DNA of 64,000 bases from Octopus sinensis (GCF_006345805.1 NC_042998.1:163494001-163558000), one strand, 5' to 3'. Positions 1 to 64,000 are shown, counted from the first letter of the stretch. Made by a program: numbers and translations. Notes: generated from the letters alone by a model not told the origin.

Positions 1-338
1 CAGTTATTGGACAGTGGCCATGCTGGCGTACCACCTTGAAAGGTGTGGTTGAACAAATTGACTCTGCTTCTTATTTTTTACGTCTGGTACTTATTCTGTT
101 CATCTCTTGAATGAACTGCTGAATTGTGGGAACATAAACAAACCAACTCTGTTCCTCAGGTGATATGTGTGGTTGGACAAAATAGACACACATATACATA
201 TATATATACATGCATTTATACAACAGGCTTCCACACAGTTTCCATCTATCAAATCAACTTGCAACGCTTTAGCCCAAAGGACTACATAGTGGATTGAACT
301 CAAGACCACATGAATAGGAAGCAAACTACTTAACCGTG
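1..338 (-). mobile_element. tRNA-derived SINE family A, old diverged copy
   Basis: Reverse complement of the family A body (ggccatgctgg, tacttattc, ggacaaa, internal TA/CA tract, cagtttccatct, ggattgaactc B-box), as in better copies at 23034 and 36741. Confidence 0.75.
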
Positions 339-344
339 ATATAT

Positions 345-603
345 AGGCATAGTTGTGTGGTAAGAAGTTTGGTCCCCAACCACATGGTTCTGTGTTCAGT
401 CCCACTGTGTGGCACCATGGGCAAGTTTCTTCTACTATGGCTTTGGTAGACAGAAACTGAAAAAAGCCCATGTGTGTGTGTGTATATATATATATATAGA
501 GAGAGAGAGGGTAAAATATATATATATCTTTCTGTCTGTGTTTGTCCCCCACCAATACTTGACCAACAGTGTTGGTGTGTTTACATCTCCATAACTTAGC
601 GGT
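345..603 (+). mobile_element. tRNA-derived SINE family A, partial, head-to-head with the previous copy
   Basis: Head gttgtgtggtaagaag...gttcagtcccactgtgtggcacc, then tttggtagacagaaactgaa, a microsatellite and gtgtttgtccccc...ataacttagcgg. Confidence 0.8.
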
Positions 604-644
604 CATTATTGAAAAATAACAGAAATTCTCATTATTATTACTAC

Positions 645-1418
645 AGGCTGGCAGAATCATTAGCATGCTGTTAGCTGCATTTCGTCTGTGTTTTATATTC
701 TGAGTTCAAATTCCTCTACAGTCAACATTGCCTTTCATCATTTTGGGGTCGATAAATTAAGCACCAGTCAAGTACTGGGATTGATGTAATCGACTATTCC
801 CTTTTCACAGATTCCAGACATTGTGCCCATAGTAGAAAGGATTAGCACACTGGACAAAATGCTTAGTGGCACTTTGTCTGCCTTTACATTCTGAGTTCAA
901 ATTCCACCGAAGTTGACTTACCCTTTTATCTTTTCAGGGTCAACAAAATAAGTATCAGTTGAGTGCTGGGATTGATGTAATTGACAAACCCCTCCGCCAA
1001 GGTCAACTTTGCCTTTCATCCTTTCGGGGTCGATAAATTAAGTACCAGTTGCATACTGGGGTTGATTTAATTGACTGGCCCCCTCCCCAAAAATTTCAGG
1101 CTTTGTGCCTAGAGTAGAAAAGAATTGGCAAACCCCTGCCCCTCAGACTTGTTGGCCTTGTGCCAAAATTTGAAATCATTATTATTACTAAGGTGGCAAG
1201 CTGGCAGAATCATTAGCATGCCAGGCAAATACTTTGCATCATTTCATCTCTCTTCGTGTTCTAAGTTCAAATACTGCTGAGGTCAAATTTGCCTTTCATT
1301 CTTTCAGAGGCAAAGTACCCTAGTACCCTTTGAGCACCGAGGTTGATATAATCGACTCGCCCCTTCCCCTAAACTTGCTGGCTTTGTGCCAAAATTTGAA
1401 ATCATCATCATCATTATT
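645..1418 (+). mobile_element. Cluster of 4-5 full or partial copies of tRNA-derived SINE family B
   Basis: Repeated gctggcagaatcattagca (A-box-like), ctgagttcaaattcc (B-box-like) and the core actttgcctttcatcctttcggggtcgataaattaagtaccag, with (att)n tails. Confidence 0.85.
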
Positions 1419-2195
1419 AGTATTGCTCTAGGTGTCAAACTCTGAGACATAAAATATTGGTTTACGTATGTAAACCAGTTTACAGTTTTCATTAAGTGTA
1501 GTAAATATTGAATATGGCAAGAAATGAAATGTTCAGTATTGTTATAACCTATACTGTCATTGGTGAATTCAATACACATACATGAAATATATATATATTA
1601 TGTATTGACAGAGAGACAGAGAGCTGTAAATGTCATTGCAGAAGTGAAATTTATTTAAATTTGTACCAGGTTCTTCTTATTTTAATGTCTCTTCCAAAGA
1701 AAAAGAGAGAGAAAAATGAAAATGGAAATTATTTAAATGTTTGTGGTTGCAAAAAAATATAGCTCAGTTGTTAAATTTGTCATCCTTCCATCTCAAATAA
1801 AATGTTTTCTTCCTTTCTGAAAGCAGAGAAAAAGAAAATTATATATTGAACATCAGCAAATGCTAAGTAAAAGAAAAAAACCATTCTGAGTTCTATTATA
1901 TCAAGGTCATCTTAAGAAATTAAATATATTTATTTTTCTCTCTACAGTGAAAAGCTGTAACTCTTATCTTTTCACAAAAGACTAACTTATTTGAATTTGC
2001 CAACATATGAAATTTAATATATACAAATGTGTGTGTGTGTGTACAGAGAGAGACAGAGAGAAAAAGTCCATATTAGTGTGTCAGCATAATTTATAATTTT
2101 GTAAAGTTAACATATTGTTGTTTGAACAAACTTTTATATATATTGTTTTCCTTTTTTATTTTTATTTTGAATTATATATATATATATATATATAT

Positions 2196-2614
2196 CGCGT
2201 GTGTATCGTTGGCGATTTTTTTTCCTGCGTCTTCCCTTCCTTGGGTCTTTCCTCTTCCTATGTTTCTAACGAAGAGCTCCACTTGAAACACTAAATCCTC
2301 CTTCTTTCTTTCCTTTCCTGAGTGTCCAATAACACTATACTTGTTCCACATCCTTGTGTTGTGTTTTCTCTTTGTGTTTTCATGTTTGGATTAACTATAT
2401 ATATATATATATATCGTGTGTGTATCATTGGCAATTTTCTTTCTCTGTCTTCCCTTCTTTGGACATTTTCTATGTGATGCAGAGCTCTGCTCGAAATGTG
2501 AAATCCTCTTTTCTTTCCTTTCCTGAGTGTCCAATAACACTGTACTTATTCCACGTACTCACGTTGTTGTTTTTTCTTGCTTGTTCATGTTTGGATCGAC
2601 TATGTGTATATATA
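2196..2614 (+). mobile_element. Two tandem ~219-bp units, each with a decayed minimal hammerhead-like motif (Penelope/retrozyme-like)
   Basis: Units start at 2196 and 2415 (cg(c/t)gtgtgtatc(g/a)ttggc(g/a)a), share ctttcctttcctgagtgtccaataacact and are separated by (TA)n. Motifs: gttt-ctaacga-a-gagc-tcc-actt-gaaac (2262-2289) and tgatgca-gagc-tct-gctc-gaaa (about 2475-2496). Confidence 0.6.
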
Positions 2615-3919
2615 TCATCATCATCATCGTTTAACGTCCGTTTTCCGCGCTAGCATGGGTTGGACGGTTTGACCGGGGTCTGGGAAGCCAGGGGCTGCTC
2701 CAGGCTCCAGTCTGATCTGGCAGAGTTTCTACGGCTGGATGCCCTTCCTAACGCCAACCACTCCGCGAGTGGAGTGGCTGCTTTTTACGTGCCACCTGCA
2801 CAGGGGCCGGGGGGTCCGGCATCGGTCACGATCGGTTCGAGCTTTTCTAGAGTTGAGTTGGGGGGGGTCCAGCTGAGAAAGGTTCCACCAGTGAAAGAGA
2901 GGGAGAGATAGTGGGGGGGGGGGTGCAGGTAATATAGGGAAGCACCAGTGGGGAAGGTTGGGGTAAGGAGGAACGATGACAGGGAAGGGTTGGTGCAGGT
3001 TCGTAAGAAATAAAAACATAGGATATCACGAGGCGGGGAGGGGACTGGAAGGAGATAGTCGGATTGAGGCAGTGACAGATTCAAAACAGGAGGTAACGTA
3101 AGATCAGTGGGGCGGTTGATGAGCTGCGGCGCTAGCAGCTTGTCTTGGTGGGGGGAAGGGGTAGTACACAGTGAAAGCATGTGAGGAGGAGGGGTAGGAG
3201 GGAGAGACACACGTAATGGTGGTGGGGGAGGAGGAGGGAGGAGGGCATATCCGGTGTAGATGGTGAGAACAGTGTTCACCAGTATTGGTGGTGGTGGTGG
3301 GCGGGCGGGTTCACTGGTATTGGTGGTGGCGGTGGGCGGGCGGGTTCACCGGTATTGGTGGTGGTTTGCACCGCCAAATGGCGGAAAGATGGAATTAAGG
3401 ATTGAAGGTAACCTTAAAGGGTTAAATTTCGTAGAGAAAGATAGGAAAAACAAAGCAAGTTACTGTATGAGTTCAGACATTTAACGGTAGTAACGAATGA
3501 GCAACGAATGAATGTATGTTGTATGAGGTACGGAAGATAAATGAGATAAAATCTTTTTAACTTGCTGTGGACATCAGGCTGGAAGTTGAGTTGGAGAAGA
3601 AGGAAGTTTGAATTGGGGGTTGTAATGGCGATTTTCGGGTTTGAGCAGAAGAAGAAGAAGAAGACATCGCCAAATGGCGGAAAGATGGAATTAAGGATTG
3701 AAGGTAACCTTAAAGGGTTAAATTTCGTAGAGAAAGATAGGAAAAACAAAGCAAGTTACTGTATGAGTTCAGACATTTTACGGTAGTAACGAATGAGCAA
3801 CGAATGAATGTATGTTGTACGAGGTACGGAAGATAAATGAGATAAAATCTTTTTAACTTGCTGTGGACATCAGGCCGGAAGTTGAGTTGGAGAAGAAGGA
3901 AGTTTGAATTGGGGGTTGT
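2615..3919 (-). mobile_element. Composite non-autonomous retroposon, copy 1: 296-bp tandem monomers + C-rich/VNTR middle + RTE-type 3' tail ending in (GAT)n
   Basis: Direct repeat with period 296 (cgccaaatggcggaaagatgg at 3372 and 3668). RTE tail ggatgcccttcctaacgccaacc and a (tca)n end at 2615. Flanked by TA tracts. Homologous along its length to 17331-18597. Confidence 0.8.
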
Positions 3920-5077
3920 TATATATATATATAGATGCATGACTGTAGTTAAGATGATTACAGTTCAATTAGTAAGTTCTAGTGCAACATTTTGGTCATA
4001 TATTTCCAATCATATCCAAATATTGGTTTCAAATTTTGGCACAAGACCAGTAATTTTGGGGAAGGAGTAAATTGATCGCATCACCCTCTGTGTTCAGCTT
4101 GTACTTATTTTATCGACCCTGAATGCATGTAAGGCAAAGTTAACCTCATGGAATTTGAATGCAAATCATAAAGACAGATGAAATGCTGCTCAGCATTTTG
4201 CTTGGTGTGTTAACTATTCTGCCAGCTTGCTGCCTTTATCATATCCAAATATTGATGCAAGCCTTATCTGTGAAGTTTGATAGCTGAGAACTGTGCTGAA
4301 GACCAGTCAATAGACTGACTTCTCATACACTGCATTACACTGTTTTAATCCTAAGTATTATGCTAAGAGTATATCTATGGAATACTCAGCTATTTGCATA
4401 ATAATTCAGTTAATGACTAACTTTATTGATCAAATAATCAAAATGCCAGTTTTCCAAAAATCTATGCAAAATCCATTTTGTTCAATAATTGAGAATATGT
4501 CCATCCATTTTCTCCTGGGAAAATCATAGGGGTAAAATCCTTTGGCACCTTCTTCATTAGAGGTGCCTAGGAGCCCTGGACTCTGGACACTATTAGTTGC
4601 AATCAGAAGCAACCATTAATACACTTCCCAACTGGATTCCCAAACATGACCAACTGAGACCAAGGATATTATCTAACCATCTCGTTCTTCTTCTGTTTCT
4701 GGATCTCCTGCTGGTTGGCTTGGCTTGAAGAATCTGTCTGGCAATTATTTTCTGGCTTTTAATCATAAATCCCTTTGCTAGATCAAGGCCAACCTAGGGC
4801 TAAACAACAGCAACATCTATCTATGTTTTGTGTTCAAATTCCACTGAGGTTAACTTTTTTTTTTATATTATTGGCAGATGTCTGAGAAATAAGTAGTCCT
4901 ATTCAACATTTTCATGTAATTAAATCAGCAATTTTCAACTTGCTCAATTTGAACTCTTGTTTCAAAACAAACTGTACCTGATCATGCCTGACCCTTAAGC
5001 AAACCTCATGATCAGAAGCATTCAAGCCATGACTGTCTTGTTATTGATTTTTTACTATTATTATTTTCTAAAAGGAT

Positions 5078-5297
5078 AAGGCAGCGAACTGGTAGAATCA
5101 TTAGCATACTGGGCAAAATGCTCAGCAGTATTTTGTCCATCATTATGTTCTGAGTTCAAATTCCTCTGAGGTTGACTTTGCCTTTCATCCTTTCGAGGTC
5201 AATAAATTAAGTACCAGTGAAACACTGGGGTTGATGTCATCGACTAGTCCCCTCCCTGGAAAATTTCATGCCTTGTGCCTATAGTAGAAAGGATTAT
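5078..5297 (+). mobile_element. tRNA-derived SINE family B, near full length
   Basis: aaggcagcgaactggtagaatcattagca...ctgagttcaaattcc...gactttgcctttcatcctttcgaggtcaataaattaagtacc...gtagaaaggatta. Confidence 0.85.
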
Positions 5298-5950
5298 TTT
5301 GTTAGATGGTAGAATGTGCTTTTGGATCTTGGATGACATTATCCACTTTCCGTCCACCTATCTTCTCTGTTCACTGTTCCTGGGAGGGTCGTGGAGGTAC
5401 AGTCCTCAGGTGTTTCTTCCATAGGGTCCTATCAGAAACAACCATCACTACAAGGGGGTGCAGGAAAGTTCCCAGCTTTGGGTGAAAGAAAATACAGAAA
5501 GATCAATTATGATTTTATTCAACATATTCGGCTCTCAGATTTATACATTTATTGCAGTAGTCCTTCAGTTTTTCTAAACCCTGTAAAAGAACGCAGAAGG
5601 TTGGGCCTCCAACCAGGCCTTTCACAATACCCTTAAAGCCAGGAACTTTTCAGCCCCTACTCACCTACACTCACTGGTTGGATTATTATGGGTATTATCC
5701 AACCATCTTGTTTAGATTGGCTCAGCTTGAAGAATCTACCTTACAGTTCTTTCCTGCAACATCCTCATCATAGGCACAGGCATGGCTGTGTGGTAAGAAG
5801 ATTACTTTTCTACTACTTGGTTCCAGGTTCAGTCCCGGTGTAGCACCTTGGGCCAGTGTCTTCCACCATAGCCTCAAACTGATCATAGCATTATTGTGAG
5901 TAGATTTGGTAGATAGAAACTTAAAGATATCCATGGTGTGTATGTATGTA

Positions 5951-5990
<40 letters not shown>

Positions 5991-5992
<2 letters not shown>

Positions 5993-6268
5993 AAATATTG
6001 AATTTCTAAATCTCTCGTAGAGACCTGTACGGTGGTGGGGCGATAGAATGGTTGTATACTGTCAATCTAACAAGAACGTGATAGTAGGGGGTACACCACC
6101 GTTGTATAGCCCTAGGAGGCATCGAACGCCTCCTGACAGCTTCGACACATTTTTTTCCCTGTATCCTTATATACATATACGAAGGGGAGACAAACACCCC
6201 CAACCGCCAGAACTGCATCTAGGGACACCGTGTTTTAGGATCATTGTCCTTCATCGGCCTAGAGTAGC
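5991..6268 (-). mobile_element. 278-bp CpG-rich insertion carrying a hammerhead fold (Penelope-associated/retrozyme-like)
   Basis: Bounded by TA runs on both sides. Retains many CpGs in a CpG-depleted background. Contains the hammerhead at 6218-6263 and a 7-bp hairpin aggaggc/gcctcct at 6114-6134. Confidence 0.65.
6218..6263 (-). ncRNA. Minimal type I hammerhead ribozyme fold with two core substitutions
   Basis: Minus strand reads TCTAGG-CCGATGA-AGGA(caatga)TCCT-AAA-ACAC(g)GTGT-C/CCTAGA. Stem I is 6 bp perfect, stem II 4 bp, stem III 4 bp near-palindromic, with a GUC cleavage triplet. The core deviates at U4>C and G12>A. Confidence 0.7.
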
Positions 6269-6541
6269 ATATATATATATTTATATATATGTATGTATAT
6301 GTATACATTTGTGTGTATGGCTTTGTTCTGTGTTTGTCTCTCTATCACTGCTTGATAACTGGCCTTGGTGTGTTTATATCCCCATAACTTAGCAGCTCAG
6401 CAAAGGAGACTGATAGAATAAGTACTAGGCTTTAAAAAAAGTCCTAGGGTCTATTTATTCAACTAAAACCCTTCAAGGTGGTGCCCCAGCATGTCCACAG
6501 TTAAATGACTGAAACAAGTAAAAGAATAAAAGAAAAAGATT

Positions 6542-6785
6542 GTGTCCATAATACGAGTGCTGTGACCTCTCAGTGCAGACATGTAACAGCTCAACCTGGA
6601 GAGACACCCTAATCTCCAAACTACACACCCTGTTGAGTAATGTTACTCCTGTGATTCTTCTGAGAGACCCTGTTTCAGCTGCTTATATTCATGATTGTAC
6701 TCTTTCATCAATCATTTCACAACATTCATGGCCATTGGTCAGGATAGGCATGGAAACCAAACTGAAAAGAGCAAATTCACGCCGA
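6542..6785 (-). mobile_element. RTE-clade LINE ORF C-terminal fragment (decayed)
   Basis: Hand translation PILTNGHECC...AAETGSLRRITGVTLLNRVCSLEIRVSLQVELL...ERSQHSYYGH resembles the RTE consensus PTLTYGHE.W...AAEMSFLRR..G..L.DRVRS..IR..L.V...L..ERSQLRWFGH. Confidence 0.75.
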
Positions 6786-7998
6786 CCAAAGCCTTGTATT
6801 ATCTCATAACTTCAGGATTTTGATTAGGATCGAATGTTGAAGCTGGCACATTACTCTACCAGCACCTGCAATTCTGGCATCCTTTTTGACCACCTATTTC
6901 CCTTGTCTTGCATTAATGAAAAAAAAAATTGGGAATTTGGAAACATTTCCAAAAATTTATACCTTTAAACATTTTAAATTTAAACTTTAAATGGTCGCTG
7001 TATTTTTAGTTGCTTTGTTCCTACTTTTGCTAAGGTCACAGAAAGATCTTAAAACTTATATAGGTTTTGTTGTGATAAGTAAAAAAGGAGAACCATTAAT
7101 TGTTTCAGTATTTCACCTGAGATTTTGTCTACATGTAAATAATGCATTTAGGTTTATATTTCTATTTCAGAAGCATTCAATATCTTATATTAATATGGTG
7201 GTTATTTCTGTCTCTCATATATATATGTATATATGTCCATATATATGTGTGTATGTTTATATATATAAATATATAATTGTATGCATGTATGTCTATGTAT
7301 GTGTATATGTGTATATTTATATATGTGTGTTATAGTATGTATCCTTGTGTGCTTATGTATGTATGTGTGTGTTTATTTCTATATATGCATGTATATATAA
7401 GAGGATGTGTGCTTGTAAGTGTATGTATTTATAAAGTTTGGTTTATTTTTTCCTGTAATCATGTCTGAAGTAAGTTTGGAATGATATTTAAAAATCTGTT
7501 GCTACAAAAGAAAACTAAAGTGAAATTCTCTTTTTCCTTTTCTTTCTTTTCTTTTTTTCTTCTTCTTCGTTTCCCCTTTTCTTCATATTGCTCCTAGCTC
7601 AATTTTTCATATTCCTCCTCTATTGTTCATTTCTATCTTTGCTACATGTGACTCATCCTCCATCATATTCTGAGACGTTTTGCTTCTTTCTACAACAATA
7701 GTCTCATGCAAAAATATCAAAGAAAATCCGTGAAATTTTCATTTTTTGTTTTTGGTTATTAAAGATATGCAAAAAGAAAAAGAAAAAGAAAGAAAGAAAT
7801 CACACTCAATCACACACAAACTCAGGAAAGAAAGAATATCTGTATATTGGTTACAAACAGTCCCAACAAAGACAAGATATTTCCCCCAAAATGTATGCAA
7901 ACAATACAAGGCTTATGTGAAAAGAGTGTGCATATCTACTGGCAGTCATTTTGTTGATAATAGCATTTTAAAAGTGTATATCCACATACATAGACACG

Positions 7999-8058
<60 letters not shown>

Positions 8059-8140
8059 TATGAAATATTTACTCATAAACGTGTGTATATATGCGTGTGC
8101 ATAAATATATATAAATATACTGTAGTTATATATGTTCATG

Positions 8141-8171
<31 letters not shown>

Positions 8172-8909
8172 TTATATTTGTGTAAATATATATGTGTGTG
8201 TGTGTGTGTGTGTATCCATACATATATATAGAATCTGGATGAAGGTAAGCAAACAAGCAGATAGTCAGGCAAGTCACACGCAACCAGAGTTTTCTTCAGG
8301 TGGTCTAGAGTGTGAATAAAGACTAAAGTAATTCTTATTCAACAATGAAATATCTATTCTCATAAACAAATTATGTATTTTTCAAGTTGCTGCGTTTCCC
8401 TCATAGAATTTTAGTATTCCATTGCTTCTACCTTTCCATTGTAGAATTATTACTTTAACCCATTTTGTAACCTGTATATGCATCTATCTATTTGGGTGTA
8501 TGTATGTGTGTTGTGCCTATAGGAATCGAGGATGTTGTATGTTGTACAATGTGGGTTTTCTCTAGTATAAAGAATGATCCTCTTTGAAAAAATATTTTTC
8601 CATTTTGAATTGTTTACAAGATTCCATGTTATTACCATTTTCTTTGATTCTGTTACTGATCATTTCCAGAGTTTTAATCAGTTTTCATTTTCTCTTGTTA
8701 GATACTTTCCACAATATTTTCACTGTAAATGTTTACATATTAATATAAAAATTGTTAGGTTAATATTATGTATAATGTGTGGTATTTCACCTACAGCAAG
8801 ACACCTGTTCCTGTCCCTTTATCATGCTTTAACCTTTCATCACCTGGCATAAAGCCCACCTGCTTCAATACTACACCTTCCTCACTTGAAGAGGTTTTAC
8901 CTTTCAAGT

Positions 8910-9092
8910 TACTGGTGTCAGTACCTCTTAAAAAGCACCCAATACACTGTAAAGTGGTAGGCATTAGGAAGGACATCCAAGTGTAGAAATCATGTGAAAG
9001 CAAACTACAATTTGGTGCAATCCTCTAGTTCACTAGCTCTTGTCAATCCATCCAACTCATGCCAAGATGGAAAACAGATGTCAAATGATGAT
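8910..9092 (+). mobile_element. RTE 3' tail fragment
   Basis: aaaagcacccaatacactgtaaagtggtaggcattaggaaggacatcc...catccaactcatgccaagatggaaaacagatgtcaaatgatgat. Confidence 0.8.
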
Positions 9093-9279
9093 TTTTTTTT
9101 ACCTATTTTCCAGTCAGTATTGTAAGATTTCTTCTATCATTATTTCATAAATCTCAAGAGTTTGGTCTGAGTACATTGGACAAGAGAGTCTATCTGTTTA
9201 ATATCTAACATTTCCTCTGGGACTTATTTTTCCTAATTTTACTTCAGTTTTTTTCCTTTTTGTTTTGTTTTGTTTTTTT

Positions 9280-9600
9280 GTTAAGCCATTCACACATGGG
9301 TCATTAATGTCTTTACTCCATTGTTCTTGACTTTGGGTATGAGTAGTCTCTTCTGCTTGTTTCCAGTTAGATTTCTACTTTTTCAGTTCTGTCTCAGTAT
9401 TCCACTTCCAGCTATTTATATGGTGTCTTCTCTTCTGTCTGATGTGTGATGCAAAATGCTGGTTTCCATAAGGTGCATGCTCTTCAGGATCTGTTCCTAT
9501 TGGATTTTGCTACACCGTCATATGTTTCCCTGAGGGAAGGCCTTTCTCTCTCAGGTCTTGTTGCTTTTGAATTGCCATCAGTACTTCTGTAACTTGACAT
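9280..9600 (-). mobile_element. Highly decayed RTE-like ORF end
   Basis: Hand translation SWKWNTETELKK*KSNWKQAEET...QEQWSKDINDPC loosely resembles the RTE C-terminus TWRR..E.EL....W..A...AQDR..W....LC. Confidence 0.4.
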
Positions 9601-10727
9601 TTTTCAAGATAAGAGTGTTGGCCCTACACAAACTTATTTTTACATCTGGTCCCTACCCTTTGACTTATTCAGCATTGGCGGTTCTACCAGAAGCTTGCAC
9701 TCCACTGGTGTAGTTCTGAGGGTCTTGAGACACACGACCCACCACAATGCAACAAAGACTGGGCCCTGTGATAGATTTTACTTCGTGTGGTAGTTAAAAT
9801 ATGAGTTGCTAAACCCTGATTAAGCAGGCCTATATTCAGAGGAATTCAAGTTGTGACCATCTATTTTTTTTTTATTAAATGGTCTGGACCACATCATCAA
9901 ACATGTTCTTTATCTTTTAAAGTAGTAAGGATATAATTTGAATGTGATTCAACTTCTATTTCTAGCAGTCAAATCATCCCCAAATGGTACTTTAACTGAT
10001 TAGCATTGGTTTGTTGGTTGTTGTAAATTATTCAAGGTTTACTGGTGGTGAGCTGGCAAAGTCTGTAGGACATTGGAAGAAACATGGTTAGTGGCATCCT
10101 TGTTAGGTTGTTAAATTTTGAGTACACATCCCACCATCAAGTTCAGTTTTGCCCTTCATCTTTCCAAAGTCAACAGAATAAAATATCAGTCAAGTATTAG
10201 GACCAATCCGGTTTAACCCCCACTCCCCCCAAAACTGCTGGCCTTGTACCAAAATTGGACCTCTCTGTATACAATATCTGTTATTTTTAACCAATTTCAT
10301 TATTTTTAAGTAATTCACGCTCATTCACATGTGCGCACGCGCGCGCGCACACACACACACACACACAGTTCTCACTATCTATATATACTCAATATCTATA
10401 TTAACTCAGTGTTTCACATTGTTTGATTTCTGAATATTACAATTCACATTGCCCCAGACAGTCTTTTGAAAACTTAGACCACAATTTTTAAATGAAAAGT
10501 AGCAACATCCTTCATTACTGGGTGAGTAACAAAGTCTATTATCAGTACCTGATAATTAATAACAGCTCTGAGTTCAAATCCAACATGGCACAATGTACAT
10601 ATTCTTGAATTAGATGACAGGGCTTGAACTACTTGATGTGTTGTGTAAATGTGAATATTGTAAATATTCACATTTTGGTGGAATTCTACTTTAAGTATGT
10701 CATATTACCCCTCAAAACTTTTAATTT

Positions 10728-10874
10728 TTTGGTATTTTCAGAACGTTCTACACACAGGAATTGACACAAATATTAGAAATTAAAAAAATTTTTTTTCTTT
10801 AGCTAAAACAATTTCTTTTAAATTTCTAATATTTATGTCAATTCCTGTGTATAGAACATTCTGAAAATACCAAA
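10728..10874. repeat. 54-bp inverted repeat with a 39-bp spacer
   Basis: Arm 10728-10781 (tttggtattttcagaacgttctacacacaggaattgacacaaatattagaaatt) matches the reverse complement of 10821-10874 with 3 mismatches. Confidence 0.9.
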
Positions 10875-10881
10875 GAATTTT

Positions 10882-11092
10882 TTAACCCTTTGTCAAATGT
10901 AATGCTTATTCATTCACATTGATTTGAAGTAACCATGTATTATCTCCTAACTTCAGGATTTCGATGATGTTGTTGTCTACTTTTAGAATAACATTGTAGG
11001 GTAGGTGTGAGAGGCTTGATCTTGCTGGTTTCAGCATAAAATAGGCAGAATATCTGGGCCAGATTTGGCCAGTTTGAATATTAAAGAGTTAA
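10882..11092. mobile_element. piggyBac-like MITE (TTAA-flanked)
   Basis: ttaa-ccctt...aagag-ttaa ends. The body recurs at 14860-14978, 43230-43380, 44140-44280 and 51719-52313. Confidence 0.65.
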
Positions 11093-11603
11093 CTCACAGT
11101 TTAAAATAGTGACAGTCTGCTTTTTTGGCTTAAATCCCAACAATAGACTGTTAAATGTGTTTATGGGAGAAAGATATTGTAAACCATCAATACATCAAGC
11201 TGACAAACAAACAAGGAGGGTATGAGGTAGTCATGAGATGTGCTAAAAATAACAGCAAAATAGCCCCTAAATCATGCACCAAAATCTTTTTCTTTCTGGT
11301 TTTTGTACAACAATATGAATTTCTGAAAATTTAAAAAAAATTTTTAAATTATGAAGGTTTATATGGTGTGCTTAAAGCAGAATTCCACCTACTTTTTTTT
11401 ATTTAATGATAAGGTGGTTGCTTTGAGAACTGTGGAAATGTGTGACTATTTGGTGTTAGTTGGATGTGGACACATATTTTTATGTAAGTGTATACACACA
11501 CACATATATAATCATAGAATTTATCTCCCAGTGTTACACAGATCATTTTTACCTAGCAAGTATCTTCAAGAAGACATCTTGGTTTAACGTTGTAAAGTTT
11601 ATG

Positions 11604-12033
11604 CCCACTTAAACATGGGTGTTTTGTTAGAACAAACTATACTGTGGTAGATACCATGAGAGAAACTCTCGTATTGCCTTTTGGTGCAATGTGCAATCAT
11701 GTTCATATTGCTAGCAGGGAGATAAATTCCCACCATCTCTAGTGCTGTGACAACCAGATCATATGATTTCGACCTTCCTTGGTCTCATTAATGATGGACA
11801 CTCAACCACCAGAGATAGCAACAACTCAAACCACCCCCACCAGCAATATATAGAATGGTAGTACCAGAACAGGCACTGGTGTCATGATTAGCTAGTGAGC
11901 TTGTTAAAAAATATATATAAGCAACAGAATCAGGATTAATACCAAGACGAAATATTTATCCCCACTTAAACATGGATGTTCTGCTAGAACAAACTATACT
12001 GTGGTAGATACCATGAGAGAAACTCTCATATTG
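11604..12033. repeat. 73-bp direct repeat, period 357
   Basis: cccacttaaacatgg...gaacaaactatactgtggtagataccatgagagaaactctc..tattg at 11604-11676 and 11961-12033. Confidence 0.9.
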
Positions 12034-12990
12034 ACCTGGAAGGAAAACGAAAACAGAAACCAGATCAGGAACAGCTTGGATCAAAGACATTTTAGTAATG
12101 AAGATTCTTGTAATTTTTGAAGCAAACCACAATTGAATGTTTGGTAAATAACTGAAGCAGATAAATCTAGTTGTCTTTTCCTGATGATACCCATTGGGTA
12201 GAACTGATCCGTGAACCATAGAAAAATAAACTCTAAGAACGAATTATGTCACTGCATTGTATGATGCATAGAACGCATAACTGAGAATAGCCTTCTTTGT
12301 TTTTAATTTAGAGTATCTGGAGTACACGTATGGTTGGGGAGGTACAGGTACTGGTGTGTGGTTGAAAAGTTTGTTTCTCAACTATGTAATTCTGGATTCT
12401 GTCGCACTGTGTGGTAGCAGCTTGTGCACAGCTGTATGTAAAATATAATATTTTTTTATATGAACATACTTATCCTATTGGTAATAAAATGTTCAAAGAT
12501 GTCTATACAAAGTTGAAATTGTTATTGCTGTTCGAGTGATGTCAGAAATAAAACTGAATGATGCTCTTGGTTATTGGATGTCATAAAATGGAAGTGAAAT
12601 GGCCCATATATCTGTACATGTATGTGTGCATTAAAAAAATGGTTTAGTTAATATATATATATATATATATATATAAAACGTACCAGTGTTAATATCTTGA
12701 TCTTTTCTTCACTTATTTGTGGAGTTGCCAGGGATTTTGTTTTTTCTTTTCTTTCACCAATTTTATTATGAAATTCAAATAATGTTCCTAAACATGGCTT
12801 TTTGCTGATTCAACATCTTGTTTTTATGTACTCATCACCTAACTTTAATACAAACTTGTCATTAAAATCATTTCCTTGTTTTAAGACTGTGAGAACGTTT
12901 TTATAAAGAATGATGCAAACACACACAGACTATCTCTCTCTCTCTATTTCTCTCTCTCTATTTCTCTCTCTCTATTTCTCTCTCTCTATT

Positions 12991-13051
<61 letters not shown>

Positions 13052-13222
13052 CTATCTACAACTATTAATGTGCAAGAATTCACAAATTTAACATTAACTG
13101 CACTAAACTAATACCTTTATCCCTAGCCACATTCCAGGAAACAATTTTTTAAAAAATGAGCATTACATAGCAACTTCAGAGATATTTTCAACCAACTCTG
13201 GGTATCTGTTTTTTGATGTTTT

Positions 13223-13570
13223 GTAGAGCAGTGCAAAAACTAGAGATGGCAGGCATATTGTGAGACAATTTAAGTGGGCTGCTAGGGTTTTGTGAAATAT
13301 TCATTCTGCAAAGCTCTTATTGGGCTTGAAGTTAATGGTGCGGCATCAAAGACAGCCATAAATTCCATCACTGAAGCTGCAGACAATGTGGTTTGGGATA
13401 AAGAAAGCAGAGCGATGGTTTGCTGCTGGTGGGATGCAAACTGTGACTTGATCAACCCTAGCTGGGTCGATTGGGTAAGGAGATCTGATATCGAAAGACC
13501 TAAAACCCTCTAATACACAAAAAAGCATCTCTAACGATGCATCCCAGGGTACTTGTGAGATGCACCTTGG
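13223..13570 (+). mobile_element. 3' fragment of a restriction-like-endonuclease non-LTR retrotransposon (R2 superfamily, HERO-like)
   Basis: Hand translation ...WQAYCETI.VGC*GFVKYSFCKALIGLEVNGAASKTAINSITEAA... resembles the HERO C-terminus W...CEPIEVGCRGF...SL...LG..G.A...AI....EAAE. Followed by tgatcaaccctagctgggtcgattgggtaaggagatctgatatcgaaagacc, which resembles HERO 3' UTRs as I recall them. Confidence 0.7.
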
Positions 13571-15020
13571 ACTTAAATGTTAAAATGAAACCTAAATAGT
13601 TTTAGAAGTTTTGTGACAAATAGTCGAACTTACTTGAAGCTGGTTGTCAGATTTGACTAATTTTAAACTCTGAATGTCTTCATAGTTGAAATTTTCTGCT
13701 CTATATACCTTCTATACTTCATCAGAGTGTCACGAAAGAATTTTGGTAAATATCTCAAATCTTTATATCTTACTTTAGAACTGTATAATTTGCTATGGCT
13801 TGAGCAAGATTTTCAACTTTCTCTAATTTCATTTCACCTAGATTGAATTAGCTTCTTGGAAAGTTGGTTTGTTGTTATTGTATTGATTGGTTGAATATTT
13901 GCAATAGTTTACTGTGCTCACTTTGTGTATTGTTTAAGTTTACTCATATATGAACTACACAATTATTGAAACTTTTCAGCTATCAAACTTAAATCTTCAT
14001 CTATCATGAATCATAAAGACTAATTTTGCAGTGAAGCAGTAATATTGTCTTTGTAAATGATTGATCATGCTTTTGCTTTTGTATGAATATTCATAGCAAG
14101 AATGGCACCAACATCACATTGCAACATTTTACATATAGGAAAATTAACTAATAATTAAAAACCAATATGCATTAAAGTTATTTACAACAATCTGTGACCA
14201 TTATCATCATCATCATTCAACATTTTCTTTCCATACTGGCATGGGTTGGATGGTTCCACAGGAACTGGCTAACCAGAAGACTGCACCAAGCTCCAATGTC
14301 TGGTTTGGCAAGGTTTCTGTGGCTGAATACCCTTCTTAATGCCAATCACTTTACATATTGTACTGGGTGCTTCTTATGTGACGCTAGCAACAGTAAGGTC
14401 ATGGAACAAATTGCGAAACAAGACCCCTTGACTGAGTGGGGAGTTGTATTAAGGGATAGAAATGGGTATCTTGCAGTAAAGGAGAAACATGGCTACCTCA
14501 GGTGGAGAAAGAGTGATGGGAGAGAGATAGAGGAGAGAAATAATTAGGTGGTGATGTTACGAGGTGTACATCCAAGTTACAAGGTGGTATGTAATGAAGT
14601 TAATGGGAAATTGGAGGGGGTGAATGGGTGGGTGAATCCTCAATATTGCAAAAGGAGAATAGGAAATGGGGCACAGGTAGTGGGAGGAGGTATTCATATT
14701 ATTTAAGCAACTGATTCAATGAAATGCTGTAAGGATATATAGTTATCTTGTTGTTTTTTATTATCTCTGATCAAATAAACTTGTATAATGTGTGGATGTG
14801 TAATAGTTATGTAGCCCCAAGTCAGCCCTGTTCAAGCAGCTTTGAGATTTCAATGGTTTGACTGTTCATATTTAGAATGGCACTGTAGGGTAAGTGCAAG
14901 AAGTCAGATATGGATAGGTTGAACTTAAAACATGTAAAATATCTGGGCCAGATATGTCGGCTTAAATGCTAAAGGGTTAAACTTCCTGTATTGTTATTTT
15001 CATTATTGCTATAATGTGAG

Positions 15021-15230
15021 AAGTCAGTGCGCTGGCAGAATCGTTAGCAAGCCAGGCAAAATGCTAAGCAGCATTTCATCCATCCTTATGTTCTGGATTC
15101 AAATTCCACCGGGGTCAACTTTGCCTTTCGTCCTTTTGGGACCAATAAAATAAGTACTGGTTGAGTACTGGGGTTGATGTAATTGACTTAGCCCCTCCCC
15201 AGAATTCCAGGCCTTGTGCCCATAGTAGAA
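15021..15230 (+). mobile_element. tRNA-derived SINE family B
   Basis: gctggcagaatcgttagca...ggattcaaattccaccggggtcaactttgcctttcgtccttttggg...ccttgtgcccatagtagaa. Confidence 0.85.
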
Positions 15231-17112
15231 TTAATCTTACTGCTATGTGAGATGACATCTAAACCCTAAGCTATAATATACTGCATTGTTATCTTGAAAG
15301 GAATCCTACTTTATACTAATCACTAATGAATGAGACCCATTCACTCCCTATGTACCATAGAAATTGCATTCCTTCTAAGTCAGGTGAACAGTCATTGATG
15401 TGTCTGTCTGTCTGGCTGGCTGGCTGTCCTAAAGAGAAAATAAGCAAATCGTAAAATAAATATCAAAGACTTAATGAGTCTATTTTTAGATTATGAACTC
15501 TGAGTTTGGCAGTTAACCAACGCTTTTAGTGATACAAAATTGTTTAGTCTGGTGAAATAAATTCATTGTGAGGAAATAAATGCAATTACGGAAAATACAT
15601 TCTATTGGACAATAATAAGTTGATTTACTTCAGCTAAAACGTTGATACCGCTTAATTAATTTTGAGACAGTTTTGGTAGTTAGTTACACAAGAATCAGCA
15701 GGAACCTTCTGTCCATTTCTGATAAATACACATACATAATATAACTTATACAATATATATATATACATACAAATATATATATATGGCACATAGTTTTTAC
15801 ACTATACGTATATAAGTTGTGTACTAGTGGTACAATTCACCTGTAATTCAGTTTGGATATGTGATGTTGATAAGCCATGTAAATGGTGAAGCATTGATGT
15901 CCATTACTCTTGAATGGGATTTGGGGTGAGTTGTCCTGCCTGTCTATGACTTTAAGGTATTTTAACACCCAGGGTTTTGAGGGTGTATTTTCACCACACC
16001 ATGCCAAATCACTGCCTACCAGCAAATACACAAGACATGGGGGATTAAGTATGTGTGGTTGATAATATATATATTAATGTCCATTTTCTATGTTGGCATG
16101 GGTTGGATGGTTTGACCGGAGCTGGTAAAGCCAGATGTTACACGAGGCTCCATTATCTGTTCTGGTATGATTTCTATGACTGGATGCCCTTCCTAACACC
16201 AACCACTCCACATAGTGTTCTGAGTGCTTTTTACTTAGCACCAGCTCTGGCATCAATGCTGCAGTGGCAGACAGGATATATATATATATATCTTGGTTTA
16301 TTAATATTCAAAAGAAAATTTAGAAAATGGATATTACTATCCCTTAATGAGGCTATTTTAACCTTTAATTGAATGTATATATATATATATTTATAATCCA
16401 TATTAAATTAAGAGAAGAAAATGGAGAGTTAGTGGTTAATATTTATTTATTAATACATTATAATCATTTCTTCCTATAGCTGTTTCCATTTGTACTCATT
16501 GAATAAATTACAGATATTGCCTTAAATTTGCATTTATAAGTTATGAGCAAAATATCATCAAGAAAAAGTTAGAAATTGAAAAACAAGTTTTTATGCCATT
16601 TATTCCTTGATATATATATATATATTCATACATATACATGCACACATAGTATATACTGATATATATATATACGCATACATGCATTAATATGCATATACAT
16701 ATGTATTTTATTTTTTATGGTGTCCGGTCAATTCGTCGACTGCAATTGATCTCCAGTCAATTCGCCGTTGATCAATTCTTCCTCTGGTCAATTTAAGGTT
16801 GTGTGCAATTGCTTTTAGAAAAATAATTTTTTTCGCTTGGATCATATTCTTCCATGACATTTTTTATACACAGGTTCATATCTCTGTATTTTTACTTATG
16901 GCTTGGTTCTTCTTGCATAAACTTCTGCAAACCTTTCCTCACATTTACTCAAATTAATAAAATTTGGATGACTAATATTCACTCTCCTGTGGTAGGTTTC
17001 AAAACTATTTGTAGTAGGAGCAATCCTTGTCATACACTGATCCCAAACATTCCATATAGGTAATAGAAACGGAGGTTCAAGGCTTCACCTCCTCTGTCCT
17101 CTTCTTCTAGGT

Positions 17113-17294
17113 CAGTGGTTCCCAACCTTTTCACTGTGGTTTCAAACCCTTTTATTTAAATGAGTTTTCCCATGGACCCCTTTTAATATGCTTATCCTTA
17201 TATACATATATGAAATTTTGAATTTAGTTCACGGACCCCCAGTACTACCTTTACAAACCACTAGGGGTCTATGAACCCAGTTTAGGAACCACAG
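17113..17294. mobile_element. hAT (Charlie-like) MITE nested in the MULE ORF
   Basis: TIRs cagtggttcccaacc / gtttaggaaccacag; 8-bp TSD ttctaggt / ctctaggt (7 of 8 identical). Confidence 0.85.
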
Positions 17295-17330
17295 CTCTAG
17301 GTGGTCCTATATAATTATTTTTAAAATATA

Positions 17331-18597
17331 TTTTTTTATTCGTTGTTAATACGTTTATTCATACACTGTTACGAAAATTTAACCTTTTTTAAGATACTTT
17401 CAAGCCTTCGCCATAACTGATTTATCTTCCTATCTCTCTCTCTCTACAATATTTAACCGCAGGCTGCCTCAAGCCGTAATCCCATCTTTTTCCCATCTTT
17501 CAGTCATTGGCGGTCTTCTTTTTCCTCCTCTTCTTCTTCATATGCTAAAACTTGAAAACCGCCATTACTATTACTATTACGATTCTGCAATTTAAATTCC
17601 CAGTTCAACTACTTTCTTCTTCAATTTCAACTCCCGCTCGATGACCGCAGCAAGTTCTTAAAAAATTTATCTTACTATATTTTTTTATTCGTTGTTAATA
17701 CGTTTATTCATACACTGTACGAAAATTTAACCTTTTTTAAGATACTTTCAAGCCTTCGCCATAACTTGATTTATCTTCCTATCTCTCTCTCTACAATATT
17801 TAACCGCAGGCTGCCTCAAGCCGTAATCCCATCTTTTTCCCATCTTTCAGTCATTGCGGTGCGCCCGCCCCCCCACCCCCACCACCAATACCGTTGAACA
17901 CTGTTCTCACCCCCACCACCAATACCGTTGAACACTGTTCTCACCCCCACCACCAATACCGTTGAACACTGTTCTCACCCCCCCCACCACAATACCAGTA
18001 TACCCCGTTCTCTCTATCTACACCGGATACACCTTACTATCATCTACACTGGGTACGCCTACTCCTCCTCCTCCTCCCACTACCACTTCTCCTCATATGC
18101 TTAAGACAAGCTGCTAGCGCCATAGCTCATCAACTGCCCACCGATCTTACGCTTCCTCCTGACACTGCCTCAATCCGACCATCCCCTTTTAGTACCCTCC
18201 GCCTCGTCACCTACCCATTCTAAGTACCCCACTACCCATTCTAAGTACCCCCTACCCATTCTAAATACCCCGGATCCCCAAAGTACCCCGGATCCCCAAA
18301 ATACCCCAGTCCCCAAAGTACCAACCGGACTCGTGCCCCCGTGCCGCTGACACGTTAAAATGCTCGAATCCGATCGTGACGATGCCGGACCCTCCGGCCC
18401 CTGTGCAGGTGGCACGTAAAAAGCACCCAATCCACTCACGGAGTGGTTGGCGTTAGGAAGGGCATCCGCCGTAGAAACTCTGCCAGATTCAGACTGGAGC
18501 CTGGAGCGGCCCCTGGCTTCCCAGACCCGGTCAAACCGTCCAACCCGTGCTAGCGCGGAAAGCGGACGTTAAACGATGATGATGATGATGATGATGA
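17331..18597 (+). mobile_element. Composite non-autonomous retroposon, copy 2: 349-bp tandem monomers + VNTRs + RTE-type tail, nested in the MULE ORF
   Basis: Direct repeat with period 349 (ttcgttgttaatacg at about 17339 and 17688). ~33-bp VNTR x3 at 17880-17990; ~21-bp and 18-bp VNTRs at 18200-18320. Tail ends ggacgttaaac(gat)n. Removing it rejoins the MULE reading SIV-(S)-YFKNNYIG. Confidence 0.85.
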
Positions 18598-19904
18598 TAC
18601 AATTGACTGTGGAATAGCATCATCATCTACAAGTTGTTCATATCTATCTACATCATCATCAATTAGCAGGAAGGCGAGGGCAAAAAAATACTGCATTTTT
18701 AGACTATAACTGTCATCTTCGTGATATCTGGATTTTAGTCCTTCTTGTACATGCTTGTACACATTTTGTCCTAAATGAAACAAGCAGCATGCCAAATTCA
18801 ATTGTGGAGCATTAAAATTATCAATTTGATATAACTGAAAATATACTAGAGCAGCACTTGAATGTTCCATCTGCCACCCAGTTCTTGTGCTGTTTTAACT
18901 GTCAAAGTCCTTCATCACTTGCAAATATTTGTATTCATTTTGAATCTTCCATCCCACTGTCATACTGTAAAAACGTTTCATCATTGTCAAGGTAGGAGTA
19001 TTCACTTGGAATGGAAAACCCAACATTTGTAACTGGGGTGGCAAGATAGTTGGGATCAGCTTGCCTCCAACGTCTAATATTCCTATGAAGCTATGCAAAC
19101 GGAGCTATTTGGGACAATGTACTGTCATTTAAATTCTGAACTTCGCTAGCGATAATTGAGCAAGGGGCATCACAAGATGAAATAAACTTTACTTTAATAT
19201 TTGAAACTATTATTCTTGCATTTACCTCTGCAGCAGTTGAAGTGTGATTATGGATCCCAATCTTCTTAAAGTCTTTATAATTTTCATCTGTTTGAAGTCT
19301 CATCTTGCACACACGATTTTCGCATCTCCAGTATATCTTCAGTCCATTTGCATTCTGCTAATTTTTTGTGTATATGTATAATTTTCTTGATCGACCACTT
19401 TGATTTTTATTTTCTCTGAAGTTATGATCTTGCAGATAGTCATGTTGATGGGTAAGCGTACTGAATATATTTAATTCGATTTGCTTGAAAATGTTTGTAA
19501 ACTGTTCAGTGCAGATACTTGAGAAAGTGAGAGAGAGAGGGTGGCAGGTGTTAAAGTAAGGAAAAATATATCTAAAACTGTCCAATGACAATTTTAATTC
19601 TAAAGTGATTGTTCCAAACTTTTTCCTCGAAAATCACATTTAAGAATATTTTGGAACAAATTGGTCAGTGACGAATTGACCTGGAGATGAATTGAACAAT
19701 GACAAGTTGAGTGGGGACAAATTAACCAATGACAAAATAACTGGGGACGAATTGTCGTAGCACCTTTTTTACATACATATGTGTGTATATGTGTGTGTGT
19801 ATGTGTGAAGAAAAGATTCCAGGTTTTTCTTGGTCAATAGGTTCATAAGGCTGGTTTCCAGATTTTGTGACATATGTATATATGTGTGTGTGTGTCAGTA
19901 ATGT

Positions 19905-21257
19905 CTAGAATCGAAGGGCCTTAGAGTCAATCTAGCAAATACCAAAGTCATAATAAGTAGGAAGGCAGACAAATTACATTCCTTCAGGTAGATGGCCCTG
20001 CTCGATCTGTAGACAAGGCATTGCTAGAAACTCCATAAGATGTACCCAGCATAAGTTATGGACACATAAGAGGTGCAGCAATATCAAAGGAAGGCTAACT
20101 GGGAAGATAGTTTTTGTGTGTGGCAAATGCTCGGGGGCAATAAACACTGAAAATTTACATAAAACAGCTTCCGTCACATACCAGGAGGAAAAACTAGAAG
20201 TAGTTGGTAGCTTCCATTACCTAGGTGGCCAAGTCAGTAGCAGGGGTAACTGCTCTGAGAGTGTAACTGCTAGATTAAGAATAACCTGAGCAAAGTTTAG
20301 AGAGCTCCTACCTCTGCTGGTGACAAAGGGCCTCTCACTCCGTGTAAAAGGTAGACTGTATGATGCATGTGTGCAAACAGCCATGCTACATGGTAGTGAA
20401 ACATGGGCCATGACTGCTGAGGGTATGTGTAAGCTTGCAAGGGATGAAGCTAGTATGCTCTACTGGATGTGTAATGTCAATGTGCATACACGACAGTGTG
20501 TAAGCACCCAAGCATCAGATGTGGTGTGCAAGAGAAATGAGTGCACTGGTATGGTCATGTGTTGCGTATGGATGAGGACAGCTGTGTGAAATAGTATCAC
20601 ACCCTAGAAGTAGAGGGAACCTGTGGAAGTGGTAGGCTCAGGAAGACCTGCGGTGAGGTGGTGAAGCATGACCTTCAAACATTGGGCCTCATGGAGGCGA
20701 TGACAAGTGACTGAGACCTTTGGAGATATGCTGTGTTTAAGAAGACCCCGTGAGCCAAGTGAGACCATAACCATGGCCTATGCCAGTGCAGCATAAAGGC
20801 CCATTTAAGAGTACCCTTCAATCATTGGGCAATAAACTGCACTTGTGAAGACCTGTTGAGTCAAGTGAAGTCATTGTCAGGACCAATGACAGTACCACCT
20901 GAATGGCACCCGTACCGGTGGGACATAAAAAGCACCATTCTAGTGTGGTCGATCCCAGTGCTACCTGACTGGTCCCATGCCAGTGGCACATAAAATGCAC
21001 TATTTGAGTATGGTCATTGCCAATACACCTGACTTGCTCCCATGCCTGTGGCACATAAAAAGTACCATTCAAGCATGGTCGATGCCAGTACTGCCTAACT
21101 GGCCCTCGTGCCAGTGGCACTTAAAAAGCACCCACTACAGTCTTGGAGTGGTTGGCATTAGGAAGGGCATCCAGCTGTAGAAACATTGCCAGATCAGACT
21201 TGCCAGCCCTCAGTCAAACCATCCAACCCATGCCAGTATGGAAAGCAGACGTTAAAC
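19905..21257 (+). mobile_element. 5'-truncated RTE/RTEX-type LINE (end of the RT domain, C-terminal domain and 3' UTR)
   Basis: LESKGLRVNLANTKV..., PSGRWPCSICRQGIARNSIRC...WTHKRCS, FHYLG, KGLSLRVKGRLYDACVQTAMLHGSETW, GRLRKT; 3' UTR with gtgccngtggcac repeats and the tail. Confidence 0.9.
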
Positions 21258-21640
21258 GGCCGCCCCGTCTGGCCTCCGTGCCGGTGGCACGTAAAAGCAC
21301 CATCCGTTCGTGTCCGCTGCCAGCCTCACCTGGCCCCCGTGCCGGTGGCATGTAAAAGCACCATCCGTTCGTGTCCGTTGCCAGCCTCGCCTGGCCCCCG
21401 TGCCGGTGGCACGTAAAAGCACCATCCGTTCGTGGCCGTTTGCCAGCTCTGTCTGGCACCTGTGCGGGTGGCACGTAAAAAGCACCCACTACACTCACAG
21501 AGTGGTTGGCGTTAGGAAGGGCATCCAGCCATAGAAACACTGCCAGATCTGACTGGGCCTGATGAAGCCTTCCGGCTTCACAGACCCCAGTTGAACCATC
21601 CAACCCATGCTAGCATGGAAAACGGACGCTAAATGATGAT
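21258..21640 (+). mobile_element. Second, younger RTE 3' UTR/tail inserted directly at the end of the previous LINE; 61-bp repeats x~4
   Basis: CpG-intact repeats ccgtgccggtggcacgtaaaagcaccatccgttcgtg, ending ggacgctaaatgatgatgat. Confidence 0.85.
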
Positions 21641-21641
21641 G

Positions 21642-21697
<56 letters not shown>

Positions 21698-23033
21698 ATA
21701 TACACATACATACATACATACATAAACACATACATTAGGGTTTTCCTGAAAGTAATGCAACATAATTGTACATCATAAGCAAGTAATGTATCTGAACGTA
21801 AGTGAGAGTTGATGACAGAACATGTATGCTCTGCTACATACATGATAAAGTCAATAATGAGGTAATCCAGTTGACCAAACTTGAATACACATCATTGAAG
21901 CCAACAGAGATCCATTTACTACACACAGATACACACATATATATGTATGTATGTATATTTATCAAAGCATATAGTATTAGAGATTAATTTCAGCTGATCT
22001 TACCTATTAGTTTCACTTCAGGTATTAGATTACAAGACAGTTGTTTAGATACACATGCTCTTCAGAAATGGCATATATGGTAAAAAAAATTGCCATACAT
22101 AGCATTCCTAAAAATAATTGCCATACGTAACATCTCTGAAGAGTACATGAATGTAGATAACTGTCCTGTTATCTAATACTGAGTATGAAACCAATAAGTA
22201 AGATTGGTTGAAATGGATCTACATTGCTGTAAACTTTGATTGATGTATACCTACTCCACTGGTCAATATACAAGTTCCTGTTTCTTCAGACTTATGAATT
22301 CTTAGATGACTCTATATGTGTTTCTCTCCCTAACATTTTTTACTGTCTTTTGAGTCATGAGTTTAAGAAAGACAGGAAGTTGATATAAAGAAGTATTGGC
22401 TACTAGAAGAAACACAGAAATCTCTAGAAAGGAGGTAGTGGTAGAAGGAAGAAATGCAGAAAGTTGTGAAGGAGGGGTATAAACGAAGTAAAGAAACATT
22501 CTAAAATATGTTTTATGTCATATCAAACTCTTTTTCCTGCTTCAATCTCTGTTTAATCTTCCTTCACCTCATCTCTTTCTCTCCCACCCTCACCCTCACT
22601 TTCCATTCCATGCTTTCTCTCTCTTTCTGGAATAGAGATAGATAGAGAATGGAATATATCAGGAGAGAGGTGGAGTAATGATGATGATGATGCTGATGAT
22701 GGCAATGATTATGATGATAATATGAAAGCTGAATAAAGCACTCATTGACTTAAATAGTTCATTTGCAAAACCCTTAAGTGACCTGCTAATGTAATTTACT
22801 GCTAATGTAATTAACAGTGGCTTCAATTTCAGAAAGATTGTGTCTTGGATTTCACCTCAAATGAGGATTACAGTGCATTTAAAATCAGAAGAGCTGAGTT
22901 CTCGAAGATCTATTTCATTTCAAGAATGATGGTGCTAACACTGTTAGTGTTCTTTTGATTTAAGTTTAAGCAGATTTATTAAAATAATATTGTGTGTTGA
23001 AAGATTACAAAAAAGTAATCAAAAGATCAACAT

Positions 23034-23450
23034 GGCGCAAGAGTGGCTGTGTGGTAAGTAGCTTGCTAACCAACCACATGGTTCCGGGTTCAGTCCCACT
23101 GCGTGGCATCTTGGGCAAGTGTCTTCTGTTATAGCCCTGGGCCGACCAATGCCTTGTGAGTGAATTTGGTAGACGGAAACTGAAAGAAGCCTGTCGTATA
23201 TATGTATATGTATATATATGTATGTGTGTGTTTGTGTGTCTGTGTTTGGTCCCCCCTAGCATTGCTTGACAACCGATGCTGGTGTGTTTACGTCCCCGTC
23301 ACTTAGCGGTTCGGCAAAAGGGACTGATAGAATAAGTACTGGGCTTACAAAGAATAAGTCCCGGGGTCGATTTGCTTGACTAAAGGCGGTGCTCCAGCAT
23401 GGCCGCAGTCAAATGACTGAAACAAGTAAAAGAGTAAAGAGTAAAAGAGT
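23034..23450 (+). mobile_element. SINE family A, young full-length copy
   Basis: ggcgcaagagtggctgtgtggtaagtagc (A-box), ggttccgggttcagtccc (B-box), central TA/GT tract, CpG intact, (gtaaaaga)n tail. Confidence 0.9.
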
Positions 23451-23994
23451 ATGATTTCATTTCTTGGATATTCCGTGAGAAGCAAAAGTAAGTCCAGGCT
23501 CCTAAAAGAGAAAAGGATTTTCTGTGATATTAGTATGTTGATGACCACTATTAAATAGCTGCAGGGACGGTATCCTACATATCAGGCATTGATCTGGCGC
23601 AGTGGGAAGATAAGGTGATGTTAACAAAATTATTTCAGTTGGATAGAAATATCATGCCCTATAAGGACGACAATCCAAAGTTATTTGTTAATATCAGGGC
23701 TCAATTCATTCAACATCCAAGTTGAATCATCAATCAAGCATCACCCTGCATGCATGATAGAAAAATCATCCAAGGATAGCAGAGTACTTTTCTCTAGGAA
23801 ACTCAGATCAGCAAAGTTGGATGCTTTCTTTAACCCTTTTGATACCAACCCACCTGAAACTGTCTCTGGCTCTGTAGTACAAATGTCTTGTTTTAAAAAG
23901 TTCTGAATTAAAATCTTCCATCAAACCTTAGTCACAATTTATGTTCTAACACTAGCTTAATGATAATTAAGTTTTACTAAATTCTTTATCATCA

Positions 23995-24340
23995 TCATCA
24001 TCATTGTTTAACGTCCACTTTCCATGCTGGCATGGGTTGGACAGTTTAAGTGAGGACTGGTGAGCCAGAGGCTGCACCAGGTTCAATCTGATCTGGCAAA
24101 GTTTCTACAGCTGGATGCCCTTCCTAATGCCAGCCACTCCGAGAGTGTAGTGGGTGCTTTTTACATGCCACCGGCATGAGGGCCAGTCAGGTGGTTCCGG
24201 CAATCACCACGCTCAAAAGGTGTTTTTATATGCCACCGGCACATGTGCTAGTATGGCAACACTGGCAATGATCACACTCGAATGGTGCTTTTCACATGTC
24301 ACTAGCATGGGAGCCAATCCATGGCCCTGGCAACGATCAT
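23995..24340 (-). mobile_element. RTE 3' UTR/tail fragment
   Basis: (tca)n-ttgtttaacgtccactttccatgctggcatgggttgg...ctggatgcccttcctaatgcc...tgccaccggca repeats. Confidence 0.85.
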
Positions 24341-24702
24341 GCTCGGATATGCTTCTATATTTAAAATTAATTGAAAGAAACACAGAGCATCTCAACAGAA
24401 ATATAGTAACAAAAAAGTAAGTGCAGTCACAATTTGAAGACAGGGGTAAGACAACAATGCTAACAATTAAAAGAAAGGTGCTGACTTTTGACAGGCATTA
24501 AATAGGCTATGTAGCAAATAATAGCATAAACTTTTATAAATCTCACTGTAACGCAGCTCTGTCAGGGCAACAATATTTATTACAAAGTATGTCAATGAGG
24601 GCTGTGACATGGCCACTTTTGCAGCTGACAAGGCAATCGATGATGGTGGCATGGGTTCATTCAGACAGTCCAATATTACTCTAGCAATTTGATGATCTAC
24701 AA

Positions 24703-25019
24703 CAGTGGTTCTCAACCAGGGTCCATATTACATTTTGTGGGTTCTACACAAGCAAAATAGTAAGTTGGGGACCCACAGTAATATATTAAGGGCCCATAAA
24801 AAAAGTTTTGAGATTTAGATGTATTTATTGTAAGAAACAGCTAAGTTTCTTTTTCTAATGTTTTACAGAGTTCAACCTACAAAAGTGAATGTGTGAATAA
24901 CAAATAAGAATTTTGAAAAAACACTAGTTTTTAAACATCAAATAGCTTTGGGGATCCACCAGAACAGAATGAAAATGAAAGGGGTCTATAGATAAAAAAA
25001 AAATGGTTTAGATCCACTA
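24703..25019. mobile_element. hAT-type MITE (diverged)
   Basis: cagtggttctcaacc start and ggtttagatccacta end; imperfect 8-bp flanks atctacaa / atccagag. Confidence 0.6.
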
Positions 25020-25697
25020 ATCCAGAGGATCTTTAGATTTGACATTCACTAAATCATCCAACTGCAATGAACCCTGTAAGAAGATACAAAAGCCTCAAGG
25101 CAAGTGATGTTGGTAGACATGTTTACCTTGTCTACTTTTCAAGTTCCACACTGATTATACTTATCCAGTCATGCATTTGGAATCTCACCTTTCATCACCT
25201 AACATAAAACTACCAATCTCCTTCTACTCTAATTCTATTCAGCTGATGGGGACCTTAGATTGCCAGGCTACATGGCAACCTCACTAGTGCTGGTGCATTG
25301 AAAAAGCATCCAATAGAATCTATGAAGTGGTTGGCATTAGAAAGAGATCCAGTGTTAGCAACCATACCAAAGAGACACTAGAGTACAACGCTGTCCTCTG
25401 ACCTGTCAGATCTGGTGAAAATATCAAAAACAAGCCACAATGGGTGACAGATGTTAAAAGATGATGATCATGTGTGTAAATATGTATATGTGTGTGTGTA
25501 TATATATATATATGTGTGCGGGTGGATGTGTTTGTACAATGGGTTTCTAGCTCTTCTCCCAATTTCAGTAGCAAAACTTTGGTCAGCTTGCAACTACAGT
25601 TGAAGACATTTATCCAAGGTGCTGCGAAATGGGTGAGAACACAAAACCACATGGCTGGTAAGCAAACTTCTTAGCCATACATAAATGTGTGTGTATG

Positions 25698-25729
<32 letters not shown>

Positions 25730-25738
25730 ATATATATA

Positions 25739-25778
<40 letters not shown>

Positions 25779-25971
25779 TATATATATTTATGTGTGTGAG
25801 TGTGTGTATCCTGGATTTTAGAATAGGAAAATGTATCCCTATATCTCATAAAAGGCAACTGAAAGTGTTGGCAGAAGGGCATCTAGTCACTCAAATATAA
25901 CCTTAAAATGTCTCACTCAGGCAATGTACACATGAAAAGATGAACATAAAAACTATAATAATAATATACAT

Positions 25972-26016
<45 letters not shown>

Positions 26017-26439
26017 ATCTATCTATCTATCTCACTATACCGTTTGATATCACGTTTCCATGCTTACATGAGTCAGATGGAATTTGTTGAAGCATACTTT
26101 CTACAGGGTGGATGCCCTTCCTGTCACCAATGCTGACCTGTTTCCAAGCACAACATCATGTGATCACATGGCATGAGTACACACACACACACACTCAACT
26201 TATATACATTAGGATTCTTTCAGTTTCCTTCTAACAAACTCACTCAGAAAGCTTTGAGTGCCTGGGGCTATATTAGAAGGTACTTACCTAATGTTCAACA
26301 TAGTAGGGCTGAACCCAAGACTGCATGGTTTAGAAGCAGGCTCCTTAACTACACTCTCGTGCCTATACACACACACACATGTAACTCTCTCTATCAAATC
26401 AGTTTATTTGTCAAATATAATTATACATTAGCACACATA

Positions 26440-26476
26440 CACACATTATATATATATATATATATACATATTTATG

Positions 26477-26511
<35 letters not shown>

Positions 26512-26612
26512 GTACATATATATATGTATGTACATATTTATATCTATATATATATGCATGTATATGTATATATGTATGTACATATTTATATCTGTATATA
26601 TGTGTGTATATG

Positions 26613-26646
<34 letters not shown>

Positions 26647-26850
26647 TGTATATGTATGTATGTATATATGTATATATATGTATGTTTGTATATATATATA
26701 TATATGTATGTTTGTATATATATATATATGTGTGTGTGCATACATATATATATATGTATGTTTGTATATATATATATGTGTGTGTGTGTATACATATATA
26801 TGTATGCATGTATGTATATATATGTGTGTGTGTGTATATGTGTAATTATC
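26440..26850. repeat. Compound (TA)n/(TATG)n/(TG)n microsatellite
   Basis: Read directly; the source of the YI/VC-repeat ORFs. Confidence 0.95.
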
Positions 26851-26954
26851 TATAAGTCTTGTGCTGTTTAAAAATAAATAAGTTAAAATTATTATTTTGT
26901 TAGGTTTATTCCATGCATTAAGTCTGCAAGTTATTATTTGATTTCTGTCCATTT

Positions 26955-26996
<42 letters not shown>

Positions 26997-27563
26997 TCCT
27001 CACCACTTCTCTCTCCCTCTGTTTTCCATTTCCTCTCTCTCACTCTCTTATTCAATTTTAAATAACTGCATCTTATGTGAAAATGGAACTTGTGTTTCAC
27101 CAATTATTTAACTGCTACACAAGCATATATTCACCAACTTTCAACCCCCAAACCTGCACTTAACTATAAAAAGATTGCATTTATTACTTGCTGTCCTTCA
27201 CTGACAAAATTAGCTAACTACCCACCCAATATTTACTTTCTCACTTATGCTTCTCTGCTGGCTGTGTGTCTTTTTTTATTTTTCCTTCTCCTTTTTCAAA
27301 CTTGAAACAGAAAACGTCATTCCACTCTGTTGACATCTTTGCTTGTGAAATGCCCCTCAAGGAATGTTCTGCGTGAACATATATGCATGTGCCTGCACAT
27401 GCATGATCGTCTATACATGTGTTGTACGCACATGTGTCTGTGTGTGATCAGCTCAAATGGAAGGATGTCCTAATGCTCTGGATGGTTGATAGCTCATTGG
27501 TTTCAGCAGAGTGGAAAAATCTCTTTCCTCTTCCACTGCTGTCTCCGTCCTTCCCAGCTTCCT

Positions 27564-27608
<45 letters not shown>

Positions 27609-27869
27609 CTAAAAGTCAGTGCATTCTTCCTTGAAAGCATTCACCTACTTCCTAAGCCTTGCTAACATGCTATGGAATATGTTTCTACCCTGTTTGATTC
27701 CAGTGTGACTCACATGGCGGCAAACTTATTGCTATTTATTTCATTTGTTTCGTATTTTACCTTGTCTATTTACACTCATGCACACCTTCTGTTCTTTCTT
27801 TCTTTCTTTCTTCTCTTTAGGTTCTCTTTTTTGTTTTCACCTTCATTGCTATTGACGTGGCTTCTACTT

Positions 27870-28288
27870 GTTCACAGAATTCATCAATTTTATCATTATT
27901 ATTATTATGATTATTATTATTATTATTATTATTATTATTGTGATCATCATCATTGTTACAACTATCACCACCACCACCACCACTGTACTACTACTACTAC
28001 CATCAACATTAGCAATTTCTCCATCATTAAAAACCCACCTTCACCACCAGGATTCTCATCATCATTATAATCACTATCATCATTATCATCATCATAATTA
28101 TCATCACCATTAGCCTACCACCACCACCACCACCCTCATCACCATCATCATCTCTATGTTTCCCTCAAACTCTGTCTTCTCTTTCAACACCAAAATCCCT
28201 TCCTTCCACCTAATGTCACATATTTTTGCTTTTCTCTCATTGTTTTGTATTATTATTTTTAAAATTCTTATGCTGTGTCATTCTTTAC

Positions 28289-28334
<46 letters not shown>

Positions 28335-28410
28335 CATACATACATACATACATACATACATACATACATTCGTACATATATAATATATATATATATATAC
28401 ACATACATTC

Positions 28411-28461
<51 letters not shown>

Positions 28462-28474
28462 CATACATACATAC

Positions 28475-28522
<48 letters not shown>

Positions 28523-28540
28523 GTACATAGATACATATAT
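27870..28540. repeat. (ATT/CAT/CAC)n low-complexity tract followed by a (TA)n/(CATA)n microsatellite
   Basis: Read directly. Confidence 0.95.
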
Positions 28541-29495
28541 ACATCACTGTGTTGTCATTTTACTCTCTCGCTTGCATTATTTGGCCCATTATTCTCTGAT
28601 TTCTTGCTTGTAGTTCTCCCGTGCAACATTTCTTTCAGCTTATTTTGCGTTCTTTCACCACGTCCCCAATCTTGCTTTTTATCTCATGTCTTTTTTCTCA
28701 TTTTGCTTTATTGTCTTATACACTTTTTCTTCTTTCCGCTTTTGTTTCTCATCGTCTCTTCCTTCTCATCTTTCTGTCTGTTTATCCATCTATCCATTTG
28801 TCTCTCCCTCTCTCTCTCTATCTATCAATCTATGTATCTATCTGACTGTCTTTATGTCCATCTATGTATTTGTCAGCTATCTAGTCTCCAATTGTCTATC
28901 TGCCTATCTGTCTGACTATCAATCTATCTGTCTGCCTGTCTATTTTACTGCTTATCTATCTATCTACCTGTCTGCTTTTTGTCTGCCTGTCTGCACAGCC
29001 ATCTGTCTCTTTGTGTCTTTCTTTCATTTCTTTCTTTCCTTCCTTCTGGCCTTCCTTACTTTGCTCTGTCCTTTTATTTTCAGTATTGGTCATCTTTTCA
29101 TGCATTTCTTCTTTAGTTAGCATTCCAGTCCTCTCTCTGAGATTTCCCTAATTAACTAAGACTTTCTATTTAACAAAAACCTTAAATTAATTAAGAAAAA
29201 TGAAGAATTAATTTCAAAAGATTGTTTTACATACTTATACAAAAATAACACCATCATTGGCCACCAGTGTAATATCTCTAGATATGTTTCAGTGTTGTTG
29301 GACCTTGTCAGCAAGGTGTAGCTTGATCTAGTCCACTTGATCAGCTGACAATTATTTTACATAGAAAAATTGAGTTACAAAGATAGTAGTAGTAATTTGT
29401 GTAATTAACAAAAAAAGTAAAGGATTTAAATGAAATAACTCAAATGACTAATAGCTTGAATTTAGTTAAATGATCTAAGAGGTGATGCCCTAAAT

Positions 29496-29785
29496 CAGCG
29501 CTACTCAACGTGGTGGTCCGTGGACCAGTGGTGGTCTGTGATCCATATGTTGCCGGTACATGGCAAGTTTCCAGAAAAGAAAGAAACATTATAAAATGCT
29601 TATGTAATATTGTATTATTTGTTTACAAAATAAATATAGATAAAAAAAAAATTCTGAACTTTTACTATATTCATTATATATTGTTTCTGGTATAAATTAA
29701 TATTACTAAGAAATATTTCTGGTCCTTGGCATATTGGAAAAAAGAAACTGCTGGTACATCACATCAGATAGTTTGAAAAGCACTG
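29496..29785. mobile_element. hAT MITE with a perfect 8-bp TSD
   Basis: TIRs cagcgctactcaac / gtttgaaaagcactg; TSD ccctaaat at 29488-29495 and 29786-29793. Confidence 0.9.
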
Positions 29786-31779
29786 CCCTAAATGACACAC
29801 AAAATATTCTCAATTAAAAATTTCCTTTCTTAGTTGGAGATAAGAAATAAAGGACTGGCTGGTAATAATTGGCATCTTTCAAGAACTGGAAGATATTTTC
29901 AGGAAATTAAGAATTAATTTTACAAAATTATTTTCCTGTTTAAATTCTTTTAGTTGCTTCCGAGATTTGCTGGGGCACCACCTCAGCGGTTTTAGTCAAA
30001 CAACTCAACTCCTGTTGTCAAGTGGTAGTGGTGGTGGCGATGAGAGGGACAAACTTAGCCACACACAGACACACTCATATATGGTGTGACAGAACTAACC
30101 ATTGATGTGTATATATACAAATTTGTTATCAATTCAAATATGCTTGAGACATTTTTTAACCATAAGAAAGCCATTCTCTGTATTTTGTCATGGAGAAAAT
30201 TTCTTGCAGTATACAAATAAGTGTTAATGCACTGAATTACTCCATAGCATCCAATAACCAGACTGTTGAATGCATGCATGTCTGAGTAGTTATCTCCTCT
30301 TCAGCAGCAGAGATTGGAAAGGCAGATGCTACAAACTTACAAGAGAGATAGGTCCCTCTTATGATATTCCCATTATTGTCCAAAGACTGATTGTACTATT
30401 CACCTTAAATAAGATATGAGGTGACAGTGCAGTGATGTGTGTATTTAATAATGACAGGAATATTATAAATGCATTGATAGGTAAATATATATATATACAC
30501 ACACATACACATTTATTGATATACTACAGGCTTCTTTCAGTTCTTGTCTACTAATTCCACTTACAAGGCTCTAGTCAGACCCAGATTATAGTAGAAGACA
30601 CTTACCCAAGGTGGAACTGAACCAAAGATCACTTTAGCTGTGTGGTTATGAAGCAAGCTTCTTAACCACACAGCTAGTGTGGGTAAAGAGATAGTTAGAG
30701 ATATATAGTTTTATTGCACATTGTAAGTGAAGTATTGTAAAACTCTTAAAATTATTTCCCTTTTTCAGTGATGAGCTCCAATACAACTGAAACAAGCCTA
30801 TCAGCTGTCGTCTTAAGACCTAAAAGTGATCTGATTTTCCTCTATGTTTGTAAATCATTTATGTGAAATTAAATCTAAATTTCTTTTAGATTACTTCAAT
30901 AACAATTGCCACTAGGTTTTTGTTTTCTTTCTCTGTGGGAGTTTTGATTGAGAATATTTTGCATACATCATTCAGTAGATCATGCCTTAACTTGTGTTTA
31001 ATTCATCAGCTATTCCTACTTTTTTTGCTATCTTTCTTCTTTGGTTTCTTATCCACTTCCTTTTTTTTCTCTCTCTCTCTTTCCCCCTCTCTCCCTTTCT
31101 CCCCTCTCCCCCTAGTTCTTCAGTTTTTTTATGTGTCTTCCCTTCTATCTTATGTGCTTCTCCAGCTCTCCATTCCTCTTTAAAACTTAATTTTTCTCTC
31201 AAATACCTTTCTCTCTAAACAATCTATTATCCTCTCATTCTCTCTAGTTCTCTTTCTTTCTCCTCTCTTTCTCTCTCTCCCTCTCTCTCTTCCACTAGGT
31301 TTCATTTTCCTTCTTTTTTTTTTAGTATATTCTGTCTTTGTCTTCTTTCCTTTCACTTCATTTCCATACCTTGTTCTCATCAGCCTTATTTGTTTATATT
31401 TCCTGTACCTTCCATAAGTTTTATACCCCCTCTCTCTCTCTCTTTCTCTCCATTTCTCCTTCTTTTCTGTCCCTTTCTTTTACCCTCCCTCATTTATCAT
31501 ATCTCTCTCTCTCCATTTAGTCACTCATTATATCATTTCCCATCACTATTTCTTACTTTCATCCTCCCTCTTACTCTCCTCCAAAAATTTTTGCATTCTC
31601 TCTTTCCCTTTTCTTCCCTTACCCCTTTACTATAGATGCTCTCTCCTCTTCTATTACTCTTACTCACTTTCATCCACACTCTCTCTCACACTTCTACATC
31701 CATTCAATTTTTTTAACTACTCTCTCAGTCTTTTCACTTCACTCCATTTTTTCCTACCAACTTATACTCCACTTACTTT

Positions 31780-32057
31780 TATTCTTTTACTTGTTTCAAT
31801 CATTTGACTGCGGCCATGCTGGAGAAACACCTTGCAGTATTTTTGTCGAACAGTTCAACCTCAGGACTTATTTTTAAGCCTACTACTTATTCTATCGGTC
31901 TCTCTTGCTGAACCGATGAATTACGGGTACATAAACACACCGAGACTGGTTGTTAAGCGGTGATGGGGGGGGGGGGACAAACACACACACACACACACAC
32001 ACATACACATGCACACACATATATATATATTTATATATACATACATATGATGGACTT

Positions 32058-32102
<45 letters not shown>

Positions 32103-32256
32103 AGACAGACTCTTTTCAATTTCCATCTACCAAATTCACTCACAAAGCTTTGGTCAATCTGAGGCTATAGCAGAAGACACTTTCCCAAGGTGCCATGCTG
32201 TGGGACTGAACCCAGAATTATGTAGTTGAAAAGCAAGCTTCTCACCACACAGCCAC
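31780..32256 (-). mobile_element. SINE family A
   Basis: ttttacttgtttcaatcatttgactgcggccatgctgg...ggacaaacac...ctaccaaattcactcacaaagc...ctgaaccc...ccacacagccac. Confidence 0.85.
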
Positions 32257-32804
32257 ACCTGTGCCTATTAACATTTCTGTTTGTTTCTCCCTTTTTTTCC
32301 TACATCAATTTCTTTCTATCTTTCTTGTTTTTTCTTATCCCTCATTTAAACAGAAATTTCTCATTGTTTACACCTGTCTCCTCTTTTTCATACCTATGTA
32401 CCTATCTACTTACATACCTAGACAAATACAGGTATGTCAAGTATCTTTCATCTGTTATTCTTTTACTTGTTTCACTCATTAGACTGCTATCATGCTGGGG
32501 CACTGCCTTGAAGTATTCTTACTTACTTTTTAAAGCCTAGTACTCTTTCAATCAGTCTCTTTTGCTGAACTGCTAACTTACAGGCACAATATATGGATTT
32601 ATATAATCCTGTGGTGATCACAAAAGAGCTCCTATGGTGGACCAGGCTACAAACCACATAGTAAACTAATATGTAGGAGTGTAATGTAGAGTCCTATGCA
32701 GCTGAAATTCAGTAAATCCAATCAGCTATTGAACTAGATATATTCATCTCATGCCTTTTGAATTTCTTTATATTCTATATATATGTATATATGTATATAT
32801 ACAT

Positions 32805-33103
32805 ATGAGTGAGATCGTTGCCAGAGCAACAAGCTGGCCTTCGTGCCGATGGCACATTAAGCACACCATTCAAGCATGATCGTTACCGTGTCGCCTTACT
32901 AGCACTTGTGCTGGTGGCATGTGAAATATTCAAGCGAGGTCGTCCCAGTGCCGCTGGGTGTGGTCGTTGCCAGTACCACCAAACTGGCCCTCGTGCCAGT
33001 GGCACATAAAAGCACCCACTACACTCTCGGAGTAGTTGGCGTTAGGAAAGGCATCCAGCTGTAGAAACTCTGCCAGATCAGACTGGAGTCTCGTTCACCA
33101 GAC
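32805..33103 (+). mobile_element. RTE 3' UTR/tail fragment
   Basis: gtgccgatggcac repeats, aagcacccactacactctcggag, ggacgttaaatgatgatgat. Confidence 0.85.
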
Positions 33104-33258
33104 CTCAGTCAAATCATCTAACACATGTTAGCATGGAAAGCGGACGTTAAATGATGATGATGATACATATTATTTATTTAAAGGACACAATGCATGTTTT
33201 TAAGTGCTACTAATACTTTCAGTCATTTTATTGATCTTTCTATCATCGAACAGTACAT

Positions 33259-33289
<31 letters not shown>

Positions 33290-33372
33290 GTATTAAAGCT
33301 ACCATTGGTTTCATGTTAAGATAAACATCTTAATATCTGAGCAATTTTTCAAGCCGATCACATGGAGGAATA

Positions 33373-33480
33373 GTGTTTGACTCCAGCAGTACATATTCTA
33401 ATATTGGAACGATGCAGAGACAATTAGCATGGCCCCTGTGCAAGGATGACATGCAAATTTGTGAAGTGGTCCTTATTTTT
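33373..33480 (+). pseudogene. RNU6: U6 snRNA pseudogene, full length
   Basis: cagtacatattctaatattggaacgatgcagagacaattagcatggcccctgtgcaaggatgacatgcaaatttgtgaagtggtccttattttt aligns to U6. The ACAGAGA box is altered to GCAGAGA, CpG decay occurs throughout, and there is no TATA at about -30. Confidence 0.9.
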
Positions 33481-33486
33481 CCATAG

Positions 33487-33618
33487 TTGTAGGAGTGGCT
33501 GTGTGGTAAGTAGCTTGCCAGGCTCAGTCCCACTGCATGGCACCTTGGGCAAGTGTAGCCTCAGGCCAACCAAAGCCTTGTGAGTGGATTTGGTAGACGG
33601 AAACTGAAAGAAGCCCAT

Positions 33619-33711
<93 letters not shown>

Positions 33712-33947
33712 GTGTGTGCGTGCGTGTGTGTGTGTATGTATGTGTCTGTGTTTGTACCCCAACATTGCTTGACAACCAATGCTGTGTTTATGTCCCAGTA
33801 GCTTAGTGGTTTGGCAAAAGAGACCAATAGAATAAGTACTAGGTTTACAAAGAATAAGTCCTGGAGTGAGGTCAATTTGTGTGACTAAAAGTGGTGCTCC
33901 AGCATGGCTGCAGTCAAATGACTGAAACAAGTAAAAGAATAAAAGAA
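33487..33947 (+). mobile_element. SINE family A directly 3' of the U6 pseudogene
   Basis: gtaggagtggctgtgtggtaagtagc head (short internal deletion before the B-box) through the gaaacaagtaaaagaataaaag tail. Confidence 0.9.
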
Positions 33948-34112
33948 TTCAAAATGGTGATGAACACTATTCCTCCATGTGATTGGCTTGAAAAATTGTT
34001 AAGATATCAAGATGTTTTTCTTAACATGAAACCAATGGTATCCTCAATACACAAATACAGAAATTTTATCCACCAAAGCAGTATTGAGCACTCATTCTCA
34101 TTGTTCAAAATT

Positions 34113-34160
<48 letters not shown>

Positions 34161-34708
34161 GAGCTTCTTTCTATTTCCCTCTACCAAATCCAATAACAAG
34201 GCTTTGGTCAGCCCAGAGTGCCACATAGTGGGACTGAACTCCAAACCATATGGTTAGGAAGCAAGCTTCTTACCACACAGCCATGCCTGCACAGTATACA
34301 TTCTTGATTTACTGAAATTATCTCCACATCTAGAGAATTCATCATAATTACCAAACGACAAATAAGAAGAAGTGGAAATCCCAAGAATCAAAGATTCCCC
34401 ACAATTTTATAATTTTTTTTGTTTTGTTTTGTTGCTCATGCAGATTTCCATGACTCTCTTTTGCTATCTAATTCCATTATCATGAATTCAAATTGGGGGC
34501 TTGAGTCATAATGATCATTCATCATTCGTTGAAGCAGATTTTTGTTTATGATAAGATGACCTTCCTGTCACCAACCTTTGCTGGTTTCCAATGTAATATT
34601 TTTCCATAGTCAGATGGTTTTTTTCCTTTTTTTGTTTGTTTTTATTCTTCTTCACCTTTCGTTTTTTGTGTCTTTGTAATTCTGCTTATGATCTTGTCTT
34701 TCAGTAGA

Positions 34709-34933
34709 ATGGAGAACTCACAATATCTTCCAACAACTGTTCCAACAATGAAAAGTGATGATGACTTTGAAAATCAAAATTCAAATTTTTCTACCTCAAG
34801 CTCTTCAGGCAGTAAATTCTCAGCTCTAACAGACCCCAATAAAAATGGTACAGTTCTCATTGAACAATTGCAGAAGAAAGTGGAATTACTCGACCAAAAG
34901 TTATTTGATATTCAAAATTTAACTTTATTAAAG
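34709..34933 (+). CDS. Coding exon (possibly the first) of an uncharacterised coiled-coil protein: MENSQYLPTT...IEQLQKKVELLDQKLFDIQNLTLLK
   Basis: Non-repetitive open frame of 75 codons with a NAGNAG acceptor (tctttcagtag) and a phase-0 donor AAG/gtttgt. Ser-rich N-terminal part followed by a heptad-like segment. Confidence 0.7.
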
Positions 34934-35740
34934 GTTTGTTCATTAATTAATAACTTTATTGTTTTGAAGATATAAATAAACTTGACCTTTTACCATTCAA
35001 ATTACTCTGTCAAATCCATCCATCCATCTGTCTGACCATCAATCTGTCTGTCTGTCTGTCTATCCTTCTGTCTGTCTATCCTTCTGTCTGTCTATCTCTG
35101 TTTATTTAATGTTCTTTTTTATTTTCTTTGTTAGCATAGGTTAGTGGGGTATTTATTCGAGGCAAAATTTTATGACTGGATGCTGTCAATAAGAAATGTT
35201 TTTGAATTAAAGTTCTTCTTTGTATGCCATGCTGTGGTAAAGCATGCAGTAGTTGAGTATCACACACTTGATAAAAAATGAACAGGAAAATTAACATTTT
35301 TTACAGGAAATTGTAGAAAATGTGATACTGCAAATTATTTTTCCAGCTGAAAACTTGCTTGATGTGACTAAGTGAGAAGAGAGTTCCATTCAAAACATAT
35401 GAAATTGATTAGTTTCTATGGTCCTGGTAATCTATAGAATGGATGTTTAGTTCATGATATCTGATGAAGCTGTGCTAGCTTGTTCTGAATTATTGCAAAA
35501 AAGTGAACTTTGCTAAAAAAACACTTAAAACACAAATGGCTTTTAAACTACACCAGAATACATTTGCCCTGTGTCAGGCAACTGGATCAAGAACCCAGTG
35601 ATTGTAAATTAGACTTCTTAACCACATGTTTGCAACTATATAGATTCCTGTTTTGGGAACAAGACTTAGTGCCTAGTTTAAACCAGTTTTTAGTTACTTT
35701 CCTTCAAAGGTTCCAGTGTTTGGTTTTTTAATTTTTAATT

Positions 35741-36117
35741 TTTATTTACTTGTTGCAGTCATTTGAGCACTGCCTTTAACCGAGCAAATCAACCCCAAGA
35801 CTTATTCTTTGTAAGCCTAGTACTTATTTTATTGGTCTCTTTTGCCAAACAGCTAAGTTACGGGGACATAAACACACCAGCGTTGGTTGTCAAATGATGT
35901 TGGGAGGACAAACACAGATGCACAAACACACATATATCTACATATACATATATACGACAGGCTTCTTTCAGTTTCCGTCTACCAAATCCACTCACAAGGC
36001 TTTGGTCGGCCCATGGTTATAGTAGAAGGCACTTGCCCAAGGTACCACACAGTGGGACTGAACCCGGAACCATGTGGTTGGTAAGCAAGCTACTTACCAC
36101 ACAGCCACTCCTGCGCC
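35741..36117 (-). mobile_element. SINE family A
   Basis: Ends ...tacttaccacacagccactcctgcgcc (reverse complement of the head). Confidence 0.9.
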
Positions 36118-36740
36118 TGAATATTTTTCGGTTCTGTTTCTCTTTTGGTTGTCACAACTATTTAAAGGATATCAGTTAAGGGATTATTTCATAATATTAA
36201 GCCTTAACCCTTATTTCAATATCAGTGATTTAATTCCAGTCACAGGTAAACTGCAACCTGCTGCATTTTCTGAATGGCATGTCTAACTAAAAGTTTTACC
36301 ATGAAGAATTATTTTTTAGGAATGCATTCCTGCCTGTCACATGGGGCCAGCTTCTTGAAAAAAGGTTGCTCGTGACTGCACTTATCCTCCCAGAAATAAG
36401 AAAAATCTCCCTCAAAATTGCACTGCACCATTTTAAAAAAGAAAAACATATTAGCTGATGTAGTATCATATGTAAAAAAAATATTGAAAATTATGGGATG
36501 GTTACTTTTAATCATAGATATTTGATCATTGCTAAACAACAACAATTACACTATTCAGATATAGCTGACAGTAATCAACTTTCGATATTCATCCATAACA
36601 GCCAGAATATTACAGTGAACATAACTTCATGTTCATTGTATGTCATTAACCAAATATGAGATATCTCCTGTCCCTCTATCATACTTTAGCCTCTCATTAC
36701 CTAATATTAAGATACCTCCTTCAATGATACTCCCAACTCA

Positions 36741-36900
36741 GGCGTAGGAGTGGCTGTGGTAAGTAGCTTACTTACAAACCACATGGTTTCGGGTTCAGTC
36801 CCACTGTGTGGCACTTTGGCAAGTGTCTTCTACTATAGCCTTGGGCCGACCAAAGCCTTGTGAGTGGATTTGGTAGACGGAAACTGAAAGAAGCCCATCG

Positions 36901-36945
<45 letters not shown>

Positions 36946-37182
36946 TATATATATGTATGTGTGTGTATATGTTTGTGTGTCTGTGTTTGTCCCCCCAACA
37001 TCACTTGACAACCGATTCTGGTATGTTTATGTCCCCGTAACTTAGCGGTTTGGTAAAAGAGACTGATAGAATAAGTACTAGGCTTACAAAGAATAAGTTC
37101 TGGGGGCGATTTGCTCGACTAAATGTGGTGCTCCAACATGGCCACAGTCAAATGACTGAAACAAGTAAAAGAATAAAAGAGT
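36741..37182 (+). mobile_element. SINE family A, full length, with TSD
   Basis: ggcgtaggagtggctgtggtaag head, gtaaaagaataaaagagt tail, TSD aactca(g) on both sides. Confidence 0.9.
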
Positions 37183-39139
37183 AACTCAGTTGAGGGGAGT
37201 TATGTCTTGTGTGTACTTGTTGACCTCAATAGTGTTGGTGCCACACAAAAAGCATCCAGTGCACTCTGTGAAGTTGTTTGTGTTAGGAAGAGCATCCAAC
37301 CATAGAAATCCTGCCAAAGGAAGACACTGGAATTTAGTGCAGTCCTCTAACTTGCCAGTTCCTGTCAAACTGTTCAACTGGTGCCAGCATGGAAAGCAGA
37401 TATTAATGATGATAATGATGATATGTATACTGACAATCTATGTTACCCAGTAGTATTTGACCAGTCTAAAACTAAGAACTCATTGATTGACAAGTTTGCT
37501 CAGTTGGATTTCAATGTTTGATAGAATTATGTGAGCAATATTTCAAAAGCCAAGGTGGCAAGCTGGCAGAATTGTTAGCACCCTGGACGAAATGCTTAGC
37601 AACATTTCATGTCTTCATGTTCTGAGTTCAAATTTTGCTGAGGTTGACTTTGCCTTTCATCCTTTCAGGGTCAATAAAATAAGTGCCTGTTGAACTCTGT
37701 AATTGTCTTATCCGCTGCCCCAAAATTGCTGGCCTTGTGCCAAAATTTGTTGTCAACTGATGCCAGCATAGAAAACAGCTGTTAAATGATGATAATGAGG
37801 AAGAAGCATATACTAACAATCTGTGTTACCCTTCACTATTTGATCGGTCTAAAATTAAGAGCTTATTGCTTGAGGAGTTTGTTTAGTTGGATTTCAGTGT
37901 TTTATAGAGCTGTGTGAGCAATATTTCAAAAGCCTCTGGTGCTCTTTTGTGCTGATGGATTGTGAAACTAATATTTGTTCTAGTTGCTGTTGTTGTTGTT
38001 CAACTGCAGATTATCCCTGATTCACAGACCTGTGAGCAAGCAAAAGTATTACATTCGTGACTGACTAGCTTCTGTTATTTTCTTTTTTCAGTCATAAATT
38101 ATCTAGCACTAGCTTATTTGATGTGTCATTATTGCATTTGTTGTTATTGTTGTTGTAGTTGCTGTTTAATCCCAGATCAGCCTTGATTGAACAAATCTAT
38201 AATTGAAGATGTTCCAGCTTTGACCATTCCATCAATTTCTATGTATAGGACTTCTTTTCTCCTAATGTGTCCTTCTTATTAACAACAAGGAGATTTGACT
38301 ACTCTTTCATGCAAGTCCACCGGCCACATAGAAGGTCCTAGTTGCCCTGTTTTGTTAACTGCTTCACTACATGGTGAACTGAAGAAAATAGAATAAGCTG
38401 GTAATTAGCACTCCAAAATATATACACCAGCAACTCATTAGTAACACAACACAAATGGTTATTGAAATAATGGAAAGCAATGTTATATAATATTGTCCGT
38501 CTTTACAAATTAGGCTAAACTGCCTGCTTTAAATGTTCTCTCCGTTTGGTTTTCACTCAGCATTCTGGATTAGTTTCTTGATAAATTGAACTATTAAGAA
38601 TGCATGAGAGGAGATCTTGAGGGATAAAGTATGTTAGAGAAATTCCTGAAAAGTAGAGAAAACGAAATCAGAGCTAGCTGAACTAGTAGCAGATAAATTC
38701 TGTAGCCTGAGAGGGTAGCAAAAATGGTTCACGAGAGTCCTTGCATCTATGGATAGCTACTATCTTTAGTGTGAGGCAATCATAAAAACATTTCTTGTTA
38801 CATTCCATAAAATCAATTGGCATTAGCCAGAGTAGTCATCCATGAAATCTCTTGCACTAACGGACACAGCCAGGCAGCCAACCAGCCAGCCGGCCAGCCA
38901 AACAGGGAGCCTACCTACCTATCTACCTACCATCCAACTGATCAACCAACCAGCCATCCAACCAACCAACCGACCAACTGACAAAGCCACTGAAGCATAG
39001 CAAAATGAAAATGGATATTGAAGACTAGTTAAAATTATATTCATTGCTGCCATTTTATCTGCTGCTGGAAAGTTTTATTAGATTAATATTTACTCTAATT
39101 TTGATCTCTGTTTAGGTATTTCTGTTGTTTCTTTGCTAT

Positions 39140-39169
39140 TAGATTCTAAATATTGCCACCAACCACCAT

Positions 39170-39200
<31 letters not shown>

Positions 39201-39900
39201 GTTGTCAGCATCAGTGCTACCACTACCAGGACCATCATTGCTATTATCCTCATGACTATGACCACTAGCATTATCGGCATTGTCACCCACCCATCATTAA
39301 TATCCACATCGCTTACTCCTCTTCAGCACTGTCAGCATCATCTTCATCCTCATCTCTGCCTCCAACCTCATCAGCACCATCATCTTCACCACCTCCTACA
39401 TCATCCTCTCTGTCGCCATCACCTACATTCTTGGTATCACACCTCCATTATTCTCACCCTTATCCATCATCTTCAGCATCACCATCACAATCATTATCAC
39501 TATCACCACTGCCATCAGCCTCACCATTGTCCTCTTAACCACCTCCTCCACCATCATCCTTAGCAGCTTAACCACCATAATCCTCACTGTCACCATCACC
39601 CCACAATAATTCTCTTCACCACCGCCACCGTAACCCTTACAATCACCAGCATCATCGTTATCACTATCACCACCATCACCCTCAACTACACTCAGCCATC
39701 AAGCTCAACACTAACACCACTACCACTACCATACTCTTCAGCATCACTTCCATGTTTCTGCTCACCATCTCCATCTCCTTCTTAAACTAGATTCTCATGG
39801 TGATCACCCCCACCCCCACCATCATCATCGCCATCACCACCTCAGTTATCACCACCAACCAGTTATTGTCTCTATCTTCCCCACCACTACTACCACTATC
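39140..39900. repeat. Cryptically simple (CAC/CAT)n low-complexity tract
   Basis: Read directly; explains the His/Thr-rich ORFs. Confidence 0.9.
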
Positions 39901-40239
39901 ATATTTTCACTATGCATGTTCTTATTGCTGCTGATGATGATGATGATAACCCAATAGAAATTTAGTCTTGCAGTTCCAAGGATGAAGAGACAGAAATGCT
40001 TCAATTAAAATTCACTTGAGATTTGAAACTTCAGAGGAGAACTTGACCATGACAGTTGTGCCTTGGGCAAGTTTGGTTCAGCAATTTATATTCTATTTGG
40101 AATATTTGGTTCTAGGTGATAAAAAATGCTGCTTTGGTCACCATCACTGCCACTTCTGCCACTGCCACTACCTCACTACTACTATCTTTTGTAGGGACTT
40201 TTGAACCTTTTCATTATTATTATTGTTATTATTAAAGTG

Positions 40240-40781
40240 TTTAGCTGGCACATTTGTTAGCATGCTGGATGAAATACGCAGCAACACTTTGTTCATCTTT
40301 ATGTTCTGATTTCAAATTCCGCCTAGGTTGACTTTGCCTTCCATCCTTTCAGAATCGATGAATTAAGTAGCAGTTGCGCATTGGGGTCGATGTAATTGAC
40401 TATCCTCCATACCCAAAGTTTCAGGCTTTGTGCTTATAGTAGAAAGGATTATTATTATTATTATTATTAGACTGGCTTCCGTGCCAGTGGCACATAAAAC
40501 AGCACCATCCGAACGTGGCCGATGCCAGCGCCGCTTTGACTGGCTTCCATGCTGGTGGCACATAAAAAGCACCAATCCGATCGTGGCTGTTGCCAGCCTC
40601 GCCTGGCACCTGTGCCGGTGGTACATAAAAAGCACCCACTACACTCTTGGAGTGGTTGGTGTTAGGAAGGGCATCCAGCTGTAGAAACACTGCCAGATCA
40701 GACTGGAGCCTGGTGCAGCCTTCTGGCTTCCTAGATCCAACCCATGCTAGCATGGAGAACGGACGTTAAACGATGATGATG
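40240..40781 (+). mobile_element. SINE family B (40240-40446) with an RTE 3' UTR/tail (40468-40781) inserted in its (ATT)n tail
   Basis: Family B core, then (tta)n, then actggcttccgtgccagtggcac...ggacgttaaacgatgatgat, then (tta)n resumes. Confidence 0.85.
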
Positions 40782-41249
40782 ATTATTATTATTGAGTGAG
40801 AGAGCAGTGCATGCCATCAAAGTGACACTGGGGTAAAATATACGAAGCCCAGTATACCCATCATGGCTACCTGTCTGGTATATTGCTGAGGGTCTTGGTC
40901 ACCTGTCATTGCATCTATAAGGCCCAACACTCGAATAGTGCTTTAAGTCTGTAGAATACTCAACCACTGATTCACAAATTCAATGAGCTTGATAGTTTAG
41001 TCACTTGAACATTGGGACACTTGATAGACATTCCAGCTGAGTTCCATTCCCTTTATTGTGTGTATATGTGTTAGCTGCAAGAAAAAACAGTAGAGAGGAG
41101 ACAGCATATATATTTGGAAGGGTATCTAACTGTAAAAACCATGCCAAAACAGACATAGAAGTCTGGTACAGGCTCATGCCTGTTCAGCTCCTGTCAAACT
41201 ATCCAGCCCATGCCAGCATGGAAGGCAGACATTAACGATGATGATGATA

Positions 41250-41373
<124 letters not shown>

Positions 41374-42294
41374 ATGTATATACACACATACATACAGTGA
41401 CAGATAATCATTTAATATACACAGTATTTAAGTAAAAGCTGCTTCCTTTTGAAGCACATCTACTTATTCCATTATTACAATCCATATGTAGTCTCAGTTG
41501 CTGCTGTATTTTAGTTGAAATACATATTTGAATTGAGAATTATGGAAATTTTGTTTGCAGAGTTATTGTATAACACAACAGAAATTTGGAAATTTAATTA
41601 TACATAAAATAATTGTTTTGTGTGTGTGTGTATATATATATATTTACGTTCTGGTGTTTACTAAATTTTTTTTGTTGAGAACATTTCTTAGTGGTAAGAC
41701 TATAGCGGATCTACTTCTAGCATAAGCATTGTCCACATAGTGGTCATCCCTCTCATATGTATATAATACAATTTACTGAACTTTTAGATTTTAATATGCT
41801 AGACCACTGGTGTTAAATTAAATTAATATCTAATTTCTCACCCTCATTTAAAATTTATATGTATATATATATGTATATATATATATATATATATGCATAT
41901 GTATGCACATAAACATATACAGTTACTTGCATGTTTTCAAACCTAATTGATAAAACAACAGATTAGCCTTTAATCCCTAACTCCCTTTCTCATCTGGAAT
42001 AAATGTGGTGCCCCAGCATGGCCACAGCCTTATGGCTGAAACATATATGTTTTGGGGGTTGTTTTCTGGTTAGTTGCAGAAAACTTTACTTTTAGTGTAA
42101 TGCATGATTTTTAGTTGTCTGCTCCATATGTTTATACTTACACAATTTAAAAAACAACAAAAAGAATAAAATGCACATAAATAAGAAAAAGATTTATCAT
42201 GGAATGGTCAGAGGTTTTTCAAAAATCTAGAAATTCTTCAGGTTGAGTATCAGTTGCTTCACTCTTCTTAATTAGAACTTGCTTGATTTCTAAG

Positions 42295-42347
42295 GAGAAA
42301 GGAATAGGAGAAAAGATATTTATGACATTTCTAAGAACATTAATGAG
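42295..42347 (+). CDS. Possible small internal exon (xERNRRKDIYDISKNINE), phase 1 to phase 0
   Basis: ttgatttctaag/ acceptor and GAG/gtaatt donor. The open frame ends in phase 0, compatible with the 52584 exon. No homology evidence. Confidence 0.25.
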
Positions 42348-43442
42348 GTAATTGGTGCCATTACCTCAAGGTAATCAACCACACAGTTTATGAATTGATA
42401 CTGAAGAATTATTTCTATATATCGATATCCTTCCTAACTTTAGCTAATTAATCATGATATGCATATAGCAGATAAATTGCATAAAACAAGGTGATTAAAT
42501 GTCTCGCCTAAGGCTGCGATCCACAAATTTCCTTACAACTCATTACTTTTGCTATATTAATAAGATCACTTCGATGAATTGTTAATCTATTGAGCAGGGT
42601 CCTCATAACTGTCTTGCTGAGAAACTGTACTTCTCTAGATAACCTAAACACTAAATTTGGTATCACTTTTGCCCTCAAAACAAATAGAATTTCTTTTAAC
42701 CTGATATTAGGTGCACAGTAAGAAGTTTGCTCTCCAGTAACATGGTCTTGAGTTCAGTCCTACTGCATGGCACCTTGGGCAACTTTGGGTTAGCTAAGCC
42801 TTGCAAGTGGATTTGGTAACTGAAAAACAGAAACTGAAAGAAGTCCATTGTGTGTGTGTAAGCATGTGTATACGTATGTGTTTGTCCCTCACCAACCCTT
42901 GACAACCAGTGTTGGTTTGTTTACATCCTGTAACTTAGTGGTTTGGCAAATGAGACTGATAGAATAAGACTTAAAGAACATGTACTCAGGTTGATTCATT
43001 TGATAAAACCCTTCAAGGTGGTGCTCCAGCATGGTCGCAGTCCATAAAAGATACAAAAGATAAAAGAAACATTAAATTTTTAACTTGTTGATAGCCTGTC
43101 AGGAAATTATTTCAAAGTATTTCATCTTTTATCCTTAACTAGACTGTGGCCATGCTGGGGCAATGCCTTGTCATTATTAAGCTGTTTGGAACAGGAAAAT
43201 TTCAGTAGGTTTTAATTTAGATCACTTTAACCTTCTAACATTTAAACTGGCCATATTCACCCCTAATATTATACTTCTTTTATGCCCAAACTGGTCAGAT
43301 CTGGCTTTTCACACCTTCCCTACAATGTCATTCTAAAGACAAACAAGCACATCATCAAAATCTCAAAACTACTCCAGTATTTACCTTTTTAAGCCTGGTA
43401 CTTATTCTGTCAGTCTCTTTTGCCGAACCACTAAGTTACAAG

Positions 43443-43485
<43 letters not shown>

Positions 43486-44378
43486 GACAGGCTTCTTCCA
43501 GTTTCCATCTACCAAATCCACTTGCAAGGCTTTGGTCAGCCTGAAGCTATAGCAAAAGACACATTCCCAAGGTGCCATGCAGTGGGACTGAACCCAGAGC
43601 AATGTGGTTGGAAAGCAAACTTATTACTACACAGCCACACATGCACCTATTATTTGATATATTTTTGTTGTACATCTAATTTTAATGTTAGAGTAACCTT
43701 AGATACAATAAAAATTAATTAACTTTTCAGTTTTAGTTAATTTCAAATCATAGACTGTTTTAAAAGCACATAAGTAAAAAAGGATTTCTTTGAACATGTT
43801 TTACAACTAGTTTATCGGGTACCTCAATTCTATATAATTGCTTTTCTGAAGAATCAGAGCTTTTAGCATGACCTGAGGATAAACAGTCTATTTTAATCTA
43901 ATTCTCAGATTTCACTGTTTGCTCAATACTTTGATTTAAATGAAAACATTTAAATGAAATGATTTAGTTCTTTGTTACCATTTAAAAAAAAAATATTCTA
44001 CCTTTCAATTAATTTTGAAAATAATAAAGAATTAACTAAAATAACATTTTCATTATTAAGTTTGGAACATTGTCATTATTATGTTTGAAACATAAATTAA
44101 CATGAAACTTCAGTGGAAGGTCTAAATTTAGATTACTTTAACATTTTAGCATTTAAACTGGCCACATCCAGTCCTAATATCATATTTGCTTTATGTCCAA
44201 ACTGACCAGATCCAGCCTTTTACAGCTATCCTACAGTGCCATTTCAAAGATTAAAAACTCATCAAAATCTCAAAGCTACAAAAATAATCCATGAATAAGT
44301 ATTATTATTACGTTAGCAGGTAGGTGTCCAGAAGGATTTATCCCATCCGCGTCATCAATGCCACCACTATTATGACTA

Positions 44379-44720
44379 TGTTGGAGAAGGCTTTTACGGA
44401 TTCCATGGAGAGTGAGGCTCACCAATGGAGAAGTTCTTAGCCAGATCAAGCCGAAACTGTTGCTAGAAGCTAGGATCACCAAGCATAGATTGGCATATTT
44501 TGGTCATATTATGCAGAGAAAATCTCTGGAGAAGGACATCATACTCAGAATGGTCAGTGGCAAGAGAGGAAGAGGGTGACCAAGAACCTGCTGGCTTGAC
44601 ACCATCAAGAGTGACACGGGAATGGCCATAGCCAATCTGAAAGAAACGACCCAGAATAGAACTGGCTGAAGAACACTGATCCATTGAGTAACCGAGAGTC
44701 AACTTCGACTGAGTGGATAG
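44379..44720 (+). mobile_element. RTE-BovB-like LINE 3' fragment
   Basis: CWRRLLRIPWRVRLTNGEVL...RLAYFGHIMQRKSLEKDIILRMVSGKRGRG*PRTCWLDTIK, matching the BovB-type C-terminus. Confidence 0.85.
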
Positions 44721-44916
44721 ATAGATAAGTATTACATTAGACAAAATAATATGATTGCCAAAGGGTTACAGAGGAAAATTTGTATCATGGAATCAGGAGT
44801 AGTCTCAGATGTGTTGATATCAAAAGGGTTAAATGAAAGTTAGAAGTTACTCTGAGATTGAAGTGTTGTAGGCATGCATAACAAACTTCCAATCCCAGGG
44901 TATCTTCCATCTACCC

Positions 44917-45177
44917 CAATGATTCTTAGCCATTTTTTGCCTATGAACCCTTTTAATCCCTATTTTATTCAGGTGGGCCCTCACAATTATTTGATGTTTA
45001 AAAAAAATTTTCTTGTATATCTATAATTAAATATAGGAACTGTATATAAAAATTTGATGTATAAACTGTGTAAAAATTACGTGTATGAACTTTATAAAAT
45101 ATTTTGTGTATTGTAGAAGTATATTGAATATAAATTTTAATAAGAAAATTTTATATGGACTCTGGTTGGAACTTCTG
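44917..45177. mobile_element. hAT-type MITE (diverged)
   Basis: caatgattcttagccatttt start and ggttggaacttctg end; 8-bp flanks atctaccc / atctaacc (7 of 8). Confidence 0.6.
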
Positions 45178-45244
45178 ATCTAACCTGTCTCCAGAGGCCC
45201 TAAAAACAATCATGGATACTGTCCTTTCTCTGATTAAGCTTTAA

Positions 45245-45464
45245 TTCTTTTCTTTCTTTTATTCTTTTACTTGTTTCAGTCGTTTGACTGTGGCCATGCT
45301 GGAGCACTGCCTTTAGTTGAGCAAATTGACCCCAGGACTTATTCTTTGTAAGCCAAGTACTTATTCTATCAGTCTCTTTTGCTGAACTTCTAAGTTACGG
45401 GGATGTAAACACACCAGCATCAGTTGTCAAGCAATGTTTGGGGGACAAACACAGACACACACAA

Positions 45465-45519
<55 letters not shown>

Positions 45520-45687
45520 TATTCATACTACGGGCTTCTTTCAGTTTCCGTCTACCAAATCCACTCATAAGGCTTTGGTCGGCCAGAGGCTATAGTAGAA
45601 GACACTTGCCCAAGATGCCACGCAGTGGGACTGAACCCAGAACCATGTGGTTGGTTAACAAGCTACTTACCACACAGCCACTCCTGC
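45245..45687 (-). mobile_element. SINE family A
   Basis: Full reverse-complement body from (ttcttt)n to ccacacagccactcctgc. Confidence 0.9.
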
Positions 45688-45965
45688 AGCTATAAGCTAA
45701 TTTTTTTTTTTGTTTTTTCCTAATGTAGTTCTAGATACAATATAGGTGTAGATATGGATGTGTGGTTAAAAAGCTCATTTTGCAGTCGTGTGATATTGGT
45801 TTCAGTTCCACTGCATGGCACCTTGGGAAAATATCTTCTATTATAGCCCTGGGCCAACTAATTCCTTGTGAGTAAATTTGGTTGACGGAAACTGTGTAGA
45901 AGCCTGTTGTGTGTGTGTGTATGTGTATATATGTATATATATATATAATATATATATATATATAA

Positions 45966-46217
45966 TGCGCCCTTTTTAAAGCCTAGCCAGGCTCATGGGC
46001 CTGGTTTCAGAGTTTTTATGGTGTATGTGTTCCCCAGCTGGATGGGACGTCAGTCCATCGCAGCGTTACTCATTTTTGCCAGCTGAGTGGACTGGAGCAA
46101 CGTGAGATGAAGTGTTTTGCTCAAGAACATAATGTGTCGCCCAGTCCAGGAATCAAAACCACAATGTTATCTTACGATCATGATGCTGACACTCTTACCA
46201 CTAAGCCATGCGCCTCC
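45966..46217 (-). mobile_element. tRNA-derived SINE family C
   Basis: Reverse complement begins ggaggcgcatggcttagtggtaagagtg (tRNA head); core ttgctccagtccactcagctggcaaaaatgagt shared with 55810-56117. Confidence 0.8.
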
Positions 46218-46226
46218 ACATGTATA

Positions 46227-47268
46227 TCATCATCATCATCATCATCGTTTAACGTCCGCTTTCCATGCTAGCATGGGTTGGACGGTTCAACTGGGGTCTG
46301 GGGAGCCCGAAGGCTGCACCAGGCCAGTCAGATCTGGCAGTGTTTCTACAGCTGGATGCCCTTCCTAACACCAACCACTCCGAGAGTGTAGTGGGTGATT
46401 TTATGTGCCACCGACACAGGTGCCAGACGAGGCTGGTGAACGGCCACGCTCGGATGGTGTTTTTATGTGCCACCGACACAGGTGCCAGACGAGGCTGGCA
46501 GACGGCCACGCTCGGATGGTGTTTTTATGTGCCACCGACACAGGTGCCAGACGAGGCTGGCAGACGGCCACGCTCGGATGGTGTTTTTATGTGCCACCGA
46601 CACAGGTGCCAGACAAGGCTGGCAGACGGCCACGCTCGGACGGTGTTTGTTACGTGCCCACAGCACGGAGGCCAGTCGATGCGGTACTGGCTACGGTCCC
46701 GTTCGGATGGTTTTCTTATGTGCCACCGGCACTGGTACCACAAGGATACAAATTCCATTGATGTTCATCTATTTTGATTTGGTTTGACTTGATTCGATTT
46801 GACTTTGATTTGATTTGCCTCAACAGGTCTTCACAAGTGTCACAAGCAGGAAGGTATGCACAGGCGGACTGACTACGTCCCAGGTAGGGGCCACGGGTTA
46901 TGGCTTCACTAGTCTTGCCGGGTCTTCTCACGCACAGCATACTTCCATAGGTCTCGGTCTCTGGTCATTTGGTCATTTCCATGGTGAGACCTAATGTTCG
47001 AAGGTCGTGCTTCACCACCTCGTCCCAGGTTTTCCTGGGTCTACCTCTTCCACGGGTTCCCTCAACTGCTAGGAATTGGCACTTTCTCACACACCTATCT
47101 TCATCCATTCTCGCCACATGACCATACCATCGCAATCGTCTCTCTTGCACGCAACAACTGATGCTTCTTAGGTACAACATTTCTCTTAGGGAACTAACAC
47201 TCTGTCGAGTAAGTACACTGACATTACACATCCATCGGAGCATACTGGCTTCATTCCTCATGAGCTTA
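46227..47268 (-). mobile_element. 5'-truncated RTE/RTEX LINE with 62-bp x4 repeats in the 3' UTR
   Basis: ORF 46965-47261 RNEASMLRWMCNV...ERRLRWYGHVARM...GTRGRGRPRKTWDEVVKHDL; repeats at 46401-46645; (gat)n tail. Confidence 0.92.
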
Positions 47269-48659
47269 TGTATGTCCTATATATATATATATATATATAT
47301 ATATTTCATTTTGACATAAATAATGTGCATGTGTGTATGTTTGTCCCCCTGTCTGCCACTTGGCAAGTAGTGTTGGTTTGTTTTCATCCCTGTAATGTAG
47401 TTCAGCAAAAGGGACTAATAAAATAAGTACAAGGCTTAAAAAATAACTCGTAGGAGTGATTTGTTTCATTAAACCTTTCAAGACAGTGCCCCAGTGTGGC
47501 CACAGTCCAAGTCAAAGATACACTACCATCATCATTATCACTTAACATTTGTTTTCCATGCTGGCATGGGTTGGATAGTTTGAGAGGGGCTGGCAAGCTG
47601 GAAGGCTGAACCAGGCTCCAGTCATCTGTTTTGTCATGGTTTTTACAGCTGGATGCCCTTCCTTACACCAACCACTTTGCCAAGTGTACTGAGTGCTTTT
47701 AACATGGCACTGGCACGGGTGCTTTTCATGTGGCACAGGCATAGGTGTTCTTTTTAAATAGCACCAGTACCCACAGGGTTGCCAAGTAGCTTGCAAGGCA
47801 GGATGTTTACCAAAGACAGGAAAGTCAAAACAGTGACACCTTTGATCCTAACACTAATTTTATCAGAGTCAGTCAGGTATGACAATTTGAAACTACAAAT
47901 TCATAGTCTCCATCTATCCAACAAGGTAGAAAAACCAAGTGATTAAAGTGCCATTAAACAGATCCCAGGGGTCAAATCTCATCATGTGACCCTTGAGGCA
48001 GATGATACTTTTAAACAAGGCCAGGCCAGATGACAGATTGTTTACTTCCTGGAATGAATGGTCTTGGAGATTGCTTTCCATTCAACTTCTATTTATCTTT
48101 TGTGTTTTACTTGTGGCCATGCTGGGGCACCACCTTGAAGAATTTAGTCAAATGAATTGACCCCAGTTCTTTCCATCCAAAATAGTGTATTTAGGATGAC
48201 ACTATCTGAGATACCTTTCCTATATTAAAGCATCGGGGTGTGATTTAAGGGAGATATTGCAGCTATTTCTAGCAGGTTCAATGACAGGCAATGTATAGGG
48301 ACTCCCACATTGATAAGTAGAAAATATTGGATGAATTAGTAGATACCTTTTGATCTCTCCAAATGCAAATGAAAGTGTCAGTTGATGAAGAAAAAAAAAA
48401 GTTGCAGCTAAAATTGATAGTGGCTGTTCACTTAACGCCATCCCATAATATGTACATAAGATCACATGTTAACTGACTAGTATGAATTCTGCAAGTGAGC
48501 ATGATGGCATATTGGGTAAAATATAAAAAAAGTCAAATAAGTAAGAAAAAATATTTATTTTGTATTTTTTTAAATTTTACATTTTTTTCTTTTTATTCTA
48601 TTATTAACAATTTTTTTTTTTCCTTTTTTTTCTAATTTCCAAAGTGATGTTCTTGTAGA

Positions 48660-50260
48660 AGAATGCATCAAAGTTCTCTCCTCGATCGCTAGATGTCACA
48701 GTTTGTCTTTGTATTTCATTATTTCATCTGTCTTTTTATACATTTCCTCGTAACTTTTCATTTGCATCATCCTGTGTCTTCTTTTTCTTCTTCTGTTTCT
48801 GCTTCTTCTTTTTCTCCTCCTCCTCCTCCTCCTCTAATCTTGAGTGCAAAGATTGCTCAGTGAAGAAAACACAAGCACTTGACACAACAAGCAGTGAGGT
48901 GAGCGAAGCAAGGCAGGAAGCAGAGTAGCGGGCAGTGGAGCTGCGGCGGGGAAACACAACAATATGTCTAATTCTTCTTCATCGTTGTCTTCTCAGTGGC
49001 AAATTGTCATGTGCTTTGTTTTATTACCTATTGGTTTAAACCTCCATACGTTCTCCCCTTTCCATCCGTACTCAATGGACAGTTAGGCAAAGAAAAAGTA
49101 AAATTAGAAAGGCATGTAAAAAATAAAAGTTAAAAAAGAAAAAAAAACACACAAATAAGCACCACTATTCTAAATTTCTTCAGCTTCTCCACTTCATTGG
49201 GGAGTGAGAATTTTCCCCCTTTATTTTTTTGCATTCTCTCTTTCTCTCTCTCTTTCATTCTCTGTTCAAGCCATTTGACAGGAGCTGTCACAGCTTGTAT
49301 CTTTTTGCAGTTATCATTTCTAAACAGGAACCTAATACCGTGAAAATATTGAAGTTGATCGTTCTGTTAATATGCAGGAGGAAATATAATGTAACGGCGA
49401 ATAAACAACAACAACAATGACAACAACAAGAGCAGCAGCTGCTGCAGAATCACACCCCCACCTCGACTGCCCCACCCACCCCTCGCTCCCCTACCACCCA
49501 CACACACACACACACCCATGCACTCACCCACACACACATGCTCTTCTTTTGACATCTGTGTATCATTTTGTTTTCTAGCAAACACTTTTAAGTGACATTA
49601 AGAACGGGGGGGGGCGATTTCCACCACCACCTCTGCCGCTGCTGCCGCCATCGTCATCCTTACCAAAATAGAGACAAGTGTAGTTATGTGATTGTTGTTA
49701 TTCGCGCACGCACGCATACATACGCACACACACACACACACACACTCATGCACACTGAGGCCAACATCTACACACACACACACAGACACACACTAACACC
49801 TGAACTCTTGTTTCTCCATGCACTTCGTCATTTGTCATTATATGACATGTCTCACTTCCTCGTACTAAATAACACCATCAAATCTTGTTTCAATTGTCTG
49901 AAACCTTTCATTGTCTTTCGATTCTATTTCTTTTATTTATTCTGTTCCGTAGTCGGTGGGGGCTTTCTTCTTTCAGGTCCTTTCCTTTTTTTTTTTTCCT
50001 TTTTTTTTTGCTTTTTATTCTCTCTTTGCATTTTCCATGTTGTACTTTTTTTTGTTTTGTTTTGTGTTTTCCCCTTACCCACCTCTTTTAATTTTTTGTT
50101 TATGTTTACAATCGCTTTCCCTAAGTGGAGTTTGCCCAGCAATGTCGGAAGATTGTGGCTCTTGGCCGGTCACATGACAATAATTCTTTGTTAATATTCT
50201 TCCACTTGAACCCATTTACTGCTACACTAAGGTTCCTTGGAAATTTACACAGTTCTTTAT
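48660..50260. promoter_or_regulatory. Repeat-free, CpG-retaining block: candidate promoter / 5' UTR / enhancer
   Basis: No SINE/LINE insertions. CpG clusters (gcgggcagtggagctgcggcgggg, ccgctgctgccgcc, ttcgcgcacgcacg), purine and pyrimidine tracts, a donor-like GAG/gtgagc at 48898 and an E-box-like gtcacatgac at 50169-50178. Confidence 0.45.
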
Positions 50261-50919
50261 CACTTTTACTTCTTCATTATTATTTTTTTTTTTTTGCTTC
50301 TGTTTGTAATTTTATTTACTTTTTTTCACTTGATAGACTTCTCACTAGGAAATGGTCTTTGATCATAGATCTTTCCATGTCTTCACTTGCTTTCCGTTGG
50401 ACAGCTATTAGGGGTTAGAAACAGCAAAAGAGAAAAAGAAAAAAAATTCTGAGAAAGTGAATCAAAATAAGAAAGCAAGAATAATAATAATAAAATAAGA
50501 CATTTTAGCAGATTTCCTTTGGCCAAAAATCTATTTATTTATCTTTGATGACAATGATGATGACGAGAGCATTTTGATTTTACTATGGAACATTTCAGGT
50601 ATATAAAATTGTCTCTTGACACAAAATCGTCTACTTTTTTGCGATGTTTTTACTTTTGTTCATTTATATTTTCATTTTCTATTTTTAGTTTCAATGTCCT
50701 CAATGGGTTGCTGGATTCCGTAAATTTGGATAATTCATATGATTTAGTATTTACATTGAGGGGTTTTTTTTTTCAGCTCTCTTTTTCTTTGATGTTAGGA
50801 AGATACCTGCCTTTCAGCTTAGTAGATATTCTTCCCCGCCCCCTCCTAATTGACATGTTGGAAAAATTGACTTAGACTTTTCCATTTCTGTAACACATTA
50901 CTCAAAAAATTAGTTGACG

Positions 50920-51391
50920 CATTCATAGTTCTGGGTTCAGTCCCACTGTGTGGCACCTTGGGCAAGTGTCTTCTACTATAGCCCCAGGCCAACCAAAGCC
51001 TTTTGAGTGAATTTAGTAGATGGAAATTGAAGGAAGCATATCATGTGTATGCGTATATATATATATATGTATATATGTGTATATATCATCATCATCATTT
51101 AATGTCCGTTTTCCATGCTGGCATGGGTTGAACGGAACTATGTATATATATATATATATATATATCGTGAAGTATATTTGCCACCTAAATGTGGCTGTCC
51201 CATTGAGGACGATACTACTGTTATTTATAGCCCCAGGAGGACATCTCTTGGGGCAATAAACAACAGTTGCATCGTTCTCTATGGGACCACCACATTTAGG
51301 TGGCAAATATACTTCACGATTCCGTACTGCTACTGTTTACTTCTTGCTCAGAGATTTAATATTGCTATATGTGTGTGTGTGTGTGTGTGTG

Positions 51392-51426
<35 letters not shown>

Positions 51427-51640
51427 TCTGTGTTTGTCCCCACCACCCACCGCTTGATAACCAGTGCTTGTGTGTTTACATCCTCGTAACGTTACAGTTC
51501 TGCAAAAGAGACAGATAAAATAAGTACTAGGCTTACAAAGAATAAGTCCTAGGGTTGATTTCTTTGACTAGAACTCTGTAAGGTGGTGTTCCAGCATGGC
51601 TGTAGTCAAACGACTGAAACAAGTAAAAGAATAAAAGAAA
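50920..51640 (+). mobile_element. SINE family A split by an RTE-tail fragment and a 157-bp palindrome
   Basis: Head gggttcagtcccactgtgtggcacc at about 50933 and 3' half from about 51370 to gaaacaagtaaaagaataaaag. Confidence 0.8.
51164..51320. repeat. 157-bp near-perfect palindrome (foldback MITE-like)
   Basis: The outer 31 bp are a perfect inverted repeat (atcgtgaagtatatttgccacctaaatgtgg); the inner 45 bp have about 9 mismatches; 5-nt loop gacat. Confidence 0.92.
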
Positions 51641-51718
51641 CAATAGTATTTTTATCCAAAAGTTTACTCACCAACACAATAAACCAATCTGTTTTAAATC
51701 AATACCAAAATAGTGAGG

Positions 51719-52313
51719 TTAACCCTTCAGCATTCAGATTACTTTGTCAATGTAATGCTTATTCATCCACATTGTTTTCAATTAATCATGTATTATTTTG
51801 TAGCCTTGAGATTTCGATGATATGACTACTCTTACTCTTTTACTTGTTTCAGTCATTTGACTGTGGCCATGCTGGAGCACCACCTTTAGTCGAGCAAATC
51901 AACCCCAGGACTTATTCTTTGTAAACCTAGCACTTTTATCTATCGGTCTCTTTTGCCGAACTAAGTTACGGGGATGTAAACACACCAGCATCAGTTGTCA
52001 AGCAATGTTGGGGGAAAACACAGGCACACAAACACACACACACATATATATATATATACATATACGATGGGCTTCTTTCAGTTTCTGTCTACCAAATTCA
52101 CTCGCAAGGCTTTGGTCGACCTGAGGCTATAGTAGAAGACACATGCCCAAGGTGCCACGCAGTGGGACTGAACCCGGAACCATGTGGTTCGTGAGCAAGC
52201 TACTTACCACACAGCCACTTCTTTTTAAAATGTCATTGTAAGGTAGATGTGAGAGGCCAGATATGACTAGTCTGAACATAAAACATGTAAAATATTTGGG
52301 CAGATATGGTCAG
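51719..52313. mobile_element. piggyBac-like MITE interrupted by a family A SINE (51826-52220, minus)
   Basis: ttaacccttcagcattcagattac start; the MITE body resumes at tttaaaatgtcattgtaaggtagatgtgagaggcc after the SINE. Confidence 0.7.
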
Positions 52314-52583
52314 TTGCAGCATCACTTTCAAGGGTTTTAGTTGATTATTTTGAACCCAGTACATTACCTAGTATTTACTCTATTGAATGTGTGTGGGATG
52401 AATAGCTAAATCTACCTTGGCTTAAAGTGATGTAACTTGGACTAATTACTACAAGGTGATTGTATTTGATGTTCTGATTTTCGTTTGATCATCCCTCATT
52501 AGTAAATCAAATAAAAGAGTATTTATTCATATTCTTAGTGTTTTAGTGATTTTGTTCACTCTTGAACTTTGCATCTCTTTAAG

Positions 52584-52708
52584 GAGGAAGAATTAAATGA
52601 GCTGAGATTCAGTCATAACAGACGTTTGGAAAGGTTCCGAGCACTTAAGGAGAACTATAACAGCTTAAAAGACCAGCTGAGGAATATTGATGACACAAAT
52701 TCAGAATG
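52584..52708 (+). CDS. Internal coding exon, coiled-coil: EEELNELRFSHNRRLERFRALKENYNSLKDQLRNIDDTNSE
   Basis: Acceptor gcatctctttaag/, strong donor TG/gtaagt, open in phase 0 to phase 2, charged heptad-like peptide, non-repetitive with higher GC than the flanks. Confidence 0.8.
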
Positions 52709-55445
52709 GTAAGTAACCCAGCTTCCAACACATCATCATCATTGTTTAATTCTTTAGCATTCAGATTATTCTGTCAAATATGATACTTGTTTCATCATCA
52801 TCATTATATAATGTCTGTTGTCCATGCTGGCGTGGGCTGGACAGTTTGACCAGGGTTGGTAAGCTGAGGAGCTGCACCAGACTCCAGTCTGATTTGGCAT
52901 GGTTTCTATACAGCTGGATGCCCTTCCTAACACCAATTGCTCCACAGAGAGTGACACTAGCATGATTGCCTTTCACATATCACTGACACAGTTGCTTTCA
53001 CATGTCACTGGCATTGTCCACAACTTCACTTAGCTTGACATATCTTCTCAAGCACAGCAAGTCACCAGAAGTCTCTGTCACTTGTCATCTCCTCCATGAG
53101 ACTCAATATCCAAAAATACATTGCACCAACCTGTCCCATGCCTTCCTGGTTCTGGTGGTCTCAGATGGTTTGGTATCAAAAGGATTAATGTAAATACATT
53201 GTGATAGGCAAAATTTATTGAATTATTTGTCTGAAGATAGCATCTTCTATGGATGTACTATGTTTAAATTTCCATCAACACAGATATTTGTGGAGGTGGA
53301 TTTCATCTAAGCATGTTGATAGTGAGTACATGTTATTGATAATGCCCAGTGAAGCAAAAATGCATCTAATGTTCTCATTTACTGCTGCTGGAACAAGTTC
53401 TGTCTCTTGATATACACATGCATAGGGGATACTATCTCCTGATAAACACCTGAGTAAATTTGCCTTTCAATGATGTATTTGTATGATACATAAATGGCTC
53501 TTCTTCTTGTTTTTCTTCTTCTTCTTCTGCTGCTGCTGCTGATGATGATGAGGAGGAGGTGGAGGACAGCTGATAGAATCATTAGCACACTTGGCAACTT
53601 TGTGAAAATTTGTCCATCTTAACGCTTTGAGTTCAAATTTTACCACGATCTGCTTTGCCTTTTGTCTTTTCAGAGTCAATATAACAAATACCAGTTGAGC
53701 TCTAGGATTGATATAATTGACTAGCCCCCTCCCACAAAATTTCTGGCCTTATGCTTATAAAAGAAAAGGTCATCATCATCATCTGGCAAAATCATTCATG
53801 TATGGATGCAGTGCTTTGTTACATTTCTCCCAGCACTTTATAGTTTGAATTCAAAGCCATGTAAAATGCACCCACTCTTTTAAGTGGTTGGCATTAGGAA
53901 GGACATCAAGCTGTAGAAACCATGCCGAAGCCGACATAGAACCTGGCAGAACCCTTTCGCTTGTCTGTTCTCGTCAAACTGTCCAACCCAAGCCAGCATG
54001 GAAAAATGAACAGTAAATGATGATGCTGGTCATGATAATGATTATTATTACTTATTGACCTCATAATCTTGTCAGGATTGACTCTCCATTTAATTTACAC
54101 AGTGTTCATAAAATAGATACCAGTAATATACTGGAGCTTGGCCTAGAAATCTGTATACTTTCTCACAGAATCCAGACTTGTGCCAAGTCAAAAGATGTCA
54201 TTATTATTTCATTATTTTTTATATATTTTTTTATTTTCGTTTTTAGATGTTTTTAAAAAAATTTTTGTTGTTGCTGTTGTTTTTGTTGGTTTCTTTAACC
54301 CTGGGTCAGCCATGACAGCCACACCTTTTACTTATGTACTGGTAACCAAAGACTACATTATCATATGTGTTCTTTTCTAAGACGGCAAGATGTGATTTGA
54401 AGGAGATTCACTTGTAATTTCTAGCATGTTGAGAAAAGCACATAAGGACTCCTTCATTGGCTTGTACATGTTTTCCCTTTTTTTTATTTGATAGGTTTGG
54501 TGTGAGAGAAATGTAAAGTTTTGTGTTCATAAGTTTTAATCAACATTATACTATATCAGATGTGTGTATATGTATGTTTCTATGCACCAATGCGTTTTTT
54601 TGCTTACGACTTCATGTACATATTCATGTATGTGTGTGCTTGCATGTGTGAAAAAGAACATGAAGTTGAGTAAGATAGTGTGAGTGAGTTAAAGGGTAAT
54701 GACGACTCATGATAAGCTGCGATAAACGCGTCTAATTGAAGAAGCAAGTTTTCTGTAACTGTTAGTGCAATCAATACAAAGTTGTCAACAGAGAGGTGCG
54801 AAGGAATCTGACACACTCGTTGTGACTTATCCAAAATCAACACCACACACCCTGGCACCCTTTCTTCCAAGTCAAAAGCACTCCTGTGTTTACTTACTAA
54901 GCTTGGCCTCACTTATTCTAAACACTGCACGCATTTGTGTTTGTGTGTGTATTCGTGTCTGGCTTGGCTTTAAAACTGGCAGTATTGAATATTCTTTGAC
55001 TGATGTTACGTCCTTACTTTTACTTATCACCTTCAGAACCGTGATTCAATAGTCTCATATAATCTTGGAAACGTTACACTTTTGCTCACTGTACATTTCT
55101 ATCTATTCTTTGATGGATTATTTTACAATATACATTTGCAATTTTATATATATATATGTGTGTGTGTGTGTTTGTGTATTTATATATATATATATGTGTG
55201 TATTTATATATATATATATATTTAATTTTTAATTTTGTTTTTTGTATTGCTATTTGCTTTCTTGCCAGCTCCAAAAATGTGATATGTAAGTTCATGTGTT
55301 AAAAAACACCATAATCAATTAGAATAAACATTTCTTTTATTTATGTAATGAACATGCTTGTTTCTTTTGCATATATATATACATACACATATATGTATGT
55401 ATATCTGTGCATATCTATATATATACACATGCATGTACATGTATG

Positions 55446-55477
<32 letters not shown>

Positions 55478-55809
55478 CATGTGTGTGTCTGTACACTCAC
55501 AAAACATGCACACATATACATACAGATATATATTTTTATATATATATATGTATAAACTGTCGTTATCTGGACTATGTTTTCCTTTATTTGCATGTAGTGT
55601 ACACTTTTATACACATATCTCAAACTAAGATATGTATAAATACTGAGGGAAAAATGTGGTAGTGTTGTTGTTGTTATTGTTGTTGTTGGTGGTGGTGGTG
55701 GTGGTGGCGACGGTGGTGGTGTTATTGATGCTTATGGTGGAAGGATTTGATAAAAAAGCTTCTATGTTGTACATACAAATACATACGCACATACACATGC
55801 ATACAATCA

Positions 55810-56117
55810 CACCGTGGCACTCCACCAGTTATGACGATGAGTGTTCCAGTTCATACGACCAATCAAACTAATGTGCATGTGGCTGAGTACCCTACAGACA
55901 TGCATGCTCTTAATGTAGTTCCCAAGAAAATTCAGTGTGACACAGAATGTGACAAGAGTGATGCTTTGAAATACAGGTATGACTCATTTTTGCTAGCTGA
56001 GTGGACTGGCATAATGTGAAATAAAACTTGCTCAAGGACACAATGTGTCGCTTAGAATTGAACTCATGACCTCGCAATTGTAAGCCAAATACTCTAACCA
56101 CTAAACCACAAGCCTTC
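55810..56117 (-). mobile_element. tRNA-derived SINE family C (different 3' part from the 45966 copy)
   Basis: Reverse complement gaaggcttgtggtttagtggttagagtatt...gagttcaattc...gtgtccttgagcaag...ccagtccactcagctagcaaaaatgagt. Confidence 0.8.
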
Positions 56118-56126
56118 TGTATATGT

Positions 56127-56510
56127 GCACAGGAGTGGCTGTGTGGTAAGTAGCTTGCTAACCAACCACATGGTTCCGAGTTCAGACCACTACATGGTAC
56201 CTTGGGCAAATGTCTTCTGCTATGGTCTCAGGCCAACCAAAACCTTATGAGTGGATCTGGTTGACGGAAACTGAAAGAAGCCTGTCATATATGTGTATAT
56301 GTATATGTTTGTGTGTCTGTGTTTGTCCCCCCCCACCACCACCATCGCTTGACAACTGATGTTGGTGTGTTTACGTTCCCATAACTTAGCAGTTCAGCAA
56401 AAGAGACCAATAGAATAAGTACTAGGTTTACAAAGTCCTGGGGTTGATTTGTTCTGCTAAAAGTGGTGCTGCAGCATGGCTACAGTCGAATGACTGACAC
56501 AAACAAAGGA
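56127..56510 (+). mobile_element. SINE family A
   Basis: gcacaggagtggctgtgtggtaagtagc head through cagcatggctacagtcgaatgactga. Confidence 0.9.
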
Positions 56511-57067
56511 ATTATATCTGATGTTTGTTTTATATTATGTAATATATAAAACCAATTTAACATTGAATTAAACTTTTTGGCGTCAGAGTGGGCATGCAGC
56601 CATAGAATGCATGTGAAAATAACATGGACAATATTAGTTTCAACACCCATATTTCAAAAGCAGTGTCATAATTTTCCTCATTGGAAAGCTTGTCATTGCT
56701 GCTTTCTCTCTCTCTCCCTATCTCTCTCTCTCTCTCTACACACACACATGTGTGTATGTGTCTGTATATCTATTTGTCTGTCTGTCAGTCCATCCATCCA
56801 TTTATATCTGTCTGTCTATCTATCTATCTATCTATCTATCTATCCATCTTTCTATCTATCTACATGTGTGTGTGTGTATATATATATATATACACACATG
56901 CACACACACACACTATCTCTCTCTCTCTCTTTCACTCACACTTACACATATGCGTGCGCACACACACTTGCAATGTAATATGCATCAGTTTCCTTGTGCA
57001 TATGTAGTATTATAAGTCAGTTGGTGTCCAGATGTGTGAATTCACTCTTTCATGTTTTTGTATGATA

Positions 57068-57593
57068 CTATATATATATATATATATATATAAAACTGTA
57101 GTTGTGTGAGTGTCTGTCCCCTTCGATTTAGATTCCTAACTACTCCTACATTTTGCAGTGCAGTTTAACCAAATTCGGGTATCTTATAGTCGTGATTCAC
57201 ATCGAGCCCGTCTGAGTATTATCGCGCGTCTACGATGAGTCTACGATTTTAAAAATAATTTAACATCATTTTTTATTCCATTTTAATGCATAATTTTTCG
57301 TGTGTCGATGGCGGCGGAGTTGGCGTCCATGGTCACACCTGCACCTGTTTGCTTCTCCCCCTTCTTCCCTCCCTCGTGAAGCTGTGGGGAAGGGAGTGTA
57401 AGGAAATCAACGTCGTAAAGCATTGTCAAGGAGACCAGCGTTCTTTTAGAACAACGACTTCATGGCTTCAAGACACCAAAACAGAAATGGCTAAGAAAGC
57501 CCGAATTGGCATCTATAAGGGAAGTAACTCTCTAAAAATGCTTATATAGTTATTTCCCTTACAAACCCGAGCAACGCCGGGCGATACTGCTAG
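57068..57593 (+). mobile_element. Non-autonomous Helitron
   Basis: 5' (TA)n-rich start followed by aaaactgtagttgtgtgag; 3' hairpin cccgagcaacgccggg, then 8 nt, then CTAG followed by T; no TSD; CpG-rich, so young. Confidence 0.8.
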
Positions 57594-59109
57594 TATATAT
57601 ATATATCTGTCCCATATTCAAACTGCTGACAGAAATCAGCAATCACATGTATGTGTATTTGTGCATGCACACAGAAGTGATATTCATAGGTGACATAGTA
57701 AAGTATAAAGTTACCGATAATTCACAGCTTTTGGAAATTACAGTGATTTCTGTTAAAATAAATAAACAAATATTTAACACGATAGCTAGATATTAAAAAT
57801 GAGAGAACATATTGATGAAAGCAAAGTGAAAGAAGCATAAGTATACACTTTGATGTATTAATCATAAAAATCTAGTTGATATAAAAAGAATACATAGATA
57901 AACGTAAAAAACTCAGTAACACAATTATGAGCAGGTTTAACAAAAGACATAGGAAGATGTATAAACATATGACACTTGAAAACCAAGCATGTCTAGAAGT
58001 TTGATATTTCACGATGTATCTATTTATATAGGCATCTGTTTAACAATATCTTCTGTCTGTCTTTACCTACCCACCTACCTACTCACCCCACCTACCAACC
58101 CACCCACCTACCAACCCACCCACTCTGTCAACAACATTGACTAAGTTGTGTTTTAGTTAAAGTTACTACTTTAAATCTGTTCAGAATTACTTCTCTTCAG
58201 TATTTCCTTTTGATAATGGCTAAAGAGCTAGAAACACTGCATATGGGAGTCCGGCAGTTGTACCATTGGGCAGATATATGGTATTTTACTATGAGAGATA
58301 AATTATGTGTGTGTGTCTTTGTCTGTCAGGTCATCCATTTATCCATTTTCCTCCACCCTAATTGCAGTGAATTTGATTTTAGAAGTTGAATTATGTCACA
58401 AACATATTTTAATTAGCATAAAGGTTGCTCATTCCTAAACACTGCTTGGTGCTGAGATTGCTGAAATTCTTTTGACATGGCAGTGCAACTCAGTCAATGC
58501 TGTTGACCATGTCTTAGTTGAAGCTACTACTTTCAAACTACCCAGAGTTAACTCTCATTGATACTTACCATTGACAATGGGAATTTGACAGTGGGGTAAC
58601 ATTGGGCAGATATAGTGGTTTCACACTTTTCACTATGAGAGAGAATTTTTTTGCCATGGTAACTGCAGTGAATTTTGTCTTTATAAGTTGAAATATGTCA
58701 CAAACATATCTTAACTAACATAAAGCTCACTACTGTGTGTATACGTATGTAGGCATACATACACACACACACACAACATCTTGTAGCAAATTATAGTAAC
58801 TCACCTTGATTCTTGCAAAGGGTCTTTTTTTGCTGTAGCTATCTCTAGACAAGTTAAAACCTGCAGTTGTGTGCACAAAATTATCAAAGTGTAACTGAAG
58901 CCCAGCACAGTCCTACTTCTTTTGTCATACAGGAAGACAACAGGTAATGATTCTCTTCACATGAACTAAAGGTGACAGTATATGTCTATTTAATGGCAGT
59001 GATTGGGATGGAAACAATGATATGGCTATTAGCTCTCATGCGACAGCTCCATGAAAGCAGAGTAATATAATAATATATTATGTTTGTCCATTGCTATCAA
59101 CAATGACCA

Positions 59110-59474
59110 GGATATGACATGGGAGAAGATGGGTCATGGTGCATCTGATTGTGACCAATTAGGCCAATGCATGCTTGGAATGTTCTGCCACAGGTCAGGC
59201 ACTGGTGGTCTGCTGGGAATGAAGGCAAGGGGTTTGCTCTGGACTGGTGCAACTCACATTTTCTTTGTGCCCCTGCAATCCTATTCTGTTCATAGGAGAT
59301 GGTACCTCTGTTGGTGCAGCTACACCAGACAGGGCAGTCCTGTGCTTGCATTTCCTAGGTGTCAGGGTTGATTTGAAAGGACTTCAGTGAGGCTTTGAGT
59401 GTAACTTTGAAGTGCTTTTTTTTCTGCCCACCTTGTGTGATCTTGCCTTCTGCCAGTTCACTATAAAGCAGGTT
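59110..59474 (-). mobile_element. RTE LINE ORF C-terminus with a terminal C2H2-like finger
   Basis: LLYSELAEGK..QGGQKK.FKVTLKASLKSFQINPDT*E..AQD...W...SYEQNRIA.AQRK.E...CLTCGRTFQACIGLIGH...H. Confidence 0.88.
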
Positions 59475-59644
59475 ATGATGAAGCTGGTTATAGGTGAAGA
59501 TTTATGCCAGTTATCACTTGGGAATCCATCAGAAAAGATTATTGATAGTTACTTTCAATAGGACCCTATGAAAGAAGTGCTTAAAGACTCTCCACTCATG
59601 ACCCACCAAGGATTTGTGGGTGGAGCACACTGGACAGTTACCCA

Positions 59645-60100
59645 TGGGTCTAAGGGCCCAATTCTGACCTGTGTATGCTGTGGCTAGCTGACAGTAAATA
59701 AATACTGTAGGGCCCAGTGTATTGATTTGCCTAGGGCTCTCAATCTATGTATACTGTGGCTTGCTGTCAATAAATAAATATTATAATGCTCAGTTCCTGG
59801 TCACCTCATGAGTCTAGGTAGCTCAGTTCTGATCTTTTTATGCTGTGGTTTGCTGTCAGTAAATACTATAATGGTCAGTGTAATTATTTGCGTAGGCACC
59901 TCAAGAGTCTAAGGACCCAATGATGACCTATATATGCTGTGGCTTGCTGTCAATAAATACTATAATAATCTGTAATTATTTGCCCAGGCATCTCAAAGAG
60001 TCTAAGGACACAATGCTGACCTATGTATGCTGTGTCTTACTGTCAATAAGTAAATACTTTATGACCCAGTGTGTTGATTTGCCCAGGGACCTAAAGTGCT
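59645..60100. repeat. Degenerate minisatellite, 5 units of 76-94 bp
   Basis: Anchor t(g/a)ctgtgg/tgctgtgt...ctgtca(a/g)taaata recurs at 59676, 59752, 59841, 59935 and 60028. Confidence 0.85.
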
Positions 60101-61050
60101 GCTATGCCAGTTCTGGATGGAGAAGACATGAAATGAATGGATGGTTATCATTATCCTCTCTACACCTTTGAGATAATTCTTTCTGTCTACGATTATGCAG
60201 AAAAGATCACATATACAGTTTCACTACAGCTAATATATTCCTGACCACAGGAATCTACAGGAGAGATGTTTCGTTCCAACATCTATAGTACTAAGTTGTA
60301 AGAGAAATCTCCTCCTGGAAAGGCACTGTATTGTTGCAGATAGCTTTCCTCATAAGAGAAATTGAACTCAGAACTGCTAACAAATAAACTTTGTTGTATT
60401 GTTGTTTACAGTGAAGAACTCATACTAAACTACCATTTTTATATGTAGCATGAAGTCTTAAGATGATCGTTGAACTTGCTAGAAATTGCTGTCAGATTCT
60501 TACAAGTCACACCCTACCATCTTTTTCTCCTCTAAATATGGAAGACCTAAAAAGATATTATCATTTTACCTACTCTGTCCTGTCCTTGTTTACCAAAATA
60601 TTTATAAAGCTATGTGCACTTGATGCCTTTAATATTAAGCAAATACAAGGACGACTATAGTGATGATGATGATGATGATGATAGAAGTATAAAATATTCA
60701 TAACAACAACAGCAACAGGAGCAGCAGTAGCAACACCATTAAGCATACTGACACCAAAATTGCAATAGAGACACGAAGAAAGAAAATACATATTTATGTA
60801 AGATATCTGCTTTTGATCCTTGGAATTAGACCAACACAGACACACACACATACACGTACACATGCACCGGTATGCTTGTATGAAACGATAATAGATATCA
60901 CTACTAAAGTAATACAAAATTGTGACAGTTACGTATAGCGTACCTTTGTTCACAGCAAAGAATGTGTGTTTGTGCATTTACATTAACATGTGTAAGTGCT
61001 TATGTCTATGTCTGCGTGAGCATGTGTACATTTGTGTCTGAGTGTATATG

Positions 61051-61099
<49 letters not shown>

Positions 61100-61559
61100 A
61101 TGTGTTTGTGTGTTTGAATAGGCAAGATATTCCATCCTTTTATCTATTTATAAAGCAATTGGCCATCTTCAGTTCTCCTTGGTGTAGCAAAAAGCAGTTT
61201 ATATAAAGGGAGTGGAGGATTGGGTTTTGCCTCATAAACTGTCTCCGCTGTGCTTGCATTCTGCTGTTGCCATTTTTGTCATCGTTGTTGTTGTTGTTGC
61301 TTCACAGTGTTGTTGTTGTGTTTTAATGTTGATGAGGAAAGGTGTGCTTATCTTATCTACAGAAATGTTTCCCAAGCTGCTCGCACTGGATGCATTTTCT
61401 GCCATTATATCCCATCTCATTAGGACTACCAAATTTGAAACACTCCAAATACTTGGGGCTCAGTAGGTGTAGGAGGCTGCTGTGTTTGGTGTTGGTTTCT
61501 TTGCAAATCATGTAGATGGCGTTGGGGGAGATACGGTAATTATGGTTTTTATGGATAGA

Positions 61560-61772
61560 AATAGCCATATATATATATATATATATGTGTGTGTGTATAT
61601 ATATAAATAAATATAAATGTATATATGTATATCTTTGTAGGTGTGGGTGCATGTATATATATGTGTGTGTGTGTAATTATATATATAATATATATATAAA
61701 TTAATGTATATGTGTATAGACATATGCATATGTTTGTATGTGTGTAAGTATGTATATATATGTGTGTGTGTT

Positions 61773-61821
<49 letters not shown>

Positions 61822-62150
61822 TCTATGTGTATGTATATATATATAGTGTCTATGTGTATGTATATATATATTGTGTATATGTGTATGTATATATATATGT
61901 ATATATATATTGTATATATGTGTGTATATATATATTGTATATATGTGTGTATATATATATTGTATATATGTGTGTATATATATATATTGTGTATATGTGT
62001 GTGTATATATATATTGTGTATATGTGTGTGTATATATATATGTATCTATATCTGTGTGTATGTATATATATATATATATATATATAAATTTAAATGTGTG
62101 TATATATCTAAGTATATATGTATGTATGTATGTGTGTGTGTATAGCCAAA
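61560..62150. repeat. Compound TA/TG microsatellite
   Basis: Read directly. Confidence 0.95.
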
Positions 62151-62589
62151 GGACTTTTACATATATAAAAAAAAAAGTAGAAGTCATTTATGGCCTGGGC
62201 AATTTGCATAATTTAAACAAACGAGCTAAGAGAAATAACCCCGAGTGGCCAGTAGCATATCTTTGAGCAAGATAGACAAATACAGGTTTATCAAATGCCA
62301 TACAACTTAGAAGAATTCTTGAATCTTGGTACCATTTGGTAATTTTGACAGATCTTCTTGATGTTGAAAATCAGGAATTTACATATTTGATATACCTGTC
62401 TGCATGTGTTCAGCCAAAAAGGAAAAATTTAAAGTATTCTAACAGAATTTTTTTTTTCTTTTCAAGAAATGTTTTAAAACCAAATTTTGTTGAGGAATCA
62501 ATTAAATTTGTAATTATTTAATAACTATTCTCATAATTTTGACTTTGCCATGATTAAGAATATTTATCAAATTTATCCTTTTACTTATT

Positions 62590-63210
62590 ACTTGCTTCAA
62601 TCATAGGACTGCAGTTGTGCTGAGGAACCAGTTTGAAGGATTTTAGTTAAACAAATCAACCCCAGTACTTTCTTGTTTTTAAACCTGATATGTATTCTAT
62701 CTGTCTCTTATGCTAGATTGCTAATGCTGTGAACAAACCAACACCATTTGTCAAGCAGTAGTGAGGGACAAACACAAAGACACACACACACATGCACACA
62801 CATATATGTATATATGTATGTACAAAAGCACCCAGGCCAGTGCCATGTAAAAGCACCTATACTGGTGCCAGTACCACATAAAGGCACCCAGTACACTCTG
62901 GTTGGCATTAGAAAGGGCATCCAGTCATAGAAATCATGCCAAGGCAGACAAATGGAGCCTGGGCTGCTCTCCAGCTGGCTGACTCCTGTTGTCAAACCAA
63001 CCAACCCATGCCAATATGGAGAATGGATGTTGAAAGATGATGATGATGATGATATTTATATACAATGAGATTCTTTCAATTTCCATCTACCAGTTCCATT
63101 CACAAGGCCTTGGTTGGCCCGAGGCTATAGTAGTAAACACTTGCTCAAAGTGCCATGCTGTGAGACTAAACCTGCAACTATGTGGCTGGGAGGGGAACTT
63201 CTTACCACAC
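62590..63210 (-). mobile_element. Old SINE family A with an RTE tail (62821-63052, plus) inserted in its central microsatellite
   Basis: 3' half to ggacaaacacaaagacacac, then aaaagcaccc...ttagaaagggcatccag...gatgatgat, then caatttccatctacc...ccacacagccac. Confidence 0.75.
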
Positions 63211-64000
63211 AGCCACAGCCAAGAAATTTTCAGCATGATTTTCAAAATAGAGAAACTGTCTCAGGATGTTTTTCAAGACAGAAATGTTAAACGTTTCAAA
63301 GATAATACTTCAGAGGAGAACTACCTTGTCTTGTTTCATACCATCTCACCGTACTATATTAAGTTTTGACGTTGCTTGGTACAAAGCTGTCAGTAACATG
63401 TTTCTCTTAGAATGCACTGCAAATGTAATACTTCATAAGTTCAATAAAGGATACAGTGCTACTGAAGCAATGTAAAGTATTCAAGAGCTTTATGGCAGGA
63501 TATATTCTGTATCTGAGAAAACATATATATTTGACACTTCCAAATATTTTTGGGTGGTGACAGCAGTTTCGCATATGTGCTAGTTTGCATCTGATAATGA
63601 TTTAGTGTAAAGCTCATTTAACAAGCATTGTTCCATATACGACAACAAAACTGCTACAATCCATTTCATCCACACATCAAGATTTGCAACTACTCTGTAA
63701 AGTGTCTAATTTCAGAAACTGTGTGCTCGCTAGAATGTCAAGCAATAATCAGAGAGAACATATAAATATTTGCAAGGTTGATGGCTTGTAATAAAACTGG
63801 GTAATCATTGTAATGCTAAGCATTGTAACCAATAGGTATGTGCTAGAAAATCAGTAAAAGCTATTGTCAAAAGCAAGTCTTCACTCTAAGAAATGTTTTT
63901 TCCTTTTTCATTTATTAGTATCTCACTACATAAACCTGGTCATATAAATTTCAGCTATAACAACTATCTAATCACTAATGAGATCTCTAACGAGAGAGCT

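What the first reader, a model, noticed from the sequence alone, without database searches (positions are those of the whole stretch)
2615..3919. Composite SVA-like non-autonomous retroposon family (copy 1; copy 2 at 17331-18597)
Seen: two diverged elements 15 kb apart in opposite orientations share one architecture. It consists of 5' tandem monomers (296 and 349 bp, 5'-truncated within a monomer), a C-rich middle with its own VNTRs and shared blocks (aacactgttctcacc, gacaagctgctagcgcc, ctgcctcaatccgac), and an RTE 3' tail. Both tails carry the same diagnostic variants (gctagcgcggaaa, ccgtagaaactctgcc, cctgtgcaggtggcac), which I did not see in the other RTE tails of this window. There is no RT or endonuclease coding sequence and no tRNA head. 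Established: mouse L1 uses 5' tandem monomers as a Pol II promoter, and SVA is a VNTR-containing composite mobilised in trans. Inference: a Pol II-driven, RTE-mobilised composite family with at least two subfamilies, either a new retroposon type or an internally deleted RTEX derivative.
Basis: partly seen in the sequence, partly recalled or inferred. Interest (0 to 1): 0.72.

Follow-up and report, generated by a model that had tools for sequence, protein, structure and literature searches.

The report
Octopus RTE-tailed non-coding retroposon, two copies
Two diverged copies of a 1.3-kb non-coding repeat in an octopus genome end in a piece copied from the resident RTE-type LINE, so they are probably non-autonomous passengers of that LINE; this is a real but fairly ordinary kind of element, and its proposed own promoter is untested.

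Summary
Window 2615-3919 (minus strand) and 17327-18598 (plus strand) are collinear copies of one dispersed repeat with unrelated flanks. Each has 1.5-1.9 tandem monomers (296 and about 346-349 bp), a homologous 34/35-bp VNTR, a C-rich middle with exact shared blocks, and about 250 bp copied from the 3' UTR of the resident RTE-type LINE. That LINE-derived part ends in (GAT)n.

The two tails are each other's nearest relatives among 30 tails (97% identity against at most 92%). The bodies are only 78-81% identical, which points to two subfamilies.

Nothing in the bodies codes for a protein, and no small-RNA head was found.

The window is Octopus, because the tail ORF hits O. vulgaris proteins. 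No further body copy was found in the rest of the window or in 100 kb of O. vulgaris. No whole octopus genome or repeat library could be searched.

Two points stay open. Both copies start at different phases inside a monomer, so the true 5' end is unknown. An ORF further upstream, which would make this a truncated LINE with a long 3' UTR, cannot be excluded.

The Pol II promoter role of the monomers rests on analogy, plus T-runs that argue against Pol III.

Verdict: partly supported. It is a new member of a known kind and of modest interest.

The parts
2615..2628 (-). Copy 1: terminal (GAT)n microsatellite, the 3' end of the element
   Evidence: TRF ATC x5 at 2614-2628. All RTE-type tails in the window end this way.
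2629..2872 (-). Copy 1: part copied from the RTE-type LINE 3' UTR (about 1.6-2 units of the 62-bp UTR repeat plus the 190-bp tail). It includes the two-tier terminal hairpin at 2635-2666.
   Evidence: Alignment to LINE-attached 3' UTRs, tail alignments, hairpin pair counts, coordinates.
2873..3273 (-). Copy 1: C-rich non-coding middle with the shared blocks GACAAGCTGCTAGCGCC (3128), CTGCCTCAATCCGAC (3058) and AACACTGTTCTCACC (3262)
   Evidence: No protein or Pfam similarity.
3274..3365 (-). Copy 1: 35-bp VNTR, 2.6 units, homologous to the 34-bp VNTR of copy 2 (shared core CACCACCAATACCG)
   Evidence: TRF, alignment at 78.5% identity, motif positions.
3369..3664 (-). Copy 1: full 296-bp monomer
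   Evidence: Self-BLAST and TRF, period 296. 78% identical to the copy 2 monomer.
3665..3919 (-). Copy 1: upstream partial monomer (255 bp, lacking the first 41 bp), which is the 5' end of the copy. Flanked by (TA)n, with a possible TSD of TATATATA.
17327..17514 (+). Copy 2: partial monomer (about 184-188 bp), the 5' end of the copy. No clear TSD.
17515..17860 (+). Copy 2: full monomer (346 bp, period 349)
17874..17989 (+). Copy 2: 34-bp VNTR, 3.4 units
   Evidence: TRF. Homologous to the copy 1 VNTR.
17990..18209 (+). Copy 2: C-rich middle with the shared blocks (18105, 18165)
18210..18322 (+). Copy 2 only: 20-bp x3 and 18-bp x3.2 tandem arrays. This region has no alignable counterpart in copy 1.
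   Evidence: TRF. Alignment score no better than shuffles.
18335..18574 (+). Copy 2: part copied from the RTE-type LINE 3' UTR (about 2 x 62-bp units plus tail). Terminal hairpin at 18537-18568, with a compensatory A-U to G-C change.
18575..18598 (+). Copy 2: terminal (GAT)8
   Evidence: TRF.
46233..47300 (-). Reference: 5'-truncated LINE copy with ORF C-terminus (..RLRWYGHVARMDEDR..GRGRPRKTWDEVVKHDLRTLGL..DRDLWKYAV), about 150 bp unique UTR, at least 5 x 62-bp repeats, tail and (GAT)n. It shows where the tail comes from.
19957..21258 (+). Reference: a second LINE 3' fragment with an ORF C-terminus followed by 62-bp repeats and the tail

Best explanation
These are two independently inserted, probably 5'-truncated members of one non-coding retroposon family of Octopus. 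They represent two subfamilies, and the family is at least 1.3 kb long.

The 3' end of the family is about 250 bp copied from the 3' UTR of the resident RTE-type LINE. It consists of two 62-bp UTR repeats, the 190-bp tail with a small terminal stem-loop, and (GAT)n.

Inferred mechanism: the LINE's reverse transcriptase recognises this 3' end on the element's RNA and copies it into new sites by target-primed reverse transcription. This is how SINEs and other passengers that share a LINE's tail are mobilised.

The rest of the element carries no protein and no small-RNA-derived head. It consists of tandem monomers of about 300-350 bp, a 34/35-bp VNTR and a C-rich spacer.

The RNA is most likely made by Pol II, either from a promoter in or upstream of the monomers or by read-through. 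That step is inference only.
For: SHOWN
- The two copies are collinear over all parts and their flanks are unrelated. They are therefore dispersed copies and not a segmental duplication.
- The 3' part is homologous to the 3' UTR of copies that carry a LINE ORF C-terminus and ends in the same (GAT)n.
- The homology to the LINE stops sharply at 2872 and 18335. Upstream of those points there is no similarity to the 0.9-1.3 kb of LINE sequence present in the window.
- The two tails are nearest neighbours among 30 tails (96.9% against at most 91.8%) and share changes not seen in the other 28.
- The tail is much better conserved between the copies (93-97%) than the body (78-81%, partly unalignable). 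This fits selection on the part needed for mobilisation.
- The terminal two-tier hairpin is kept: 91% of cells are paired in 29 tails, and the covariation score exceeds 499 of 500 shuffles. Copy 2 has a compensatory change.
- No coding capacity or RNA head was found.
- The monomer array has the same phase and the same 3' boundary in both subfamilies, so the tandem structure is ancestral to the family.
- Monomers within a copy are 97-98% identical, which suggests young insertions.
- T4-T7 runs in every monomer of the sense strand argue against Pol III.

ESTABLISHED KNOWLEDGE
- SINE/LINE pairs share 3' tails, and RTE elements end in short tandem repeats (PMC6007223, PMC2887409, PMC9115989).
- RTE-BovB is strongly expanded in octopus (PMC8967140).
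Against: - Only two copies are known, and both lie in one 15-kb stretch. None was found in the other roughly 48 kb of the window or in 100 kb of O. vulgaris, which holds 30 ordinary tails.
- Both copies start inside a monomer at different phases. The real 5' end, and so the absence of an ORF, is not established.
- TSDs are weak. Copy 1 has TATATATA inside a (TA)n tract, and copy 2 has none that is clear.
- Folding energies of the terminal hairpin are not better than shuffles for single sequences.
- Some apparent covariation may come from paired CpG decay.
- The clade of the LINE (RTE) rests on C-terminal motifs, the (GAT)n end and the literature. No RT domain linked to this tail was available to test.
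Confidence: 0.55

Rival explanations
1. Both copies are ordinary 5'-truncated copies of an autonomous RTE-type LINE subfamily. In that subfamily the 3' UTR would be unusually long (over 1.3 kb) and repeat-rich, the ORF would lie upstream of the monomer array, and the 'monomers' would simply be 3'-UTR tandem repeats.
For: - This LINE already carries tandem repeats (62-bp units) in its 3' UTR.
- Both copies begin at different positions inside a monomer, as random truncation predicts.
- Truncated RTE copies have been mistaken for SINEs before (PMC2887409).
Against: - In the LINE copies of this window the ORF stop lies only about 150 bp upstream of the 62-bp repeats. That 150-bp unique UTR and the ORF end are absent from the 1 kb upstream of the repeats in both copies.
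- Both of the two tails that carry the diagnostic variants extend to nearly the same length (1.27 and 1.31 kb), while most other tails in the window are cut within 200-400 bp.
Confidence: 0.25
2. It is an internally deleted derivative of the RTE-type LINE. The monomers and middle would be that LINE's own 5' UTR, joined to its 3' UTR after loss of the ORF.
For: - The 3' part is certainly LINE 3' UTR.
- Deleted LINE derivatives are common (established knowledge).
- RTE-2_OV has a 5' UTR of about 600 nt (PMC9115989).
Against: - No 5' end of any RTE copy was available to compare.
- The body is about 1 kb or more, longer than the reported 600-nt 5' UTR.
- There are no ORF remnants at the junction.
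Confidence: 0.1
3. It is a low-copy chimera. A host transcript or an unrelated tandem-repeat locus was fused to an RTE tail by template switching and retroposed only a few times, giving a retropseudogene-like product rather than a self-sustaining family.
For: - Only two copies were seen in 164 kb, against 48 ordinary tails.
- No promoter evidence exists.
Against: - The two copies differ by about 20% in the body, yet each has 97-98% identical internal monomers and a well-kept tail.
- That pattern implies two long-lived source lineages, not one accident.
Confidence: 0.07
4. The copies are not mobile. The two loci would be an old local inverted duplication, with the tails later homogenised by gene conversion.
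For: The copies are 15 kb apart and in inverted orientation.
Against: - 500-bp flanks on all four sides share no similarity.
- Each copy ends exactly at the (GAT)n of an RTE tail.
- The unequal divergence of tail and body does not fit simple duplication.
Confidence: 0.03

Closest known systems
SINEs and other passengers that share the 3' tail of an RTE-clade LINE (for example Bov-tA/Bov-A2 with Bov-B, Sauria SINE, plant Au-like SINEs)
   Same: The 3' end is copied from the partner LINE and ends in the LINE's short tandem repeat. There is no coding capacity. Mobilisation in trans is presumed to work through recognition of the tail.
   Different: No tRNA, 7SL or 5S head was found. The element is at least 1.3 kb long. 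Internal T-runs would stop Pol III. It has a large tandem monomer array and a VNTR.
Hominoid VNTR composite retrotransposons (SVA, LAVA, PVA, FVA)
   Same: Non-coding and kilobase-sized, with a variable internal tandem-repeat domain, a pyrimidine-rich repeat motif near the 5' side, and dependence on a LINE in trans. They are probably Pol II transcripts.
   Different: There is no shared sequence. The partner is an RTE-type LINE recognised through a specific tail, not L1 through poly(A). The parts other than the tail cannot be traced to known repeats. The family is known here from two copies only.
Mouse L1 5' monomer promoters (A, Tf, Gf types)
   Same: Tandem monomers of a few hundred bp lie at the 5'-most part. 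Copies start inside a monomer. Monomers are homogenised within a lineage but diverged between lineages.
   Different: No ORF follows. Promoter activity is untested. The two copies start at different monomer phases.
5'-truncated RTE LINE copies (the common 3' fragments of RTE elements)
   Same: Same tail, same (GAT)n end, and variable 5' ends.
   Different: The 1 kb upstream of the 62-bp UTR repeats is unrelated to the LINE's ORF end and unique UTR as seen in the same window.

Membership tests
LINE-tail-sharing non-autonomous retroposon (broad sense) | 3' end homologous to the 3' end of a resident LINE, including its terminal repeat | tested here: met
   About 250 bp are shared with 3' UTRs that follow a LINE ORF C-terminus.
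LINE-tail-sharing non-autonomous retroposon (broad sense) | No reverse transcriptase or endonuclease ORF in the full-length element | tested here: inconclusive
   None is present in the 1.0 kb of body of either copy. Both copies look 5'-truncated, so the full-length form is unknown.
LINE-tail-sharing non-autonomous retroposon (broad sense) | Many dispersed copies with target-site duplications | tested here: inconclusive
   There are two copies with unrelated flanks. The TSD is weak for copy 1 and absent for copy 2. No further copy was found in 164 kb. No octopus genome could be searched.
Canonical SINE | 5' head derived from tRNA, 7SL, 5S or snRNA with an internal Pol III promoter | tested here: inconclusive
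   ARAGORN found none and Rfam E-value scans found none. However, the true 5' end may be missing.
Canonical SINE | Short (under about 600 bp) and free of internal Pol III terminators | tested here: not met
   The copies are 1305 and about 1270 bp, and every monomer has T4-T7 runs on the sense strand.
SVA-type VNTR composite | Central VNTR whose unit number differs between copies | tested here: met
   The homologous 35-bp x2.6 and 34-bp x3.4 arrays, plus arrays found only in copy 2.
SVA-type VNTR composite | Assembled from Alu-like and SINE-R (HERV-K) parts, with AATAAA and a poly(A) end and L1-type insertion | tested here: not met
   There is no AATAAA or ATTAAA on the sense strand and the end is (GAT)n. 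The body matches nothing known.
Autonomous RTE-clade LINE | Single ORF with AP-endonuclease and RT domains | tested here: not met
   This holds within the two copies. There were no hits in the six-frame search or in Pfam.
Autonomous RTE-clade LINE | The partner LINE of this tail belongs to the RTE clade by RT phylogeny | not testable with these tools
   Only ORF C-termini are linked to the tail in the window, and Pfam gave only a sub-threshold PHD match. The clade is inferred from the C-terminal motifs, the (GAT)n end and the literature (PMC8967140, PMC9115989).
Monomer-promoter 5' end (mouse L1 type) | Monomers drive Pol II transcription | not testable with these tools
   No expression data are available. 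The 0.4 Mb of O. vulgaris transcriptome text held for PMC9115989 has no match to the body motifs.

The most novel reading that the evidence does not exclude
This is a self-sustaining, Pol II-transcribed passenger of the octopus RTE LINE. Its tandem monomers act as its promoter and its VNTR varies between copies. That would make it an invertebrate, RTE-based counterpart of SVA/LAVA with mouse-L1-like promoter monomers. It would have at least two recently active subfamilies.
Probability: 0.18. Interest if true: 0.55.

Novelty: new member of a known kind. Interest (0 to 1): 0.3.

Why it matters
RTE-type LINEs are the most expanded LINEs in octopus and have been proposed to be active in the octopus brain. 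Knowing which non-coding passengers use their machinery helps in three ways: it helps interpret TE expression and new insertions, it keeps passengers from being counted as LINE activity, and it improves repeat libraries. About 900 octopus SINE-like families are still unclassified in those libraries.

A kilobase-sized, headless passenger with its own monomer array would also be a useful independent case for asking how such composites gain a promoter and keep a LINE-recognition tail under selection. As it stands, the element is one more LINE-tailed non-coding repeat.

Tried and rejected
1. Fishing for other copies through predicted proteins.
- I searched the 164-aa middle ORF and a 2384-aa join of all stop-free stretches of both bodies in six frames with the word-indexed search. 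I also ran a full HMMER scan of representatives.
- Nothing came back except one spurious bacterial-type repeat protein, P0006.
- The database holds only annotated octopus genes, so this negative result is weak evidence about copy number but good evidence against coding.

2. DNA pattern scans.
- I scanned JGI metagenomes with a body pattern and a tail-variant pattern and IMG/VR with a generic tail pattern. All were empty.
- The IMG/VR scan used a generic tail pattern and was empty, so that collection evidently holds no octopus DNA. The two JGI patterns were specific to this family and had no positive control. All three negatives are therefore uninformative about copy number.

3. Five O. vulgaris loci (100 kb) fetched around tail-derived 'hypothetical proteins'.
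- They contain 30 tails and no body copy by BLAST or nhmmer profiles.
- The single weak hit, L005:18731-18911, is low-complexity CCACCA sequence.

4. Supplementary files of PMC9115989 (a 0.4-Mb piece of transcriptome) and of PMC13282606 gave no match and hold no repeat library.

5. Segmental duplication is rejected because the flanks are unrelated.

6. tRNA, 5S, 7SL, snRNA and hammerhead origins are rejected for the part present. The snoRNA and miRNA hits at 18575-18661 are sub-threshold matches to the (GAT)n region.

7. RNAalifold's own long-range consensus for the tail was not adopted. The local two-tier hairpin was tested instead.

8. AATAAA absence on the sense strand is not significant given the base composition.

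Full report
WHAT IS THERE

The window is eukaryotic, AT-rich and full of (TA)n and (CA)n tracts. It has one U6 snRNA and no tRNA. The antisense ORF of the tail hits only 'Hypothetical predicted protein [Octopus vulgaris]' entries at 76-87% identity. Tails in the window are up to 95% identical to tails in O. vulgaris chromosomes. The window therefore comes from Octopus. The species was not determined.

Copy 1 lies on the minus strand at 2615-3919. Copy 2 lies on the plus strand at about 17327-18598.

In sense orientation each copy has:
- a partial monomer, then a full monomer. In copy 1 these are 255 + 296 bp and 98.4% identical. In copy 2 they are about 184 + 346 bp, with period 349, and 97.3% identical.
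- a 35-bp x2.6 or 34-bp x3.4 VNTR with the shared core CACCACCAATACCG.
- a C-rich spacer (44-45% C, 10-11% G) that holds the exact shared blocks.
- the LINE-type tail ending in (GAT)n.

Copy 2 also has 20-bp and 18-bp arrays that copy 1 lacks.

Identity between the copies, segment by segment:

| Segment | Identity between copies |
|---|---|
| Monomers | 78% (score 208 against 79 +/- 9 for shuffles) |
| VNTR region | 78.5% |
| Conserved middle | 81%, with many gaps |
| 3' third of the middle | not alignable |
| LINE-derived part | 93% |
| 190-bp tail core | 96.9% |

The monomer arrays have the same phase and the same 3' boundary in both copies. The tandem arrangement is therefore an ancestral feature of the family and not two local accidents.

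WHERE THE TAIL COMES FROM

The tail occurs about 18 times in the window and 30 times in 100 kb of O. vulgaris.

At 46233-47300(-) and 19957-21258(+) the tail follows a LINE ORF C-terminus. The motifs there are ..RLRWYGHV.RMDEDR..GRGRPRKTW.EVVKHDL..LGL..DRDLW.YAV. After the ORF come about 150 bp of unique UTR and several 62-bp tandem units. From my own knowledge these C-terminal motifs and the trinucleotide end are typical of RTE/Bov-B LINEs. The literature reports that RTE-BovB is the LINE most expanded in octopus, and that octopus RTE-2_OV has a microsatellite-rich 3' UTR (PMC8967140, PMC9115989). No RT domain linked to this tail was available, so the clade was not tested here. Pfam gave only a sub-threshold PHD match.

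Aligning both copies with LINE-attached UTRs shows that LINE homology starts at 2872 in copy 1 and at 18335 in copy 2. That corresponds to about two 62-bp units plus the tail, and homology stops sharply there. Upstream of that point neither copy resembles the LINE's unique UTR or its ORF end.

Among 30 tails the two copies are each other's nearest neighbours, at 96.9% against at most 91.8% for any other. They alone carry GCTAGCGCGGAAA and CCGTAGAAACTCTGCC. The third 'diagnostic' string also occurs once in O. vulgaris, at L003:10145.

A two-tier stem-loop (CGTCC..CCATG-ctag-CATGG..GGACG) lies about 15 nt before (GAT)n. It is paired in 91% of cells across 29 tails, and its covariation score exceeds 499 of 500 shuffles. 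Copy 2 carries a compensatory A-U to G-C change within the family-specific GCGCGG variant, and copy 1 has an A.C mismatch. Single-sequence folding energies are not better than shuffles, and paired CpG decay could mimic some of the covariation. I treat the hairpin as modest support for a recognition structure.

WHAT THE BODY IS NOT

- ARAGORN finds no tRNA.
- Rfam E-value scans of both copies give only sub-threshold snoRNA and miRNA matches on the (GAT)n region.
- The 164-aa ORF across the middle of copy 1 has no relatives. The one hit, P0006, is an unrelated repeat protein.
- A six-frame join of both bodies has no relatives.
- Pfam finds nothing.

The body is non-coding and has no recognisable small-RNA head or ribozyme.

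IS IT MOBILE, AND HOW?

The four 500-bp flanks share no similarity. This excludes a segmental duplication, which at the body's roughly 20% divergence would still be detectable.

Each copy ends exactly at the LINE tail's (GAT)n. Copy 1 sits in a (TA)n tract with a possible TATATATA duplication. Copy 2 has no clear TSD. An ordinary tail copy at 40465-40783 shows a clean (ATT)n duplication.

The tail is far better conserved between the two subfamilies than the body is. This is what one expects if source elements must keep the part that the LINE's reverse transcriptase recognises.

Monomers within each copy differ by 1.6-2.7%. The calibration quoted in PMC13282606 is a Jukes-Cantor distance of 0.09 for about 25 My. 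With that rate, and assuming the monomers were identical at insertion, the insertions are at most about 2-4 My old. This is a rough inference.

Every monomer has T4-T7 runs on the sense strand, so a full-length Pol III transcript is unlikely. Pol II transcription, either from the element itself or by read-through, is the likely source of the RNA. Nothing here tests a promoter.

WHAT REMAINS OPEN

The two copies begin at different monomer phases. Copy 1 lacks the first 41 bp of a monomer, and copy 2 starts about 100 nt further into the unit. This looks like 5' truncation, so the real 5' end is unknown. An ORF upstream of the monomers cannot be excluded.

This LINE already has tandem repeats in its 3' UTR. 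Truncated RTE copies have also been mistaken for SINEs before (PMC2887409).

Against that rival, the ordinary LINE copies here place the ORF stop only about 150 bp before the 62-bp units, and that stretch is missing from both copies.

Copy number is unknown. BLAST and nhmmer profiles of the body find only these two copies in the window plus 100 kb of O. vulgaris. Finding two copies 15 kb apart and none elsewhere is unexplained.

The public collections reachable here gave nothing on octopus DNA. The IMG/VR scan used a generic tail pattern and was empty; the two JGI metagenome patterns were family-specific, so they had no positive control. The curated O. vulgaris library is on Zenodo and was not readable. 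That paper lists 893 recently active 'unclassified SINE' families, so this family may already sit unnamed in a library.

COMPARISON AND VERDICT

It works like a LINE-tail-sharing passenger. It fails the definition of a canonical SINE on length and on internal T-runs. It is not a member of the SVA group, because it has no shared parts and no poly(A). It does share SVA's general logic of a non-coding, VNTR-bearing, LINE-dependent element. The resemblance to mouse L1 monomers is structural only.

I rate it as a new member of a known kind. Interest is about 0.3. The more novel reading, a promoter-bearing SVA-like passenger of RTE, has a probability of about 0.18.

Noticed in passing
window 33373-33480 (+): A full-length U6 snRNA match (89 bits, model positions 1-105) lies about 210 bp downstream of an RTE-type tail at 32986-33164. 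It could be a real U6 gene or a U6-derived retrocopy or SINE. 'U' SINEs are listed for O. vulgaris in PMC13282606.
   Followed up: no
window 21101-21643 (+): An RTE tail ends at 21258 without (GAT)n. It runs straight into four 62-bp UTR units and a second complete tail. This is either a head-to-tail pair, with a new copy inserted at the end of an older one, or an internal tail duplication.
   Followed up: partly
L001 3683-4359 (-), O. vulgaris OX597840.1: Five or more tandem copies of a 137-bp unit made from the last 128 bp of the RTE tail, at about 90% identity to the query tail. This looks like a small tail-derived satellite.
   Followed up: no
window 2144-2615 (+): The sequence next to the 3' end of copy 1 is itself a tandem repeat of about 205-218 bp at 77% identity. 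The repeat ends at the (TA)n tract where copy 1 is inserted.
   Followed up: partly
window 4020-4240, 1000-1404, 5078-5299, 15031-15220, 37552-37749, 40296-40433; many sites in L001-L004: A very abundant repeat of about 200 bp, unrelated to the RTE tail and 70-84% identical between copies, occurs dozens of times in 164 kb. It is probably one of the major octopus SINEs.
   Followed up: no
window 19957-20286 (+): The LINE ORF fragment upstream of the tail contains a cysteine-rich stretch (CSICRQG..CTQHKLWTHKRCS..FVCGKC) with a sub-threshold PHD-finger match (E 0.024, 15 bits against a cut-off of 24). This is unusual for a textbook RTE ORF.
   Followed up: partly
window 8929-9092, 14203-14380, 16074-16245, 37237-37421, 47527-47722, 53858-54028, 62880-63049: An older class of the same tail, only 69-76% identical to the young tails. 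It shows that this LINE 3' end has been in use for a long time.
   Followed up: partly
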